64,000 nucleotides of DNA from Epithemia pelagica (GCA_946965045.2 OX337235.1:2542001-2606000), one strand, 5' to 3'. Positions 1 through 64,000 are shown, counted from the stretch's first letter. Program-made: numbers and translations. The notes: generated by a model not told the origin, from the letters alone.

Positions 1-2
1 TG

Positions 3-605
3 GAGGTGTTGGGGTCCGAATATAGCTTTGCTTCTGGCGCAGGTATTTTTGATGGAACCCCTAAAGAGGCACCAGGGGCACTCTTTCGGGAGCAGATCTA
101 CATGGGCTTCTTTGATGGCGGGCAAGCAGAGTTGCGACGCGCCTTGGACGATTTGAGAACCTCGTTTGGACCAGATGATTATCATTTGATTCGGAAAAAC
201 TGCAACAGTTTTGCCAATGCCTTGTGCTGGGTCCTTTTACGCAAAACCATACCGGGTCATGTCAATCGATTAGCAGATCTTGGTGTCTGTTGTAGCTGCT
301 TACTACCCAAAAAACTACTGGAAGAAGCACCGGTTGGCGATCCCAATCGAGGAAGGAGTAGTTCAACCGCAGTATCTTCTGGACAGAAAACCAACTCATC
401 ACATGTAGCTGCATTCAGTGGATCGGGAGCTCGACTAGGTTCTTCGGCAGAAAAGGATAAAACCAGCAGCTGGGGATGGACGTCGACGAACAAAAAAACA
501 GACGACGATTTGACAGATCGACGAGAACGGGCTCGGAAAGCTGCCTTAGCTCGACTCGAACAAAGCAACAAGGATACCATGAGTCAGAACCAAACCGCAT
601 CTTAA
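3..605 (+). CDS. PPPDE/DeSI (peptidase C97) deubiquitinase/desumoylase, 5'-partial
   Basis: EVLGSEYSFA...YHLIRKNCNSFANALC...IPGHVNRLA matches the PPPDE family, with catalytic Cys in NCN. The frame is open to the window edge. Confidence 0.88.
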   Translation, partial: EVLGSEYSFASGAGIFDGTPKEAPGALFREQIYMGFFDGGQAELRRALDDLRTSFGPDDYHLIRKNCNSFANALCWVLLRKTIPGHVNRLADLGVCCSCLLPKKLLEEAPVGDPNRGRSSSTAVSSGQKTNSSHVAAFSGSGARLGSSAEKDKTSSWGWTSTNKKTDDDLTDRRERARKAALARLEQSNKDTMSQNQTAS

Positions 606-1568
606 ATTGTTCTGTGGACACCTTGTTCGGCTAATAACCTTGGTCAAGGACCTATTGTTGGCTTCGTTCCGATCAGTTAGCCAAGACAATCCTAGTAAGT
701 TTCCGTTGTGTGGGATCTATGTACTACGGTAAGCCCTACTCCTAGAGAATGTCAGGGAACTGAGTCCGTGGGAAAACAGTCCTTCATTCCCGGTCTTTTT
801 ACATCACCCATCGACAAAACTCCATGAGAGAAGACCTGGCTTCATGAGGAACCCATACGTGCACGACGAGCATCGACTGCGAGCACTTTTCGAAATACCT
901 CTTACGATGTCGTTGGATACTTACGCTAAAAGATCAAAGCAACCTTTTGTTACCTAGGAGTAACTTCTAGGCAGGTACTCCTACTAGAGGACTGTATCAA
1001 TTATGAATTCTTCGTACTCCTAGGAGTAATATCAAGAACGGGGGTAGACTAGGAGTAGGTTGTATGTTGTATGGCACTTGCACACGTGGACTGACGTACA
1101 CATGTGCAAGCAGCCTGTGTCAGTTGTACTCGTACTGAGTAATGAGTAGAGGAGTAGCTTGGACATCGCAACCGTGCCTTTCTCGTTTCTTTCCGTTCTC
1201 ATCTGTTCGCATCGGCATCTTGTGTCACGTCTGGGTCGTGGAGAAAGTTCCTCGCGAATGACGATCTTTATAACATATACAATTCCCACTTTGAATTAGA
1301 ACCAAGTATTGGGACGGTGCCAAGAACTATTTCTTATAGCGATGCATATGAAAATCAAGTGAGAAAAAGTGAGGAGTGTGCTCTATCCGTTGGTCTTGCT
1401 AATTCATTGGGAGCCGATTTCGTACTAAGTAATCAAGGTCCTCTCACATTTTAACTGAATCGCCATAACAATCTAGTATGAACACCCGGCGTTTCCAAGT
1501 GTATGAACGACCTCCACACATAAACCCCGTTTATTGTGGAAAGTTCCTCTTTGTGCTGAGAGTCCGCC

Positions 1569-2996
1569 ATGACCCCGAGGGCGATCACATCAATGCACGA
1601 TCGACACGGCTATTTGCTGAACGACAGCCCCAACAACGGATCGAATACGAATGTTTATCCATCGATTCGGATAAGCTGTTCGACCACCGGAAAACAGTCC
1701 TGCCACAGCATGCAATCATCATCATGCGAACCAAAGCAGGAAGATATTGTAGACGAATCATTGATCACCCCTCATGAAAATGATGTGCTTTTGGGAAGGT
1801 GCGTTCCGTCTCACCTTGGCGGTGACTGCGTCGAAACTCTCGTGCAAAATCAGTTTCCCTTTCTCTTATCATTTCGTTCATTCGTTGTTTGCAGGGGAGG
1901 GAAAAACAACCAACACTCAGGCAATGAGAAGCTCCGGATTATAGCCCGAGAAGAGTACGGCTCGAAGTATAAGATGTCGTCCAAGAAAGAGAAATCCGCC
2001 ATGTCACGAGAGCTTGTGCGACAGGTGAGAGATTTAGAACCACCGGCGAGGTACGTGATAAGGATGGTGCGTCAGCTTTGTGAAACTTCATGTTTCTAAA
2101 CGAACAACCCTTTCAGATTTCTCAAACGCGATGGCCTTACTGGATCATGGGTTGAAGTCACGGATGATATTGCACGTGAAAAAGCCAGTCAAGTACTGCG
2201 GGATGCTGTGACTCTTCTTCCGGATGGTGAAAATCTAGATCCAATCTCAAACCAAGCGAGTCCTGTTCGTTCATACGAAAGGATACATCATTCTCAACAC
2301 CCAGGAGCTAGAAGCCCTGACTTTGTCACCACACAGGAAATAAGTCTATTGAGGCCGATAGAATCAGTGGCAACGTCGTCATCTTTCCCACCTCCCACTC
2401 CACTGGAAAGTTCTCGCAAACGCCATCGACCTCATTATAGTGAGGAGGGCCCGATTTATGTCCCCGACTATAGAGAACAGTGGCTTCAGAGCGCTCCTCA
2501 ACGGAGTCGTGTCGACCCGTATCCTGGCTACAATTACGGAGGACAAGGACATTTTGCTCCTCAATATGACACATTCAACACTTCGGCTCATCATACGGGA
2601 ACCAGCGAACAGGCCAGTATGTGGCACACATATCCTCCTTCTTTCCATGGTGCCGCACCATGGTATGATCATAGATCGATGGACAGCTTCATGCCCCCAC
2701 GCTCTTCCCAACCCGCCATGCACCCTCAAGAGCGCAATTCTTGGATGCCGCATCAATCGATTCATCCACAGCAGCAAGCTCCAAGAGACTACTCTCACCG
2801 AGTTGACTGGAAGGGTTCAAATCGTCCCGACTCTATAGTAGAACCAAGACAGGCTTCGGGTGCCTCTGCCTATGGAGTGGGTGGTAACAATTCAAATCTC
2901 ACCGAATTCGATCTGTACCATGGGGAGTTGCTTCATCCTTCCGATGAAACACAGCCGCAGAAGTCCGAATCCTCATCCTCCGCTTCGGCAAGGTGA
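1569..2996 (+). CDS. DUF6824-domain protein (paralogue A), 3 exons: 1569-1798, 1895-2050, 2117-2996
   Basis: Spliced product PHENDVLLGR|GGKNNQHSGNEKLR...PPAR|FLKRDGLTGSWVEVTDDIAREKASQVLRD. GT-AG introns 1799-1894 and 2051-2116 restore the frame. The start codon is inferred. Confidence 0.85.
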
Positions 2997-3788
2997 GGAC
3001 ATTCGCCAAGGCTATAGGTTATTCATACAGCCTGGACGTCGCTAGAGAACTAGGTCCTATGGAAGCAAACATGACGGCACAGATCTACCGCGCCGATCAA
3101 TTCTTGTAGGTCTAGAGGTACGACCGCAAGTAACATAAACTGTTACGCTTCTCAAGAATCACGACCTGCATCATTCCTCGAACCATTGAGAGATGAGAGA
3201 GAGCTAAGATCTAAGATTCATACTCATTTTACGTATGTTAATGCTCCCCCTAGAGAAAGAAAGCAAGAAGTCGAAGTCTATTATTTCTCGTATTGTAGAT
3301 GGCGTAGCTAGATGTTTAATGTTTATGCGCAGACTATGTGCTTATCCCGCGCCAACAATTTGTTTCGGACTTGCGCTTTGTCCGTCGGAAAGAAGCCGCT
3401 GGTCCTTCCCCGAACGCCCAGTCCCTTTTGCACATGCCCAACTGCTCCCAACAAGAAATATCATATTAATAATACAGCCCTATGTCTCCATGCAAATGCG
3501 CACGTGCGACTCCCAGTCGTAAGGTTACATCTGCTTGTTATGTGCAGGATGCAGCCACACAACGGGTTTTCTCAAGTCTTGCAAGTCATCTGGGACCAGA
3601 AGATTACCGTCTGATTTCTAAGTATCCATATTTTCTTCCTTCTCAAAACGTACGAGCGTTAACAGGCTATACTAATATGTGGGAACACCCGGCGTGCAAT
3701 TATGTGCACGAAACAAACTCTCACATTAAAAGCTCCGCTCCGCCCTCTTCGTCGACGGAGAGTTCATTCTTTGATGTACAACTCCGCC

Positions 3789-5431
3789 ATGAAAAGACAA
3801 ATTGAAACTATGCGCGGACAACACTTCTACTGGCAAAATGAGGGTACACCAATCGAATCAAGGACACATCTCCATCCACCGATGCGACTAGGCTATTCCT
3901 CGAGGGGGCATTACACCTATCCAAGTCCATATCACCAACCGTGCGCCATGGAATCATCTTACCATCATGCTTATCATGAAGGCCTCGTTATCGATGAATC
4001 GTTGATCAGCCCTCATGAAAACGATGTGCTGATGGGAAGGTACGCTTTAGTATCGCTACTCGCACCTCTGTTCTGATATTTTAGATTCGAAGGCTCACAT
4101 CGACCTCATTCATCTGTTGATCTTATTGCTTGGGCAGGGGTGGGAAAAACAACCAACACACTGGCAACGAAAAACTCCGAATTTTGGCGCGTAGCTACTG
4201 TTCGAAATACAGAGTTTCTTCAAAGAAGGAGAAATCAGCAATCTCCAGAGACCTTGTGCAACAGATGCGCGAACTACAGCCACCAGCGAGGTACGTCATC
4301 AGTAACACCACAATGTACGAAAATGCAGCTGATTGATCTTGGTTGGTGCTCACTCGACAATATTTTAGATTTTTAAAACGTGATAGCCACACCGGATCCT
4401 GGGTTGATGTCGGGGATGACATTGCCCGTGAAAAGGCAAGCCAAGTGCTCCGCGATGCGGTGGCTCTCATGCACGAAGATGGGTTGCCGGAATCTAGCAC
4501 CATTGTCGTCGCGGATCCTTCCTCGTCAGCAGGAGCCGACCAGGATCTCGCGGTACCAACTCCTAGTGCATCATGCTCAAAATTGCCGAAAGGATCAAGT
4601 CCAGACAGATATGTATCGCAAGTGACAGATTCAACAGGGTCTTCGACATCAGTTAGTCGACCACATTATACCCCTTCCCTTGTTGACTCGGTGAACACAT
4701 CGGCTTCATTCCCTCCACCGACTCCTGTTGAAAGTTCTCGAAAACGCCATCGATCACATTATAGTGAAGATGATAATGTTTTATTGCAAGAAGAGTGGCT
4801 GCAACCACATGGACCTTCAGTTGAAGATTGGCTGGAGAGCCCGTCCAGGCGACGGCGCTCGGATCCTCACCCGGGATATAGCCCCGAAACGTACAGTGAA
4901 CTACGACGGCACTCGGCGCCTCGATATGATACACCTGGTGACTACGCGTCTTCCTCGCACCATCACCACCACCGGCGCCTTAGCAGTGGTACTGACTTCT
5001 CAGGGGAGTCGCAACAACGTGAATGTTCCTCTGCCTCCAACAGATCGGATCGCTCCTCGTACTACTACCGTCAAGTCCCAAGCTCGATGCCACCACCACC
5101 GCCCTCTTCTTCTCAGTCCTACCGGCATGGATATTCTACTGGCCAACAAGCTAATTTTAGAGAATTCTCTTCTTCGGCAGTCTATCACGACGTCTATCCC
5201 CACCACCAACGCCATCACGGAGCCACATCTCAATGGAAAAAACAGCATCGGCCAGAGACTATCGCAGCGGCAAGACAGGCTTCCACAGCTTCCCATGGGT
5301 CATTGTTTGGAGAAGGTGGCAACAGTGGAGGCCTCAACGAGTTTGATTTGTTCAACGGGGAACTCCTGGACGATATGAACAACGAAATGTATCCAAATCT
5401 TGGGGCGTCGTCGTCAGCCTCACCACGTTGA
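3789..5431 (+). CDS. DUF6824-domain protein (paralogue B), 3 exons: 3789-4039, 4138-4290, 4369-5431
   Basis: PHENDVLMGR|GGKNNQHTGNEKLR...PPAR|FLKRDSHTGSWVDVGDDIAREKASQVLRD. GT-AG introns 4040-4137 and 4291-4368 sit at the same positions as in paralogue A. Confidence 0.85.
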
Positions 5432-5581
5432 CATGTATAATTCGATAAAGGAGAAATATGAATTTTATAGAAGCTCATAAGGTGATGATCCTAGAAGAAA
5501 ATCCATGCCCAATTCTTTTTTCATTGACATGCAAAAATACACTAGGAGCAGGGGCTGTGTGTTCGGTCTAGGAAGCCGTCG

Positions 5582-6892
5582 CTACTGTTCGTCTCCACTG
5601 TTTCCCCTTCGGAACCATAATAGCGAACACAGTTTGGCCACACACATGGCTTGGAGTCTTGCGCAACCTACTAGAATTGGTTTGAGCAGTTGACAAATGG
5701 CGGACAACAGGTATTGAAATCCTGCGGCACCACCAGGCAAAAAGCTCACCAGGTAGTATATCAAGGCGAGGAGTTGCGCGCCGCTGGCACTCAGGACCAA
5801 CGAATATCCCGAAGCTCCTCCTCTTGTAAATGTGAAGTATAGAGTCAAGAACATGGATCCAAAATACACAAAGGTAAAATACAAGCGATCAGCCGACAAC
5901 ATGCTTTTGAGATGCTCAATGGGGCCTGGGTTTAACAAATGTCATTTATCGTAGCGATCGTATTTGTTGGTGGAATTGGATAGAACCAAAGAGCAACAAG
6001 GGAAACCAAAAGCAGTAGTTTAGAGTTAGAGATGATACCTTGCAATAAAAGAAAGATGATGCACACAAACCTGTTAATATGCCAAAGCTTGCCATAAACG
6101 TTAAGGATCCCATTGTCTAGAAGAAGTGACCAAGACATATGAATGGTGCAAAAGAACAACCCTCAACCAGCATTAGATCTTGAACTGCCATTAAAAGGAG
6201 TCTATATGATGGTACCTTTGCTCGTGGAACCACTTACAAAGCTTATGGCGAATTTTTGTGGCCGCGCCACCATAGTGGGAACACCGACAAAGAACGCCAA
6301 AGCAAAGAAGAGAGCCGAAAGAACCAACAATGCGCAAAACACCTGAAAATAATCTCGTCAGAAAAAAAAATTTTATCCAAAAAGTATGGATCCAAACCAA
6401 CCAGAGAACAAAACATTGAGAAAGGAAATCCAATCAGAACATCTGAAACTCCTGGATTTTCCCCAAGTTTATGAGAACTGAGGGCGGAGGTTTAAGATTG
6501 TTTGACGAATCTCTGGTATTTCCATAGCCTACAAGTTTGTTCGGTGGATATGGTCTCAGGGACAAACAAGATCCCAGACAGTGGCCTCTCGCAGTGTCAT
6601 TCTAGCCACTGAGTGACGTTTCTTCATCGTTCAAAGGTCGACTTGCCTGAAATCGTTGCTGGTACCCCATTCCCATAATTTGTTTGGGCATTTGAGATTC
6701 CATTGAAGCCTTCATATTGTTCCAGCTCAAGCCTTCCATGGTGGCAGGATCGATTTGGAACAATGGCAGCAGTTCAGTCCCTTCCAAACCCATCATCCAT
6801 GACGAACTGGAACTTGATCCCCCTTCGTCTTGCGCTTTCTTCTCTTGATACCATTGTCCAAATCCAGTCTGTGAGGATGAAGACGTCGACAT
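5582..6892 (-). CDS. SFT2: Got1/Sft2-family vesicle transport protein, 4 exons: 6892-6647, 6342-6238, 6116-6071, 5925-5582
   Basis: Spliced product MGYQQRFQ|VFCALLVLSALFFALAFFVGVPTMVARPQKFAISF|TMGSLTFMASFGILTG|PIEHLKSMLSADRLYFTFVYFGSMFLTLY...QLLALIYYLVSFLPGGAAG, which is the typical Sft2 four-TM pattern. Confidence 0.88.
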
Positions 6893-7162
6893 GTTGAACA
6901 ACAAGAGGTTGACTGCTTTCCTGAAGCGATGTCAGGGCGACATCTCATTCTCATTGTCTACCTATAAGCGACCCTTATGCGATTTAAAGGCCGTAGTGCG
7001 GTCGATGCCGGCGCGCAACCCCTTCCCTGTCATTTTTTCGTCATTTTTTTTCGATTGCAGATCATTCTTTCATTTTTCTTGATCGGGAGCGTTGTTCTTG
7101 CCAATCGATTCATTCCTTCTCACTCGATTCCCATTGCTTCATAGACGAACTTCAATTTGACC

Positions 7163-7760
7163 ATGGCTAAGGATGCAATGTATGCAGTTCTATGGATCTT
7201 GTTATTGATCTTTATCGCCTGGCCTGTGGCTGGTATTTGTTGTGCCGTATGGTTGTTTCTACAGGTACGTGTCTTTGGTCCTTGTGGGCTTTACCTGCAA
7301 CAACAACCCATTTTGCCCCTATTTCCTTCGCTGTTGGTCTCGTTCATGACCGTTTGCTCATGGGCCTTTCTGCTTCTTCTGTCTTCAATTTTTGTTTTCA
7401 CTTCATTTCTATGACAATACGACTTTACCTCATCATGAACCTGAAACTGTGATTCATCCTTCTACTGTCTTCTTTCATGAAATTAGGCATTTGAGGGTCT
7501 CTTTCCATTTGTCAAGAAAATCAATGAGTTCTTGGAAAAACTCATTACATGGCCACGAGAATGTGGCAATGGTACGTTGAAAAGTGGACCAACCCCTGAC
7601 CATCCGGTACAACTTGAATCTTGAATCAACCTTACCCATCTTGTTTCTTCTCGTGAACAACGTTTGTTGCATTAAATCACAAAAACCAACCAATAATCTC
7701 CATGCCTCAATGCCGGTAGCTATCGCTCGTTGCTCGTCCACCTTTCCCAAGCCTTACTAA
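7163..7760 (+). CDS. Small (75 aa) hydrophobic protein, 3 exons: 7163-7264, 7487-7571, 7720-7760
   Basis: GT-AG introns 7265-7486 and 7572-7719 give MAKDAMYAVLWILLLIFIAWPVAGICCAVWLFLQ|AFEGLFPFVKKINEFLEKLITWPRECGN|AIARCSSTFPKPY*. The frame is preserved across both junctions. Confidence 0.7.
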
Positions 7761-8131
7761 AACGACAACGAGACACATCTGTCCATTGGAATGCAGGTTT
7801 CTCAAGCATGTTCATGATAGAATCTTGTCTGGTATGCAGCAACGACAACACAGGTTCTAGAGGAAGCCTCATTCGAAAAAGGAAAGAAGGAAGCCTCTGT
7901 CGAACGAAGGTGTGAATTGTGAATGGAAAAGAGAGTTGTGATATTTGTGCCACCTGTATTCTATCAACTGAAGTCTTGGTATAGACTAAGTACTTGTATA
8001 GTCAAATCATTGTGGATCTGTAGGTCCTCTTTTTGATCCTTGGATCACCCAGTATCTTGTTGATGTCTCGGGCGATGGATTTCACCAGGAACGTTCCTGA
8101 CACGGCAACGCACGTTGTTGCTCACTCTACC

Positions 8132-9868
8132 TCATTCACAGGGATCGTGTCCCCATTGTCCCAAAGTGTGCCGAAAGAAGTCTGGAGAACTTATAGTAAC
8201 TTCGGGCAGAGGAACAAAGTGGTCGAGTATCCATTTCGAAGCCGTCTTGCCAATTGATACGAGCTGTTGTCGCAAAGGTGTGAATTTTGCATCGCAAATG
8301 GATATCTCACGACGAAGAACATGGTCCGATTCGTTAAACTGTTGCTGTCTTGCTCCATGGTCTTCTGTTTCTCGATGTTGCAACGATTGAAGCCATGTCG
8401 TTGTCGATGCATTGCGGTGATCATTCTGGGTATGATTTACAGAAAGTATGGCAGGGGGTCTCATGTCATCCAGTTGTAGGTACACGGACAAATCCTCTCG
8501 CAAGGCTTGAGCCACGGTAGGATGGCGGGCGCCATGAAGTTGGGACAGATCGTACAAAAATACAGGATTCGGGACGGGTGGCGACAAGACTTGATGGCGA
8601 AGGGGTTTCATTGATTTAGCGTGTCTTAATAACCACCGAGACAAGAAGGAGTCATTGTCCTCTGTCTCCCAGACCAAATGGGTACTGTTAGAGGATGTTT
8701 TGCCCAAGAGAGCCAAATAGACATGCCACATGGCCCGTTCAAGACAGATTTCGCGCTTGCACTTGTGAATGTCCTGGATGGGTTCGGTGTCGTTGTGACT
8801 CGGAATGTTCACGACAAAGTCGGACATGGTAGGAATGGTTCGAACCGTGGAGAGGGGCAAGGTCTGTCGACGATAATTGTAAATGCTTTGAAACCACCAT
8901 ACGGGATGCCGTACGCCAATTACCAGTTTGGTGTGAGGCCAATAGTCACGAAACAAGGCCAGTTCGTGTGGTCGACGAATTTGTACCGGTCCTTTGTATC
9001 CACAACAATAAGGGCTCGTAGTAGACGATGAAGCCGCAGAGGTCTTGGAGTTTGAATCCATCACTGCACCGCGACATCCTTCTACGAGCAATGTCGGTGA
9101 CAGGTCCTTTGGATTGGCCATGGCCGAAGAGCTGTGCTGTAACGAAGATACAGAAGCCAGGGATGACTTATATGTTTCAGACAGCATGTTTGTCATATGC
9201 TCGAGTACAGCCGCTTGGTTTGGAGGAAAGGAAGGGGCGTTTGTCGCCATGTAATCGAGGGGGTGATATTCCTCGTGGTGCATGCAAAGACGTGCAATAC
9301 GAGGGATGGGACGTGAAAGTAAAAGAGCGTGGGGAGATGACACTTCTTCATCTTCTTGAAGTGCTTGTGGATGGACAGACAATTCTCCTTTCAACCATCG
9401 CTTGAGAAACGTGGTGCCACATTTGGAAAATCCCAAAATTGCAAAATAAGGAGCCACATATTTTGTACTGTCGCCCATGACTTTGTCGGCAGTCTCCTCA
9501 GAGCCATTGTCTTCTACGTGAGATGACATTGACTGTGGTTGTTGTGTAGACAAAAATGATTTCAGAACGGAGGAATCGTTGAATTCGACAGACGATTTAT
9601 TCAACGAGACTGGTTTTGAAGGTGCCGTTGACTCGCTGTGTTTTGCGGGCGGGAAGATTGTTGTGTTTGGGCCTTGATGATGGGTGACTTTGTCGAATAC
9701 GATGGACGATGATGACGACGACGAAAATGCTGATATGGATTCATTCAGTGAAGGTAGAGTGGTCCAAGTCATCACGAGAACAAGGATGAGTGCTGTTCCT
9801 CCAATTACTGCCATCATGCGTTTGCTCTTGGTTCCTCCATTGTCGCGTCTTCTTCGATGTACAATCAT
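8132..9868 (-). CDS. Type II membrane P-loop sulfotransferase-like protein
   Basis: N-terminal TM (AVIGGTALILVLVMTW), 5'-PSB-like PYFAILGFSKCGTTFLKRWL and 3'-PB-like KLVIGVRHPVWWFQSIYNY in a 578-aa single ORF. Confidence 0.75.
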   Translation of the reverse strand: MIVHRRRRDNGGTKSKRMMAVIGGTALILVLVMTWTTLPSLNESISAFSSSSSSSIVFDKVTHHQGPNTTIFPPAKHSESTAPSKPVSLNKSSVEFNDSSVLKSFLSTQQPQSMSSHVEDNGSEETADKVMGDSTKYVAPYFAILGFSKCGTTFLKRWLKGELSVHPQALQEDEEVSSPHALLLSRPIPRIARLCMHHEEYHPLDYMATNAPSFPPNQAAVLEHMTNMLSETYKSSLASVSSLQHSSSAMANPKDLSPTLLVEGCRGAVMDSNSKTSAASSSTTSPYCCGYKGPVQIRRPHELALFRDYWPHTKLVIGVRHPVWWFQSIYNYRRQTLPLSTVRTIPTMSDFVVNIPSHNDTEPIQDIHKCKREICLERAMWHVYLALLGKTSSNSTHLVWETEDNDSFLSRWLLRHAKSMKPLRHQVLSPPVPNPVFLYDLSQLHGARHPTVAQALREDLSVYLQLDDMRPPAILSVNHTQNDHRNASTTTWLQSLQHRETEDHGARQQQFNESDHVLRREISICDAKFTPLRQQLVSIGKTASKWILDHFVPLPEVTISSPDFFRHTLGQWGHDPCE

Positions 9869-10242
9869 CTGTGGATAACAGCAACCCAGCTCACACTAGC
9901 GTTTTGTCACAGGGAGTGGACCACCCGAACAAGACGGAGAGACAAAAAGTGGCGATAGATAGCTCCCCCGACGTCTTATGGACACAGGCGCAGATCTGCG
10001 CGAGGCCGTGCGTGTGACCAACAAGAAAATATGAGGTCGCGTTAAGGTCACAGAACCTATCCCGTCTCACTTCCGAATTGGGTATTCGGCATTCGACGTC
10101 ATCGTATCTTTGATGGATCTAAGTAAGACTTTTAGGAGTAAGAATTCTGCTGTGATTGTGATGGTAAATATGAGATTGTTGTTGATGATTGCTTGGTCAA
10201 AGGACTGATTAGCGCCTTGCTTGATTGCGTGATATGGTCTTG

Positions 10243-10971
10243 CTAATTGGAGCACGTGGTATGGCAGGTGGCATGGTCATCCATTGCCACAACAGAGATG
10301 GCTACTTCCGGAGGAACGCACTTGGTGAAGCTTGCGACTTCTTCGCCGTCCGGACTCTCCTTTTTGAAATCGACAAGAACGCCGTGACCCTCCTTGCACG
10401 TGCATGTGCATGGGGCGGGACATCCATCTGGTTCGCAACAACCGCATTGGTCGGTGATGAGAGCAACCTTGTCGTCGATACAGGCGGAATTCGTCTTGGC
10501 TTCGCCAGTGACTGGATTGTAGACCGTACGGCAGACCCAAGTGCCGCTAATGACATCCTGCCAGAAGCGAGGACGTGGGGGCTGGCACTTTGGCTGATCG
10601 TCCGCAACGGGGCAAGTAATATTGTGGATATACTTTTCAAAGGGAAACGGAGGGAATGGACCACCAGGAGGATGGAATCCTCCTCTTCCACCGGCGGGCG
10701 GGTGTTCCGGCATGTGACTACCGCGCATGTGGGCACCAGGTTTGGTGGGAAAATCTTTCACCTTTATCATTTCATCCATTTCTTGCTCGTCTAGAAAGAA
10801 ATCAAGATAGTTATCCCACTCGTTCTTGTGTTTGCCATGTTGGTCGACCATGGTGCGTTTGTGAAGCAGACCACCGCCATGCTTCATTCCATGTTGGGCA
10901 AAGGGACCTCCATCTTGCGCGGAAATGCCAGAAATAAACGAAAGAGACAACAAACCGACCTGAAGGAACAT
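10243..10971 (-). CDS. Secreted cysteine-rich protein of unknown function
   Basis: Signal-peptide-like MFLQVGLLSLSFISGISAQD. The C-terminal half has 14 Cys, including QCGCCEPDGCPAPCTCTC. Confidence 0.7.
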   Translation of the reverse strand: MFLQVGLLSLSFISGISAQDGGPFAQHGMKHGGGLLHKRTMVDQHGKHKNEWDNYLDFFLDEQEMDEMIKVKDFPTKPGAHMRGSHMPEHPPAGGRGGFHPPGGPFPPFPFEKYIHNITCPVADDQPKCQPPRPRFWQDVISGTWVCRTVYNPVTGEAKTNSACIDDKVALITDQCGCCEPDGCPAPCTCTCKEGHGVLVDFKKESPDGEEVASFTKCVPPEVAISVVAMDDHATCHTTCSN

Positions 10972-11701
10972 TGTGCAATATGGCTGAAACAAAAACATAA
11001 GTGGGTCAGAACCAGTCTGCCTCGCATCCTCATGTACATACGACATTGCTTCCTGATCAGATACTTGCTCTCTAAAGTTTTCTTACCTTGATAAAGAAGG
11101 TGTGTGGTTGCGTTTTGCAAAATTGTGTGAATGATTTTGTGAGCCTACCAAACTCAAAACGAGAAATATGGTGGTGGTCCAACGAGACTGCAGAATCTTT
11201 CAAGAAGTCGTGCCAAAACAGTTGCACAACTTTTGAATGGTATTCATTGTGTTGACACTCTCATCAAGTGGAGGTACGTGTTCGAAGGATACCTTTGATA
11301 TGAGAAGATACGATCGAGACTGGCATCGGTCGTGCCAATTGCTTTCCTTAGGCCTTAATTCTCGTCTCTAGGTGCACTATCTCTCTCGGAGAGCAAGGAA
11401 GTGTGACTGGAATTCTACATGTGGGACAGCCTAGCATCAGCTACCCCATGGAGATTTTAGTAGGTGCTCCTACTCTCTATTCCTGCTCCTAGAGGAGTAT
11501 TTTTCTTGCTCCAACCTACTCCTCGTTCATGATAAGCCCAAAGACTTACAAGTACGTAGTTCTGGTTCACTGTGACAGTTTTCTATTTCTCATGCGAACT
11601 ACTGGATTGATTCTGCAGAGGGTGGGACAGCAATTTGGCAAGATTGGACGGAATCCAACGGTTTGGAATCGAACCATTTCTCGTCCTTTCTGATATGACG
11701 A

Positions 11702-13048
11702 CTACGATGACTTTGGGTGGTCTTCCTCGTCACTGTCTTCGGTGGATTGCAGACCAATCCATTTCAACACACGGCTCTTGATATGTTTTTGGTATGGATA
11801 GGTTTGCCAAAACACCCAGATAAAGACATATTTTTCCCATCCAGAACCAGGAACCAACATGTTGACAAAAGTGGAGACCCATCCAAGAAGGTCCAACATG
11901 TCAAAGCGATGAATCCAGGTTCGTACCAGGTCCAGATAGGGAACCAAAAGGGGGAACCCGTGCCAAACCACTGCCAGATCCAGCCAGCTCCTGGCCGCCT
12001 CGCGGTCCTGGTAAAGTCGCGTCGATAGGTCCATCATGGCACCACAAAAGAGAAGACTCACCCAAAACGTTATTCCGGTATAATCGCAGTATCGGGCATT
12101 GACCTTGGAGAGAACCAAAAGGTTCCACCAGACAGTCCCATAGGTAATCTTTTCGTATCCAACAAGGGTTTTGGGCCATTTGAGAAAAAGTCGAAGGACA
12201 AACGTCGTTATCAAGAGGTGAAACCCTTCCAACATCAAAGCCAAAACGTGGCCGACCCCCAGTATAACAAAAGATGCTGTGAATACACACGTTAGAGTAA
12301 AAGTATATGAACCGAGAAGAAACGTCTGCAGTAAGATCACCATTGGAATCACAGTGTTGCAAATGACATCTTTGAACTTGGGTTGCACCGTACGGCCCTT
12401 GTTTTGTTGTCGTTCATCCATGGAAAGAAGTGAATGTTTTTCTTCCCCAAAACTAGAAATAAGTCGACACTGCTCATCAAGCGTCAAAAATGCTTCTGTT
12501 GCATTCGTGTTGTTGAAAGCCAATGATTCGAAATGGATAAAATTTACGGACGCTGTACTGTTATTCGCCTCGGCTGTTTTATTCGACTGTTCGTGAAGGT
12601 TCATTCCGGTCACTGCCGTATTTACTGCACCATCCATGAGCGAAATGGCTCGACTGCAACTCTCTGGGAAGGGAATATCGCTTGGTCCTTGGTAATTGTC
12701 AAAGTCCATCTTGGCCGTGACACCTTCTGGGTCCACAATACAGGCAGGCAACAACTGGACCACTATGCTAAGTTGTTGAAGGCAATCCACATTCAAATCG
12801 GACAGTGCCTTGGTTTCCTCACGTCCAAGCGGCCACGACAAGACGGCCGACCAGGCTCCCACCACCACAAAGAGAAGGGTAAAAAACGCGACTCGACGAA
12901 AGGGATAGTGATGCCCGTACCATGATTCCTTGTGGAGACGACTCTGAAAATTGGCTTGAGAAATCACAGCATGAAAGAATCCAATGGGCTTCAACGTAAT
13001 GTTTTCCACTGTCGTGGTCGTTGCTTCTGGAGACTCTGCCATTGCCAT
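11702..13048 (-). CDS. Multi-pass membrane protein, unknown function
   Basis: Long ORF with several hydrophobic segments (AFFTLLFVVVGAWSAVLSW; IPMVILLQTFLLGSYTFTLTCVFTASFVILG; ITFWVSLLFCGAM). Start placed at MAMAES. Confidence 0.65.
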   Translation of the reverse strand: MAMAESPEATTTTVENITLKPIGFFHAVISQANFQSRLHKESWYGHHYPFRRVAFFTLLFVVVGAWSAVLSWPLGREETKALSDLNVDCLQQLSIVVQLLPACIVDPEGVTAKMDFDNYQGPSDIPFPESCSRAISLMDGAVNTAVTGMNLHEQSNKTAEANNSTASVNFIHFESLAFNNTNATEAFLTLDEQCRLISSFGEEKHSLLSMDERQQNKGRTVQPKFKDVICNTVIPMVILLQTFLLGSYTFTLTCVFTASFVILGVGHVLALMLEGFHLLITTFVLRLFLKWPKTLVGYEKITYGTVWWNLLVLSKVNARYCDYTGITFWVSLLFCGAMMDLSTRLYQDREAARSWLDLAVVWHGFPLLVPYLDLVRTWIHRFDMLDLLGWVSTFVNMLVPGSGWEKYVFIWVFWQTYPYQKHIKSRVLKWIGLQSTEDSDEEDHPKSS

Positions 13049-13554
13049 GGTATGAGGCTTTTGTGTCCGTTTCCGTCTTGGTCGATTGGATTGACACACA
13101 CTTCGGGTAATGCCATTTTTTGCCAAAAACACACGATTGAAAGATACACTACCGCATCGTCCAAGGGTAAACATGTACATAATATTTTACACAATGACTC
13201 TGTGTCACGCTCAAGAGTGTGGTCGTGCTTCCGAATGGGATCTTTTCAGTAGGGTAGCTACCAGGATTAAATATTCCCCTAGTAGTAGGAATACTTTTAC
13301 TCCTACTCCTACATGTGTTCGTAGTTCGTTGAGTCCAAACAGGAACCCAAGGAGCAAAGAGCAAGGCTCCGTCCACAAGATGCAACCTTTCTCCAGATAG
13401 GGAGGGGGAGATAGGGTTGGGGCTGAGTTCATGGTTGAAATGACCCGTCGTGCCACATTGGTATCGTCTAGGTTGCCATTCCTCGGGAGTTTTTTTCTAT
13501 GGACGGATGGATGGATGGTTCGTAAGTTGTGTTGTATCTCTCTTTCTTGTCGTG

Positions 13555-15891
13555 TTATTGATTCCAATCGTCCTTCCCGGTTCGAATCGCATCTTGTACG
13601 ACCGTGGGCAAGGCTTCGACGGGTCCGACCCGGGCCGGTGGCCACAAACGAATGACGGGTCGTCCGACAATGTTGGAGACGGGCAAGGATTGCCAGACTC
13701 GGGAATCAATCGAGACGGATCGACAATCGCCCAAGACCGCAACGGCGTTGGGGGGAACGACAAATTCCAGCGGTTCAATGTATCGTTCCAACAATCCCAA
13801 GGGTTCCTGACTGCACAACGATCGATCTTCGACGGGTTCCATACCATTGATGCGGACCGTGCCCTTGGAATCCACAACGGTCACGACATCTCCCGGTACC
13901 GCTGCAACGCGTTTGACAAACAAATCGCGGTCCCCAATCGTTCGGCCACTACTACTACTACCACCATTGGGTGTTCTTGCTGCTGCTTGTTGTTGTTGCT
14001 GTTGAATCCAGTTTTGCAATTGCAATGGAGGACGAAACAAGACGACATTGCCGACCGTCGGTGTGGAAACGGAGGTTTGGCCCGGAACGAGTTGTGTCGC
14101 GAGAGCCGCGAGACGAGGCGTTACTTTTTCGACCAAGACGACATCTCCTCGGAGCAAGGTGGGTTCCATACTTTGACTGGGAATGACAAAGAAGGAGACA
14201 AGTTGTGAAATGACAAGGGCCGAAACGAGGCCAGTCATGGCCGTCACGAGAGACCCCACGGCCGACAAGATGTTGTATTGAGTCGGTGTCACCAAGTGCG
14301 GAATGTCTTGTTCGGCGATTCGTACTGGCCAGGCTCGTTCCAATTGAGGAACGAGGGGATACAAGGGTTTTAATTCATAGTCCACACCAGGTTCATGAAA
14401 AAACACGTCAATCTCGTCGTCGTTGTCGTCATTTGTGGAGGTCCCAGTTGTCGTCCTGGTGGTCGTCGTCGTTTGGGGTGGCGTGGAGTGGGAGGATGCG
14501 TCGGGAGGAGGAGAAGATGGACGGACCATGCGCAAGACTCGATACTCGACACCCGGATACACCCCGGCTTGAAACATGGCGGGACGTTGGGACAAGGTTT
14601 GCAAGACGGGTACGACAATGCGTCCGACACGAAGCAAGGGTTCTTCTTGTGGCGATTGTCCTGGTGATGCATCCGCCTGGTTGTTGGACGACGATGACGA
14701 CGACGAGGTAACTTGTTCTCGCATATCGGGCCAGGCTTGCAAGGCCCAACGACGAATTCCAGTCGTGTCGTCGGGTGGTTGGGAGCGTGACTGTTGCGGT
14801 TGTTGTGAAGACGACATGGCCGTATAGGGATGATGCAATTGGACTTGCACTTGCACTTGAACGGGTTGGTGGGCCTTGTCCCAGGCGGACATGGCATTTG
14901 GGTCGTCCATGTCGGATTCGTCATGGTCGTCGTCAACCCCCAAGACACGACTCAATAAGGGCGTTTCCATCAGGGGGGCACCCCATTCCGTGGCCTGTCC
15001 CAATCGTTCGTCCTTTACCAGAAATGACGATGAGGACGATGTCGACACCCCAAAGCGCATGCCCGAACGCCATTCGACATCAAATTTGCGACCCCATTGT
15101 TGTTGTCCGACCAGACGCAGGGCAAAACTCACGTCGACAAAGTCGTCGTCGTCCGTGTCGTTGTTGTTGTCGTCGTCGTCTTTGGAACATGGCAAGCGTT
15201 GCACATACAACCCCACCGTTTCCTTCTTCTTATTGTTGTTGGCTGGATCAAACATGGAGGCATAACTCATGCCAAAGCCACCTCCGGGACGCTCTTCGGG
15301 TGCCATAGAGGAGGAGGACGATGACGAACCGAAATTCCAGCCCGTCGCTTGTTGTGGTTGTTTGCCACGAGGATAGAGCTTGACACAAAAGCGATAGGAC
15401 TTGATTCGTTTTGTTTCTTCTTGTGGTTGTGGTGGAGTGGAGGAGGATGGTACGGACATGGTAAAGGGTGCACTCGATACACTTTGACCGGCCGGGACTT
15501 GCATCAATTGGGAATAGGATGGAAATTCGAGCGTCGTGGCAAAGGTGGCCCTGGAATGGGCAGTGGATGGAGGACGGTCCTGCTCTTGTTCTTTGTTTTC
15601 CTTTTGGGAATGGTTGTGGTCGTCCCATGGAGTGTTGTTGTTATTGTTTGAATCCAACCAGGGATCCGAAGAGGACGACAATGACACAGACGACCTTGGG
15701 GTTGGAATCTGCGACAAACAGTGCGGTTGTCGTTGTTGTCGTTGGAATGTCGGTCCAGGTCCATATCGAGCCGTCGTACTGGTACTACTACTAGTACTCG
15801 TAAAGGCCTCAACCATTGAACTCCTTGCCGAATGGCACACGACCAGGACCACCGCGACCCAGAGAAAAAGAGTGGATCGAACGGTTGTCAT
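13555..15891 (-). CDS. lepB: Plastid/thylakoid signal peptidase I (S26A) with an N-terminal MATH-like domain
   Basis: Catalytic IPSQSMEPTL (Ser) and LFVKRVAAVPGD (Lys), plus VLGDCRSVSIDSR. Bipartite presequence ends ...SMVEA/FTS. Upstream FATTLEFPSYSQL, YRFCVKLYPRG, VGLYVQ, VDVSFALRLVGQ and EWG resemble MATH strands. Confidence 0.85.
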   Translation of the reverse strand: MTTVRSTLFLWVAVVLVVCHSARSSMVEAFTSTSSSTSTTARYGPGPTFQRQQRQPHCLSQIPTPRSSVSLSSSSDPWLDSNNNNNTPWDDHNHSQKENKEQEQDRPPSTAHSRATFATTLEFPSYSQLMQVPAGQSVSSAPFTMSVPSSSTPPQPQEETKRIKSYRFCVKLYPRGKQPQQATGWNFGSSSSSSSMAPEERPGGGFGMSYASMFDPANNNKKKETVGLYVQRLPCSKDDDDNNNDTDDDDFVDVSFALRLVGQQQWGRKFDVEWRSGMRFGVSTSSSSSFLVKDERLGQATEWGAPLMETPLLSRVLGVDDDHDESDMDDPNAMSAWDKAHQPVQVQVQVQLHHPYTAMSSSQQPQQSRSQPPDDTTGIRRWALQAWPDMREQVTSSSSSSSNNQADASPGQSPQEEPLLRVGRIVVPVLQTLSQRPAMFQAGVYPGVEYRVLRMVRPSSPPPDASSHSTPPQTTTTTRTTTGTSTNDDNDDEIDVFFHEPGVDYELKPLYPLVPQLERAWPVRIAEQDIPHLVTPTQYNILSAVGSLVTAMTGLVSALVISQLVSFFVIPSQSMEPTLLRGDVVLVEKVTPRLAALATQLVPGQTSVSTPTVGNVVLFRPPLQLQNWIQQQQQQAAARTPNGGSSSSGRTIGDRDLFVKRVAAVPGDVVTVVDSKGTVRINGMEPVEDRSLCSQEPLGLLERYIEPLEFVVPPNAVAVLGDCRSVSIDSRVWQSLPVSNIVGRPVIRLWPPARVGPVEALPTVVQDAIRTGKDDWNQ

Positions 15892-16473
15892 TGTCGTCGT
15901 CGTCGTAACGATGTAGAGCCAAAGACAAAACTCCACACTGTGTAATTGTGGTAACCAAAGGTTCTACAGTGTAGCCTTTTCAAAAGATGCAAGCGTTGAG
16001 GACGATAATGAGATTGTTGCTAGGAGTCTTCTCCAAGAGTAGTGTGTCCCTTGATTTATATAATAGAGTATCTTCACACCTCGCTGTCTTTTGTGTGTTC
16101 GGGGTGTGGTCTCTTTCTCTTGTGTTGGCATATCTTTCTTTGGCATTTCCACATTTCACACTTGCGTGGTCGAATGACGTCTCGTCTTCTGCAGTCTATC
16201 CGCGACCGACAGAAACTTTGCCTCGCCCGGCGCTCTCATGTGTTTCCTGGATTCTTTGGCGCGCGCCGATGGAAGGTGAGTCGTATATCCTGCGGCAACG
16301 GAAGGTCCTCACAAGATCCACACACCCACAGACCATAATCATTCGGATCCTGCTGATGCATTGCATCGTATTTGTGATCCAAAAGGCGGAGGAACAAAAC
16401 GAAACGGGGCCCACAAGTCTCTTTTGTCGTGGAACAGGAACGGAGGAGGGAAGTGGGTGTACTTTGAGAGGGC

Positions 16474-16491
16474 AGAGAGAGAGAGAGAGAG
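16474..16491. repeat. (GA)n microsatellite in the SPase/TM9SF divergent intergenic region
   Basis: cagagagagagagagagagg. Confidence 0.8.
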
Positions 16492-16595
16492 GTGAAACCA
16501 AACGAGCCAACCCACAACACGCATTCCATCTACAGGGTGGCACAAACCAAAGCAAAACAATACTCAAGGACAAAGAAAGAAGGAAGGATTCCACC

Positions 16596-19500
16596 ATGGC
16601 CCATGCCACCAGTGCTGCTACAGCACGTTCTTCGAGGAGGAGGAGGACAAGGATGACCAGAGTGTCGTTGCATCGGTTGCCACAAGGATGGTGGTGGGTG
16701 CTCCAAGTATGGGCGATGGTGCTCTGGTCGTTGTCCAACTGGTGCCGCATCGTCTTTGTTTCACCTGTACACGCCATTTACGTGGAGTATCACAAACCCC
16801 ACTCGCATGCCAAGGGTGATCGTCTGGACGTGGTGTGGAATACCTTTACCTCCCCCCATTCCTTGTCCACCATGGATGTCTCCAAATTGGCACCCTCCTT
16901 GTGGCCGCACTGTCGTGCTAAAAACGAGCCAGAGGAGGAGGAGACGGCGACGGCCACCCCGACTGGAACTGAGACAACCACCACAACGCCATTGCCAGAC
17001 GAACCATACTCGTCGTCATCACACTCATTGCGGAGTCGCGTCCCCTCCTCGCGATGGCAAGAAGCGGTCCATGCCTTGCATGGGGATTTTGTCGTGGAGT
17101 CGCCCTGGCCCATTGAGTTGACCGTGATGCAAGACGTGGCGTGTCAAGCCGCCTGTTGGGTGGATTTGGAACGCGACAGTCGTAGTTGGTCGGCCTGGCA
17201 GACCGTCTTGGAGCGGGCCATGCAAGCCCGCGTCCAAATCGATGACTTGCCCGTGGCCTATACGTGGCAAACGGCCCAGCAAATTTCCACACGCTATTGG
17301 GGTGGCATTCCGCTGGGAGAGAAACAACCAGACGATCTAGACGATGATGACGACGATGACTGGATGGACCGTGGACCCCAACGACAACGACGAATGGCCG
17401 ACGACTATGACGAATCCAACCAACGGCCACCGGGCGTGGTGATTTCTTCCACCCACGTTCATCCCCATTTGCAACAACAACAACAAACACTTCAATCCTT
17501 GCAGCACCAACAACAACAACAAGCATCACAGCCCAATTATCGCATTTACAATCATTGGAACATTCAAATTTGGGTGCGTCTCGTGTCGGGGGAGGAACCG
17601 GATGACGATGACAATGATCGTGATTCGAACCGTACCACCAACGACAATGACGACGACGAGGACACGGGCAACCGCACCACGTTGTCGACGGCACGCTATC
17701 AAGTCGTGCGCACCGTGATTGAACCACTCAGTCTCGGTCGCAACCTGGTAATGGTCAATACTACTACCAACAACAACCCCGAACAACCACAAGAACAAGT
17801 GCCCTGGGTGGAACCCGACACGTGTCTCGAACGACCCGACGGCGAATGGCAAACCCTGTGGCAAAGTACCAGCACCAATTCGACGGATCCCCAACGACGA
17901 CGCGCCCAAGTGTTGTTTACCTACAGTGTCGAATGGAATCTCGTGAATGACACCAAGGACGACGATGACAAATTCAAACGATGGACCGTTTTTTTGACCA
18001 TGGACCATGCCGTCCCGCGGTCCTTTCAATGGGCCGGACTCGTCTTGGCCTTGATTTTCAATCTCATATTGTATGCGGCCTTGATTGTCTGGGTCTGTCG
18101 CGATTTGAGTTACAAACCCATTTATCAACAACCATCCTCTTCTTCCTCCCGGCATGATGAAGATTGGGAATCCTCATCCTCCCTGGACCAGAACCAAACT
18201 GCCGCTGCCAACAACCACAACAACCACTCAAACAACAACAACAACAACAACAATATGCCATTTCAACGTGAGAGTCTTCCTCCCGACGAAGAATGGGCTA
18301 CCGATCCGGATTCCTTCGTCGACGAGGACGACACCAACAACAACACGACAGAGGAGGCGAATGATATTGATGCCGAGGAGAAATTGACCGACGAGGACGA
18401 CGTGGTTCTGGTTCGACCTCCCACCTTGGTCCGCCGTCCATCCAACTCTTCCTCCTCTCTGTGGACCAAACGGGTACGTACCGAAGTTCAATTGTGGCCC
18501 TTGTCGACCCAAGTGTTTGCTCCACCCCGTCATGTGCCGTGGCTCTTGTGTACCCTGTGTGGGACGGGTGGACACTTGTTTGTGACCACCTTGTTGTTTA
18601 TCATTTTCTATCGATTGGGCATTATCAATCAAAGCATTGGTCCCAACATTGTGACACCGGCCGTGGTCTTGTATACGCTCTTGGCACCCCTCGGAGGACT
18701 CGTGACGGGCCGCATGTCGGCCATGTTTCATGCCACCACGCAAGGGGCCCTCATCACCACGGCTCTCACGGCCCTGGCCTATCCCATTGTGGGCATGATT
18801 GTTGTGGGCTTTTGTTACAATGTCTTTCCCGATGACTATGCACCCAATTACAATGCCTGGGCCCATGGATCGCCTCTCCTCATGATTTGGATGTGGCTCA
18901 TTGTACCACTCACCATGGTGGGTGGATATCTGGGACAGTATCTCGGACCTGTCCGGGATTTCCCCATTGTCGCACGAGATCAAGGCTATCAAGAATTGCG
19001 TTTGTTGCTTCAAGAAAAACAAGAACGAGAGGATGATGAATGGAATGACTTTTATGACGACGACGACGACATGAGAGTCGATCCAACCACCAAATCCTCC
19101 GGCTTTGAAACAAACCATTCTCCGGGCAGCTTTCGCTACTATCTGGCTTGGATTCGTCATGCGGCCATTGTCTGTTGGAACAAGCATCCCACTACTTGGC
19201 GCACCATTCTGGTGGTCTTGACGGCGGGGATTCCACCCGTCTTGTGTTGTTTTGTGGCCTTTTCCTATGGGATTGCCGGTCCCGTCATTTTGGGATACTA
19301 TTCCTCGACCGAGGTCATGTCGATTGCTCCCTTTGTCTTGTTTGTTACCTGCGCCGCCGGTGTTTCCGTACTCTTGTATTACCGTCAACTTCGGTCCTAC
19401 CAGTACGCGTGGTGGTGGCCCGCCTTTGTCAGTGGCGGAGCCTGTGGCTTTCATTTGTTTCTCTTGACCTTGTCCTGGTTGTTTTTCAATGTTTCTCGAG

Positions 19501-21572
19501 GCAATGTCCCAGCCGGGACCTTTGCCATTTACCTCTTTTGGTTTGCCTACATTTGCATGGGCACGACCCTTGTGTGTGGTGCGGCCGGTGTGGCAGCCTG
19601 CATGATTTTGACGCACTTTTTGTATGTCTACAACAACACGGTCGATTTGGACCAGGAGGATGATCCCGATGTGTCGTCTGTGTATGGAGAAGAGGATGAC
19701 ACGGAGGATTTGGATCGACGAAACGACGAGGTTGGGACATTTGGGTTTGCGGGATTTGGTCGACAACTGGTCGGATATCATGGCAAGGGGCGGAGACACT
19801 CATCCTTGAGAATGATGACGACATCTACCACCACCACTACTACTACTCTGTCTCGTGTACCGGAAGAGACGGAAGAAGACATGATAAGCCGGAGTAGCAG
19901 TAGCAATGGCAGTCGGGCAGGTTCGCCTGTGGGGTCCTTTGCGGACGACCAATCGCCCGAGGCCAACAAGAATAGTGTCGGCCACCAAGGGCAACCATTG
20001 GACATGAGAATACCTCCACTGGCAACCCGTATATCCAGAAATTTGCTCTTTCATGCCATGGTCGAAGAAGAAAAGAGTAACAAAGACACGGACGGTTCTC
20101 GTCAACAGGATTATGCCATTTTCGAAGAAGACGATGGTGGCGCCGGTCAATTGATCCCTCGGCGGTTGCCCATGCTGGCTGTCCAGAATGAACAGACAAG
20201 CGCAAACGGCATGGAGGAGCTTGACCCTGTGGAACAAACGAGGAATCACCTAAATGCACCCGTTGTTGTCACACCGGAGGGCCGTCTCAGCAGCAGTCGG
20301 GGCTTTTCTCTCATGGAACGGAGCCCTTCTCTAGAGACTGGTTCCAAAGGCGTCGTCTTTGTAGATGACGACGAACAAACACAAGAGAGTCTCCAGTCAG
20401 ACGTTTCGTACAAGCACGATCGTATGGTGCACAACGATGAACCAATGCAAGGAGGACTTGTCGTCCCACAAACACCACACATTGACAATCGCACCGTCAT
20501 CCAGAACAATGCCTCCTACCATAACAGAGATATTCAAACGAAAATGGCAGAGGAAACCTCTGTGCGTGTGGGTGGAGTTCTTCCCCCTGTCCCGTTGGCC
20601 CACACAGCTGTCATTCCGAGCCGGGATCCACCACCTCCTCCTCCACCACCACCACCCCCATCATCACGTCGTAGTAAAAAGCGGCAGTTGTCATCTCGAT
20701 CCATACCAAACGTCATGGAAGCAACGTCCTCTCATGCTCATATTCCTACGCTTCCTACGACGTATGAGGATGAAGAAATGAGTGAACCTCATCGGTTTCC
20801 GCCATCCGACGACAATTCGGAATCCAGGTCATCCTCACAACCTTCTACTGCACAGCATACGTACAATGACCATAGCGATGAACCAGAGCCAGTTTTGGCG
20901 GAGGAGGATGACAGTTTGGTAGAATCACTACAGTTACCCTCGACAGTCGTAGATTCGGCACAAAAGTCTGTGTCATCCTGTCACACTCCGATTCCAAAAC
21001 AATCGAACAATGACTCTTACGATCAAGACGTGAAAGCAGCACCGCAGCCCCCATCACATGACAGTTCTGAATCGCAGCTGTCTATCGTCAGCTTGGCGAA
21101 ACAACCAAACAGGAGTACTTGTTCGGAGCCTGATCGGACGATTGGACAAGAGCAAGGGTACCAAGATGACCTTTCTGTGGCATCCAAACGTAGTCGAAAA
21201 CAGTCAGAACCAACAGCACAAGAAAACACAGATGAGGGGTCAGCACAGGTGCCACCCTCACCGTATGGCGACGATCCGAATTTTGCATTGTCATCGCCTC
21301 CGAAAAGAGAAGGAACGGACAATCTTCATAACGGATCAACGGCCCGAGATGACTCGACCAATCCTGAGCTGGTCGTGCAGGGAACCAGTAGCAGTATCAC
21401 CAATGGTAGCAATCCGTTGGTTGCGGGGAAAAGTATGGATGAACTCTCGATTGTGCGACTTGTCCCACGTCTTCGTGAGGAGGAGGGGTTTCTAGAAAGC
21501 GATGCATTACAACGCAAGGTTGACGAAACCAAGAGTCAAGAGGAAGGGAGCGAACGTTCGACTTGTAATTGA
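16596..21572 (+). CDS. TM9SF: Nonaspanin/TM9SF (endomembrane protein 70) with a long disordered C-terminal tail
   Basis: RVQIDDLPV, YRIYNHWNIQI, VLFTYSVEW, QVFAPPRH...LCGTGGHL and YYRQLRSYQYAWWWPAFVSGG, with multiple TMs. Start placed at ccaccATGG (16596) although the ORF is open from 15987. Confidence 0.85.
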   Translation: MAHATSAATARSSRRRRTRMTRVSLHRLPQGWWWVLQVWAMVLWSLSNWCRIVFVSPVHAIYVEYHKPHSHAKGDRLDVVWNTFTSPHSLSTMDVSKLAPSLWPHCRAKNEPEEEETATATPTGTETTTTTPLPDEPYSSSSHSLRSRVPSSRWQEAVHALHGDFVVESPWPIELTVMQDVACQAACWVDLERDSRSWSAWQTVLERAMQARVQIDDLPVAYTWQTAQQISTRYWGGIPLGEKQPDDLDDDDDDDWMDRGPQRQRRMADDYDESNQRPPGVVISSTHVHPHLQQQQQTLQSLQHQQQQQASQPNYRIYNHWNIQIWVRLVSGEEPDDDDNDRDSNRTTNDNDDDEDTGNRTTLSTARYQVVRTVIEPLSLGRNLVMVNTTTNNNPEQPQEQVPWVEPDTCLERPDGEWQTLWQSTSTNSTDPQRRRAQVLFTYSVEWNLVNDTKDDDDKFKRWTVFLTMDHAVPRSFQWAGLVLALIFNLILYAALIVWVCRDLSYKPIYQQPSSSSSRHDEDWESSSSLDQNQTAAANNHNNHSNNNNNNNNMPFQRESLPPDEEWATDPDSFVDEDDTNNNTTEEANDIDAEEKLTDEDDVVLVRPPTLVRRPSNSSSSLWTKRVRTEVQLWPLSTQVFAPPRHVPWLLCTLCGTGGHLFVTTLLFIIFYRLGIINQSIGPNIVTPAVVLYTLLAPLGGLVTGRMSAMFHATTQGALITTALTALAYPIVGMIVVGFCYNVFPDDYAPNYNAWAHGSPLLMIWMWLIVPLTMVGGYLGQYLGPVRDFPIVARDQGYQELRLLLQEKQEREDDEWNDFYDDDDDMRVDPTTKSSGFETNHSPGSFRYYLAWIRHAAIVCWNKHPTTWRTILVVLTAGIPPVLCCFVAFSYGIAGPVILGYYSSTEVMSIAPFVLFVTCAAGVSVLLYYRQLRSYQYAWWWPAFVSGGACGFHLFLLTLSWLFFNVSRGNVPAGTFAIYLFWFAYICMGTTLVCGAAGVAACMILTHFLYVYNNTVDLDQEDDPDVSSVYGEEDDTEDLDRRNDEVGTFGFAGFGRQLVGYHGKGRRHSSLRMMTTSTTTTTTTLSRVPEETEEDMISRSSSSNGSRAGSPVGSFADDQSPEANKNSVGHQGQPLDMRIPPLATRISRNLLFHAMVEEEKSNKDTDGSRQQDYAIFEEDDGGAGQLIPRRLPMLAVQNEQTSANGMEELDPVEQTRNHLNAPVVVTPEGRLSSSRGFSLMERSPSLETGSKGVVFVDDDEQTQESLQSDVSYKHDRMVHNDEPMQGGLVVPQTPHIDNRTVIQNNASYHNRDIQTKMAEETSVRVGGVLPPVPLAHTAVIPSRDPPPPPPPPPPPSSRRSKKRQLSSRSIPNVMEATSSHAHIPTLPTTYEDEEMSEPHRFPPSDDNSESRSSSQPSTAQHTYNDHSDEPEPVLAEEDDSLVESLQLPSTVVDSAQKSVSSCHTPIPKQSNNDSYDQDVKAAPQPPSHDSSESQLSIVSLAKQPNRSTCSEPDRTIGQEQGYQDDLSVASKRSRKQSEPTAQENTDEGSAQVPPSPYGDDPNFALSSPPKREGTDNLHNGSTARDDSTNPELVVQGTSSSITNGSNPLVAGKSMDELSIVRLVPRLREEEGFLESDALQRKVDETKSQEEGSERSTCN

Positions 21573-22407
21573 CGACTTCAAGATGATCTCTAGCTCAAAC
21601 TGAACTGACCAGATTGTTTTCTCGAGGAGAAAATCTAAATAATGGAAACTTCTGGCGGTTTACATAGAAAACTACGCGCAACGTTCAACTTGATGGTGAG
21701 TAATACTGTTCTACAGCTTGAATCAGCACCACTCGCTATGACGGGGTCCTCCTCCTCCAGTGTCCGGGGACGACACGAGTCAATGGTGAAGGGAAAGATG
21801 CGCTTTTTGGAAACTCTTTTCCACGTCAAACACAAGAGAATTCCACGGGCTTGACCCGACTCGAGCTTTTCGTGGTATTGTCCAACTTCGTCCAATGCCA
21901 CCCGATGGGCAATGTTTGGTTTTATTTTCTTGGTCTGCAAGGATTGGAACTGCGTTTCGACATTTCTCTGTAGGGGTTATAATAACAAGAACGATACAAA
22001 ATGCCTGCTGGCAGTACGGCAATCACCCATTCTTCAAGTGCAGTTTTCAGAACTGTGCAGACTAGGACACATATCTTGTAGACCTCTGGATTGCTTCTGT
22101 AGCTTTTCCACAGATCGACTACTTTGATGTTGGAGGAGAACATGGTATGGAACCGATCCAAGTGTGCCGAAAGGGGAGCGCCAAACATGTCCACTCGTTG
22201 TTTCAAGAGGGAAGACTTGCTGTAGCATATCAGAGAATGATCTGGTTTCAGACTTGCCAAAACGGTGGGAGACAACGACAATGTGTGGCCCACGCCGTCA
22301 AAGACCATGTCCATTTGACCTTGAAGTTCGGCGGGCCATTCCTCGGGGTTTTCGGGCAGGGGTTTGGCTCCCAGACTGGTCTTGATGTACAAGTGTCGAT
22401 TTTCCGG
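21522..22407. repeat. Direct duplication, copy 1 (TM9SF 3' end + intergenic + MDR gene 3' part)
   Basis: Begins gacgaaaccaagagtcaagagg and ends gtcgattttccgg. Colinear with 25425-26396. About 95% identical in the exon segments compared by eye, with deletions around 21717-21740. Confidence 0.95.
21635..22407 (-). pseudogene. 5'-truncated duplicate of the MDR oxidoreductase 3' half
   Basis: Encodes ENRHLYIKTSLGAKPLPENPEEW...VYK and QTKKIKPNIAHRVALDEVGQ. There is no 5' exon, the intron donor is changed GT to AT (TAC AAG ATATGT), and the native stop is deleted. Confidence 0.9.
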
Positions 22408-25400
22408 AGAGGAGCTCTCTGATGAGGTTGAAGGGGAACAGTTTGATGCCATTGTACGTGGATGTCTGATCTGGAGTGGTGGTGTGGTGGAAAAATTGAT
22501 GGACTTGTCGGATCAAACTTTAGAACAGCTGATTGAACGACTCCTACATATTACAAACTACTACAAGCAGCAGAATGCAATCATACTACTCGAGGGGCAC
22601 TATAGCATCTAGCAGATCCTCACTTGCCAATGCATGTTCCGTGTCGATGGGTCGGTTTCCCCTGGATGGGTTTGTTGGAATCTATCCATCAAAGGATTTT
22701 CGTCAATCATACAAAGTTATGAATTGGACAGACCGAGTCCAAGAAGACTGTACTTCCCTGTTTGTGCTTCCTGCCGAGGGTCAAGTTCAAGGCTTTCTTG
22801 GTTTGCTCGCGACGATCTGAAAAGCACTCTTCATCGGGGTTTCTCTCATAGAACCCTTGCCAAGGAATTGGCACACCTGTGCTCAAAGCACAAATGGTAA
22901 ACAACAATGATGCATTATCGTGTTTCGGCATGGGACACCAAAACTTCTCGTTGGACTTTTGGTGCACTTCTCGATGGGCAAAGGCAAGGCTGCCTCGAAA
23001 ACCCTTGACTTTCTTGCCATGCCCACTAACCGAGCAACTCCAGTCAATGAGGACAAACTTGTCACAGCTCTTGTCAAAGATGATGTTTCGAGCACAGACA
23101 TCCAAATGGAAGACTTGCCGTTCATTTGCAAAGTTCAACGCTGACTGGATATCTGTGTATAGACACTGAAGTTGCTCCGTATTAAGCTTGCCATTGACGG
23201 GCGATCCTTTTGGTGAGAACTTGAGGGCAGGGACGTTGATCGTAGTTCCTCGAATCGTGTAGCAGATGCTTCCGAAGTCTTTAAGCACAGGAATCGACGG
23301 TGGGCGGGAGGCAGGATTTTCGTTTAGAGCCCTCAGAGCTCTTAGCTCCCTTTCGATGTATTGCACCTCCCCAACGACAGAAGACTTCACTACGAATCCA
23401 TCATGCTTTGTTCCTCCATTTTCCTCCTCCTTTCCTTGGTACACAATCCCATGCGTTCCATATCCAATGACATCATGAAGCTCTTGCCGTTTTACCGGTG
23501 AAACTTGTGTAGATTGATTGTGCACATGGTAGCTGGCCTTTGCTGACAAGTCTCCACCGAAGAACTGCAACCCAAGATCTGTGTCGTCCGAGCAAACCAG
23601 TCTGAACAGCTCCTGCATCCCGATCGGTACAGTCTCATTGTCGGCAGGAAAAGGACAAGAAGCATTATCCGTTAGATAGGTTTGGTCGCACTCTTTTGTG
23701 ACAAACTTCTTCAAGGCAACCTCCGAAACCAAGGGGAGCATTCCAGATTGCTCGACATCCAGGGACACGTCACCGGTTTCCATTCCTGACAAGGTCATTG
23801 TTATCACGTCCAAATACACCGGAGTGATAGCCAGAGCAATGGACTTGAGATTAATACCCACTCCACAAAGATTGAAGGCAACAAGAGTCCGCTTCGCCAG
23901 ATGACCTATGCATTGCTTCACGGCCTCCATATGCGTCTCTTGGGGGGTTTTCTTCCCGCGTATAACGTTTTTGGCTTCCACAGGTAATGACATTTCTTGA
24001 GCAAGAAGATAAGGATTGAATGCCATGAGCTGATTGACTTCATAATCGACAAATCGCTTGGTACCAGAACTACCCACTTTTGGAATATAGTTCTCCCTTC
24101 GCACATCGGATCGAACCGCCGGTTCCAATGTGTACTTGGCACCTTCCTGTTGCCTTGCCTGCACCACTGCTGCGGCCACCGCGACATCCTGCTCGTTTCT
24201 GTCTTCCTCGTCGGCAGTTTCCTCGGCCGTGCCGATGAGTGACAAGGTTCGAAACAGACACGCTAGGATAGGCTGCACCGTTTTCTTTTCCACTGCCGCG
24301 TAGGATGGAAACGTGTATTCTCTTTTCTTTTGCGTATTCCATCCGAGAATGTGACTGACAGTCTCGCTGATTTCTGTGTTTGTTGGTTCCTCATTGATAT
24401 TTGTCTGTTCCATGGTGTCATTCCAAAAAGAGGCAAACTTGTGCAAATTTGGAGGTATTAGTATATCTTTTTTTGGAGGGGGTAGTGTATCTTTTCTCGG
24501 AGCGGTGAGATGTTTCTCGATCACCTGCTGTTCAGGGGTAGGGCTGTCGATGTGAACACCCCTCATCATGTCCTTAAAATCCTCTTCGGTGCATTCATCC
24601 TCTGTTGCAATGGCGGTTGATTTTATCTCTGTTTGGTTTGCAAAAGCAGCCATGATCTCGAGCTCGTTCCGCACTCCTGACAACTTATCCAGGGTCTCTT
24701 GTAGTGGCAAGGCAACCTTGACACTCAGAAAACTACATAGATGGATAAAATCATGACTTGAACAACTTTGCAAGTCCTGGATATATGGTAACTCCTGGAT
24801 ATCCAAGTTGGGGAATCGAGCTTTTAGACGGTTTAGATTGTCACCCGAGAGGAACTCCTCCAGACTTTCGCTTTGTCCTTCTTCCAATTCACTTCGCCCA
24901 GACGCACGACCACGTGAATAAGCCTCTTTAGTGACACGTCTGACTTTTGCATTCACGTCTTCAATTTGAGCAATTGTTCCCTTGGTTTCTTTGGCATGGA
25001 AGGTATGCAAGTGGCGTGTCACAGAATCTTCGTCCGAGTCTTCTTCTCGATCGCCGAGATGATCGCTTTTGCGCTTCCTGGTCGTGGTCAGACTTGTCAT
25101 GGTTGCTCTCGTGTCCCGCTTTTTTGTAGGCCGTAGTCTGCAATTGCTGGCCGAGTGTGACGGTTGAAGGTATTTGCCATTGCCAATTGCCTTTCAAGGC
25201 AGAGACTTCATTGGGTGGGTCGTCATCCATTCTCGCAACAGCGCGATTTTTATGAGAACGGCACCACAAAATCGCTTCGCGCAATAGACGCGCGCGATTT
25301 TCATCATCACTATGTGCGACCGGGGCCATAAATTGAAAGGGATAGCAAGAGTAGTTCTGCTCCAGTTACCTCTACCTCTAGCTAGTAGGAGTAGGAGTAG

Positions 25401-25424
25401 GAGTACCTCTAGTTGATTAGTTAC
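22408..25424 (-). mobile_element. Putative inserted cassette carrying the REase-kinase gene between ~0.9-kb direct repeats
   Basis: 3017 bp of unique sequence bounded exactly by the two duplicate copies. No transposase and no terminal inverted repeats were seen, so mobility is inferred from structure only. Confidence 0.5.
22707..25100 (-). CDS. Crinkler-like effector: PD-(D/E)xK restriction-endonuclease fold plus C-terminal protein kinase
   Basis: Intronless 797 aa. Nuclease motifs EKKTVQPIL...RFVDYEV...LPVEAKN...AVKQCIGHL. Kinase motifs IGYGTHGIVY, VVK, ERELRAL, HLDVCARNII, LIDWS, FRGSLAF and HDNASLLF. Basic RKRK at the N-terminus. Confidence 0.78.
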   Translation of the reverse strand: MTSLTTTRKRKSDHLGDREEDSDEDSVTRHLHTFHAKETKGTIAQIEDVNAKVRRVTKEAYSRGRASGRSELEEGQSESLEEFLSGDNLNRLKARFPNLDIQELPYIQDLQSCSSHDFIHLCSFLSVKVALPLQETLDKLSGVRNELEIMAAFANQTEIKSTAIATEDECTEEDFKDMMRGVHIDSPTPEQQVIEKHLTAPRKDTLPPPKKDILIPPNLHKFASFWNDTMEQTNINEEPTNTEISETVSHILGWNTQKKREYTFPSYAAVEKKTVQPILACLFRTLSLIGTAEETADEEDRNEQDVAVAAAVVQARQQEGAKYTLEPAVRSDVRRENYIPKVGSSGTKRFVDYEVNQLMAFNPYLLAQEMSLPVEAKNVIRGKKTPQETHMEAVKQCIGHLAKRTLVAFNLCGVGINLKSIALAITPVYLDVITMTLSGMETGDVSLDVEQSGMLPLVSEVALKKFVTKECDQTYLTDNASCPFPADNETVPIGMQELFRLVCSDDTDLGLQFFGGDLSAKASYHVHNQSTQVSPVKRQELHDVIGYGTHGIVYQGKEEENGGTKHDGFVVKSSVVGEVQYIERELRALRALNENPASRPPSIPVLKDFGSICYTIRGTTINVPALKFSPKGSPVNGKLNTEQLQCLYTDIQSALNFANERQVFHLDVCARNIIFDKSCDKFVLIDWSCSVSGHGKKVKGFRGSLAFAHREVHQKSNEKFWCPMPKHDNASLLFTICALSTGVPIPWQGFYERNPDEECFSDRREQTKKALNLTLGRKHKQGSTVFLDSVCPIHNFV

Positions 25425-26396
25425 GACGAAACCAACAGTCAAGAGGACGGGAGCGATCGTTCGACTTGTAATTGAGAATCTCAAGCAGAAGTCTAGCTCA
25501 AATGGGCGGACAAGTTTGTCTTCTCGAGGAAACAATCCAAACAATGGAAAGCATCTCGGCGATTTATGCACAAAACTACGCGCAACATTAAACTTGATGG
25601 TGAGTTATACTGTTCTACAGTCTTATGCACTACAACGCAATTATTCTGATGGGGGTTAGGGTTCCAAACCTTGACTACAAACACAGTCGCATGTCTGAAA
25701 GGAATCAGCACCACCGTCTCGTTAGTCGGTCGCAACGACGGGGTCCTCCTCCTCCTGCGTCCGGGGACGACACGAATCAATGGTGACGCGAAAGATGCGC
25801 TTTTTGGAAACTTTTTTCCACGGCAGACACAAGAGTATACCACGGGCTTGACCCGACTCGAGCTTATCGTGGTATTGTCCAACTTCGTCCAATGCCACCC
25901 GATGGACAATGTTTGGTTTTATTTTCTTGGTCTGCAAGGATTGGAACAATGTTTCGACATTTCTCTGTAGGGGTTATAATAACAAGAACGATAAAAATGC
26001 ATTTTGTCAGTACGACAATAACTCATTCTCCAAGTGCTTTTTTAGAACTGTGCAGACTAGGACACATACCTTATAGGCCTCTGGATCGCTTCTGTAGCTT
26101 TTCCACAGATCGACCACTTTGATGTTGGAGGAGAACATGGTTTGGAACCGATCCAAGTGTGCCGAAAGGGGAGCCCCAAACATGCCCATTCGTTGTTTCA
26201 AGAGGGAAGACTTGCCATAGCATACCAGAGAATGATCTGGTTTCAGACTGGCCAAAACGGCGGGAGACACTGTGTGGCCCACGCCGTCAAAGACCATGTC
26301 CATTTGACCTTGAAGTTCGGCGGGCCATTCCTCGGGGTTTTCGGGCAGGGGTTTGGCTCCCAGACTGGTTTTGATGTACAAGTGTCGATTTTCCGG
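25425..26396. repeat. Direct duplication, copy 2 (contains the functional MDR 3' exons and a dead TM9SF 3' end)
   Basis: Begins gacgaaaccaacagtcaagagg and ends gtcgattttccgg. Colinear with 21522-22407. Confidence 0.95.
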
Positions 26397-27624
26397 TGCC
26401 GTCACATAGACCTCGGCCTTGGCGCGTTTGCACCAATCGACGAGGGCATGGCCGACTCCATCCATGCCTCCAATGACGAGTACTTTTTGGTCGTCCATGG
26501 AAAACAACAAGTGTCGTCGAGAACCCAATTTCAAGCAATGGAGGGCTGTGGCATAAATGGAAACCATGCACACGGCTTCTTCTGGACCAATCTTGCGGGG
26601 GACGGGAATAATGGAATCGACGGGGACACTAATGAATCGACCATTCCCACCCGTACGGACCAATCCCACGACCAGTGCTCCCAGGGGAATCCTGTCGTCC
26701 GTGACGTGGTTGCCTCGGGCCACGACATGACCGGCAAAGTCATGGCCCGGTGTGACGGGCAAACTAACGGGATCCATCATGTTAAAGTCAAATCCACGTC
26801 GTAAGATACAATCTTGCATGGAGATTGTGGACGCCTGTTGAGGTACAGTGTATGTTAGATGACGATCATTATGCAGCAATAGAGAGAGACACAGAGTATG
26901 ATCCACACAGTTTGATCCACCAACGTACCACAATCTTGACCACCACATGATTGTCATTTTTGGGCACAATGGGGCCTGCTTCTCGTTGTTCCACCCGAAT
27001 GGATTCATAGGGTGATCCTCCAAAGGCTCGATAGACGGCCTGTCGTTGTTTGGACATGTCTTGTGGACTGCTGCTGATGCTGCTTGGTGCATCTTTCCCG
27101 CCATGGTTCCCCCGTGTAGTAGTAGTAGTAGTAGTATTGTTGTTCCCCGGTTGTTCAGTATGATGGTGGTCCCCTGCTGGAGATGGTTCTCCTTTTCGAC
27201 CAAGAAGTCTCCAATCACGTTTGGAGGTAGATCGGGCATGTTCGTTGTTGGAGGACTCGTGCGACGCATCGGCTTTCTCCTTGTTGTTGTTGTTACGACG
27301 GCTACGCGAGGTGGACGCACTCCGACGACGATCCGCTCGAGTGCTGGTGGTTGTCGGGTCTGTGTTCTCATCGTCTGTGGTTTCCGTGGATGGTGTTTTG
27401 TGAAGGGGTGGCCAAAACTTGCTTTTCCCTCCTCGACCCGACGACTGCTTTGTGTGGTCGTCGCTTGTTGTTTTTTGGACCACCGTTGTGCTGTGGTCGG
27501 TGGACTCTTGGTCCTTGTAATTCTTCTTTTGATGTCCTTGAAAGTTGACGGAAAGACCACCAAACATCCAGGACACGTCGTCGTCGTCGTCGGATTGTTT
27601 CGAGCGTGTTGTTTCCGTTGTCAT
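25722..27624 (-). CDS. MDR-family (quinone oxidoreductase/VAT-1-like) NAD(P)-dependent oxidoreductase, 3 exons: 27624-26929, 26834-26070, 25964-25722
   Basis: HVVVKIV|ASTISMQD...TPGHDFAGHV...GGNGRFI...EAVCMVSIYATA...VLVIGGMDGVGHAL...YK|RNVETLF...ARGILLCLPW. GT-AG introns 26928-26835 and 26069-25965. Confidence 0.87.
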
Positions 27625-28433
27625 GATTGCGAACAACAACAAGTGCCCTAAAGATTCACTTAGTCACGTTGTGGCTTTTGGATGAAACAGGAATCACCAA
27701 CACTACACTTCAAAAGAGTGATAGAACCAATCCAGTGAATGCTTCCAGTGCGTGTGATCAGGTTTTGCAGGTTGTTGGTTTGTTGGAGTAGTGGTTTGTT
27801 ACGCAAGGATGCGTTCCATTTCCATCGCTTCATTTGGTGGCGGCCCAAAAATTCAATCTCAACGAGCTCTTCTGTATTGTACTCTACGAAGGAGTAGGAG
27901 TTGATCCACATCCGAGTTGTGGTACACTATCAAAAAGTTGCGCTGTACACTTATGTACGCAAACGACCCAACCAAGACCAAAAGGGTCCGTTTATGCCTC
28001 TCCGTAATTAGCGACACAAGTTATATATAAGTACGACTGGGATGCACGCGCACCTCCATAGTATCACTGTAGTTAACTGATAGAGCTATTGGTCTTGTTC
28101 CTGCAGCGAGAAGGGCGATTCCGTTTCCTACAACTCCCAATCGCTTGTGTCATAAACTTACTTACGCGATGCATAGAAATACCATGATGCACAGTTTGGA
28201 ATGGAGAACCAGCTGAACCTTGTAGGTACTCTTAAACGGTCTATCGCAGCTACGAATAGATACGGGCATCGTTGGAGGGAGTCTCGCGTCCATCACCCTC
28301 ACCCTCACCCTCACCACGACTTCAAGAGAGGAATGTTGGAAGAAAAGAGACACCAAGAGTGCAATTCTTCCATTCCCACGGACAGTGCACAACCCAAACG
28401 TTTGTGTGAATCTCCTCGAACATCATCATCATC

Positions 28434-30788
28434 ATGGCAGTTGGTGCCGAACCCAACGCGGCTTCGTTGGTCGAACAAACCAAACAAGAAGCCAACACCA
28501 TTGATCGTCAAAGCCATGGAAGAAGCAGTCCGAAAAATGCCCCCTCGTCGACCAATCCACCACAGTCGGGCTGGTTTTGGGGAGACCATCACCACCACCA
28601 CCATGCTTGCTTGGGAGACGACTCCTCGGTCAATGATTTTCATCTGGTACTTTCCTGTGACTCGATCCAGTTTCTCCAAGAGTTTCAACAACCTTTTCAA
28701 AATGCCAAGCAACTTCCGAATCTGGTATTGCAATTTGGTATGAAAATGGCGTATGGATTCGATCGATTGGGACACTGTGGCAAGGACAGTGATGATGACA
28801 AAAAGAGTCCTGCTGCTGGTTCTGCTAGTGGCTCTGTCACCACCCATGGTACGACTCCTCCAACCGTGATGCATCCCCAAACCAGCAGCAGTAACACTGT
28901 TGGAGAGGCAATGGCAGCTCGTAGCAGTACTAGTACTTGTTTTACCACCAGTCCCTTGGAGGAGAACCAAGAACCTCAAGAAGGAGAAGATAACGAACCG
29001 AGTCTGGCCTCGCTGGCCTATTCGCGTGTCTCGCAGGAAACTGCCCAAGTGCTCCAAGATGCATCGCACTTGTGCAGCAGTATTTACACGGGAACCGTAC
29101 AGCGATTGGAATGTCGACCAACCACCACCACCCACACGACCGAGACACCAGTCACGTCGTCGTCGTCCAAGCATGACCCTACTTCTACAACAAAGCCAAA
29201 CTCGATTGGACAACAAGAAGGCGATTTGCCAACCAAAACGAACGACACACCAAGACAAGTGGTGGTGGAACCCATGGACGAAGGCGGGTCTTCCTGTTCC
29301 TTTGGTTCCACGGCCTTGTACTCTTTGATTCGACGACACCAGTCCACAACTCACCACCACGAACAAAGCTACCTCATGTCTTTTTCCAACAGTATTCTCG
29401 CCTCCTATCCAACCCGAGCTTCTCAGTCGCTTGTACAAGACGACATTGTGGAACACAACCATTACTACAGTACCACGACAACGACGACGACATGCTCCAC
29501 CGTCCCAAATAATACTACTACGACTATACCGGTACGAGAAGCATCCTATCCAAAACCAATGGGGTTCTCCTGTGGATTCACACTACCCACCGACCATGAA
29601 AAGATCCATGAAGAGGCATCCCCACCAGCTCCATGCGAACCAGTGCAAGCCGACGGAACCAAGGTTCTTTTAATGAAAGTTCCTAGCAACAATGTAGAAA
29701 TCTGTTTGGAACAAGACAGCGCCCCGCCAAAAGAAGAGTCCCGTGTGAAGATCGACGAGAACGTCGTGGATACATCAGACCACGACAAGGACAAGGACAA
29801 GTCGACATCCCAACATGTTCCACGCATGTCGTCTTCTCCTCCGTTCATGACAAAACCACTTTCATATGACAACTCCGCCAAGATTTGCTCTCGCTCCTCT
29901 TCCGCACGTCCAGCAAATAGTCGAAACAATGGTGAACCTGTGGTGGTCCATGATGACACTCCACTGGAAACAGAGAGCTTCTTTTCATGCCAGAGCGATC
30001 CTGGATCTTCCTCCGGCGGTACAACAACTACGAGCTCCTCGGACGTCTTTTCGTCCGTCCTTTCATCGGTCCCCGACATGCCCTCCCAGGATGCACGCCC
30101 TCCTTCTGATTCTGAACTTGTTGCCTCTACCAAAACACAATTGTTGTTGGCCAACTTGAAATTGGGCCCAGCCATGCGTGAATTTTATGGCAAACGTATC
30201 AACAACGAACAACAACAACAACCACAAGCCATTTTTCCCAGCAACGACGATGTGGAATTGGTCTTGTACAAAGACGGGACGGAAACACGAGTGGGTCTTC
30301 GGCCGCGAACCTCGACCGAAACAAAGGACATGATCAAGAATAATAGTAATAAGAAGAAGAAGCATCGAATCCGGCACAGCACCATGGATCGTTCCTCCCT
30401 GCGGGTACAAAGACGACAAGCTCTCAACCTGAAACAAAGCGCCAGTGACGCAAGTGGACAGTCGTTTGTGGAACTCTTGCGGCAAAGCACCGATTCGATT
30501 GACCGGATCGTGCAAAAACTTGGTCATGCTCATGAAACTGACAAGGACAAACAGCAGCAACACAAGGAGGAGAAGGGGGATGAAAGTTCTCAAACCTTGT
30601 CTACGCAGTCTACTCATGACGGTACTTGTTCGTCCTCCAGTGACAACGATTCAGAAGACGACGAAGAACAAGAGTACTACGATGCAATCTCGGACGCTCC
30701 CGTGTCCTACAAACACCGTGCATTGGAGTCCAATCCCAGAAGCCCCTTGGACCGATTTCTGTCGTTTGCCCGTGCACCACGCTCTTGA
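28434..30788 (+). CDS. Low-complexity S/T/D-rich protein, unknown function
   Basis: 784-aa uninterrupted ORF with no recognisable domain. Confidence 0.65.
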   Translation: MAVGAEPNAASLVEQTKQEANTIDRQSHGRSSPKNAPSSTNPPQSGWFWGDHHHHHHACLGDDSSVNDFHLVLSCDSIQFLQEFQQPFQNAKQLPNLVLQFGMKMAYGFDRLGHCGKDSDDDKKSPAAGSASGSVTTHGTTPPTVMHPQTSSSNTVGEAMAARSSTSTCFTTSPLEENQEPQEGEDNEPSLASLAYSRVSQETAQVLQDASHLCSSIYTGTVQRLECRPTTTTHTTETPVTSSSSKHDPTSTTKPNSIGQQEGDLPTKTNDTPRQVVVEPMDEGGSSCSFGSTALYSLIRRHQSTTHHHEQSYLMSFSNSILASYPTRASQSLVQDDIVEHNHYYSTTTTTTTCSTVPNNTTTTIPVREASYPKPMGFSCGFTLPTDHEKIHEEASPPAPCEPVQADGTKVLLMKVPSNNVEICLEQDSAPPKEESRVKIDENVVDTSDHDKDKDKSTSQHVPRMSSSPPFMTKPLSYDNSAKICSRSSSARPANSRNNGEPVVVHDDTPLETESFFSCQSDPGSSSGGTTTTSSSDVFSSVLSSVPDMPSQDARPPSDSELVASTKTQLLLANLKLGPAMREFYGKRINNEQQQQPQAIFPSNDDVELVLYKDGTETRVGLRPRTSTETKDMIKNNSNKKKKHRIRHSTMDRSSLRVQRRQALNLKQSASDASGQSFVELLRQSTDSIDRIVQKLGHAHETDKDKQQQHKEEKGDESSQTLSTQSTHDGTCSSSSDNDSEDDEEQEYYDAISDAPVSYKHRALESNPRSPLDRFLSFARAPRS

Positions 30789-31644
30789 CTAGTAGTATGA
30801 CACTCTATACAAGCTATCTAATGTTCAATAGTTTTGGAGTTTCCCTCAAGACCGGATGATGTGTATGTTGTTGAATGGGAAAGGTGAAATCTCTGCATGT
30901 CGACTTGTCTGAGGATTTCGTTCGCTCTATAGGAATGCGCTTGGTCCGTTGATCTGTGTCAGCACTTTTCTTGTCACTCAACCCATTTTGTGGCTTCCAT
31001 GATTCTTGGACATAAAAGCTATTTGGCTTCTTTGGAATGTCATTGTGAAAATGTGGGGGAAGATCCGCACATCTGCTTCCGGACGAGAATAAATTTTGGA
31101 AATTTGCAAGCTGTCGCTGTCGCGCACCGAGACCGACGCCCGTATGTGACGGGCTTAACACCAAGAAATCTCTCTCCATTATTGCCTACACGTGCATGCG
31201 AGTAAGGCAATTATAAAGGATCGCTTCTAGCACGCTTTTTAATATGCCCTTTATGTCACAGCATGGGTCGAAAGATTCTTGCCCTTCGCCTTACTATAGC
31301 GCATATTGTACTATGCTTTTATTTATTGTATCAAATTGTACTACAAATCAATGCTATTTTGTGTAGGTCGCAAGCGTATCGGCGATCTAAAAAGGCGATG
31401 CCTCATAAAATAGGTTGTCCGGAATTCTCGCCCATTGCAGAAGCTCGCTCCAAGGACCGACGGAGCATCCCGAAGCAACAACCAGAGCAAGTAGGAAGCA
31501 AAGAGAGACTCAATCCAATCCAATCCAATCCAATCGATCTCTGAGTGTCATTGGTGACAACAACAAAGAGTCAAGCAGAAGAGATTGGTTCTTATTTTGG
31601 ATTCTGTGGGTTTTGTCGGGAGAGAAGCGGTTGTTCGAATCGAA

Positions 31645-34600
31645 ATGAGAAACTTTACTCCGTTTCGCAAAAAGAATGCGTACAAAGGCATTGACGCGGA
31701 CATGCTTCCCCTGAACGGATCTCGTACCAAAGATGATGGTACTGCAGCGTCCGGTGGATCGGGAAGGTTACCAAACCACGGCATGGAAAGCTTTTTCAAT
31801 ATCGAGTCTACGACACCTTTTGGCGGTGCTGCCGCCGTAGCGGCGGGTGCTCCGGAACTTGTCAATGCGAGCAGTTCTCGAAATAGTATGGAAGATAATG
31901 TGGCAAGTTCAACTCTGGTGGGGCGCAATGCTCCTACTACGACGGCAACTTCGCGACGACGAGCTCCTACACCGTCACGGATTTTTGTGCATGACATTGT
32001 GGTCAAACCATCTTTGGAGGGAGAAGAACCCACCGAACAACCGCCCATGTACAATGAATCCCTGTACATTCCGACCGACTCTCCTATCGTGGCACAACAG
32101 TCACAACCGCGAAAGACGCTTCAACAGCAAGTAACACATAATTCGGGAGGGAGAGAGTCTCCGAATCTCAATTTCTCCAATAACAATACTACCGGAGCCA
32201 ATGCGCTACTCGAATCCATGTCTTCGTTCAACGAAAACAAAAATGTCACTCGACGCATCTTTTTTGCCTACACAGAAGAAGAGGACGGAGAAAGTCGGAA
32301 CGATCGCGACCAAAATCGTGCGGAAAATTCTCCACCATTGGACCCTTCCCAAGAACCGCCCATCACCACCACCACCACCAGGGCCTCGCCGCCACCACCA
32401 CCTCCGCCGCCGCCGCCGCCACCACCTCCTCCACCACTGCCATCGAGGAGAGCTGAATCACCCGTGGGTATGGAAGGAAAACTGCTGAAAAAAGACAAGA
32501 GCAGCAATAAACGCAACAAGAAGAAACTATCTGTGGACATTCCAAAGAACGACAGTCGAGAGGAACATGGACGAAAAGACGACGACCAACCGCAAGCAGC
32601 TTTGGATCCTTCCAACAACACTCATAACAAAGATATATGCCCTCCTCCCATGCAAAAGACAAAGATCTCCCTTTCTGCACAAGAATATCTTCTCTCCAGG
32701 GAAGAGCCCTATCTGACGAAACTTGTGGAGAATGACGATCGCGATCCCGACACAAGGGCTACGGATGCTGCACAGCCTGGATTTCCGGGGGAAAGTCAGT
32801 ACAATCGACATGCGAGGCTCTTGACAGACATGTTGGACACGGACACGGAGTGTGAAGAGATTGTCTTTTCGGACTCGCGTCGCAGTGACAATTCGAGCTG
32901 TGAGGACAATGTCAATCACCACAAGTCCTTGATCAAAAACAAACTTCCCAAACTCACAGTTCCACTGGTACCTCCCACAACAAGCACCACAAAGAAGGAA
33001 AAGAGTAGGAGCGATGCCATGGGAAAATCATCACGATCAAGGAACCCTTTACCCACATCCATATCCATTGTAGCAAAGATTCAAGCAAGGCCACAATCAC
33101 CTCAACGGGAAGAGCGCCCAGTCGTCGAACAGCCGAAAACCCCAAAGCAACAAGTGTCGCTGGAAAAGAAGCAGTCTGCCGTTACCAATCCAGCTCCTCA
33201 GCAGCACAATTCGGTCAGGAGAGGTCCGTCACCAACCTTGACAAAGAGCCCATTGATGGAACGGGAATATATTTCAACTACCAACAATACCAAGAAGGAC
33301 CCACCAGCACAAAACCAGACGTCAATGAATAACCAACCCATGGCGGCCTCTGAAAATAAGAAAGAACCAATGCTACGAGACGCTCAGTTGGTTCCGAAAG
33401 AAAAAATGGTTCACTCGGGTCAACAAAACATTGACGAGGATCACAGGATTACCGTTCTTGATGGTCCAGGTTCACCAGTCTCTTCTCAATCGCTGGATCG
33501 AATCCTCGACGAATCCATGTCCTCAGAAGAGGAGAAGACTGTCCCCCCTGCACCCCTTGAAGTCCCTACTGTTCAAGTTGAATCGAATCCAGCCGAAAGT
33601 CTCTTGGGACCACTGGATCAGCCTCTTTCGGAAGAAGACGAATTTCTGGCTACCACAATGCGTGCCAAGCAAGAGGCCAGTCGGGCCAACGTTGGTATTC
33701 TGAGGAAAGACGTCCCTGTCAATGGTGGTCGACGTGAGATTTCTAGCTCTTCGCCTTCGTCGTCTTTGGAAGAGATTTTCTCAGAGCCTGAAGAAGATGA
33801 AGTCGATGACAAGAAAAGAGACCCTCCGAAAGAAAATGGATCTGAGTCGAAACAGCAGAAACTATCCATTCCGTCCGATCCTGTGACTCTCAGTAATCTC
33901 AAGAAAGTGTTTGGATCACCTCTGAGTCCCCTGTCGAGATTCGGATCAGCTCTCAGTCCCCTATCGAGAGAGAATATCGAGATCATTAATGGAACGAGAC
34001 AAGAGAGTCTTCCCTCGGGTTCGTTGAGTCTGAACCTGAATCAAATTATTGAGTACTATGCAGGCGCTGAGAACCACCCCCAAAGCCCCTCGTCCCTGGG
34101 TTCGGAGTCCCATGATACGAAATCACCCAGAAGCCCGGTTGTACACTCTCCGTTAGCTTTCATGACAAGATCATCTGCGAATTCGGCAAAGCTTAAGCAA
34201 CGTTCACCAATATCTCCCAGTTTCTCGCCTGGCCAAAAAGATGCATATCAAAATGCTCTCAGGCAGCAACTAGAAGTCGCCTATACGGGCCATCCAGGCG
34301 GTCCTGGGCGTTTCATGGCGACAACCCGTCGATTTTCGAACTCTCCGAGCAGGAGCGCCAAGCGCAGATCCCGGACCATGCCGACAAAGCCACTCTCACC
34401 TCTATCCGCTATGGTGAAGCATAGATCAGCTGAACTAAAATTATCGCCCATAGCCAAATTGGAAAAAGTGGGATCTCCGACAAATGGTGGAGACTACATA
34501 ACGGGGCCGATTTCCCCAATAAGCAGCCTATCTCCAACAGCTTCAACACATGAATATATTCTCGCTTCGCTAAGGAATGTTCCCCGTCCTGTCGGAAAGG

Positions 34601-36567
34601 GACATTCAGTCCCAGACCCAGAGCCTTCTTCGTTTGAGCGGCAAACTTCAGAGTTCGTCAGTGCCGTCCGAAGAATGATTTCGGATGCTTCATTGCTACG
34701 CAACGCAGAAATGAACGAAGAGTCACCAGACCACATGGAGGGTCAAACAAGAAGTCCAATTGGATCTGACGTTGACGCTGTTTCCACAAAGATGTCACCA
34801 CAAAACAACGCCACTGATGATAGTTCTGCAATATCTACTGCTTACGAAGACACCTCGATGGCGACTTCAGCAGCATCAGCCAGCTTGGTACATGCTCAAC
34901 ACGCACGGGTGGACCACAGAAAAGGTCACAAGGAAAGGGATTCCTGGGATGCGTGGTCATGTGCTGTTCTCAAAGGGTTTAAGTCGTTTGGAATCATAGG
35001 GGATGACCTGAATACAATGCTATGTCAAAGTCGTCGGAACAGTGATTACCGAGATCATAGTCGTCGGAACAGAGACCACCGAGATCATAACTGGCGGCAT
35101 CAGAATAGTATGGCGTTCGACTCACCGGGCTCTCCGGGCTCCCCGATTTCCAGAGTTTCCGAGTCATCAGACAGCCTCAGTTATAGAAGACAGGAGATGA
35201 AAATAATGCCGCTATCGGAATCTTCCACGGACTTGATGCCCATTATTGAGACTCGCCAGGAAAGTACGACCACAGACTCTGATGAGCCAAAACGATCAAG
35301 ACAATCTCCAATCGTCGCGCGCTTGAACAATCAAGTTGAAGCGCCCAACGCTCAGACCCATAGCACAAACCAAACGGGCGCTGAAGACAAAGAACAAAAA
35401 AAGCCATGGTTTCTAAGACGAAATCCTCGTGTCCGTTCACTGGACAGGAATTTGAAAGAAGAGGAACCCACTACAGACCGTGGATTCTTGAAGAATGTTC
35501 GTGCAAAGTTCAATCCAAACAAGACGGCATCGATCGCAGCGGATATTCCAATTAACAACCCCAAGGCAATCGAACAAGACAAAGGTTTTCCATCGAAGAA
35601 ACAAGTCGAAATGCAACAGAAAGAGAAAATACCTACTTCCAAGACTGGAGGCATTTTTCAAAGGTATAAGCTCAGGCGGATGATGAGAAACAAGAATGGA
35701 AAAGCTGAGAATGATTCAACTCCAACTGCCACACAAAATGTACAAAACAATGATCCTCTCCAGCAACCGGATGGTAAGGACGCGAATGTGCCTCATTCTC
35801 ATAATCGACCTACTCAGGAAGAGAGCAGGAACCCGACACCAGTCATCATGAATTCAAGACGAACCCAAGGTGTAATTGGACGAGTCGACAGTAACGATGG
35901 CGCCGCCGCTCGCGCAATGGTGGCTGGGGCGTATCTCAAGTCACCTGAAGAGCTTGCTCGTTCGGAAGAAGTATCCACCCACAACCAAAGTGAATCTAGT
36001 CAAACAATGCGCGTGGCGCATATTTCTCCTCGCAAGGGGTTTTTCCGTCTCCCAAACCATCTTTCACCTCTGGCAAACAATCTATCTCCGATGGATTCTC
36101 GGTGGTCCGGAATGTCTCCGACATCCCCTTTTACTGAGCAACCACCCTCGTGGTTGCCTCCGCCCAACGAAGTGAATGGGGTGAGTCCTCGCAAAGGTGA
36201 GCAACAACAAGAGCAACCACAACAGCGTTTCTTTATAGGCGAGAACAATCTCGCAATGGCACGTGCACACACCGCACCAAATGTGTCAGTGGTGATTGAG
36301 AATCGCTTCAAATGCCGCCGCACCGAGTTGGCCTCCACCTTTTCCGAGACGGATGGATCGTCCTTTCGGCCGTACCGGCGAGCCACCTCCAATGGAGGAG
36401 AAACATTCAACACGCTCACGACCGGGGAAGAAGTCTCCATTGTTTCTCTAGACGATGTTGACGGCAACAATTGTAGAGGTACAGGAGCAGTGCACGCAGT
36501 TGCAAAAGAATTCAAAGACGACCTGACTGGAATGTGTTGTACACATGTCAACAACCACCCGCACTAG
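31645..36567 (+). CDS. Large intrinsically disordered S/P-rich protein
   Basis: About 1640-aa ORF with a poly-Pro run at ~32387-32440, many SP motifs, and a 30-bp tandem duplication (SRRNSDYRDH/SRRNRDHRDH) at ~35029-35088. Confidence 0.7.
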   Translation: MRNFTPFRKKNAYKGIDADMLPLNGSRTKDDGTAASGGSGRLPNHGMESFFNIESTTPFGGAAAVAAGAPELVNASSSRNSMEDNVASSTLVGRNAPTTTATSRRRAPTPSRIFVHDIVVKPSLEGEEPTEQPPMYNESLYIPTDSPIVAQQSQPRKTLQQQVTHNSGGRESPNLNFSNNNTTGANALLESMSSFNENKNVTRRIFFAYTEEEDGESRNDRDQNRAENSPPLDPSQEPPITTTTTRASPPPPPPPPPPPPPPPPLPSRRAESPVGMEGKLLKKDKSSNKRNKKKLSVDIPKNDSREEHGRKDDDQPQAALDPSNNTHNKDICPPPMQKTKISLSAQEYLLSREEPYLTKLVENDDRDPDTRATDAAQPGFPGESQYNRHARLLTDMLDTDTECEEIVFSDSRRSDNSSCEDNVNHHKSLIKNKLPKLTVPLVPPTTSTTKKEKSRSDAMGKSSRSRNPLPTSISIVAKIQARPQSPQREERPVVEQPKTPKQQVSLEKKQSAVTNPAPQQHNSVRRGPSPTLTKSPLMEREYISTTNNTKKDPPAQNQTSMNNQPMAASENKKEPMLRDAQLVPKEKMVHSGQQNIDEDHRITVLDGPGSPVSSQSLDRILDESMSSEEEKTVPPAPLEVPTVQVESNPAESLLGPLDQPLSEEDEFLATTMRAKQEASRANVGILRKDVPVNGGRREISSSSPSSSLEEIFSEPEEDEVDDKKRDPPKENGSESKQQKLSIPSDPVTLSNLKKVFGSPLSPLSRFGSALSPLSRENIEIINGTRQESLPSGSLSLNLNQIIEYYAGAENHPQSPSSLGSESHDTKSPRSPVVHSPLAFMTRSSANSAKLKQRSPISPSFSPGQKDAYQNALRQQLEVAYTGHPGGPGRFMATTRRFSNSPSRSAKRRSRTMPTKPLSPLSAMVKHRSAELKLSPIAKLEKVGSPTNGGDYITGPISPISSLSPTASTHEYILASLRNVPRPVGKGHSVPDPEPSSFERQTSEFVSAVRRMISDASLLRNAEMNEESPDHMEGQTRSPIGSDVDAVSTKMSPQNNATDDSSAISTAYEDTSMATSAASASLVHAQHARVDHRKGHKERDSWDAWSCAVLKGFKSFGIIGDDLNTMLCQSRRNSDYRDHSRRNRDHRDHNWRHQNSMAFDSPGSPGSPISRVSESSDSLSYRRQEMKIMPLSESSTDLMPIIETRQESTTTDSDEPKRSRQSPIVARLNNQVEAPNAQTHSTNQTGAEDKEQKKPWFLRRNPRVRSLDRNLKEEEPTTDRGFLKNVRAKFNPNKTASIAADIPINNPKAIEQDKGFPSKKQVEMQQKEKIPTSKTGGIFQRYKLRRMMRNKNGKAENDSTPTATQNVQNNDPLQQPDGKDANVPHSHNRPTQEESRNPTPVIMNSRRTQGVIGRVDSNDGAAARAMVAGAYLKSPEELARSEEVSTHNQSESSQTMRVAHISPRKGFFRLPNHLSPLANNLSPMDSRWSGMSPTSPFTEQPPSWLPPPNEVNGVSPRKGEQQQEQPQQRFFIGENNLAMARAHTAPNVSVVIENRFKCRRTELASTFSETDGSSFRPYRRATSNGGETFNTLTTGEEVSIVSLDDVDGNNCRGTGAVHAVAKEFKDDLTGMCCTHVNNHPH

Positions 36568-37151
36568 TTCAGTACCACAAGCTTTGATTTACACGATAGT
36601 CACTCAAGTTCGTCGTGTACGGCGCTTGTGCTGCAGTGCCTAGAGAAAACTTGTCGAGACACATACGTGTTGCCATTCCATCGTATTGTGTTGCAGTCGC
36701 AATGTCAACGACTGCAGTCAGTAGGATGAGATGTAGAATTCAATTGCTGAATAATCTGAAAGTTAGATTACTTAAAGAAACTTTGTCACAGCTAGTAGAG
36801 ACTCATGGATTTACTCTATTCTGTTGGTCTTGTCCTTCCACAAGTAGTGGTGGGCGCCGCTACCTACCTAGATTGCAATGGGCCATACTAGATAATAGAC
36901 CCCCTTCTAAGGTTAGATGCTGTTCCGACTGGGAATGAAAAACACTACGACCCAAAGAAAAGACACCCAGTACATAGTAGCGGGTAAATCAAGTTGCATG
37001 ACTATTGATGACTAGATCGATACAATGTGTTACTCTGTGTGTGTGAATGTTTGTGTGTGTGTGTGCGTGAGTACTTGAAACTGTGTTTCCAATGGTATGC
37101 GTGTAATTGTGTGGAGCCCTAGTATGTGCGTGCTGCACTTTTTTGGTGGAA

Positions 37152-38906
37152 TTATCCCGCCATGCTGGATCGTACCGTCATGGTTCGATGACTGTCGGCT
37201 GTTCGGATCATGAGGGAGGTAATGGCCGATGCGGACATGGCACGCGTATCGACATCGTCAATCGCCGTAATCAATTCTCCTTCCGTGACAAGGCCCTTGA
37301 GGGGAGAGGTGTCATTAATCTTGTGGACGACGGGACCTTCCAAGGTGGTTTCAATGACAATACCCAATTTTCCCGGTGGTGCCACCACTTGACGCGCATG
37401 GCCATCGTCTTGTGGTGCTTGGGCCGGTGGAATGGTTTGTGCCTCTGGTTGATGTGATTGTTGCTCCGATTCAGCCATGGACACTCCCATGGAGAAATCA
37501 GGTTGCGTCGAGGCACCTTCATGATAGGACGAGGCTTCGTGATGTTGGACTTCTTCGTACACTTCTTCGTATTCCTCATCATCATCATGACCTTCTTCGG
37601 GAACGCCGCCTTCATCTTCAAAAATGGGTGTCACCTCATCGTCGGACATGTTGGATGCTTGACGTCCTCGGGCGGGAGCCATTTCGGGTGGGGCATCCTT
37701 GAATTCGGACGAATTGTCGACAATGGACAAGGTTCGACCATCCGAAGAGACAATGCGCGTCGAACTGGATCGAAGAGAGCCAAGATTGCGCGATCGGTAC
37801 CGACTGGAAACACCACTGGCCAAGGAGGCACTGTCATTGATGCTAAAGCTTCGGGATTGACGATCGACCAAGGAGGTGCGGTTGTTGTCGAGAGAATCCC
37901 CATAGGCACCGCCCTCTTCGTCGTCGTCGTCGCCCTGGTGCTTCTTCTTGTCATCATCGGGACTGAGAACGACGCAAATAATTCCCACAATCAAGACCAC
38001 GACAAAGCCACCGGCGGCGGCAATTCCGGCAATGGTACGTGAATTCAAGCCATCGTCATCGTCGCCTCCCGTATCGCCGGATTTGGGACTGGCATCCGGA
38101 TCTTCGGTGTACAAGGTTTTGGGTGTCGTGGTAATGTCTTGCATGGGTCCAAAGGTTTCCGTCGTCAGGACTGGATCAAAGTATACCTTGGTAACGAGCT
38201 TTTCAGGATCCTTGAGCAACACCAAGAATTCGGCCTCCTTGGTATCCACCACATCTTGCACGGCCGTGGCAAAATTGGCGGCGCCCAAGGTTTGTGTCAT
38301 GCGAGCCTTGATGGTCACACGTGTGACCAAGGGCACTTCATTGGGCGTCGCCAACAACCGCGCATTAATCTCGGCAGTAGTTGTCGTCGTCGAACGAAGG
38401 GAGGCTTCCTGTGACGATTGCGATGGCGATTCCTCGACATGCCTTCTTTCCTGTGGTTGCATTTGTTGCTGTTGTTGTTGCGCTCGTCGTTGTTGTCGTC
38501 GTTGTGAATTGTCATTCGACGGTTGTTGGGCCGCCGCTGCTGCTTCGGGGGTCCACAAGGTTTGTTCCGTCACAATGGCTTGCCACGTGTGCAACACACC
38601 CTGCCACCCCGTGACCTCTTGAAAATGACGAAGCATGAGGGTGGAAATGACCCGTTGGTAATCTTCCTTGAGATTGAAATCCATTTCACTAACCACATCC
38701 TTGAGTACAATGACTACTTCGCCCTCTTCTTCCATGGCCGTTGTGGGAGCCGATGTGGGAGGAGGTGTTTGGAACAAGAGATCGTTGGCCGAAACCACGG
38801 GCGACCAAGCAACCAACAAGGACGACAGTGTCAGGAGGAGCGTCCAAACAGAGGACGACTGCATGGTGCTACTGGAACGGGGAGTACTTCTCGAGAATCT
38901 CATCAA
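37152..38906 (-). CDS. Type I membrane protein with a C-terminal PDZ-like domain
   Basis: Signal peptide (WTLLLTLSSLLVAWSPVVSA), TM IAGIAAAGGFVVVLIVGIICVVL, and C-terminal APPGKLGIVI...PVVHKINDTSPLKGLVTEGELITAIDDVDTRAMSASAIT. Confidence 0.82.
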   Translation of the reverse strand: MMRFSRSTPRSSSTMQSSSVWTLLLTLSSLLVAWSPVVSANDLLFQTPPPTSAPTTAMEEEGEVVIVLKDVVSEMDFNLKEDYQRVISTLMLRHFQEVTGWQGVLHTWQAIVTEQTLWTPEAAAAAQQPSNDNSQRRQQRRAQQQQQQMQPQERRHVEESPSQSSQEASLRSTTTTTAEINARLLATPNEVPLVTRVTIKARMTQTLGAANFATAVQDVVDTKEAEFLVLLKDPEKLVTKVYFDPVLTTETFGPMQDITTTPKTLYTEDPDASPKSGDTGGDDDDGLNSRTIAGIAAAGGFVVVLIVGIICVVLSPDDDKKKHQGDDDDEEGGAYGDSLDNNRTSLVDRQSRSFSINDSASLASGVSSRYRSRNLGSLRSSSTRIVSSDGRTLSIVDNSSEFKDAPPEMAPARGRQASNMSDDEVTPIFEDEGGVPEEGHDDDEEYEEVYEEVQHHEASSYHEGASTQPDFSMGVSMAESEQQSHQPEAQTIPPAQAPQDDGHARQVVAPPGKLGIVIETTLEGPVVHKINDTSPLKGLVTEGELITAIDDVDTRAMSASAITSLMIRTADSHRTMTVRSSMAG

Positions 38907-39148
38907 AGGATGATGTCAAAGTGGGGAATATCAATACGCTTCAATATAGAAAAAGGGAAACACCCGACTGGTTGGTATTTCCGAGGACCGTGCGTAGATG
39001 ACTCAAAGCACAAAAGGTTCACAGATGCCACTATCGAGCAAATTGTTTCCGACAAGGATTTTGCGAAAACGGTTTCTTTGCCACTTTAACTGCCAAACAA
39101 GGAGATACCAACAAAAGAGAGGATGCAATAGATTGATTTGTTGTAGGT

Positions 39149-39187
39149 TGTTGTTCTTGTTGTTCTTGTTGTTCTTGTTGTTCTTGT
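39149..39187. repeat. 9-bp microsatellite (GTTGTTCTT)x4 upstream of the PDZ gene
   Basis: gttgttcttgttgttcttgttgttcttgttgttcttgt. Confidence 0.8.
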
Positions 39188-40999
39188 CCTTGTCCTTGTC
39201 CACAAGCAGCTTGGTGGCAAACAGTTACTGCGTCGAGTTGGTTGCGTTGTGCTCCACTTTTTGTTTCGTGCTTCGTCTTCCCCAGGAGGCTTTGTTTGGC
39301 AGACCCAAGAAATGATCGGTCATTGCTCCCGTACGCCCAACGAGATGGTCTACAATTTAGTCTATAGTAATACAGGTTACTTCATATCAAATGGATTCGG
39401 TCATGAGTCATGATCCCCCATTCTGTTTCCTTTGCTATAAAATGGTTGGGAACGACGGCCGTTGGGTCTGTTGAGGGGGATAGCGAAATTTTGGTTGGGA
39501 TCATTCGCAAGACACCCATCAAGACTGCGCAACGACAAATCTCGGTCGCCGGGGACCCATTGCGGCAAGCGAGCCGGGTAGGGGCCATAGCAAATAGAAC
39601 GTGGAACGAACAAACCCGACGGATGCCAAGACCAAAGTGCGGCAATCCAGTATCGCCAACTCCAACCACTCCTCGATAAATCTTTCACTTGAAGTCTTTC
39701 TCCAGATCGCCAGACGGTCGCTCACCCAGAAACAGCGACGGACTACGGACAGGCGAATGCATCCGTCTCACGACCCAACAGAGACATCATCCAGATAATA
39801 GCTTCCTTCCAAGAAGGTAGACTTAGAGTAAGAGTGCATCCAAATCCAAGTCCATCATGGGATTGCCTCTGCGTTCGTTCCACTGAACTTCTTCCAAACC
39901 GACAAATCTACTAACGATGGAGGATGCTCGTATGATTGGGAGTATTCCCGCATCCTACCGCTAGTCGGTGGAGACGGTGGCTCAAATACATCGATACAAG
40001 CGTATTCTCGATTGAGCATCAGTTTTCTAATTTTGAATCAGTTTTCATCGTCCGAATGGAGCGAAATTGCTAGGGGGAATTCGGAATCCTAGCCAACACC
40101 ATTCAAAACTACGAGAAATACTGGGAAAATGTCGAACGTGTGTGTTCTACCAACAGGCTGTTGTAGTGGTCGGGGACATGACCCTTGGCATCCAATACCC
40201 TATTTCTGTTTCGGCGGGTGGTTGTTCCTGTGCACCTCCCTCCAGGTTGGTTTGGATCGTTCTCTAATAGAAGAGGAGGAAGAGGTACTTTTGTCGTAGA
40301 ATCCGTTAACGACATGTGGCTGCGTTATGGGATTTCAATGTACGGGATTCCAACGGCGGTCCATACAATATAATGTACCAGGTTGCGGAATCTGAAGAGG
40401 CTGCCGTAGAGGAGATTCGAATAGCAAACCATCTTCATGGAAGTATCGTCGAGAAAGACAGACAAGATTGAGATCGTGTCGCCTCTGTTGTGTGTTGTGC
40501 ATGGCGGAGACTTCACGAGGGAGAGACGGAAGCAGGAAGCATGTGACATTCTAAATAATAATAGTACTGTAGGAACTTTCTCAACGGCCCAAAAGTCTTT
40601 CCACTCTCTTGGTCAGTGTAGCGGAAGGATGCAATACGAATTTTACACGTGCTGCAGGAAGGGGCCACAAGAATTACTAGCAAGTCGCAGGAGTTTGCTG
40701 GAATCAGTAGCACTGCCCCCATCACAAGTTAACGGTTAACGCATAGGTCGTCGAGGCGGGGGTGCTCCCAACCTATCAAATTTCTCACATTTTTGCGTTC
40801 CAAGGTTCCCTTGCCAAGAGTCCCCTAAGGCCTCGGGTGTGATTGTCGTGAATCTACACTCTAAAACACCACTCGACCCTTTGAAACGCGTCACCACCGC
40901 ACTCTTACCCTCAATCCATGTGAGGGCGTAGTATACCATAAGTCCTCGCAAAACCTGGAATCATTGGAACAGAGGCGAAACGTTCCTGGACACCCCAAC

Positions 41000-42400
41000 A
41001 TGACTGGCAATAACGAAGTTCGAGCATGGAGACGAATCCGGCTTCGATACTTGAGCGAGCTCCGCAGTTCCCGAGAGGAACGCTTGATGGGCCAATATCA
41101 TCATCAACAACACTATCAACTTCCGCAGCAGTATGAGCTTCATCAACAACAATATCAGCTTCATCAACAACACTACTATCAACAACAACAACAATCACAA
41201 CATGGCTGGTATCCTAGCACGGAACACCTCCATCAACAACATTCACAGTCTGCCAACTTTCCTCCTCACGAGTATTCGGAAGATTCATCACTCAAGAAAC
41301 TGAATGCACATGCAGGTCCACTAGATCGAAATACTCTTATGAATGCGTCCAGTTTCAGTGACGACAGTACAGCTACCACCGCCGTGTCTACCCTACGAGA
41401 GGATCGAAGTATGTACACAATGTCTACCATGATATTGGAGGATCTACCCTCTCCTCACCATGTAATTGAACTCATGGATCTGGATATGAACATAGGAGAC
41501 CAAGAAGAAGAAGAAGGTCGTCATTTTGAAGAAAGCATGGTGCCAAGTGAAAGTAAACCGGCAGAGCGAGAAGAGGGTTTGATTACAGTCATGGAAAGTA
41601 TACCCGAAGAACGACCTCTCACCCTTGGGCCAGCGGTCGTCCCCAACCAAATAGAGGAGGAAGACGAAGAAGACGAGCGTACGGGATCCACCGCGTCCTA
41701 TGCCCTTCCGGACGAATCCAGCTTGGTCAGCTTCACGCCCACTCTAAAATTAGGAGAAACCGAATCCATAAATTTGAACATGGACGACGTTTGTAACGAA
41801 CAATTTCTCCTGAATATGTGTCCCTATCCGCCACTGGTGGAGGCTGCTAAAAAGTTGCAGAGACCAGCAAACGATCCTCAAGACGACTCCCCCATGGAAT
41901 CCAAGACTCCTCCCGCGCCTTTACCTACCCCCGAGAGTCAAGAGCAGACTCCACCGATGGCACGACAAGTCACGTTCCTAGACGAATCACAACCCCCAAA
42001 CCCACCAGCATCTGCACCGACAATGAATCCGGATTGGATGGATTCATGGAACGAATTACAAAGGTTTCACGAGAAGCGACCGGAATGGTTGGCCTCATGG
42101 AGGGATTTCCGGCATATCACGGGAAGACCGGAATGGATGGCCTCGTGGAGGGACTTGTACAGCCTATATAAAATTAGTTTTCATAACATGGGAGCGGGAG
42201 AAATGTTTTTGGATGAATTTGACGATCAAAGCTCCATTGCCTCTCAAGCCAGAGATGGCTTTGACGAACATGACAAGACGCCTTGGCGACCAACCTCGGC
42301 GATTGGAGCTCAAGTGCACTTTTCGGCACCCTTGTCGCGGTTTCATTCACCCTCTGTGTTTCGAGAGACGGCATACATGGATCAAGCCCATTCGTACTAG
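41000..42400 (+). CDS. Q-rich/acidic protein with Trp-rich C-terminal repeats, unknown function
   Basis: ORF open from 40964 to 42400, first ATG at 41000. Q/H/Y repeat at 41095-41200 and 48-bp repeat at 42078/42126. Confidence 0.65.
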   Translation: MTGNNEVRAWRRIRLRYLSELRSSREERLMGQYHHQQHYQLPQQYELHQQQYQLHQQHYYQQQQQSQHGWYPSTEHLHQQHSQSANFPPHEYSEDSSLKKLNAHAGPLDRNTLMNASSFSDDSTATTAVSTLREDRSMYTMSTMILEDLPSPHHVIELMDLDMNIGDQEEEEGRHFEESMVPSESKPAEREEGLITVMESIPEERPLTLGPAVVPNQIEEEDEEDERTGSTASYALPDESSLVSFTPTLKLGETESINLNMDDVCNEQFLLNMCPYPPLVEAAKKLQRPANDPQDDSPMESKTPPAPLPTPESQEQTPPMARQVTFLDESQPPNPPASAPTMNPDWMDSWNELQRFHEKRPEWLASWRDFRHITGRPEWMASWRDLYSLYKISFHNMGAGEMFLDEFDDQSSIASQARDGFDEHDKTPWRPTSAIGAQVHFSAPLSRFHSPSVFRETAYMDQAHSY

Positions 42401-42670
42401 CAGTTTGGGTGGGGTTATTGGTATGACCTCATCCTATTACCTGGACCAAGATGTATATCTAGTACCAGCAATGGCACAGAATGATCCTCTCCCATATATT
42501 CATTAACAGGGTTCATATCTGGTGAACATTCGGGCATGCTGCCTGAGCTTCGACTCCTCTACATGCGCCTTTTCTCGTGGAAAAGAAGCTCATGAATGCT
42601 ACTGAATGGATGTGCTCATCACCAGAAGATTAGTACGAGAAAATATGTTTTTGTGCAACTAGACCTAGTG

Positions 42671-43133
42671 TCATATTTCTCTATACTTGTGTCTGGAAAG
42701 TGTAACTCGCCCTAGTTTGGACTCGTGTCTGGTTATTTCGAACAGGGTGTGATGAAGGCATAACGTGCGGATATCCTCTTGTCGTGAACAAGGCTCTCCC
42801 TTTTGTCCCGGCATAGTCCTTGGTGGAGTGCGCCATAACGAAACATGCCTCCTTCCCTGGTCTGCATGGAACTTATAGGGAAGGTTCCAAACTGTCCAAA
42901 GAGTGTTCTTTCCACATGGTGACGGTTGTTCTGAACCTCCGGTTGCCGTGCCACACCGTGTCGACGGTGCGCAAGAACACATCGTCAATATGTGGAATTA
43001 CCATTTTCGGGTGCTCCATGAGCTTACGGATCTTGGCGTTTGCGCACTTGGTCACGGACATGGGTTTGCTCGGAAGAAGTCTCCAATTTCCATCGTTTCG
43101 GAAGTGTGTTGCGAGGAACATGCGTGTACGCAA
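42671..43133 (-). pseudogene. Probable degenerate DUF6824-like gene
   Basis: IPHIDDVFL...HGNRRFRTTV in one frame and ISSMQTREGGMFRY in a shifted frame. No clean splice model was found. Confidence 0.4.
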
Positions 43134-43460
43134 TAATGACTTCTGTGTTACTCAAGTCTCATCCAACTAACCGTGACTGACTCTGGGGAGTGTTGACCGG
43201 CGCACCCCAACGGACCGAGGTGAGTCTTTTGGTCTTGGTCATGGCTATGTCGTGCGAGAGATGCGGGGCAAACTCCACTCACAAAGTTTGGCAGCACCAC
43301 ATTTACCGGTCGTCTCTGCGTTGAAGACACATACCAAGAGGAAGCGGTTCGTGCTCCTCAACAACCATCTTCATTGACTACTTTTTGTGCTGCTCCAAGA
43401 GCTCATCTTTCGGTTATAGTTGTTGTCTCTGAGGAAGAACGGCGTTTGTTTTGCTCGACC

Positions 43461-46256
43461 ATGAGAAACCACACATCGTCGGGGCAGCAAGACGATATGA
43501 GTTCACTCACCTCTGCCGAATATCCTCGTCTGCGACGCAGTGACCGACGACGACCGCACATGTTGCAAATGGCACAGCTAGCGGAGAATTTGGAAACAGC
43601 GTCCAACAACTCTTTGGTGCTGGATGTCGCACATACTACCAATCCTCAAAAGGGAACTACGAGTAGAAACACCCAAGGGCGTTCCATCGTCAAGTCAAGA
43701 GAGAGTACTTCCTTGGTTGCTGCAACTAATTCAGGATGTAAACCAGAATGGCTTGCAGATTGCAACGACATATACAGCATGGAAAATGGTATGGTTTGTA
43801 ATGACACTTCGGCAGTTGCTGCAGTTATCGCTGAGCCATGCGGAGAGAGACCAGGTGAAGCGAAACCAAAAAGCAGAAAAATGAAACAGACAAAGAAATC
43901 TGGGAATCTGGCGTTTCGAGATGAAAGTCGTCAACCAAGAAACGCTATTTCTCTCGAGAAGAAACAGAGCGCTGATAAAGCCACGAGGGAACCTGTCGAT
44001 CCTCCTCACAGCCCGACCATTGACTGGTGGATGCCTGCCATTAATGGTATAGTCTTGTCGTCGGGCGAGAAACAGCCAACGACTTCGAAACGTCAATCCC
44101 AAGAGAACGACGACATAGATCTTCCTTCGAATTCGATTGAAGATGGTCATACCGACGACTCAGACAGCGACGACACGTCCACACAGACGAGTACTCAGAT
44201 TAGCACACTAGTGAGCACTCAGGTAAACGAAATGGAGGTGACAACCATGTTGTGGAATATGCTACCCAACAGCCATTCCACGGAACTACTGTCTCTGGAC
44301 AAGGAATTTTCCAAGATGTTTCAAATGGGAGCACCGGACAAACAGGAGTCTCCTACATCCAACGACAAAGGAGCGCTCAATACGAAATCGTCGCAGTCCG
44401 TGGAGAGCGAGTCGGACACCTTCATGATATTTCAACACTACATTCCAGCGATTCATCCTGGTAGAGCATCAGCAAGAAGCAAGCGTCCCACAAAGCAAAA
44501 GGCTTTGGTGGACGAACAATCCGATGAAGACGACGACGAAGATGACAACGAGGTGGACAGAGAGCTTGCTCCAGCACCTCCGTTGACTTCCTCCCGCTCT
44601 GAAGGACAACCTTCTGCTTTGAAGAAGACCACGAGTCAAAAACCAAGTCATGGTGTGTCGTCTACAAAGGGTAGTTCTAGGAGAGGAAAACTGACCGTGA
44701 ATTCAAAATCAAGTGGGGGAAGCAAGAATACAAGAAGGGAAAGCTCTACCATGATCACCAGAAGGCAATCATTTCCGGGGCTGAAGAAAACGATGTCTAA
44801 CAGTGAAGCAAAGGACAGAGCCAGCACAATGAAAAAGATCATACCGTCTCGGGGGGTAATGAAAAACAGTTCAAACACTGAAAAGAAGTCAAGGATCTCA
44901 TCTCCGGGGCTGAAGAAATGCAAGTCAGAAGATGGTTATACGAAGCGTTTGTCACATCAGGAACTAAAGAACAGCAAGTCCACTGAAACTAGAGTCTCTC
45001 CAGCAAATGGCAAGGGTTCAATCATCCGATCTAAAAAAGCTGGAAAGTCAACTCCCGCGAGAAAAAATGCTTCCTGTAACAAATCGCGCCACCCTTTGCC
45101 AAAAAAGAATCGAGTTGGAATGTCGTCTTCTAGAGTAATACAGAAACGAAAATTCCAATCTAAAGAAAAGAGAGTCACCAGAGAGTCAGATAATGGATCT
45201 GATGCCGATGAAACAAAGATCCGCATACCAGACGTTCTTCCCCGGAGCTCATCATCAAAACAAAGAGGATATGCAGGGTCCAATGAAATTTACCAACCAT
45301 CGCAAAATGAAGATGCATCAACTTCCTCTATGGCACCGAACGCACCCATAGAGAAAAAAGAGGAAGAAGTGGAAACGCCACGAGTACGAAATCGGTTGGT
45401 GAGTCCGACAGATTCAATAACAAAACACTCTGACTCGTCGGAGGACAACAAACCACGACAGCTGCTCGAAAATGACGGCTCGTCAAGGACGAAGCTAGTT
45501 CGATTTGTTGAAGAAAAAAAGCAAGAAAACTACGACGATGCTACAAAAACAACAGATGGCACCGATGCATCCTCGTTCAGTAACTTGTCGAAATCATCTT
45601 TCGTGTTGTTTGAAGAAGCGGGAAACGTACTACAATGTGGAGAAGACAGTATTTCTGACATCCAAGTTGCTCGTAAAGACAACAAAGCATCAGCGAAACG
45701 GGGAGAAACTTGCATGCTTCCATTCGAGTTATTCCAAGACCAAGCCTCTGTCGTCCATATAGACGGTGTCTCAATGTCGTCGCACTCCGAACAATTGTCC
45801 TTGGCGGCCAGGTCCCAAGGTCTCCACCAAAAGCAACTTGGCAATATGTTCAGGTTTCGCAAGACATCGTTGAAAGGGCCACAAGAGGGGAAGTTTCCTT
45901 TTTCCTTCGACCGTTCTTGCATGAGCGGTGAGTCCCAAACTACACAGTTCGAATCAATACGCTTGTTGGCCGAAATGGAAGAAAACGAAAGTTTGTTGTG
46001 GTCGCAACTCGACTTCGTTATGGTTCCCGAAGATAAGCAAGGTAGTCATGGAGTCAACAGTTGCGGAGACCACGCGTTGGTCAGCTCACAAGGTTGCACG
46101 TGTGATGAAATGAAAGGTTCCATGATGAAGATGGTGAAACGGAATGGCCACCAATGTGATCAACAAAACTCATGTGACATGAACCATTCTGATGGTTCAG
46201 CTTTCAGTCTTCAACCGATGGGAACATTCCCGCTTTGGTGTGATGAAACTGACTAG
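43461..46256 (+). CDS. Large disordered K/S-rich protein, unknown function
   Basis: ORF open from 43374 to 46256, start placed at MRNHTS. Basic central region; no domain recognised. Confidence 0.68.
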   Translation: MRNHTSSGQQDDMSSLTSAEYPRLRRSDRRRPHMLQMAQLAENLETASNNSLVLDVAHTTNPQKGTTSRNTQGRSIVKSRESTSLVAATNSGCKPEWLADCNDIYSMENGMVCNDTSAVAAVIAEPCGERPGEAKPKSRKMKQTKKSGNLAFRDESRQPRNAISLEKKQSADKATREPVDPPHSPTIDWWMPAINGIVLSSGEKQPTTSKRQSQENDDIDLPSNSIEDGHTDDSDSDDTSTQTSTQISTLVSTQVNEMEVTTMLWNMLPNSHSTELLSLDKEFSKMFQMGAPDKQESPTSNDKGALNTKSSQSVESESDTFMIFQHYIPAIHPGRASARSKRPTKQKALVDEQSDEDDDEDDNEVDRELAPAPPLTSSRSEGQPSALKKTTSQKPSHGVSSTKGSSRRGKLTVNSKSSGGSKNTRRESSTMITRRQSFPGLKKTMSNSEAKDRASTMKKIIPSRGVMKNSSNTEKKSRISSPGLKKCKSEDGYTKRLSHQELKNSKSTETRVSPANGKGSIIRSKKAGKSTPARKNASCNKSRHPLPKKNRVGMSSSRVIQKRKFQSKEKRVTRESDNGSDADETKIRIPDVLPRSSSSKQRGYAGSNEIYQPSQNEDASTSSMAPNAPIEKKEEEVETPRVRNRLVSPTDSITKHSDSSEDNKPRQLLENDGSSRTKLVRFVEEKKQENYDDATKTTDGTDASSFSNLSKSSFVLFEEAGNVLQCGEDSISDIQVARKDNKASAKRGETCMLPFELFQDQASVVHIDGVSMSSHSEQLSLAARSQGLHQKQLGNMFRFRKTSLKGPQEGKFPFSFDRSCMSGESQTTQFESIRLLAEMEENESLLWSQLDFVMVPEDKQGSHGVNSCGDHALVSSQGCTCDEMKGSMMKMVKRNGHQCDQQNSCDMNHSDGSAFSLQPMGTFPLWCDETD

Positions 46257-46410
46257 TTTACATGCGCTTGAATGCAGTCATGCTTTTTGTTGCATCTTCA
46301 TTGTTGCAACCGTTTCTGCAAGTTATTCATGACAGCGAGGGACCAGGACACGATTCAATGCATATACTGGGCTTATTCATTATAGCCTGTCCTTTATACT
46401 TCACTGACCC

Positions 46411-46554
46411 TATGCTGAGAATGCGTATCTTCTATTGGCTGTATTTAGTTGTACGATGTGACCTGTGATCAGAGTCCAATACCATATGCTGAGAATGAGT
46501 GTCTTGTATTAGCTGTATTCAGTTGTATGATGTGATCAGTGATCAGTGTCAAAT
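46411..46554. repeat. Diverged 74-bp tandem duplication between convergent 3' ends
   Basis: tatgctgagaatg...gctgtatt.agttgta.gatgtga...gtgatcag occurs at 46411 and 46485. Confidence 0.85.
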
Positions 46555-46608
46555 TTACAAAAGTCTAATTTCTTTGTGGATTGGTTGTCAAACCACAGCT
46601 TTCCTGCT

Positions 46609-49600
46609 TTAAGCGCCTTCTGGTTCAGCCCACGACATTTTCTTGAAAGACCTTGAACCGTTCCCAGCTTTGGGAGTTGATGCCGACTTCTGGAAATAGT
46701 CCATTCGACCACCCCATTCAACTTCCATTTCCCCGAGATCATTGAGAACAAAACCTGTATGTGCTGCACTTGCAGTATTCATTTCGAGGAAGCCGTTTCC
46801 ATCAGCTGTTGTCCGTTTTCGAATAAAACCGTGATCGTCTAATTGTTCCTTTCCGTTGTTGTCGTAGCTAGTGTCGCTGAAACAACTTATTGCATTGACT
46901 GCTGAATAACGTGGTATTCGGGGCACTGGACGACCCGGTGCTGCCCCGCCTTCGTTGTTGCTTCCTCGAGTTTCCAAAGATGCTCGAGTTGATTTGTTTT
47001 TCTGATAGTTCCATGGCATCGTCGGTATATGGTGACTCCAAGGCTTTTCCTCTGGTTCCGATCTTGAACGACTTGGATCAAAATATGAATCCGGAGAACT
47101 GAGAGCACTACTGCTACTGGTCGAAGAATTTGATGCACCAAGATTGAAGTCTGTTGCTGAGTTTGCGAACGGTAGACCATGAAGCTCAGATGCGGATGAC
47201 CCTTCAGAGGAAGTTTTGTTGGTAGAAGATCCAGAGCCAGCGGAGTAAACGATAGAATCAGATCTATCTAAAATTGATGCGGTGAATATTGGTTGCTGTG
47301 TTGCAGGATTTCTATACACTGTGGGCGTAGGAGAAACGAAGCCGAACGGATCCCCTTGTCCTTTGTATATATACTCTTGTTCATCGGCTTGTTTCTCCGG
47401 GTCACCCCTCCCCTTGTAGATAAATTCCTCATTTGGTGACGGGAACTTAGATTTCGCCGAATCAGGGTCAGTTTCATGGAAATCAAGCCATGATTCTGGT
47501 TCATGTTCAATAGGAACTGTTGTTTTGGCAACTGGAGTAACAGGTAGGTAAGGGTCATCCGAAGATGGGGGAGGATCATAGGTGAAAATCTCCATGTCAC
47601 CTTTCTCGATTTTACGAGTTTTGGCATTATCCTCTTCAAAGAATAGAACATTCGATGCCTCAGATTCATCGTCTTTTACTTCTTCCACTCCTTTAGGTAT
47701 TCCTCTTCTTCTTCTTGTGACCAAAACCGCAACGACTGTCGCCACTGCCACTGCAGCAAATCCACCACCAATGACAACAGCCAACGGGATGCCTTCAGAT
47801 GTTTGTGATGCTTCGACATCTGTCGAAATTGGTGGGATTGTGTCCTGCACTGTCGGGAAGAATTCAGTGTTCTCTCCCAAGATGTTTTGCAGGTCGTCCG
47901 TGAATGACTGAAATGTCTCCTCAACGATGGATGCAAATTCCTCACCTGGTGGCAACTCCACTGTTGCTTCAACCTTAAGATATATATCCACGGATGCAGT
48001 TGCGATGACAACAACAGCACTCTGCTGTTCGAGCTTCCGCTGTCTTCGTGTGTCATCGCGCAAAATTTGCTGCACAACAACGCATGAAATATTTGTGTAA
48101 TTGAAACTGGCAGGTAAAAACGATGGAAGAAAGTCTGTAGCGATTGCGTTCTCGAATTGATCAATAGTATTTTCATCCATCAGTCCAGCTCTGTTCGAGT
48201 TTAGAGTGGCTGCAACAATGGGGGTCCGGGATGGAGGAGCAGAGGGACTTTCTGAAGGCACATTTGTCGGAAGACTAGACGGTTCTGATGAGGGAATAGA
48301 TGACGGAATCTGACTTGGCAAGCTGCTTGGAACAGATGATGGGCTGGATGTCGGAATGGAACTAGGGATATCTGAAGGCGAACTGGACGGAGTAGAAGAC
48401 GGAGACGAGCTGGGAACATCACTCGGGGAACGACTTGGAACCGAACTCGGTTGTGAACTCGGGCTGCGACTAGGAGAGGTTGATGGCGAGGATGATGGAT
48501 TCGTAGAAGGAGAAGAACTTGGGGAGCTGCTCGGCGAAACAGAAGGTGCATCGCTTGGAGAAGAGCTTGGTGTTGCACTCGGCTGTCCACTAGGACTGGA
48601 GCTTGGCGACAGAGATGGTTGTGATGACGGAGTCGACGTGGGTGACGAACTGGGTTCACTACTAGGTACCGCTGAAGGCTGTGAACTTGGAGATGCACTT
48701 GGCGCCATGGAAGGTTGCGACGAAGGTCGTAGACTTGGAGTCGACGATGGTGATGAACTTGGAGCACTACTGGGCATCTCCGAAGGCTGCGAGCTTGGAC
48801 TTGAACTCGGAATCTCACTAGGCGAAGAGCTCGGGCTTGCGCTCGGAACCATCGAAGGTTGGGACGAGGGCATTAGACTTGGACTAGATGACGGCGAAGA
48901 ACTTGGTTCACTACTCGGCATCACCGACGGTTGTGAAGTAGGAGATCCACTCGGACTTGCACTGGGAGAGGTCGACGGTTGTGACGATGGCTGTAAACTT
49001 GGGGTCGATGAGGGTGAGGAACTAGGTACATCACTTGGAACCATCGAAGGCTGTGAGCTTGGCTCCTTACTAGGAGATCCACTGGGCGACGAACTTGGAC
49101 TTGCACTGGGAGACGTCGACGGATGAGATGATGGTGCAGCACTCGGGGTCGATGAGGGTGAAGAAGTAGGTACATCACTTGGAACCATCGAAGGCTGTGA
49201 GCTTGGTTCCGTACTAGGAGATCCGCTTGGAGAGGCGCTTGGACTTGCACTGGGAGAGGTCGACGGTTGAGATGATGGTGCAGCACTAGGGGCCGATGAG
49301 GGTGAAGAACTGGGTACATCACTTGGAACCATCGAAGGCTGTGAGCTTGGTTCCGTACTAGGAGATCCGCTTGGAGAGGCGCTTGGACTTGCACTGGGAG
49401 AGGTCGACGGTTGCGATGATGGAACATTACTCGGGGTCGATGAGGGTGAAGAAGTAGGTACATCACTTGGAACCATCGAAGGCTGCGAGCTTGGTTCCGT
49501 ACTAGGAGATCCGCTGGGAGAGGCACTTGGACTTGTACTTGGAGAGGTCGACGGTTGAGATGATGGAACATCACTCGGGGCCGATGAGGGTGAAGAACTA

Positions 49601-52352
49601 GGTACATCACTTGGAACCATCGAAGGCTGTGAGCTTGGTTCCGTACTAGGAGATCCGCTTGGAGCAGCGCTTGGACTTGCACTGGGAGAGGTCGACGGTT
49701 GAGATGATGGTGCAGCACTAGGGGCCGATGAGGGTGAAGAACTGGGTACATCACTTGGAACCATCGAAGGCTGTGAGCTTGGTTCCGTACTAGGAGATCC
49801 GCTTGGAGAGGCGCTTGGACTTGTACTGGGAGACGTCGACGGTTGCGATGATGGAACATCACTCGGGACCGATGAGGGTGAAGAACTTGGCAGAGTACTG
49901 GGCAGCACTGATGGTTGTGAACTTGGGCTCGAGCTGGGAGTTTCACTTGGAGAAGAACTGGGAGTGACACTTGGTGCCATCGAGGGCTGCGATGATGGAA
50001 GACCACTGGGGGACGACGTGGGAGATGAACTGGGCATACTGGTGGGCGTCATTGATGGCTGCGAACTTGGTCTCAAACTGGGCGCTCCACTAGGAGAAGA
50101 ACTGGGAGTGGCGCTTGGTGCCATCGAAGGTTGCGATGATGGAACAACACTAGGGGACAACGTGGGCGATGAACTTGGAACATCGCTGGGTAGCACAGAT
50201 GGTTGTGAGCTTGGGTTCAAGCTGGGCCTTTCACTCGGAGAAGAACTGGGATTGACACTCGGTGCAATAGAAGGCTGGTCCGTTGGACTTAAACTTGGAA
50301 CGTCACTTGGAGAAGAAGTAGGGTTCGTAGTCGGTGAGACAGAAGGCTCCAACGATGGACTGGAGCTCGGCGTTTCACTCGGAGAAGAGCTGGGTGAGAC
50401 ACTTGGTGCCATGGATGGTTGGTCCGTTGGACTTGAACTAGGAACATCACTTGGAGAAGAAGTAGGGTTCCGGCTCGGTGAGACGGACGGCTCCGATGAT
50501 GGACTCGAGCTGGGAGCATCTGTAGGTGACGAGCTGGGTACCACTGAAGGATGTGAGCTAGGAGTTTCACTGGGACTTTCGCTTGGATTTCTGCTCGGAG
50601 ATTGAGAGGGCTGTGACGTCGGAACGAGACTTGGTGCTGCTGATGGTGTTGAGCTTGGCTGACTACTGGGAATGGCCGAAGGCTGCGAACTTGGGCTTGA
50701 GCTGGGTGTGTTGCTTGGACCGGATGTTGGATTTCTACTCGGCGATGAACTAGGAGAGGAACTCGGTGCGAGAGACGGTTTTGATGTGGGTTGAAAACTT
50801 GGTTCGCCACTTGGCATATGGGATGGTCTAGAGCTGGGGCTTTCGCTTGGGGCCGCTGTCGGTCCGTTACTTGGTGAAGATGACGGGTTCGATGATGGTG
50901 TCACACTCGGGACTTCACTGGGACTCTCGCTTGGGTTCCTGCTTGGTTGAGAGCTCGGAATTGATGACGGCTGAAACGTCGGTTCATCGCTCGGACTTAC
51001 ACTGGGCAAGGAGCTTGGTACACTACTTGGTTCATCGCTAGGCGAAACACTCGGGGTACGACTTGGTGATGAGCTCGGATTCAATGACGGATGGGAGCTA
51101 GGTGTTGAGGTTGGTACATCACTTGGTGAACCGGAAGGATTCGACGTCGGGACATCCGATGGGCTCTCGCTGGGCATAACGCTAGGACTCAGACTGGGGC
51201 TGCCACTGGGATGGGCGCTCGGAGAAAGACTGGGAAACTGGCTTGGTGATATACTCGGTCGAGCAGAAGGTTGTGCCGATGGTCTCACACTCGGTGTCGC
51301 ACTGGGCGAAGCCGAGGGAAACCTGCTCAAACTTGGCTGGTTGGAAGGCCCCATGCTTGGAAACGGGGACACACCTGGCGCTGTGCTCGGAGAAACACTT
51401 GGTCTGGTCGAAGGTGATACTGTTGGTGAATCTGTAGGTGATTGAGTTGGTCTCTTGGACGGGGCACTGCTAGGGGTTGCCGTGGGGAGCGCACTGGGAA
51501 CCATAGTAGGGAGGCTGCTCGGCACAGTACTGGGCTCCAATGTTGTTGTTGTTGTTGATACTGTGCTGTCATCTTGTGTCAGGCTTGACGGCGTCGTTGG
51601 TGTCCAACTGGGCCGATTGGATGGTTCGGCACTGGTCGACGGCTCATTCGTAGATGGAGCAGTGCTGCTGGGAACCGTGGATGGAAGCAAACTAAAAGAA
51701 GGCATCTGGGACACGGAGGGTGCTAAACGCTGCGACGGTGCTGTTGTTGTTTGCGCCGTTCTCACCAAGATTGGTGCATTGGTTTGTTGGTTGGGTGTGG
51801 AAGGATTATTTGTTGTAGATTGTGTGGGCGCAAGCGTACCACGGGTTGGGTACAATGTGGGATCGTCAGTGGGTCGTTTCGATGGGTGTGCACTGGGAAA
51901 ATTACTGGGAAACGACGAAGTAGAGGGTGTCGAGGATGGTATCATGGACGGAAACGATGACGAGCTCGGTTCCGCGGAAGGCCATGTTGAAGGTTGCTGC
52001 GTTGTTGTTGATGATTCATCAGCTGCTCGTCTCACGGAAGAAGACCTTAGGGATCTCGATCCTGCAGTTCTACTATTACTTGCTGTTGGTGGTGTTTGAG
52101 TTGTTACTGCTGCAGCGTCGGTCCTGTCTCTCCGTCGAGTATCCTGTCTGTAATTCGAGTTGTTTGGTATTCTGAATGAAAGTCTAGTAGGCAAAAGCGG
52201 CGTTGTCAAATATGGTGATTGTGAGAATGGAATCCTCTCGTTTCTCGTAGTTGTGGTCCATGTACAACTCACCTCCAATGTTCTTCATTGGCACTACAAC
52301 CACGAATAGAAAATCCACAGAGGATTAGAAAACTAAATAACTGCAATTCCAT
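46609..52352 (-). CDS. Giant mucin/extensin-like PSxxPS-repeat type I membrane protein, 2 exons: 52352-52273, 52147-46609
   Basis: Exon 1 gives signal peptide MELQLFSFLILCGFSIRGCSA, joined via GT-AG intron 52272-52148. It is followed by >1000 aa of PSxxPS repeats, a juxtamembrane domain containing RRQRKLE, TM IPLAVVIGGGFAAVAVATVVAVLV-RRRR and a long cytoplasmic tail. Confidence 0.85.
49031..49894. repeat. 144-bp (48-aa) higher-order tandem repeat, ~6 units
   Basis: tcacttggaaccatcgaaggctg recurs at 49031, 49175, 49319, 49463, 49607 and 49751. Confidence 0.95.
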
Positions 52353-52858
52353 TTTTGACTTGTCTCTTTGTAGAAACAAAGAAGGAATATGTATTGGTAG
52401 TGAGAATGATGGATGATGGAGTATGGTGTCTCAACCAGGACAGTCAGTCAAGATCAATCAAGCATTCAAGTTGGAGAGAGAGAGACTCAACAAAATTGCT
52501 GCATACCAAGAAGGAGAAGGAGTGTGCGATACACTCTCCGCAATGATGTTCTCTTCTCGGCCATGTATTCGTTGGAGCGTCAATGGCTCCCAGTCATTCA
52601 ATTCCGCCCCATCGCTTGTTTCGGTAATCGATACCATTTTGTGGGTGATTGGCGATCCCCGCCACCACCCACGCGCGCGTGGGGTATTCTAAATAGGTTT
52701 CGTCAACGGCTGGTCCCGCCAAGCAACGGAAACCTGGTGTAGGGAGACTCGTGTTCGTGGGGTGTAATTTAGTACTGCCCCATGCAGATTCGCTTTCTGT
52801 TCCGTTTGATCTTGGTCTTGGAAGAGTCCACGAAACGGGACATGCACAAAATGCTGCT

Positions 52859-53213
52859 TTGCTCACATTTTGCAGGACTCATGGCGCAACTCTCCTCTTC
52901 TTGCATGGAAAAACAAGGATGATCAATGGTTTTTTCTCGTATACAGGAATAGGAACACTCACTTCTTTTGGATACACGGAGCACGTTAACGAGCTCGACA
53001 AAGGACGCAAGATCGAATCAAGAGCGTTCAACTCCAACTATTGCTCACATTTTGCAGGACTCATGGCGCATCTTGCATGAAAAACAAGGATGATCCATGG
53101 TTTTCTCTCGTATACAGGAATAGGAACACTCACTTCTTCTTTTGGATACACGGAGCACGTTAACGAGCTCGACAAAGGACACAAGATCGAATCAAGAACG
53201 TTCAACTCCAACT
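52859..53213. repeat. Intergenic tandem duplication, 182-bp period, 2 copies
   Basis: ttgctcacattttgcaggactcatggcgca...ttcaactccaact occurs at 52859 and 53041, with small indels. Confidence 0.93.
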
Positions 53214-53734
53214 TTTATCGCACTTTGTTATGGTGGCTAGGTAGTGCCCCACTCTAGTACACCCCATTTTGGAAACACTTCCACAGCACAACGATTTCTA
53301 GTGTTGCAGTACTGTATGACATGACAAAAGTGATGGTGAACCAATTGCTTATTTTCACATGACGGAATATACACAATCAATGGATTTTTTGGCCACACAA
53401 TTCGTTCTATAGAACAATGGATATTTTGTCCGCACAATTCGTTCTATAACCTGAACAGTTTCTCATGTTGCAATTGTTTGTTTTACATTCCCTTCTCCTC
53501 TGTGGCAATGGCACAGGAGGTACGCTTGACATCCTTCTTGCCGGTCCGGACGACAGCAGACGGTTGCCGATGACAACATATCCGGGTTACTTTGTTACCG
53601 ACAAACCATAGCGATGGCGACGATAGCAAAAGACCCAAGACATTCAAAAGTTCCTGCAGCGGCCGTTCTTGTACACGAGAATAGAGACCATCCACAAGAC
53701 CTACACAGGAGAATCCGACTCGTCATTACCAACC

Positions 53735-55912
53735 ATGATTGTCGAGATGCTAGTTCGTTTGATGATGGTATTGATCTATGCCGTGGGTTTGATATGGCAT
53801 ACCTTTCATCCCATGGGGTCCGTCTTGTCGGGTCGTTTTCATGGACCATTGACGCCCTTTATTGACGAAAACGCCTTGGATCCCACCGCCTTTCGGACAC
53901 CCCCCTTTGCACAACCACACAAGAATACCAAAAAGAATGACGGCCAGAGCCAACAGCGACGACGACACGAGTTTTTCCAATCCTCTCCGTCCTTGTGTCA
54001 AGCGTTGGAATGGATTCAACATGAGGACTATCTCGAATGGAGAACCAGTAATCACTCGTCATTATCATCATCATCTTCTTCTCCCAGCCCTCACATTGCG
54101 TGTTTCCCATTGATCAACACGACAACAACCATGGAAGGATCCAGTAGAATGGACGTGGCCCAAATTTTACCCGTCCAAGCACCGATCGTGCCACATCACG
54201 AAGCCTTGGTGTTGGTCCTTCAACCCGGAACCGAACAAGGCATGGAGCTCGTCATTGAGTGGTTGCAACAATTGGCCCAACAACCATGGTTGGCCAAAAC
54301 CCTCTTGATTGTCGTACCTCATCCTCAGGATTCATCATCATCATCACCCAGATCCAAACAGGAGGAGAAGGACGCCACTCGAGATGCTGTGGACAACTTT
54401 TTAAATCTCTATCTCGGAAACCCGAATCGCGGTACAAATCGTCGTTATGCGTCTTCATTCAATCTTCCCGGTGCATTGGGAGGTGCTCTTATTCGACAAT
54501 TGCTCGTGTGGGAAGTCATGAATGTGGAATACAAGAACGAACCACAACAACAACAACAAGACGACGAGCCTAAACTGATCCTTTGTCCCCAGGGACGTCG
54601 AGGTTTGTTTCCCAATATGGATTTGTACACGACCGTATGGCAAAGTTTGAACCATTTATTGGGGGAGTCATTTGTTCAAGTGTATCCGGACCACCCAGTG
54701 GCGAAATCACCAACCAACAGGAACAATCGTTTCTCCGTGAACATGACAGCCATGCTGCAACCACTTTGGACCACGCCACTGTACCAGTGGTTGTTGGCTC
54801 AAATCCAACTCTTGCCCCAATTCGTACACGAATGGTGGGACCACTGGTGGGAGTTTTGTCACTGGGAATGGGCGGTTGCCACTCAAACCGTCCGAGTTCC
54901 TCCCCATGCATCGGCCTTGGAACGCGGCATTGATTCGCTGACCGTTCAAGTCGTCATACCTTCTTCCTCTTCTTCTATGGAGACGGATCCCCAACCAATG
55001 ATGGTCGACAATCTCCTCTTGTTACGTGCTACCTTGGCGAGTATGGAATTATCGGTCCATGCCTTGTCCAACGCCCATGAACGTCTTCATCACAATTCCG
55101 CCTTGTATACCTTACCTCGCCGCGATGGCAATGCCTATGTCAAACATGAAGAATTCTTGTTGCCCGCCTTTTTGCTCCTCGTGCCATTGATTCTGAGGGC
55201 CGTACGAATCTTGTTGGGTCGTCCATTCGTATCGTCGTCGTCGCACCACGACAAGGACGAGAACGACACGAGAGACGCTGCTCCCCCCACCCACGTTTCG
55301 GTGTGGGCGGCCCTTCGCGCGTGTCACTATACCCTGATGGTCACGTGTACAGCAGCCTTGTTGGTATCGTACATACAAGACGACACGAATCCTGTTGGAT
55401 TGGGAGAACTTGACAGCAAGAGTCGAAGGACACTGTGCCAAATAGTGGTGGCACTCACTTATATCATTGCTGGTGGCATGGTTTCCTGGACCACCCAAAC
55501 GTCGTCATCATCCTCATCATCATCATTACAGTCTCCGTCACTCCATTCACCCAGTGTTCAATTTGTAGCCTGTCTGGTCGCACTGTACATGCACATTCCC
55601 ATTGCCTTTGGATACGTGGCTCTCGCCTTTTTTTCGGCCGTGGTTTGGACACCCCTCTTGGCCTTTGGTAGGGTGTCGTCACCGTCGTCGTTGTCTAATC
55701 AGGGTCCGAGAACCTCCAAACGTTCCAGTTTTGGCACGAGTGTGGGATTCCTGGCCCACATGGTTTCCTGGACAGGCACCGTCCTCGTGTTGCTCGTGAC
55801 GAGTCCCTTTGCCGGTCTCGTGGTACCGGGTGTTTTTCCAAGGTACACCCTCTATGTCCAATTCGTGTACATTCCCTTGCATTTCCTACTGTGTCTCATG
55901 TGGCTGTCGTAA
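53735..55912 (+). CDS. GPAA1: GPI transamidase component GAA1
   Basis: N-terminal TM then FIDENAL, EALVLV, GRRGLFPNMDLY and HALSNAHERLHHNSALY (cf. GQLPNLDL and SLNNLLERFHQSFFFY of Gaa1), with several C-terminal TMs. Confidence 0.82.
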   Translation: MIVEMLVRLMMVLIYAVGLIWHTFHPMGSVLSGRFHGPLTPFIDENALDPTAFRTPPFAQPHKNTKKNDGQSQQRRRHEFFQSSPSLCQALEWIQHEDYLEWRTSNHSSLSSSSSSPSPHIACFPLINTTTTMEGSSRMDVAQILPVQAPIVPHHEALVLVLQPGTEQGMELVIEWLQQLAQQPWLAKTLLIVVPHPQDSSSSSPRSKQEEKDATRDAVDNFLNLYLGNPNRGTNRRYASSFNLPGALGGALIRQLLVWEVMNVEYKNEPQQQQQDDEPKLILCPQGRRGLFPNMDLYTTVWQSLNHLLGESFVQVYPDHPVAKSPTNRNNRFSVNMTAMLQPLWTTPLYQWLLAQIQLLPQFVHEWWDHWWEFCHWEWAVATQTVRVPPHASALERGIDSLTVQVVIPSSSSSMETDPQPMMVDNLLLLRATLASMELSVHALSNAHERLHHNSALYTLPRRDGNAYVKHEEFLLPAFLLLVPLILRAVRILLGRPFVSSSSHHDKDENDTRDAAPPTHVSVWAALRACHYTLMVTCTAALLVSYIQDDTNPVGLGELDSKSRRTLCQIVVALTYIIAGGMVSWTTQTSSSSSSSSLQSPSLHSPSVQFVACLVALYMHIPIAFGYVALAFFSAVVWTPLLAFGRVSSPSSLSNQGPRTSKRSSFGTSVGFLAHMVSWTGTVLVLLVTSPFAGLVVPGVFPRYTLYVQFVYIPLHFLLCLMWLS

Positions 55913-56329
55913 AAGAAAAGAAGAAAAAGAGGGGTATCACGGTCGGTGGGAGGAAGCCACAACATGCGAACAAACGCGAGTTTCGGGTGAAGGGTCGATC
56001 AAAGGAAGTGCTTTGGAGGACGAAACAATTCAGAAGAACAGTAGGACTGCCTGCACCGGTTCATTCATTGGAGATGCTCCTCGATCGCATGAGCGCAAGG
56101 GCGATTCCCTCGCCTGCGGCAGTCACTCGTTTTCTACCAATCGCTATCGTCTATCGCTGAAATCATTTTAGTACGCAAACAAGGTTGTGTCATATTCTGT
56201 TAACTTTCTTAGTTTGATAAAAGGCGATCTTGCAGGGTGTCGTCTTGGGTATAGCAACCGTTAAACGTGGTTGCCGACACCATACGGCCTTTTGCTGTAC
56301 CTTTTTCAATAGTAGTTGTTGTGTGTTTC

Positions 56330-57715
56330 TCAAGTTTCATCCAAAAATCCATCGTACAAGACTGGTTTCTGGTTGGTATTTTGTTGGTTTGTGTGTTGGC
56401 GGTGGGCCTTCCAAAACACAGCCAAGGGCAGTGGTACGACCGTGGCTTCTTGACAGACCTGTTGGTATTGTTGATAAATATGGGCGACCCCCGGATCTTG
56501 CAAGGACACGGACCGTCGTGTCGTGCGATAACAGGGTCGACGTGGTGGTGGTTGTGACTCTTGCTGCTGGGACGTCGTCGTCGTTGTTGCTTCCAAGGGC
56601 AAGGCTTGTTGATCCAGTTTTTGGAAAAAGGCCTTGGCCTTGACCAGCGACGGATGTAGGGAAACCTCTGCTTGTGTTGGTTTCCGGGATTTGATCGGTT
56701 TGCCTTTTCGGTTGTTCTTGTGAACCTGGAGATTCTTGTTGCTGCTGTTGTTGTTACTTGGTTTCTTGGTGTTGCCATTTACTGTTGGTCGACTTGTTTC
56801 CTGGTGACAAGAATCATGAGCAGGAGGAGGAGGCTCTTTCACCTCGTGGGATGATACTTTTGCCTTCTTCTTGTGGTGGTGGCGGTGCCGTTCGACAGAG
56901 TCTTGCTCACAACACGTGGACGATTCCATGGTGGTGCTGGTATCGGTCGACTTGGTCGAAGCGGGGGAACTCATGTCGGGGTACGTGGAACGAGAGGATG
57001 CCAGCTTGGTGGTGGTGGTCGTCGTGGGACGGCGGGTGGGTTGGAATTTGCGCTTGGTTCCAAAGGTTCGTTGGGGACGTGACGTGACGGATGGTGCTCG
57101 TGGTTTCCCAGCGGTGGCCGTGTCCAGGGCTCGTGGCGGGTGGTCCTCCCGACCTGTGGGTGCAGTGACGCGTTCCTCCAAGGAATCAAGTACCGGGCTG
57201 CTTTCATCCGTGTCGGCGTCTGTTCCAGTTGTCGTTTCGTTGGCTTCTTGTTTGGGATTCTCTGACACGGATTCCGTGTCCGAGTCTTCATCCAGGACGG
57301 GAAGATCGAGGGATTCCACGGTTCCATCAAACAGGGATGTATTATTATTCGTATTCTTGTTCTTGTTGTTGTAGGATGGCGAGTCATTGGGGGACTCTGG
57401 CTCGGTGGAGGACTGATGATTCACGGTGGCAGCTGTGGCATTGGAAGAGGACGATACCGAGGAGGGTGACAAAAAGGGGGGTGCATCCAACGCCGCCTCG
57501 GCCGGTTCGGTCCAATCGACAAAGGTTCGACTGGGAGTTGGTTTCTTCCAGTCCACGGAATGTGCCAGAGCATGGTTTGTTGTTACTTCCTTTACTGGAT
57601 CTTCCTTCTGGGAAGATTTCTTGGTGTTGGTGGTCTTGTGCAGGGCCATGAATCGGCATTGTGTAAAGCGAAGGAGCTTTCGTGCTTTGCCCCCAAATCC
57701 TCGGCTGTTCGTCAT
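56330..57715 (-). CDS. Basic disordered protein with a compact C-terminal domain, unknown function
   Basis: ORF of ~460 aa with an ordered-looking end HPSLVKAKAFFQKLD...IYQQYQQVC...LAVFWK...LYDGFLDET. Confidence 0.62.
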   Translation of the reverse strand: MTNSRGFGGKARKLLRFTQCRFMALHKTTNTKKSSQKEDPVKEVTTNHALAHSVDWKKPTPSRTFVDWTEPAEAALDAPPFLSPSSVSSSSNATAATVNHQSSTEPESPNDSPSYNNKNKNTNNNTSLFDGTVESLDLPVLDEDSDTESVSENPKQEANETTTGTDADTDESSPVLDSLEERVTAPTGREDHPPRALDTATAGKPRAPSVTSRPQRTFGTKRKFQPTRRPTTTTTTKLASSRSTYPDMSSPASTKSTDTSTTMESSTCCEQDSVERHRHHHKKKAKVSSHEVKEPPPPAHDSCHQETSRPTVNGNTKKPSNNNSSNKNLQVHKNNRKGKPIKSRKPTQAEVSLHPSLVKAKAFFQKLDQQALPLEATTTTTSQQQESQPPPRRPCYRTTRRSVSLQDPGVAHIYQQYQQVCQEATVVPLPLAVFWKAHRQHTNQQNTNQKPVLYDGFLDET

Positions 57716-58211
57716 GATAGGATGGTAACTAATATTCGTGTGACAGTGCGACACGGCTTTCCAAACGAAAAAGAAAACGACAACGACCGTACGAAAAAAG
57801 GCTCGGCGTTTCGAAAGAGATAGTTGTTTCGATTTCTACGGAAGGAACGGCTTTCACCTCATGGCATGAATGTGTTGGTGTAGAACCAATACAGAACCAC
57901 GCACTCGTTCCTCGTCGTTCGACCTTTTCACTTTGTTTGTGTTGTTGGATCTCTCTTCTCGATCAAATCGAGACAACGAAATTCGGAACCACATCGTTCG
58001 AACACATTCCAACGGACACCCATGTCGCGTGCCAGCTCCGAAATGTAGCGCGCTCGTGGCTTCCCGCGAGTGCGTGAGGCATGGTCCTAAACGAGCATAA
58101 TATTATGACGATTTTGCCTACGTGGCCTGACGTAGTAGCACCCAAAACTGATGTATTTTCATTCTTATCTTTATCATCAAAATCTCACGCAACAGCAACA
58201 CCGAGAGAAAG

Positions 58212-59814
58212 ATGAGGGATGAAGAATCTCTCCGCATGCGTTTCCTCACTCCAGGAATTACCCTCATTGACTTGAAGAAAGGATGGGTGACCCGCTAAGT
58301 AAGGTTCCGTCCTACATGCGTGAATCGTTAAATGCGAATGAGTCAATGTTGTATAATCTACTTTTGGAAGGCTGGAACAGGACCGTCCAGACCCTGTGGA
58401 AGCAATGGTCCTGTTCCTCAAGCAACAAGGTGTTTTCTTTTATTCCGTGGATGAAATACTAGCCGACGAATGGATCACGAAACATAATCTTGTGGATATT
58501 ACGGAACGAGACGATGGCACCAAACGAACGGATTGGGCGGAGGCGTTTGTCCGGACCCAAACACCGAACTACGAAGTCCCAGAAGGACGAAGTGAGAAAC
58601 CACTCAAGGAGTTCCAGGTAACTCAAGAATGCATGACGTCTCATGATCCAGTTGCCAGTCTCAACAGTTAAGGGCTGTCCAGTGATACCAAGAACGCAAT
58701 TTGGCCGGTCGACATTTTGGGAATACCGTACGACCTCGTCTTGGGCAGTGAGGTTGCTCATCTACTTCCTGCGGCACCGAATCATGCGATCGAATGGTAT
58801 GAAGTGGCCTGTTGGGCGATGGGATGCAATCCAGCCACCACCCAATGGGAGAAGGTCTTTCGTTTGCTCCACGGAACAAAATCTGGGAACCCGCCGAAGC
58901 GCCTTGACGGCTCCGGCATTCGCCACTTTGTCGCGAACAAGGCCCGTATCAATCAGCACGAGCGGTTACTGGACGAGGACGATCCCCAGTTATTACTTCT
59001 ACCAATCCTTTCTCTTGATCAATGTCTAGACTGGACGGGTCAAGACTATGATGCCATTCTGTTACTGGGCACCAAAAAAAATAAGGGAGGCTACGTTTGG
59101 GCAGCGGATGCTCTTGGGATCCGAAAAAAACAGAGTAAAGCCAGCCATGCTACCAAGCAAGAGTTGAAAGCAGCTTTGGCACTCATGCGCCACATGACGT
59201 ATGCACTGGTTCAGTCATTAGTTCATTTGGAGCCTCCCCCAGTCCCTTCCAACGCTGATCAAGACTCGAGGGTTGCTATGGAGGATGCGATTCAGAAACG
59301 AAGGGATCGTCTCGACGCATTCAACACCATCATGCGAACCCAAACGGTCCAAGTTCCAAAGAAAGACTGCTGTTTTCCCATGGATGACGAAAATCCATTC
59401 CGGGGAGTCTGCAAGATTTCCTTTTCGAATGATAAGGGAAAGAGCTTGCATCCCCCGCCAGATCCACTTCTACTTGTTGCTCAGGCTGCGGTTGTCTTTT
59501 CGGTCCGTCGGAACTTTCGGCTTCGAGCGTCTGACGTGGTGGAAGAGGACTACGACTGGGAACGAGATGCCATGCAATTTGAATACCTGGAGCAAATGGC
59601 TCGTCAACGAGACTTGCATCGAGTTACCGATCATATGGAGGTCCATGTTGCGGAACGACCAGAGAGTGGTGATGATGATGATAATGTCTCGGAGGTGTCG
59701 CTTGATGAGAGTCCCTCATCCTCTGGCAGTAGCGGATCATGCACCAATTTGCACATGGATACTACCGACTTGCCCCATTCATTCGTACGCAATCCAGTGG
59801 AAGACGTTTCTTGA
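58212..59814 (+). pseudogene. HNH-endonuclease (HNH_2/Crinkler-HNH type) gene interrupted by an in-frame TAA at 58669
   Basis: ORFs 58396-58671 and 58717-59814 are in the same frame, separated only by TAA. Motifs AIWPVDILG...SEVAHLLP...GIRHFVANKARINQHERLLD...HPPPDPLLLVAQAA. The probable first exon starts at ATG 58212, with an intron ending at 58380. Confidence 0.65.
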
Positions 59815-60637
59815 TTTGCCAGGACAACAAGCCTCTCGAAGAATCGTTTGCCGTGAGAGATCACAATTCTTTGTATGGATGCGAGCATTGCCGATGCCAT
59901 CTCAAGAGAAGTCCGCCGTCGCCACGGCCGTGGTAGACAATTCCTACTTGTGTATGACACAGGCCTAGGATAGTCTATAAAGAATCCACTAGGAGTATAT
60001 TATATATACATGCCAAGAGAAGTCCGGACTCCACGCTTGCTTGGAGTAGACAAGCATTGATTCCAAGTATTGTCAATTGTCACAGTGACCGATCCTTGGA
60101 CAACGTCCTTTACCATTTCGAATCGAAGCCCCTGGTCGTCGAGTCCTCTCATCCCGCAGAATCGACTGCTCTTGTTCCACAACGACTCATCCCAAATGAT
60201 ACGTCACAACGGTTTGGACGTTTGGCCAGGGCTTTTCTACGACACACGCAAACATGTTCGCTTCTACTTCTCTACTACGGCTGCGGTGTATACCTACATT
60301 CGTGAATGTATAGTTGTCCATCTTCCTTTTTATTGTTAGCACTCGTTTATCTGCCATAGTAGTAGTCTGTTTTCTTGTGGTTGATGATGATACTGTCGGT
60401 TCTCCATTCTCTCACCACCACCATGTGTGTGTGAGAGGAGAGAGGTCGAAAGGGACGACGACAACGACCAGATAGACGGAAACCTTGTGTATTGCTGGGC
60501 AACCCCTGATTGCCAAAGGAATGCGTCAAAATTTCCGTTGAGTGTACTCTTCTTGGAGTAGGACAGGTTGTTGTTGTCAGTATGCAAATGGTTGGAATTC
60601 TCCTCCAAACAACAACAACAACGACACTTGTTTCTGC

Positions 60638-62839
60638 TCATCCCAAGAGCATGCGCGAAAACTGTTCGTAATCAATCAACATGTCCAAGTCTTCGTCGTC
60701 CTCACTTCCAATGTCAATGATACTTTTGCGATCATCGGAAATCAAATCGCGGGTCCCGGACAGGACCCGGTCCAAATCGCGCGCCTTGACATAGCCCGAA
60801 TCGTGGGGATCCAAGGTACGGAAAATGTCCCGAAACAAGTTGTAAAACTCGGCTTCGGCCATAATGCCCAAAAAGTCTTCCTTGTTCATACCCGGCAAGG
60901 TTTCCGAATCGGCCGCGTCCTTGGATGATACTGTTTTGGTACTACTACTACTACTCGAGGGTCGGACACTTTCGGAAATGAGTTCGACCAATTCTTCGTC
61001 CGTTTTGGTATCGCCCACACTTTGCATGACCCGTTTCAATTCGAGCAGTGTAATTTCACCACTTCGATCCAAATCAATCAAATCAAAGGTTTCGGAAAAT
61101 TCCTCCCGATCGGCTTGCGACAAACGACTCACCAACATGGCCCGTCGTGTTCGACTTCCCGTCTCGCCCCATCGAGCACCCGTCAAGGCAATGTACTCAA
61201 AACACTTGCTGACTTGACGAATCATTTTAAAGCGACGCAACACATTGAAAATGGTTTCATTGTTGGTCGTCAACTGAGGAATGGCAGTGCTGGCCGCCGA
61301 CGGCAAAGAGGCTTCACCGGTGCTTGTCGTCGTCGTCGTCGTCGTCGGACTGGTCGTCCCCGCGTCTTGATTGGCCGCCGTGGCGGCGGCCATGGCCTCC
61401 CAATCAATATCTTCGTCTTCTTCGGTATCAACCCCTGGAATTTTATTGGGTTTGTTGACCGATCCTCGTGTTTGACTGGCCGCATTGGCGGCTTGAATTT
61501 GATTCACGACTTCCCGTTCGTACAAGTCGGCAAAATTGACACCATACTTTTCGTCCACTTGATCCATCCAATCATTGGTGGAGGTGGTAAACCTCGTGCG
61601 TCCCGATAGTGGACACGACAGGGGAAAGACATCCCGGTCAATGGCATAACACGAGGTGGTTTCGACGGCTCGAATACTGGCGGCTCGGGGTTCTCCCGTC
61701 AACAAGGACCGTTCGCCAAAGAAATCGCCCGTCACCAGACGATTGACGACAGTTCCCAAATACCAACCCGACGCTTGCAAGGGATCTTCGGCAAAGGTCT
61801 TTTGACAAATTTCCACCTGTCCTTCCTTGATAATGTAAAAGGTCCGACCCGGTTTGCCTTCCCGCATAATGACCGAGCCGGCATCAAAGGTGAGCAATTT
61901 CGCTTGATCCATGACACTGTCAAAATCGGCAATGTTCATGGACGCCAAGTGCGGAATGGTTTTGCGGAACCGCAAACGTTCTTCGAGGGAAATGAGAGGG
62001 GCTTCCGACGTGCTGGTCGTGGTCCAACTGGGCATGGACTCGGCGGTACCATTTTTGGGAGAGGCCACAGCGGCGGCCGAAGCCGATGGTGTTCCGGAAG
62101 ATTCGGCCGTTGAGGCAGTGGCTGCGGCCGACGTGTCGGTGCCGTTGGCCACCATCAATCCACCCATCGAGGAGGCTTTGACTTGGCGCGTGGCTGGATC
62201 GACGTGGTCGTTGACGAGTTGGACCAATTTTCGTTTGAGAATGGGAACTTTGGAAGGACCACAAGGAAAGGTATCCGAGAGGCTTCCTCCGACATAGAAT
62301 TGGACAGTAGGCAAGGCCAGGACGCCAATGGTTTGGACAAATTCCTTATTGTGTTGGACCGAGAGTTGGGCCCACACGATGGGCAAGTCCTTGTACTTTT
62401 TGTCTTGAACCACCGACAAGAATTTGGGTTGCAACCCTTTGCAAGCACGACACCAAGGAGCAAAGACCTTGAGTACAATCAGTTTGTCACGGTTGGCTTC
62501 GACAAAGGCTTCGTGTTGTTCCTTGTTCAAAATGGTGTACACACCATCGTCGCCCAACGTCGGAAAGGCGGGTGGTGGTGAAGGGGGAGGAACCATTTGT
62601 GGAGGAGGAGGAGGAACCGGAGAGGCGGCTTGCGCTTCGGCAATGTCATCGGTCGCAGTTGATGTCAATGCAACCACAGGAAATGACCGTGCCGACAAGG
62701 ATGAAGATGATGACGACAGTGACAGACCAAATGACTGGGCGCTTTGCCTGGTCGAACGTGGTGCGCTGCTCAGCCATGCCATGGAAGGAGTGGCAAGCAA
62801 CAGCGCCGTTAGAACCATAGAGGCAACGGTCATGAGCAT
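60638..62839 (-). CDS. Plastid-targeted thioredoxin + cyclic-nucleotide-binding + EF-hand fusion protein
   Basis: Presequence MLMTVASMVLTALLLATPSMA/WLSS. Trx VFAPWCRACKGL. cNMP domain FYIIKEGQVEI...GDFFGERSLLTGEPRAASIRA. EF loops DLDRSGEITLLE and DPHDSGYVKARD. The upstream ATG at 62902 is an alternative start. Confidence 0.85.
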   Translation of the reverse strand: MLMTVASMVLTALLLATPSMAWLSSAPRSTRQSAQSFGLSLSSSSSSLSARSFPVVALTSTATDDIAEAQAASPVPPPPPQMVPPPSPPPAFPTLGDDGVYTILNKEQHEAFVEANRDKLIVLKVFAPWCRACKGLQPKFLSVVQDKKYKDLPIVWAQLSVQHNKEFVQTIGVLALPTVQFYVGGSLSDTFPCGPSKVPILKRKLVQLVNDHVDPATRQVKASSMGGLMVANGTDTSAAATASTAESSGTPSASAAAVASPKNGTAESMPSWTTTSTSEAPLISLEERLRFRKTIPHLASMNIADFDSVMDQAKLLTFDAGSVIMREGKPGRTFYIIKEGQVEICQKTFAEDPLQASGWYLGTVVNRLVTGDFFGERSLLTGEPRAASIRAVETTSCYAIDRDVFPLSCPLSGRTRFTTSTNDWMDQVDEKYGVNFADLYEREVVNQIQAANAASQTRGSVNKPNKIPGVDTEEDEDIDWEAMAAATAANQDAGTTSPTTTTTTTSTGEASLPSAASTAIPQLTTNNETIFNVLRRFKMIRQVSKCFEYIALTGARWGETGSRTRRAMLVSRLSQADREEFSETFDLIDLDRSGEITLLELKRVMQSVGDTKTDEELVELISESVRPSSSSSSTKTVSSKDAADSETLPGMNKEDFLGIMAEAEFYNLFRDIFRTLDPHDSGYVKARDLDRVLSGTRDLISDDRKSIIDIGSEDDEDLDMLIDYEQFSRMLLG

Positions 62840-64000
62840 GGGAGAGGGTCTTGAAGAAGAAGAACTCCAGCAGGAGTTGGAGGGCGCGTTGGAAGGAGGC
62901 ATGATTTTTTTATGTTTCGGCTCCAGTATCTTCACGATTGATTTGTTCGGTTTCAATGGCGGATTTTTCAATGAGAACTCCAAGGCACTGGAAGAAGGTG
63001 ACACTGTCTGCAATCAGAATGGCGATTCCGAAGAGAGACGGAACAATACAGCTCGAAAAGAAGAAGAGAAGAGAAAGTGAACCAACAATTGACAAACAGA
63101 ATCGAGAGAAACGAGCAGCTTGAGCTTGCGCCGTGTGTTGTCGCTGCTTGGGGTGCGGTGGTGTTTGGGTGTGTGGCCTGGAGGCGTCGATGCGGTGTCT
63201 TTGTCGACTGCCGACCAGATGGCGCATCCCGACCAGTACTCCTCTTTAAAGCGTCCTTAAGGATTCGAAACTTCAGTCCCACGAAAGAATAAACTAACTA
63301 TTGTATATAAAATGATCTCTTTCTTCGTGACTTAATATTGTTCGAACGCTCAGAATTTACCACGACCGGTTCCACTGGTCCGACAGTGGCCCCTGTATGA
63401 CGTTGGAACGGTCGGCGACGGCAGACGCAAAGACGACACACGCACACCCGCCACCGCCACCGCCGCCGGGCCAGCGCACACAACTCCAAGCCGGCGGACC
63501 TCATGTAAGGTTACAAGTACCACCATCACCAAAGTATCCAATATCACCACCTCGCCACACAATACACAATGCCTCATCATTCATCATAGAAAAAATGAAT
63601 CACATGCACCATATGCTTCATCCCAGCCGTCAGCATGCTCGCTACCTCTACACTATGTCATTACCAGAATCATGGCGACGACCCAAACGACATGCAATGC
63701 GACAGTCTTTCATCGACACACACACAGACACACAAGAGGGAATGGGGACGATACTAGGTGTAGGAACCCACGAACTCGACAAATTCTGCGCCTCCATGGA
63801 CACAGTACCATTGTCGTGAAGGGGTTCCTTGTGTTATTTGTTCGTTCATTCGTTTGTTTCTTTATTGCTCGTAGGTGTAGTACGTTGCTCGCAAGTTGTT
63901 TTGGATAGCTGGGAGAACTGCCTTGCGTGGACGGTGGTGGCTCTGTTGTCTACTCCCCACAAGTATACATGCGCATGGTCCCCTTGCCGTGAGGCGTGGT

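What the first reader, a model, noticed from the sequence alone, without database searches (positions are those of the whole stretch)
21522..26396. Nuclease-kinase cassette inserted with a ~0.9-kb 'giant target-site duplication' that spares both host genes
Seen: the order is TM9SF end -[A]- 3017-bp unique cassette -[A']- MDR gene, where A (21522-22407) and A' (25425-26396) span the convergent 3' ends of TM9SF and MDR. TM9SF uses its end in A and MDR uses its exons in A'; the reciprocal halves are decayed. The cassette has no transposase or terminal inverted repeats but encodes a putative endonuclease. Known: ordinary TSDs are 2-20 bp, and Crinkler-type REase domains are related to transposon nucleases. 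Inference: a selfish or effector module that spreads by nuclease-induced staggered breaks or circle integration, duplicating long flanks so insertion is harmless. Recombination between A and A' would excise it cleanly. This is the best candidate here for an undescribed mobile system.
Basis: partly seen in the sequence, partly recalled or inferred. Interest (0 to 1): 0.8.

Follow-up and report, generated by a model that had tools for sequence, protein, structure and literature searches.

The report
Nuclease-kinase gene inserted with 0.9-kb target duplication
In a diatom, a 3-kb piece of DNA carrying an intact nuclease-kinase gene was inserted between two neighbouring genes that sit side by side in other diatoms, and about 0.9 kb of the target was duplicated on both sides so both host genes survived; other members of the same gene family carry the same kind of scar, but nothing yet shows that the gene moves itself.

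Summary
A (21522-22407) and A' (25425-26396) are a real direct repeat, 91% identical and found only at this locus. They flank a 3,017-bp insert. In Phaeodactylum and in a second diatom contig, the MDR and TM9SF genes are direct convergent neighbours, so the cassette is a lineage-specific insertion with a ~0.9-kb target duplication. A second assembly, 0.6% diverged, has the same structure, so it is not an assembly artefact. The event is old (dS ~0.13).

The only ORF in the cassette encodes a PD-(D/E)xK nuclease domain plus an active-looking protein kinase. This is the known Crinkler-type REase-kinase module. The cassette has no transposase, no inverted repeats and no conserved ends. Its left 250 bp is a truncated passenger fragment of a TIR transposon.

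The scar recurs. Host-sequence direct repeats of 0.1-1.9 kb bracket other family members: four of eleven loci in this genome, and three of eight loci from other organisms.

My best reading (0.6) is gene transposition by host break repair or replication with a long target duplication. This is a known kind (Arabidopsis transposed genes; 900-bp duplications of Dualen elements). Self-mobilisation by the encoded nuclease stays open (~0.2).

First readers of this scan noted similar brackets on other pieces of this genome, around nuclease cassettes and also around unrelated cargo. I did not test those notes.

The parts
15987..21572 (+). TM9SF (EMP70) gene. One long ORF of 1861 aa with a 690-aa low-complexity C-terminal extension. 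Its last 17 codons and stop lie in repeat A.
   Evidence: Pfam EMP70 E 4e-38 at residues 839-1170; translation; a gene call of 1635 aa with EMP70 in the second assembly.
21522..22407 (.). Repeat copy A, the left copy of the duplicated target. It holds the real TM9SF end, the spacer, and a non-functional copy of the MDR 3' part.
21797..22407 (-). MDR 3' fragment copy inside A: exon piece 22075-22407, intron about 21968-22074, and a last-exon copy from 21967 downwards. The frames are open, there are many amino-acid changes, and the stop codon is lost through a 15-nt deletion.
   Evidence: tblastn of diatom MDR homologs; translations; dN 0.048, dS 0.133 against A'; gap list.
22408..25424 (.). The inserted 3,017-bp segment (cassette).
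   Evidence: It lies between the repeat copies. It is absent from the MDR/EMP70 junction of Phaeodactylum and of a second diatom contig.
22409..22662 (+). Passenger fragment: the inner-truncated terminal part of a TIR DNA transposon family. It comprises 16 codons of that element's ~290-aa ORF, its 3' end, and a TIR with a 13-nt deletion.
   Evidence: Matches to L023 (C18) at 85% and 69%. The ~160-nt end piece is dispersed and also lies 3' of every C11 paralog. The full element has 28-nt TIRs at L027 3362-6830.
22707..25100 (-). Intact 797-aa ORF. It has a variable N-terminus with an RKRK motif, then a PD-(D/E)xK nuclease domain, then a protein kinase.
   Evidence: It is identical in the second assembly (P0018).
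23541..24308 (-). Restriction-endonuclease-like domain (about residues 265-520). Conserved residues are E271, D352, E375-x-K377 and Q396.
   Evidence: AF2 model with pLDDT 84 and pTM 0.82. VIA-align hits: BpuSI Z 9.9, DrdV Z 9.2, HsdR Z 7.3, and many REases, Hjc and NucC. Residues conserved in >=90% of 46 homologs.
22761..23498 (-). Protein kinase domain (about residues 535-780). Motifs are GYGTHG, VVK572, HLDVCARN (a non-RD type) and DWS/DWG.
   Evidence: Pfam Pkinase E 9e-5, below the cut-off here but above it in the C11 paralog. 39 of 46 homologs hit Pkinase. CK2 matches in PDB. Alignment.
25294..25386 (.). An ~85-nt dispersed element inside the 324-nt 5' flank of the ORF.
   Evidence: At least 8 copies at 80-90% identity on C1, C18, C11 and C8. 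No Rfam or tRNA match.
25425..26396 (.). Repeat copy A', the right copy of the duplicated target. It holds a dead copy of the TM9SF tail (25425-25475), the spacer, and the real MDR 3' exons.
25722..27563 (-). MDR (zinc-type alcohol dehydrogenase/quinone reductase-like) gene: upstream exon 26070-27563, intron 25965-26069, last exon 25725-25964, stop 25722-25724.
   Evidence: Pfam ADH_N and ADH_zinc_N. Homologs at 50% identity in Phaeodactylum. Exon mapping.

Best explanation
The cassette is a DNA copy of a donor locus that held a REase-kinase gene with a transposon fragment just 3' of it. That copy was inserted once, long ago, between the convergent 3' ends of TM9SF and MDR. The chromosome was opened so that both broken ends kept the same ~0.9 kb. 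This would happen with widely staggered nicks, with breaks at different points on two sister chromatids, or with a replication template switch that re-entered 0.9 kb upstream. After fill-in or copying, the target flanks the insert as A and A'. Because the duplicated stretch spans both gene ends, TM9SF keeps its end in A and MDR keeps its last exons in A'. The spare halves drift.

Shown: the insertion, the target duplication, the composite content of the insert, the nuclease and kinase domains, and recurrence of the scar in the family.

Inferred: that host break repair or replication did the work (gene transposition with flanking repeats). Copies may have come from the family's tandem arrays, possibly as circles. 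In a gene-dense genome, mainly those insertions that duplicated rather than deleted their target would survive. Whether the encoded nuclease provokes the breaks is open.
For: Insertion:
- MDR and EMP70 are direct convergent neighbours in P. tricornutum (170-bp spacer) and in a Logan diatom contig.
- The same structure is present in a second assembly that differs by 0.6%.

Age:
- A against A' gives spacer JC 0.23, intron 0.11, dS 0.13, dN/dS 0.36.
- The gene against its paralogs gives dS 0.21-0.23.

Not a defined element:
- No TIRs and no transposase.
- The left end lies inside a foreign transposon ORF whose TIR is internal to the cassette.
- Paralog homology ends ~17 nt outside the ORF on each side, and flanks differ.
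- No shared termini among 7 bracketed inserts.
- Close dispersed paralogs are mostly pseudogenes.

Family habit:
- Tandem arrays at C11 (7 units), L036, L037, L034 and L043.
- Brackets of host sequence: L038 ~160 bp inside the RadA signal-peptide coding region; L042 ~300 bp starting with the first 15 codons of an ion-channel gene; C3 ~260 bp.

Precedent:
- Transposed Arabidopsis genes, often from tandem-array families, are flanked by direct repeats that are single-copy at the orthologous target (PMC2869330).
Against: - The scar is enriched around this nuclease-encoding family. About 4 of 11 loci in this genome are bracketed, against 0 of 20 control ORFs (Fisher about 0.01, a small and partly post hoc control).
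- It also recurs in other organisms. A purely generic accident does not predict that.
- No donor with matching flanks exists in the genome.
- The mechanism itself (stagger, two-chromatid break or template switch) is inferred, not observed.
- The survivorship argument is untested.
Confidence: 0.6

Rival explanations
1. Self-mobilising nuclease gene. The encoded PD-(D/E)xK nuclease (perhaps regulated by its kinase) nicks target DNA on the two strands hundreds of bases apart. A copy of its own gene is joined or copied into the gap, and fill-in gives 0.1-2-kb target duplications. This would be a transposase-free selfish gene of a new kind.
For: - Brackets of host sequence recur around family members that share only 24-30% protein identity, in this genome and in other organisms.
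- 0 of 20 control ORFs are bracketed.
- The nuclease catalytic residues are conserved across 46 homologs.
- The family evolves fast, with dN/dS 0.5-0.65.
- An element with a restriction-like endonuclease (Dualen) is the one known maker of ~900-bp duplications (PMC9977147).
Against: - There are no conserved insert ends and no target motif. The shared 10-mer at two repeat edges is within chance.
- The insert carries a passenger TE fragment, and its boundaries differ between close paralogs.
- Several copies have no bracket (C5a, C10, L039, L040), and most dispersed close copies are dead.
- There is no known way for a lone REase to copy its gene.
- Untested notes of this scan report the same kind of bracket around hAT, TIR and retroelement cargo.
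- In Crinkler proteins this module is read as a toxin domain, not a transposase (PMC5289972).
Confidence: 0.2
2. Retrocopy made in trans by a non-LTR retrotransposon whose two strand cuts are far apart (Dualen or R9 type). A read-through transcript of the intronless gene was reverse-transcribed at a nick, and the distant second-strand cut gave the 0.9-kb duplication.
For: - Dualen insertions in Chlamydomonas give duplications with a median of 900 bp (PMC9977147).
- The gene is intronless.
- Homology among paralogs ends ~17 nt from each end of the ORF.
- One relative (L043) has a reverse-transcriptase ORF next to the family gene inside a tandem unit.
Against: - There is no A-rich tract at the 3' junction.
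- The insert holds 324 nt upstream of the ATG that no paralog shares, and the inner part of a neighbouring transposon.
- No such LINE was sought or found in this genome.
Confidence: 0.08
3. Campbell-type integration. A circle that already carried the cassette plus a copy of A recombined with the chromosomal A, leaving A on both sides.
For: - The product geometry (A-insert-A') is exactly that of single-crossover integration.
- The family forms tandem arrays that can shed circles.
- A circle model was proposed for plant gene transposition (PMC2869330).
Against: - A occurs nowhere else in the genome, so no source is known for a circle joining the cassette to A.
- Other bracketed copies use unrelated host sequences, which would need a new homology-bearing circle each time.
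Confidence: 0.05
4. Assembly artefact from merging two haplotypes at a heterozygous insertion.
For: Diatoms are diploid, and false duplications occur at heterozygous structural variants.
Against: - A and A' differ by 9% with several indels, while the second assembly differs from the window by only 0.6% and has the same order over 21.5 kb.
- Both host genes are complete only in this arrangement.
Confidence: 0.02

Closest known systems
Transposed non-transposon genes with flanking direct repeats (Woodhouse, Pedersen and Freeling 2010, Arabidopsis; PMC2869330)
   Same: A normal gene appears at a new site. It is flanked by direct repeats made of host sequence that is single-copy at the orthologous site of a relative, in one case the 3' UTR of the neighbouring gene. 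The gene families involved form tandem arrays. No transposase or element ends are present.
   Different: The repeats there were mostly 30-400 bp; here they are 0.9 kb and span the ends of two genes. This organism is a diatom. The moved gene encodes a nuclease, and the scar recurs within one family and across species.
Dualen (RLE + APE) LINE insertions in Chlamydomonas, and R9 of rotifers (PMC9977147)
   Same: Variable, very long target-site duplications (median 900 bp for Dualen-4b, 126 bp for R9). They are ascribed to distant cuts on the two strands by an element that carries a restriction-like endonuclease.
   Different: Those are retrotransposons with reverse transcriptase and defined 3' ends. 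This cassette has no RT, no A-tail and no conserved ends.
Crinkler/CR-type REase-kinase C-terminal modules, e.g. CRN8 (Zhang et al. 2016, as summarised in PMC5289972)
   Same: The same two-domain order: a restriction-endonuclease-fold domain followed by a protein kinase. These modules are reported in free-living eukaryotes as well as pathogens and form lineage-specific expansions.
   Different: Pfam finds no Crinkler header here or in 46 homologs, and no secretion signal is evident. The N-terminus has a basic RKRK motif. The protein belongs to a free-living alga and there is no evidence of delivery into another cell.
Replication-based insertional duplications (FoSTeS/MMBIR) and capture of filler DNA at double-strand breaks (my own knowledge; not checked in a paper here)
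   Same: A copy of a distant segment is inserted, with duplication of the sequence next to the breakpoint. The end points are arbitrary and the insert is composite.
   Different: Junction microhomology could not be tested because the donor locus no longer exists in recognisable form.
Crinkler-like genes amplifying with adjacent transposons in free-living eukaryotes (PMC12957317)
   Same: A Crinkler-derived gene behaves as a selfish multi-copy locus next to transposons.
   Different: That case has an ADP-ribosyltransferase domain and hAT-mediated copying in fish. Here the adjacent transposon end lies inside the cassette and cannot have moved it.

Membership tests
PD-(D/E)xK restriction-endonuclease-fold superfamily | alpha-beta-beta-beta-alpha-beta core fold | tested here: met
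   AF2 model of residues 215-530 (pLDDT 84, pTM 0.82). Best structural matches are BpuSI (Z 9.9, 157 residues aligned), DrdV (Z 9.2), HsdR (7.3), and then many REases, Hjc, NucC and Can2. Foldseek alone gave no hit at E<=1e-3.
PD-(D/E)xK restriction-endonuclease-fold superfamily | Catalytic acidic and lysine residues on helix 1, strand 2 and strand 3 (E...D...ExK) | tested here: met
   E271, D352 and K377 are conserved in >=90% of 46 homologs. E375 is invariant in the 5-member close alignment. The residues sit on the predicted helix 57-85 and strands 135-142 and 158-162 of the model.
PD-(D/E)xK restriction-endonuclease-fold superfamily | Nuclease activity | not testable with these tools
   Needs purified protein and DNA substrates.
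Eukaryotic protein kinase superfamily | Pfam Pkinase match and catalytic motifs (glycine loop, VxK, HxDxxxxN, DxG) | tested here: met
   The window copy scores 22.5 bits, below the 31.7 cut-off. The C11 paralog scores 33.0, and 39 of 46 homologs match. The motifs GYGTHG, VVK572, HLDVCARN and DWS/DWG are invariant in the family alignment.
Crinkler (CRN/CR) effectors | N-terminal header (Ubl-type, LxLFLAK region) used for delivery | tested here: not met
   No Pfam family other than kinases in this protein or in 46 homologs. N-termini vary between relatives. Remote header similarity was not probed by structure.
Crinkler (CRN/CR) effectors | C-terminal toxin module of REase plus kinase | tested here: met
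   Domain order shown. The architecture is described in PMC5289972, citing Zhang et al. 2016.
Class II (cut-and-paste) DNA transposon | Terminal inverted repeats, a transposase, a short duplication of fixed length, and ends conserved between copies | tested here: not met
   No inverted repeats. No transposase family. Duplications range from 0.1 to 1.9 kb. No shared termini.
LINE-mediated retrocopy | A-rich 3' tail or LINE 3' end at the junction, with the copy limited to the transcript | tested here: not met
   No A/T run at 22408-22706. The insert includes a neighbouring transposon's inner part and 324 nt of unshared upstream DNA. Whether that DNA is transcribed is unknown.
Transposed gene with flanking repeats (sensu PMC2869330) | The gene is absent from the orthologous interval of relatives, while its neighbours are adjacent there | tested here: met
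   Phaeodactylum CM000616.1 and a Logan diatom contig have MDR next to EMP70 with nothing between.
Transposed gene with flanking repeats (sensu PMC2869330) | The flanking direct repeat is made of target (host) sequence, and paralogs exist elsewhere, often in tandem arrays | tested here: met
   A/A' carries the TM9SF tail and the MDR 3' exons. Paralogs include a 7-unit array on C11.

The most novel reading that the evidence does not exclude
REase-kinase genes of diatoms are autonomous, transposase-free mobile genes. Their own restriction-type nuclease opens the target with cuts hundreds of bases apart, and a gene copy is installed there. This leaves 0.1-2-kb target duplications that keep the neighbouring host genes intact. 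It would be a new class of eukaryotic selfish element, and a link between Crinkler-type toxin modules and mobility.
Probability: 0.18. Interest if true: 0.9.

Novelty: new variant of a known kind. Interest (0 to 1): 0.58.

Why it matters
This is a clean, outgroup-anchored example of a gene landing between two conserved neighbours. The target duplication is large enough to rebuild both gene ends. It shows one way a compact genome can accept new genes without losing old ones.

The same scar appears around other members of a nuclease-encoding family, in this diatom and in others. This gives a directly testable question: do these Crinkler-type nuclease genes provoke their own spread, or do diatoms repair breaks in a way that makes long target duplications for any cargo? 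Either answer would be new for diatoms. The first would define a new kind of mobile gene.

Tried and rejected
- Assembly artefact: rejected. The second assembly has the same order, and A/A' differ far more than the haplotypes do.
- tRNA or known RNA in the region: none found.
- Poly(A) signature of a retrocopy: none.
- Transposon-mediated movement by the adjacent TIR element: rejected, because its terminus lies inside the cassette and its inner end is the truncated one.
- Cassette ancestral with later duplication of A: rejected by the empty junctions in two other diatoms.
- Extant donor: none. The best paralogs are 82-87% identical in the ORF only. Only the C11 array shares the 3' flank, and none shares the 5' flank.
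- Shared 10-mer CAACGCAAGG at repeat edges of the window and L038: judged chance. About 0.65 shared 10-mers are expected among the 17 boundary windows compared.
- Conserved insert termini: none.
- Crinkler header by Pfam: none.
- Empty alleles through neighbour proteins in the ENA assembly: nothing on record.
The control is therefore only 20 ORFs.
- Zhang et al. 2016 is not held in the library. Its content is cited through PMC5289972.
- The spliced MDR model was never searched as a joined protein. Exon pieces were handled by reference, and they were combined only for the dN/dS count.

Full report
**1. Observation**

The direct repeat is real. A (21522-22407) and A' (25425-26396) align over 877 columns at 91% identity. 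Identity by block:
- TM9SF tail: 94%
- spacer between the two stop codons: 80% (JC 0.23)
- MDR intron: 89.5% (JC 0.11)
- MDR exon pieces: 93-95%

A lacks 78-nt and 15-nt pieces that A' has, and A' lacks 6 nt in frame. The longest identical run is 99 nt. The repeat occurs nowhere else in the 60.5-Mb, 23-contig assembly. The window is C8:2542001-2606000. No inverted repeats bound the 3,017-bp insert.

**2. Host genes**

The + strand ORF 15987-21572 (1861 aa) has an EMP70 domain and a long low-complexity C-terminal extension. Its last 17 codons and stop lie in A.

The - strand MDR gene has ADH_N and ADH_zinc_N domains. Its nearest named relative is in Phaeodactylum, at 50% identity. Mapping diatom homologs exon by exon gives this model:
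- upstream exon down to 26070
- intron 25965-26069, which contains the in-frame stop at 26007
- last exon 25725-25964, which has the usual MDR C-terminus

The spare halves are only partly decayed. The MDR fragment in A keeps both exon pieces open and its splice sites. It has dN 0.048 and dS 0.133 against A' (dN/dS 0.36) and has lost its stop codon through the 15-nt deletion. The TM9SF tail copy in A' is still open. I did not search with a joined MDR protein model.

**3. It is an insertion, and not an artefact**

In Phaeodactylum tricornutum (CM000616.1), the MDR gene is followed directly by a convergent EMP70 gene, 170 bp away. A Logan diatom contig shows the same adjacency. The neighbours are therefore ancestral, and the cassette arrived later in this lineage.

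A second assembly (ENA ERZ21939226, a 1.25-Mb contig) matches window 16007-37560 at 99.41% identity. It has the same MDR, 797-aa gene, EMP70 order. A and A' differ fifteen times more than these two sequences do. A haplotype-merge artefact is therefore excluded, and no empty allele is seen. The divergence values make the event old, and roughly as old as the split of the cassette gene from its paralogs (dS 0.21-0.23 to the C11 and C3 copies).

**4. What the cassette contains**

Its only long ORF (22707-25100, - strand, 797 aa) has three parts.
- The N-terminus is variable and carries an RKRK motif.
- The middle domain folds with confidence (pLDDT 84, pTM 0.82) into an alpha-beta-beta-beta-alpha-beta core. 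By VIA-align, its best structural matches are restriction endonucleases and relatives: BpuSI Z 9.9, DrdV Z 9.2, HsdR Z 7.3, then NgoMIV, Bse634I, SgrAI, Hjc, NucC and Can2. Foldseek alone gave nothing below E 1e-3. E271, D352, K377 and Q396 are conserved in at least 90% of 46 homologs. E375 is invariant among close relatives. This is the E...D...ExK signature.
- The C-terminal domain is a protein kinase with intact glycine loop, VxK, HLDxxxxN and DWG/S motifs.

A profile search found 591 cluster representatives, most of them matching residues 325-780. The nuclease-kinase pair is thus the conserved module, under varying N-termini. One named relative is from Fragilaria crotonensis. This is the REase-plus-kinase architecture described for about one sixth of Crinkler-type C-termini, including CRN8 (PMC5289972, citing Zhang et al. 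2016). Pfam finds no Crinkler header here or in 46 homologs. I therefore call it a Crinkler-type module, not a Crinkler effector.

**5. The cassette is composite and has no element ends**

- Positions 22409-22460 are 16 codons from the C-terminus of a ~290-aa ORF family.
- Positions 22499-22662 are that element's 3' end.
- The ORF belongs to a 3.47-kb transposon with 28-nt terminal inverted repeats. Its copies on C7, C16 and C17 are 98.5-99.8% identical.
- Its terminal ~160 nt is dispersed in the genome. The same piece sits at the same place, about 45 nt past the stop codon, behind every kinase copy of the C11 array.

The donor was therefore a kinase gene with this transposon inserted just downstream. 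The copied segment was cut inside the transposon's ORF. The transposon terminus is internal to the cassette, so its transposase did not move the cassette.

On the other side, the 324 nt upstream of the ATG matches no paralog. It holds an ~85-nt element with at least eight copies in the genome.

Among paralogs, homology stops about 17 nt past the stop codon and about 17 nt before the ATG. Different subgroups share different flanks.

**6. The family**

Close paralogs (about 82% nucleotide identity) are:
- a seven-unit tandem array on C11 with an 8.2-kb period, all copies intact
- one copy on C3, with one stop codon
- two copies on C5, frameshifted or fragmented
- one copy on C10, heavily decayed

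dN/dS between copies is 0.5-0.65. Six more distant paralogs (24-31% protein identity) lie on C5, C13 and C17.

**7.

Loci with direct repeats that bracket a family member:

| Locus | Repeat | Notes |
|---|---|---|
| C3 copy | ~260 bp, patchy | Abuts the gene's 3' end; unique to that locus |
| L038, distant paralog on C5 | ~160 bp, 92% identical, sharp ends | The left copy lies in the 5' coding region of a RadA/Sms-like gene. The right copy keeps a native-looking start codon and signal peptide and then stops. So a 2.8-kb insert landed inside RadA's signal-peptide region with a target duplication. A third copy of that 160 bp lies 8.5 kb away and could not be fetched. |
| L035 | 97 nt, 75% | |
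| L033, metagenome contig from another organism | 94-nt bracket running into the contig end | |
| L042, contig from another organism | ~300 bp | The right copy begins with an exact copy of the first 15 codons of the neighbouring ion-channel gene plus its upstream DNA |
| L041, Fragilaria | 1.9 kb | The repeat holds a paralogous gene, so this case is ambiguous |

Other loci are tandem arrays (C11, L036, L037, L034, L043) or show no bracket (C5a, C10, L039, L040).

In the roughly 250 kb of this genome that I hold, 0 of 20 non-family ORFs of at least 400 aa are bracketed. For the family, 2 of 8 loci are bracketed by the same strict rule and about 4 of 11 by a relaxed one (Fisher about 0.01). The other direct-repeat pairs seen in about 200 kb of that DNA were tandem paralogs or repeats inside one long ORF, plus one pair upstream of the C10 pseudogene (L017) that does not bracket it and was not characterised. 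The control is small, and I could not enlarge it.

**8. No sign of a specific machine**

The seven bracketed inserts share no terminal sequences. A 10-mer shared by repeat edges in the window and L038 is within chance, given the number of comparisons.

**9. Comparison with what is known**

Long target duplications are not unheard of.
- Transposed, non-transposon genes of Arabidopsis are often flanked by direct repeats that are single-copy at the orthologous site. The families involved are prone to tandem arrays, and the authors considered long target duplication or circle insertion (PMC2869330).
- Dualen LINEs of Chlamydomonas, which carry a restriction-like endonuclease, give duplications with a median of 900 bp (PMC9977147).

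**10. Leads from other notes of this scan**

Other first-reader notes on this genome report nuclease cassettes bracketed by ~130-bp and ~270-bp repeats (s1-238932, s1-230635). They also report a hAT element, a TIR element, a retroelement block and other cargo bracketed by 0.2 kb to several kb (s1-248571, s1-248390, s1-257165, s1-230605). I could not test these. If true, they favour a genome-wide repair habit over a family-specific engine.

**11. Verdict**

The nuclease is real. The claim of a new nuclease-driven mobile system is not shown, but it is not excluded either.

| Reading | Confidence |
|---|---|
| Gene transposition by host break repair or replication, with copies perhaps shed from the family's tandem arrays, and with survival of duplicating insertions favoured in a compact genome | 0.6 |
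| Self-mobilisation by the encoded nuclease | about 0.2 |
| Retrocopying by a Dualen-like element | about 0.08 |
| Circle integration by homology | about 0.05 |
| Assembly artefact | about 0.02 |

The gene is intact and belongs to a free-living alga.

Noticed in passing
L027:3362-6830 (G000 C7), also L026, L028, L029: A 3.47-kb DNA transposon with 28-nt terminal inverted repeats (93% complementary) and a ~280-aa ORF with no Pfam family. It has an internal array of 19-nt palindromic units. Copies on C7, C16 and C17 are 98.5-99.8% identical, so it was recently active. No transposase was recognised in it.
   Followed up: partly
window 25294-25386; L024:4532-4618; L025:4748-4831: An ~85-nt dispersed element with at least 8 copies at 80-90% identity. 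It has no tRNA or Rfam match and its nature is unknown. In two of the three loci looked at, it lies 110-190 nt upstream of an ORF start.
   Followed up: partly
G000 C11:1423608-1475379 (L018, L019): Seven tandem units, with an 8.2-kb period, each holding an intact REase-kinase paralog. The units are 99-100% identical to each other.
   Followed up: partly
L038:2900-3384: After the insertion, the RadA/Sms-like gene reads on into insert sequence. It has a new upstream ATG at 3146 and a new N-terminal extension. Its original start and signal peptide sit stranded at 5885-6076.
   Followed up: partly
L043:1-12865 (ENA ERZ28594515): A perfect 8,465-bp tandem repeat. Its unit holds a family gene, a 282-aa reverse-transcriptase ORF and a 569-aa ORF with a faint PIN7 hit.
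   Followed up: no
window 19497-21572: The TM9SF ORF continues for about 690 codons past the end of the EMP70 domain, as low-complexity, Ser/Asp/Pro-rich sequence. Phaeodactylum's TM9SF is only 682 aa in all.
   Followed up: no
all close paralogs: window 25117; L014 ~6256; L018 ~7170: Homology between paralogs breaks at the same point, about 17 nt upstream of the ATG, after the shared motif GGGACACGAGAGC. This suggests a recurrent breakpoint or a very short conserved leader.
   Followed up: partly
window 1569-5431 and 46609-52278: The first range holds a pair of tandem paralogous ORFs about 2.2 kb apart. The second is a 1889-aa ORF with internal 80-nt repeats.
   Followed up: no
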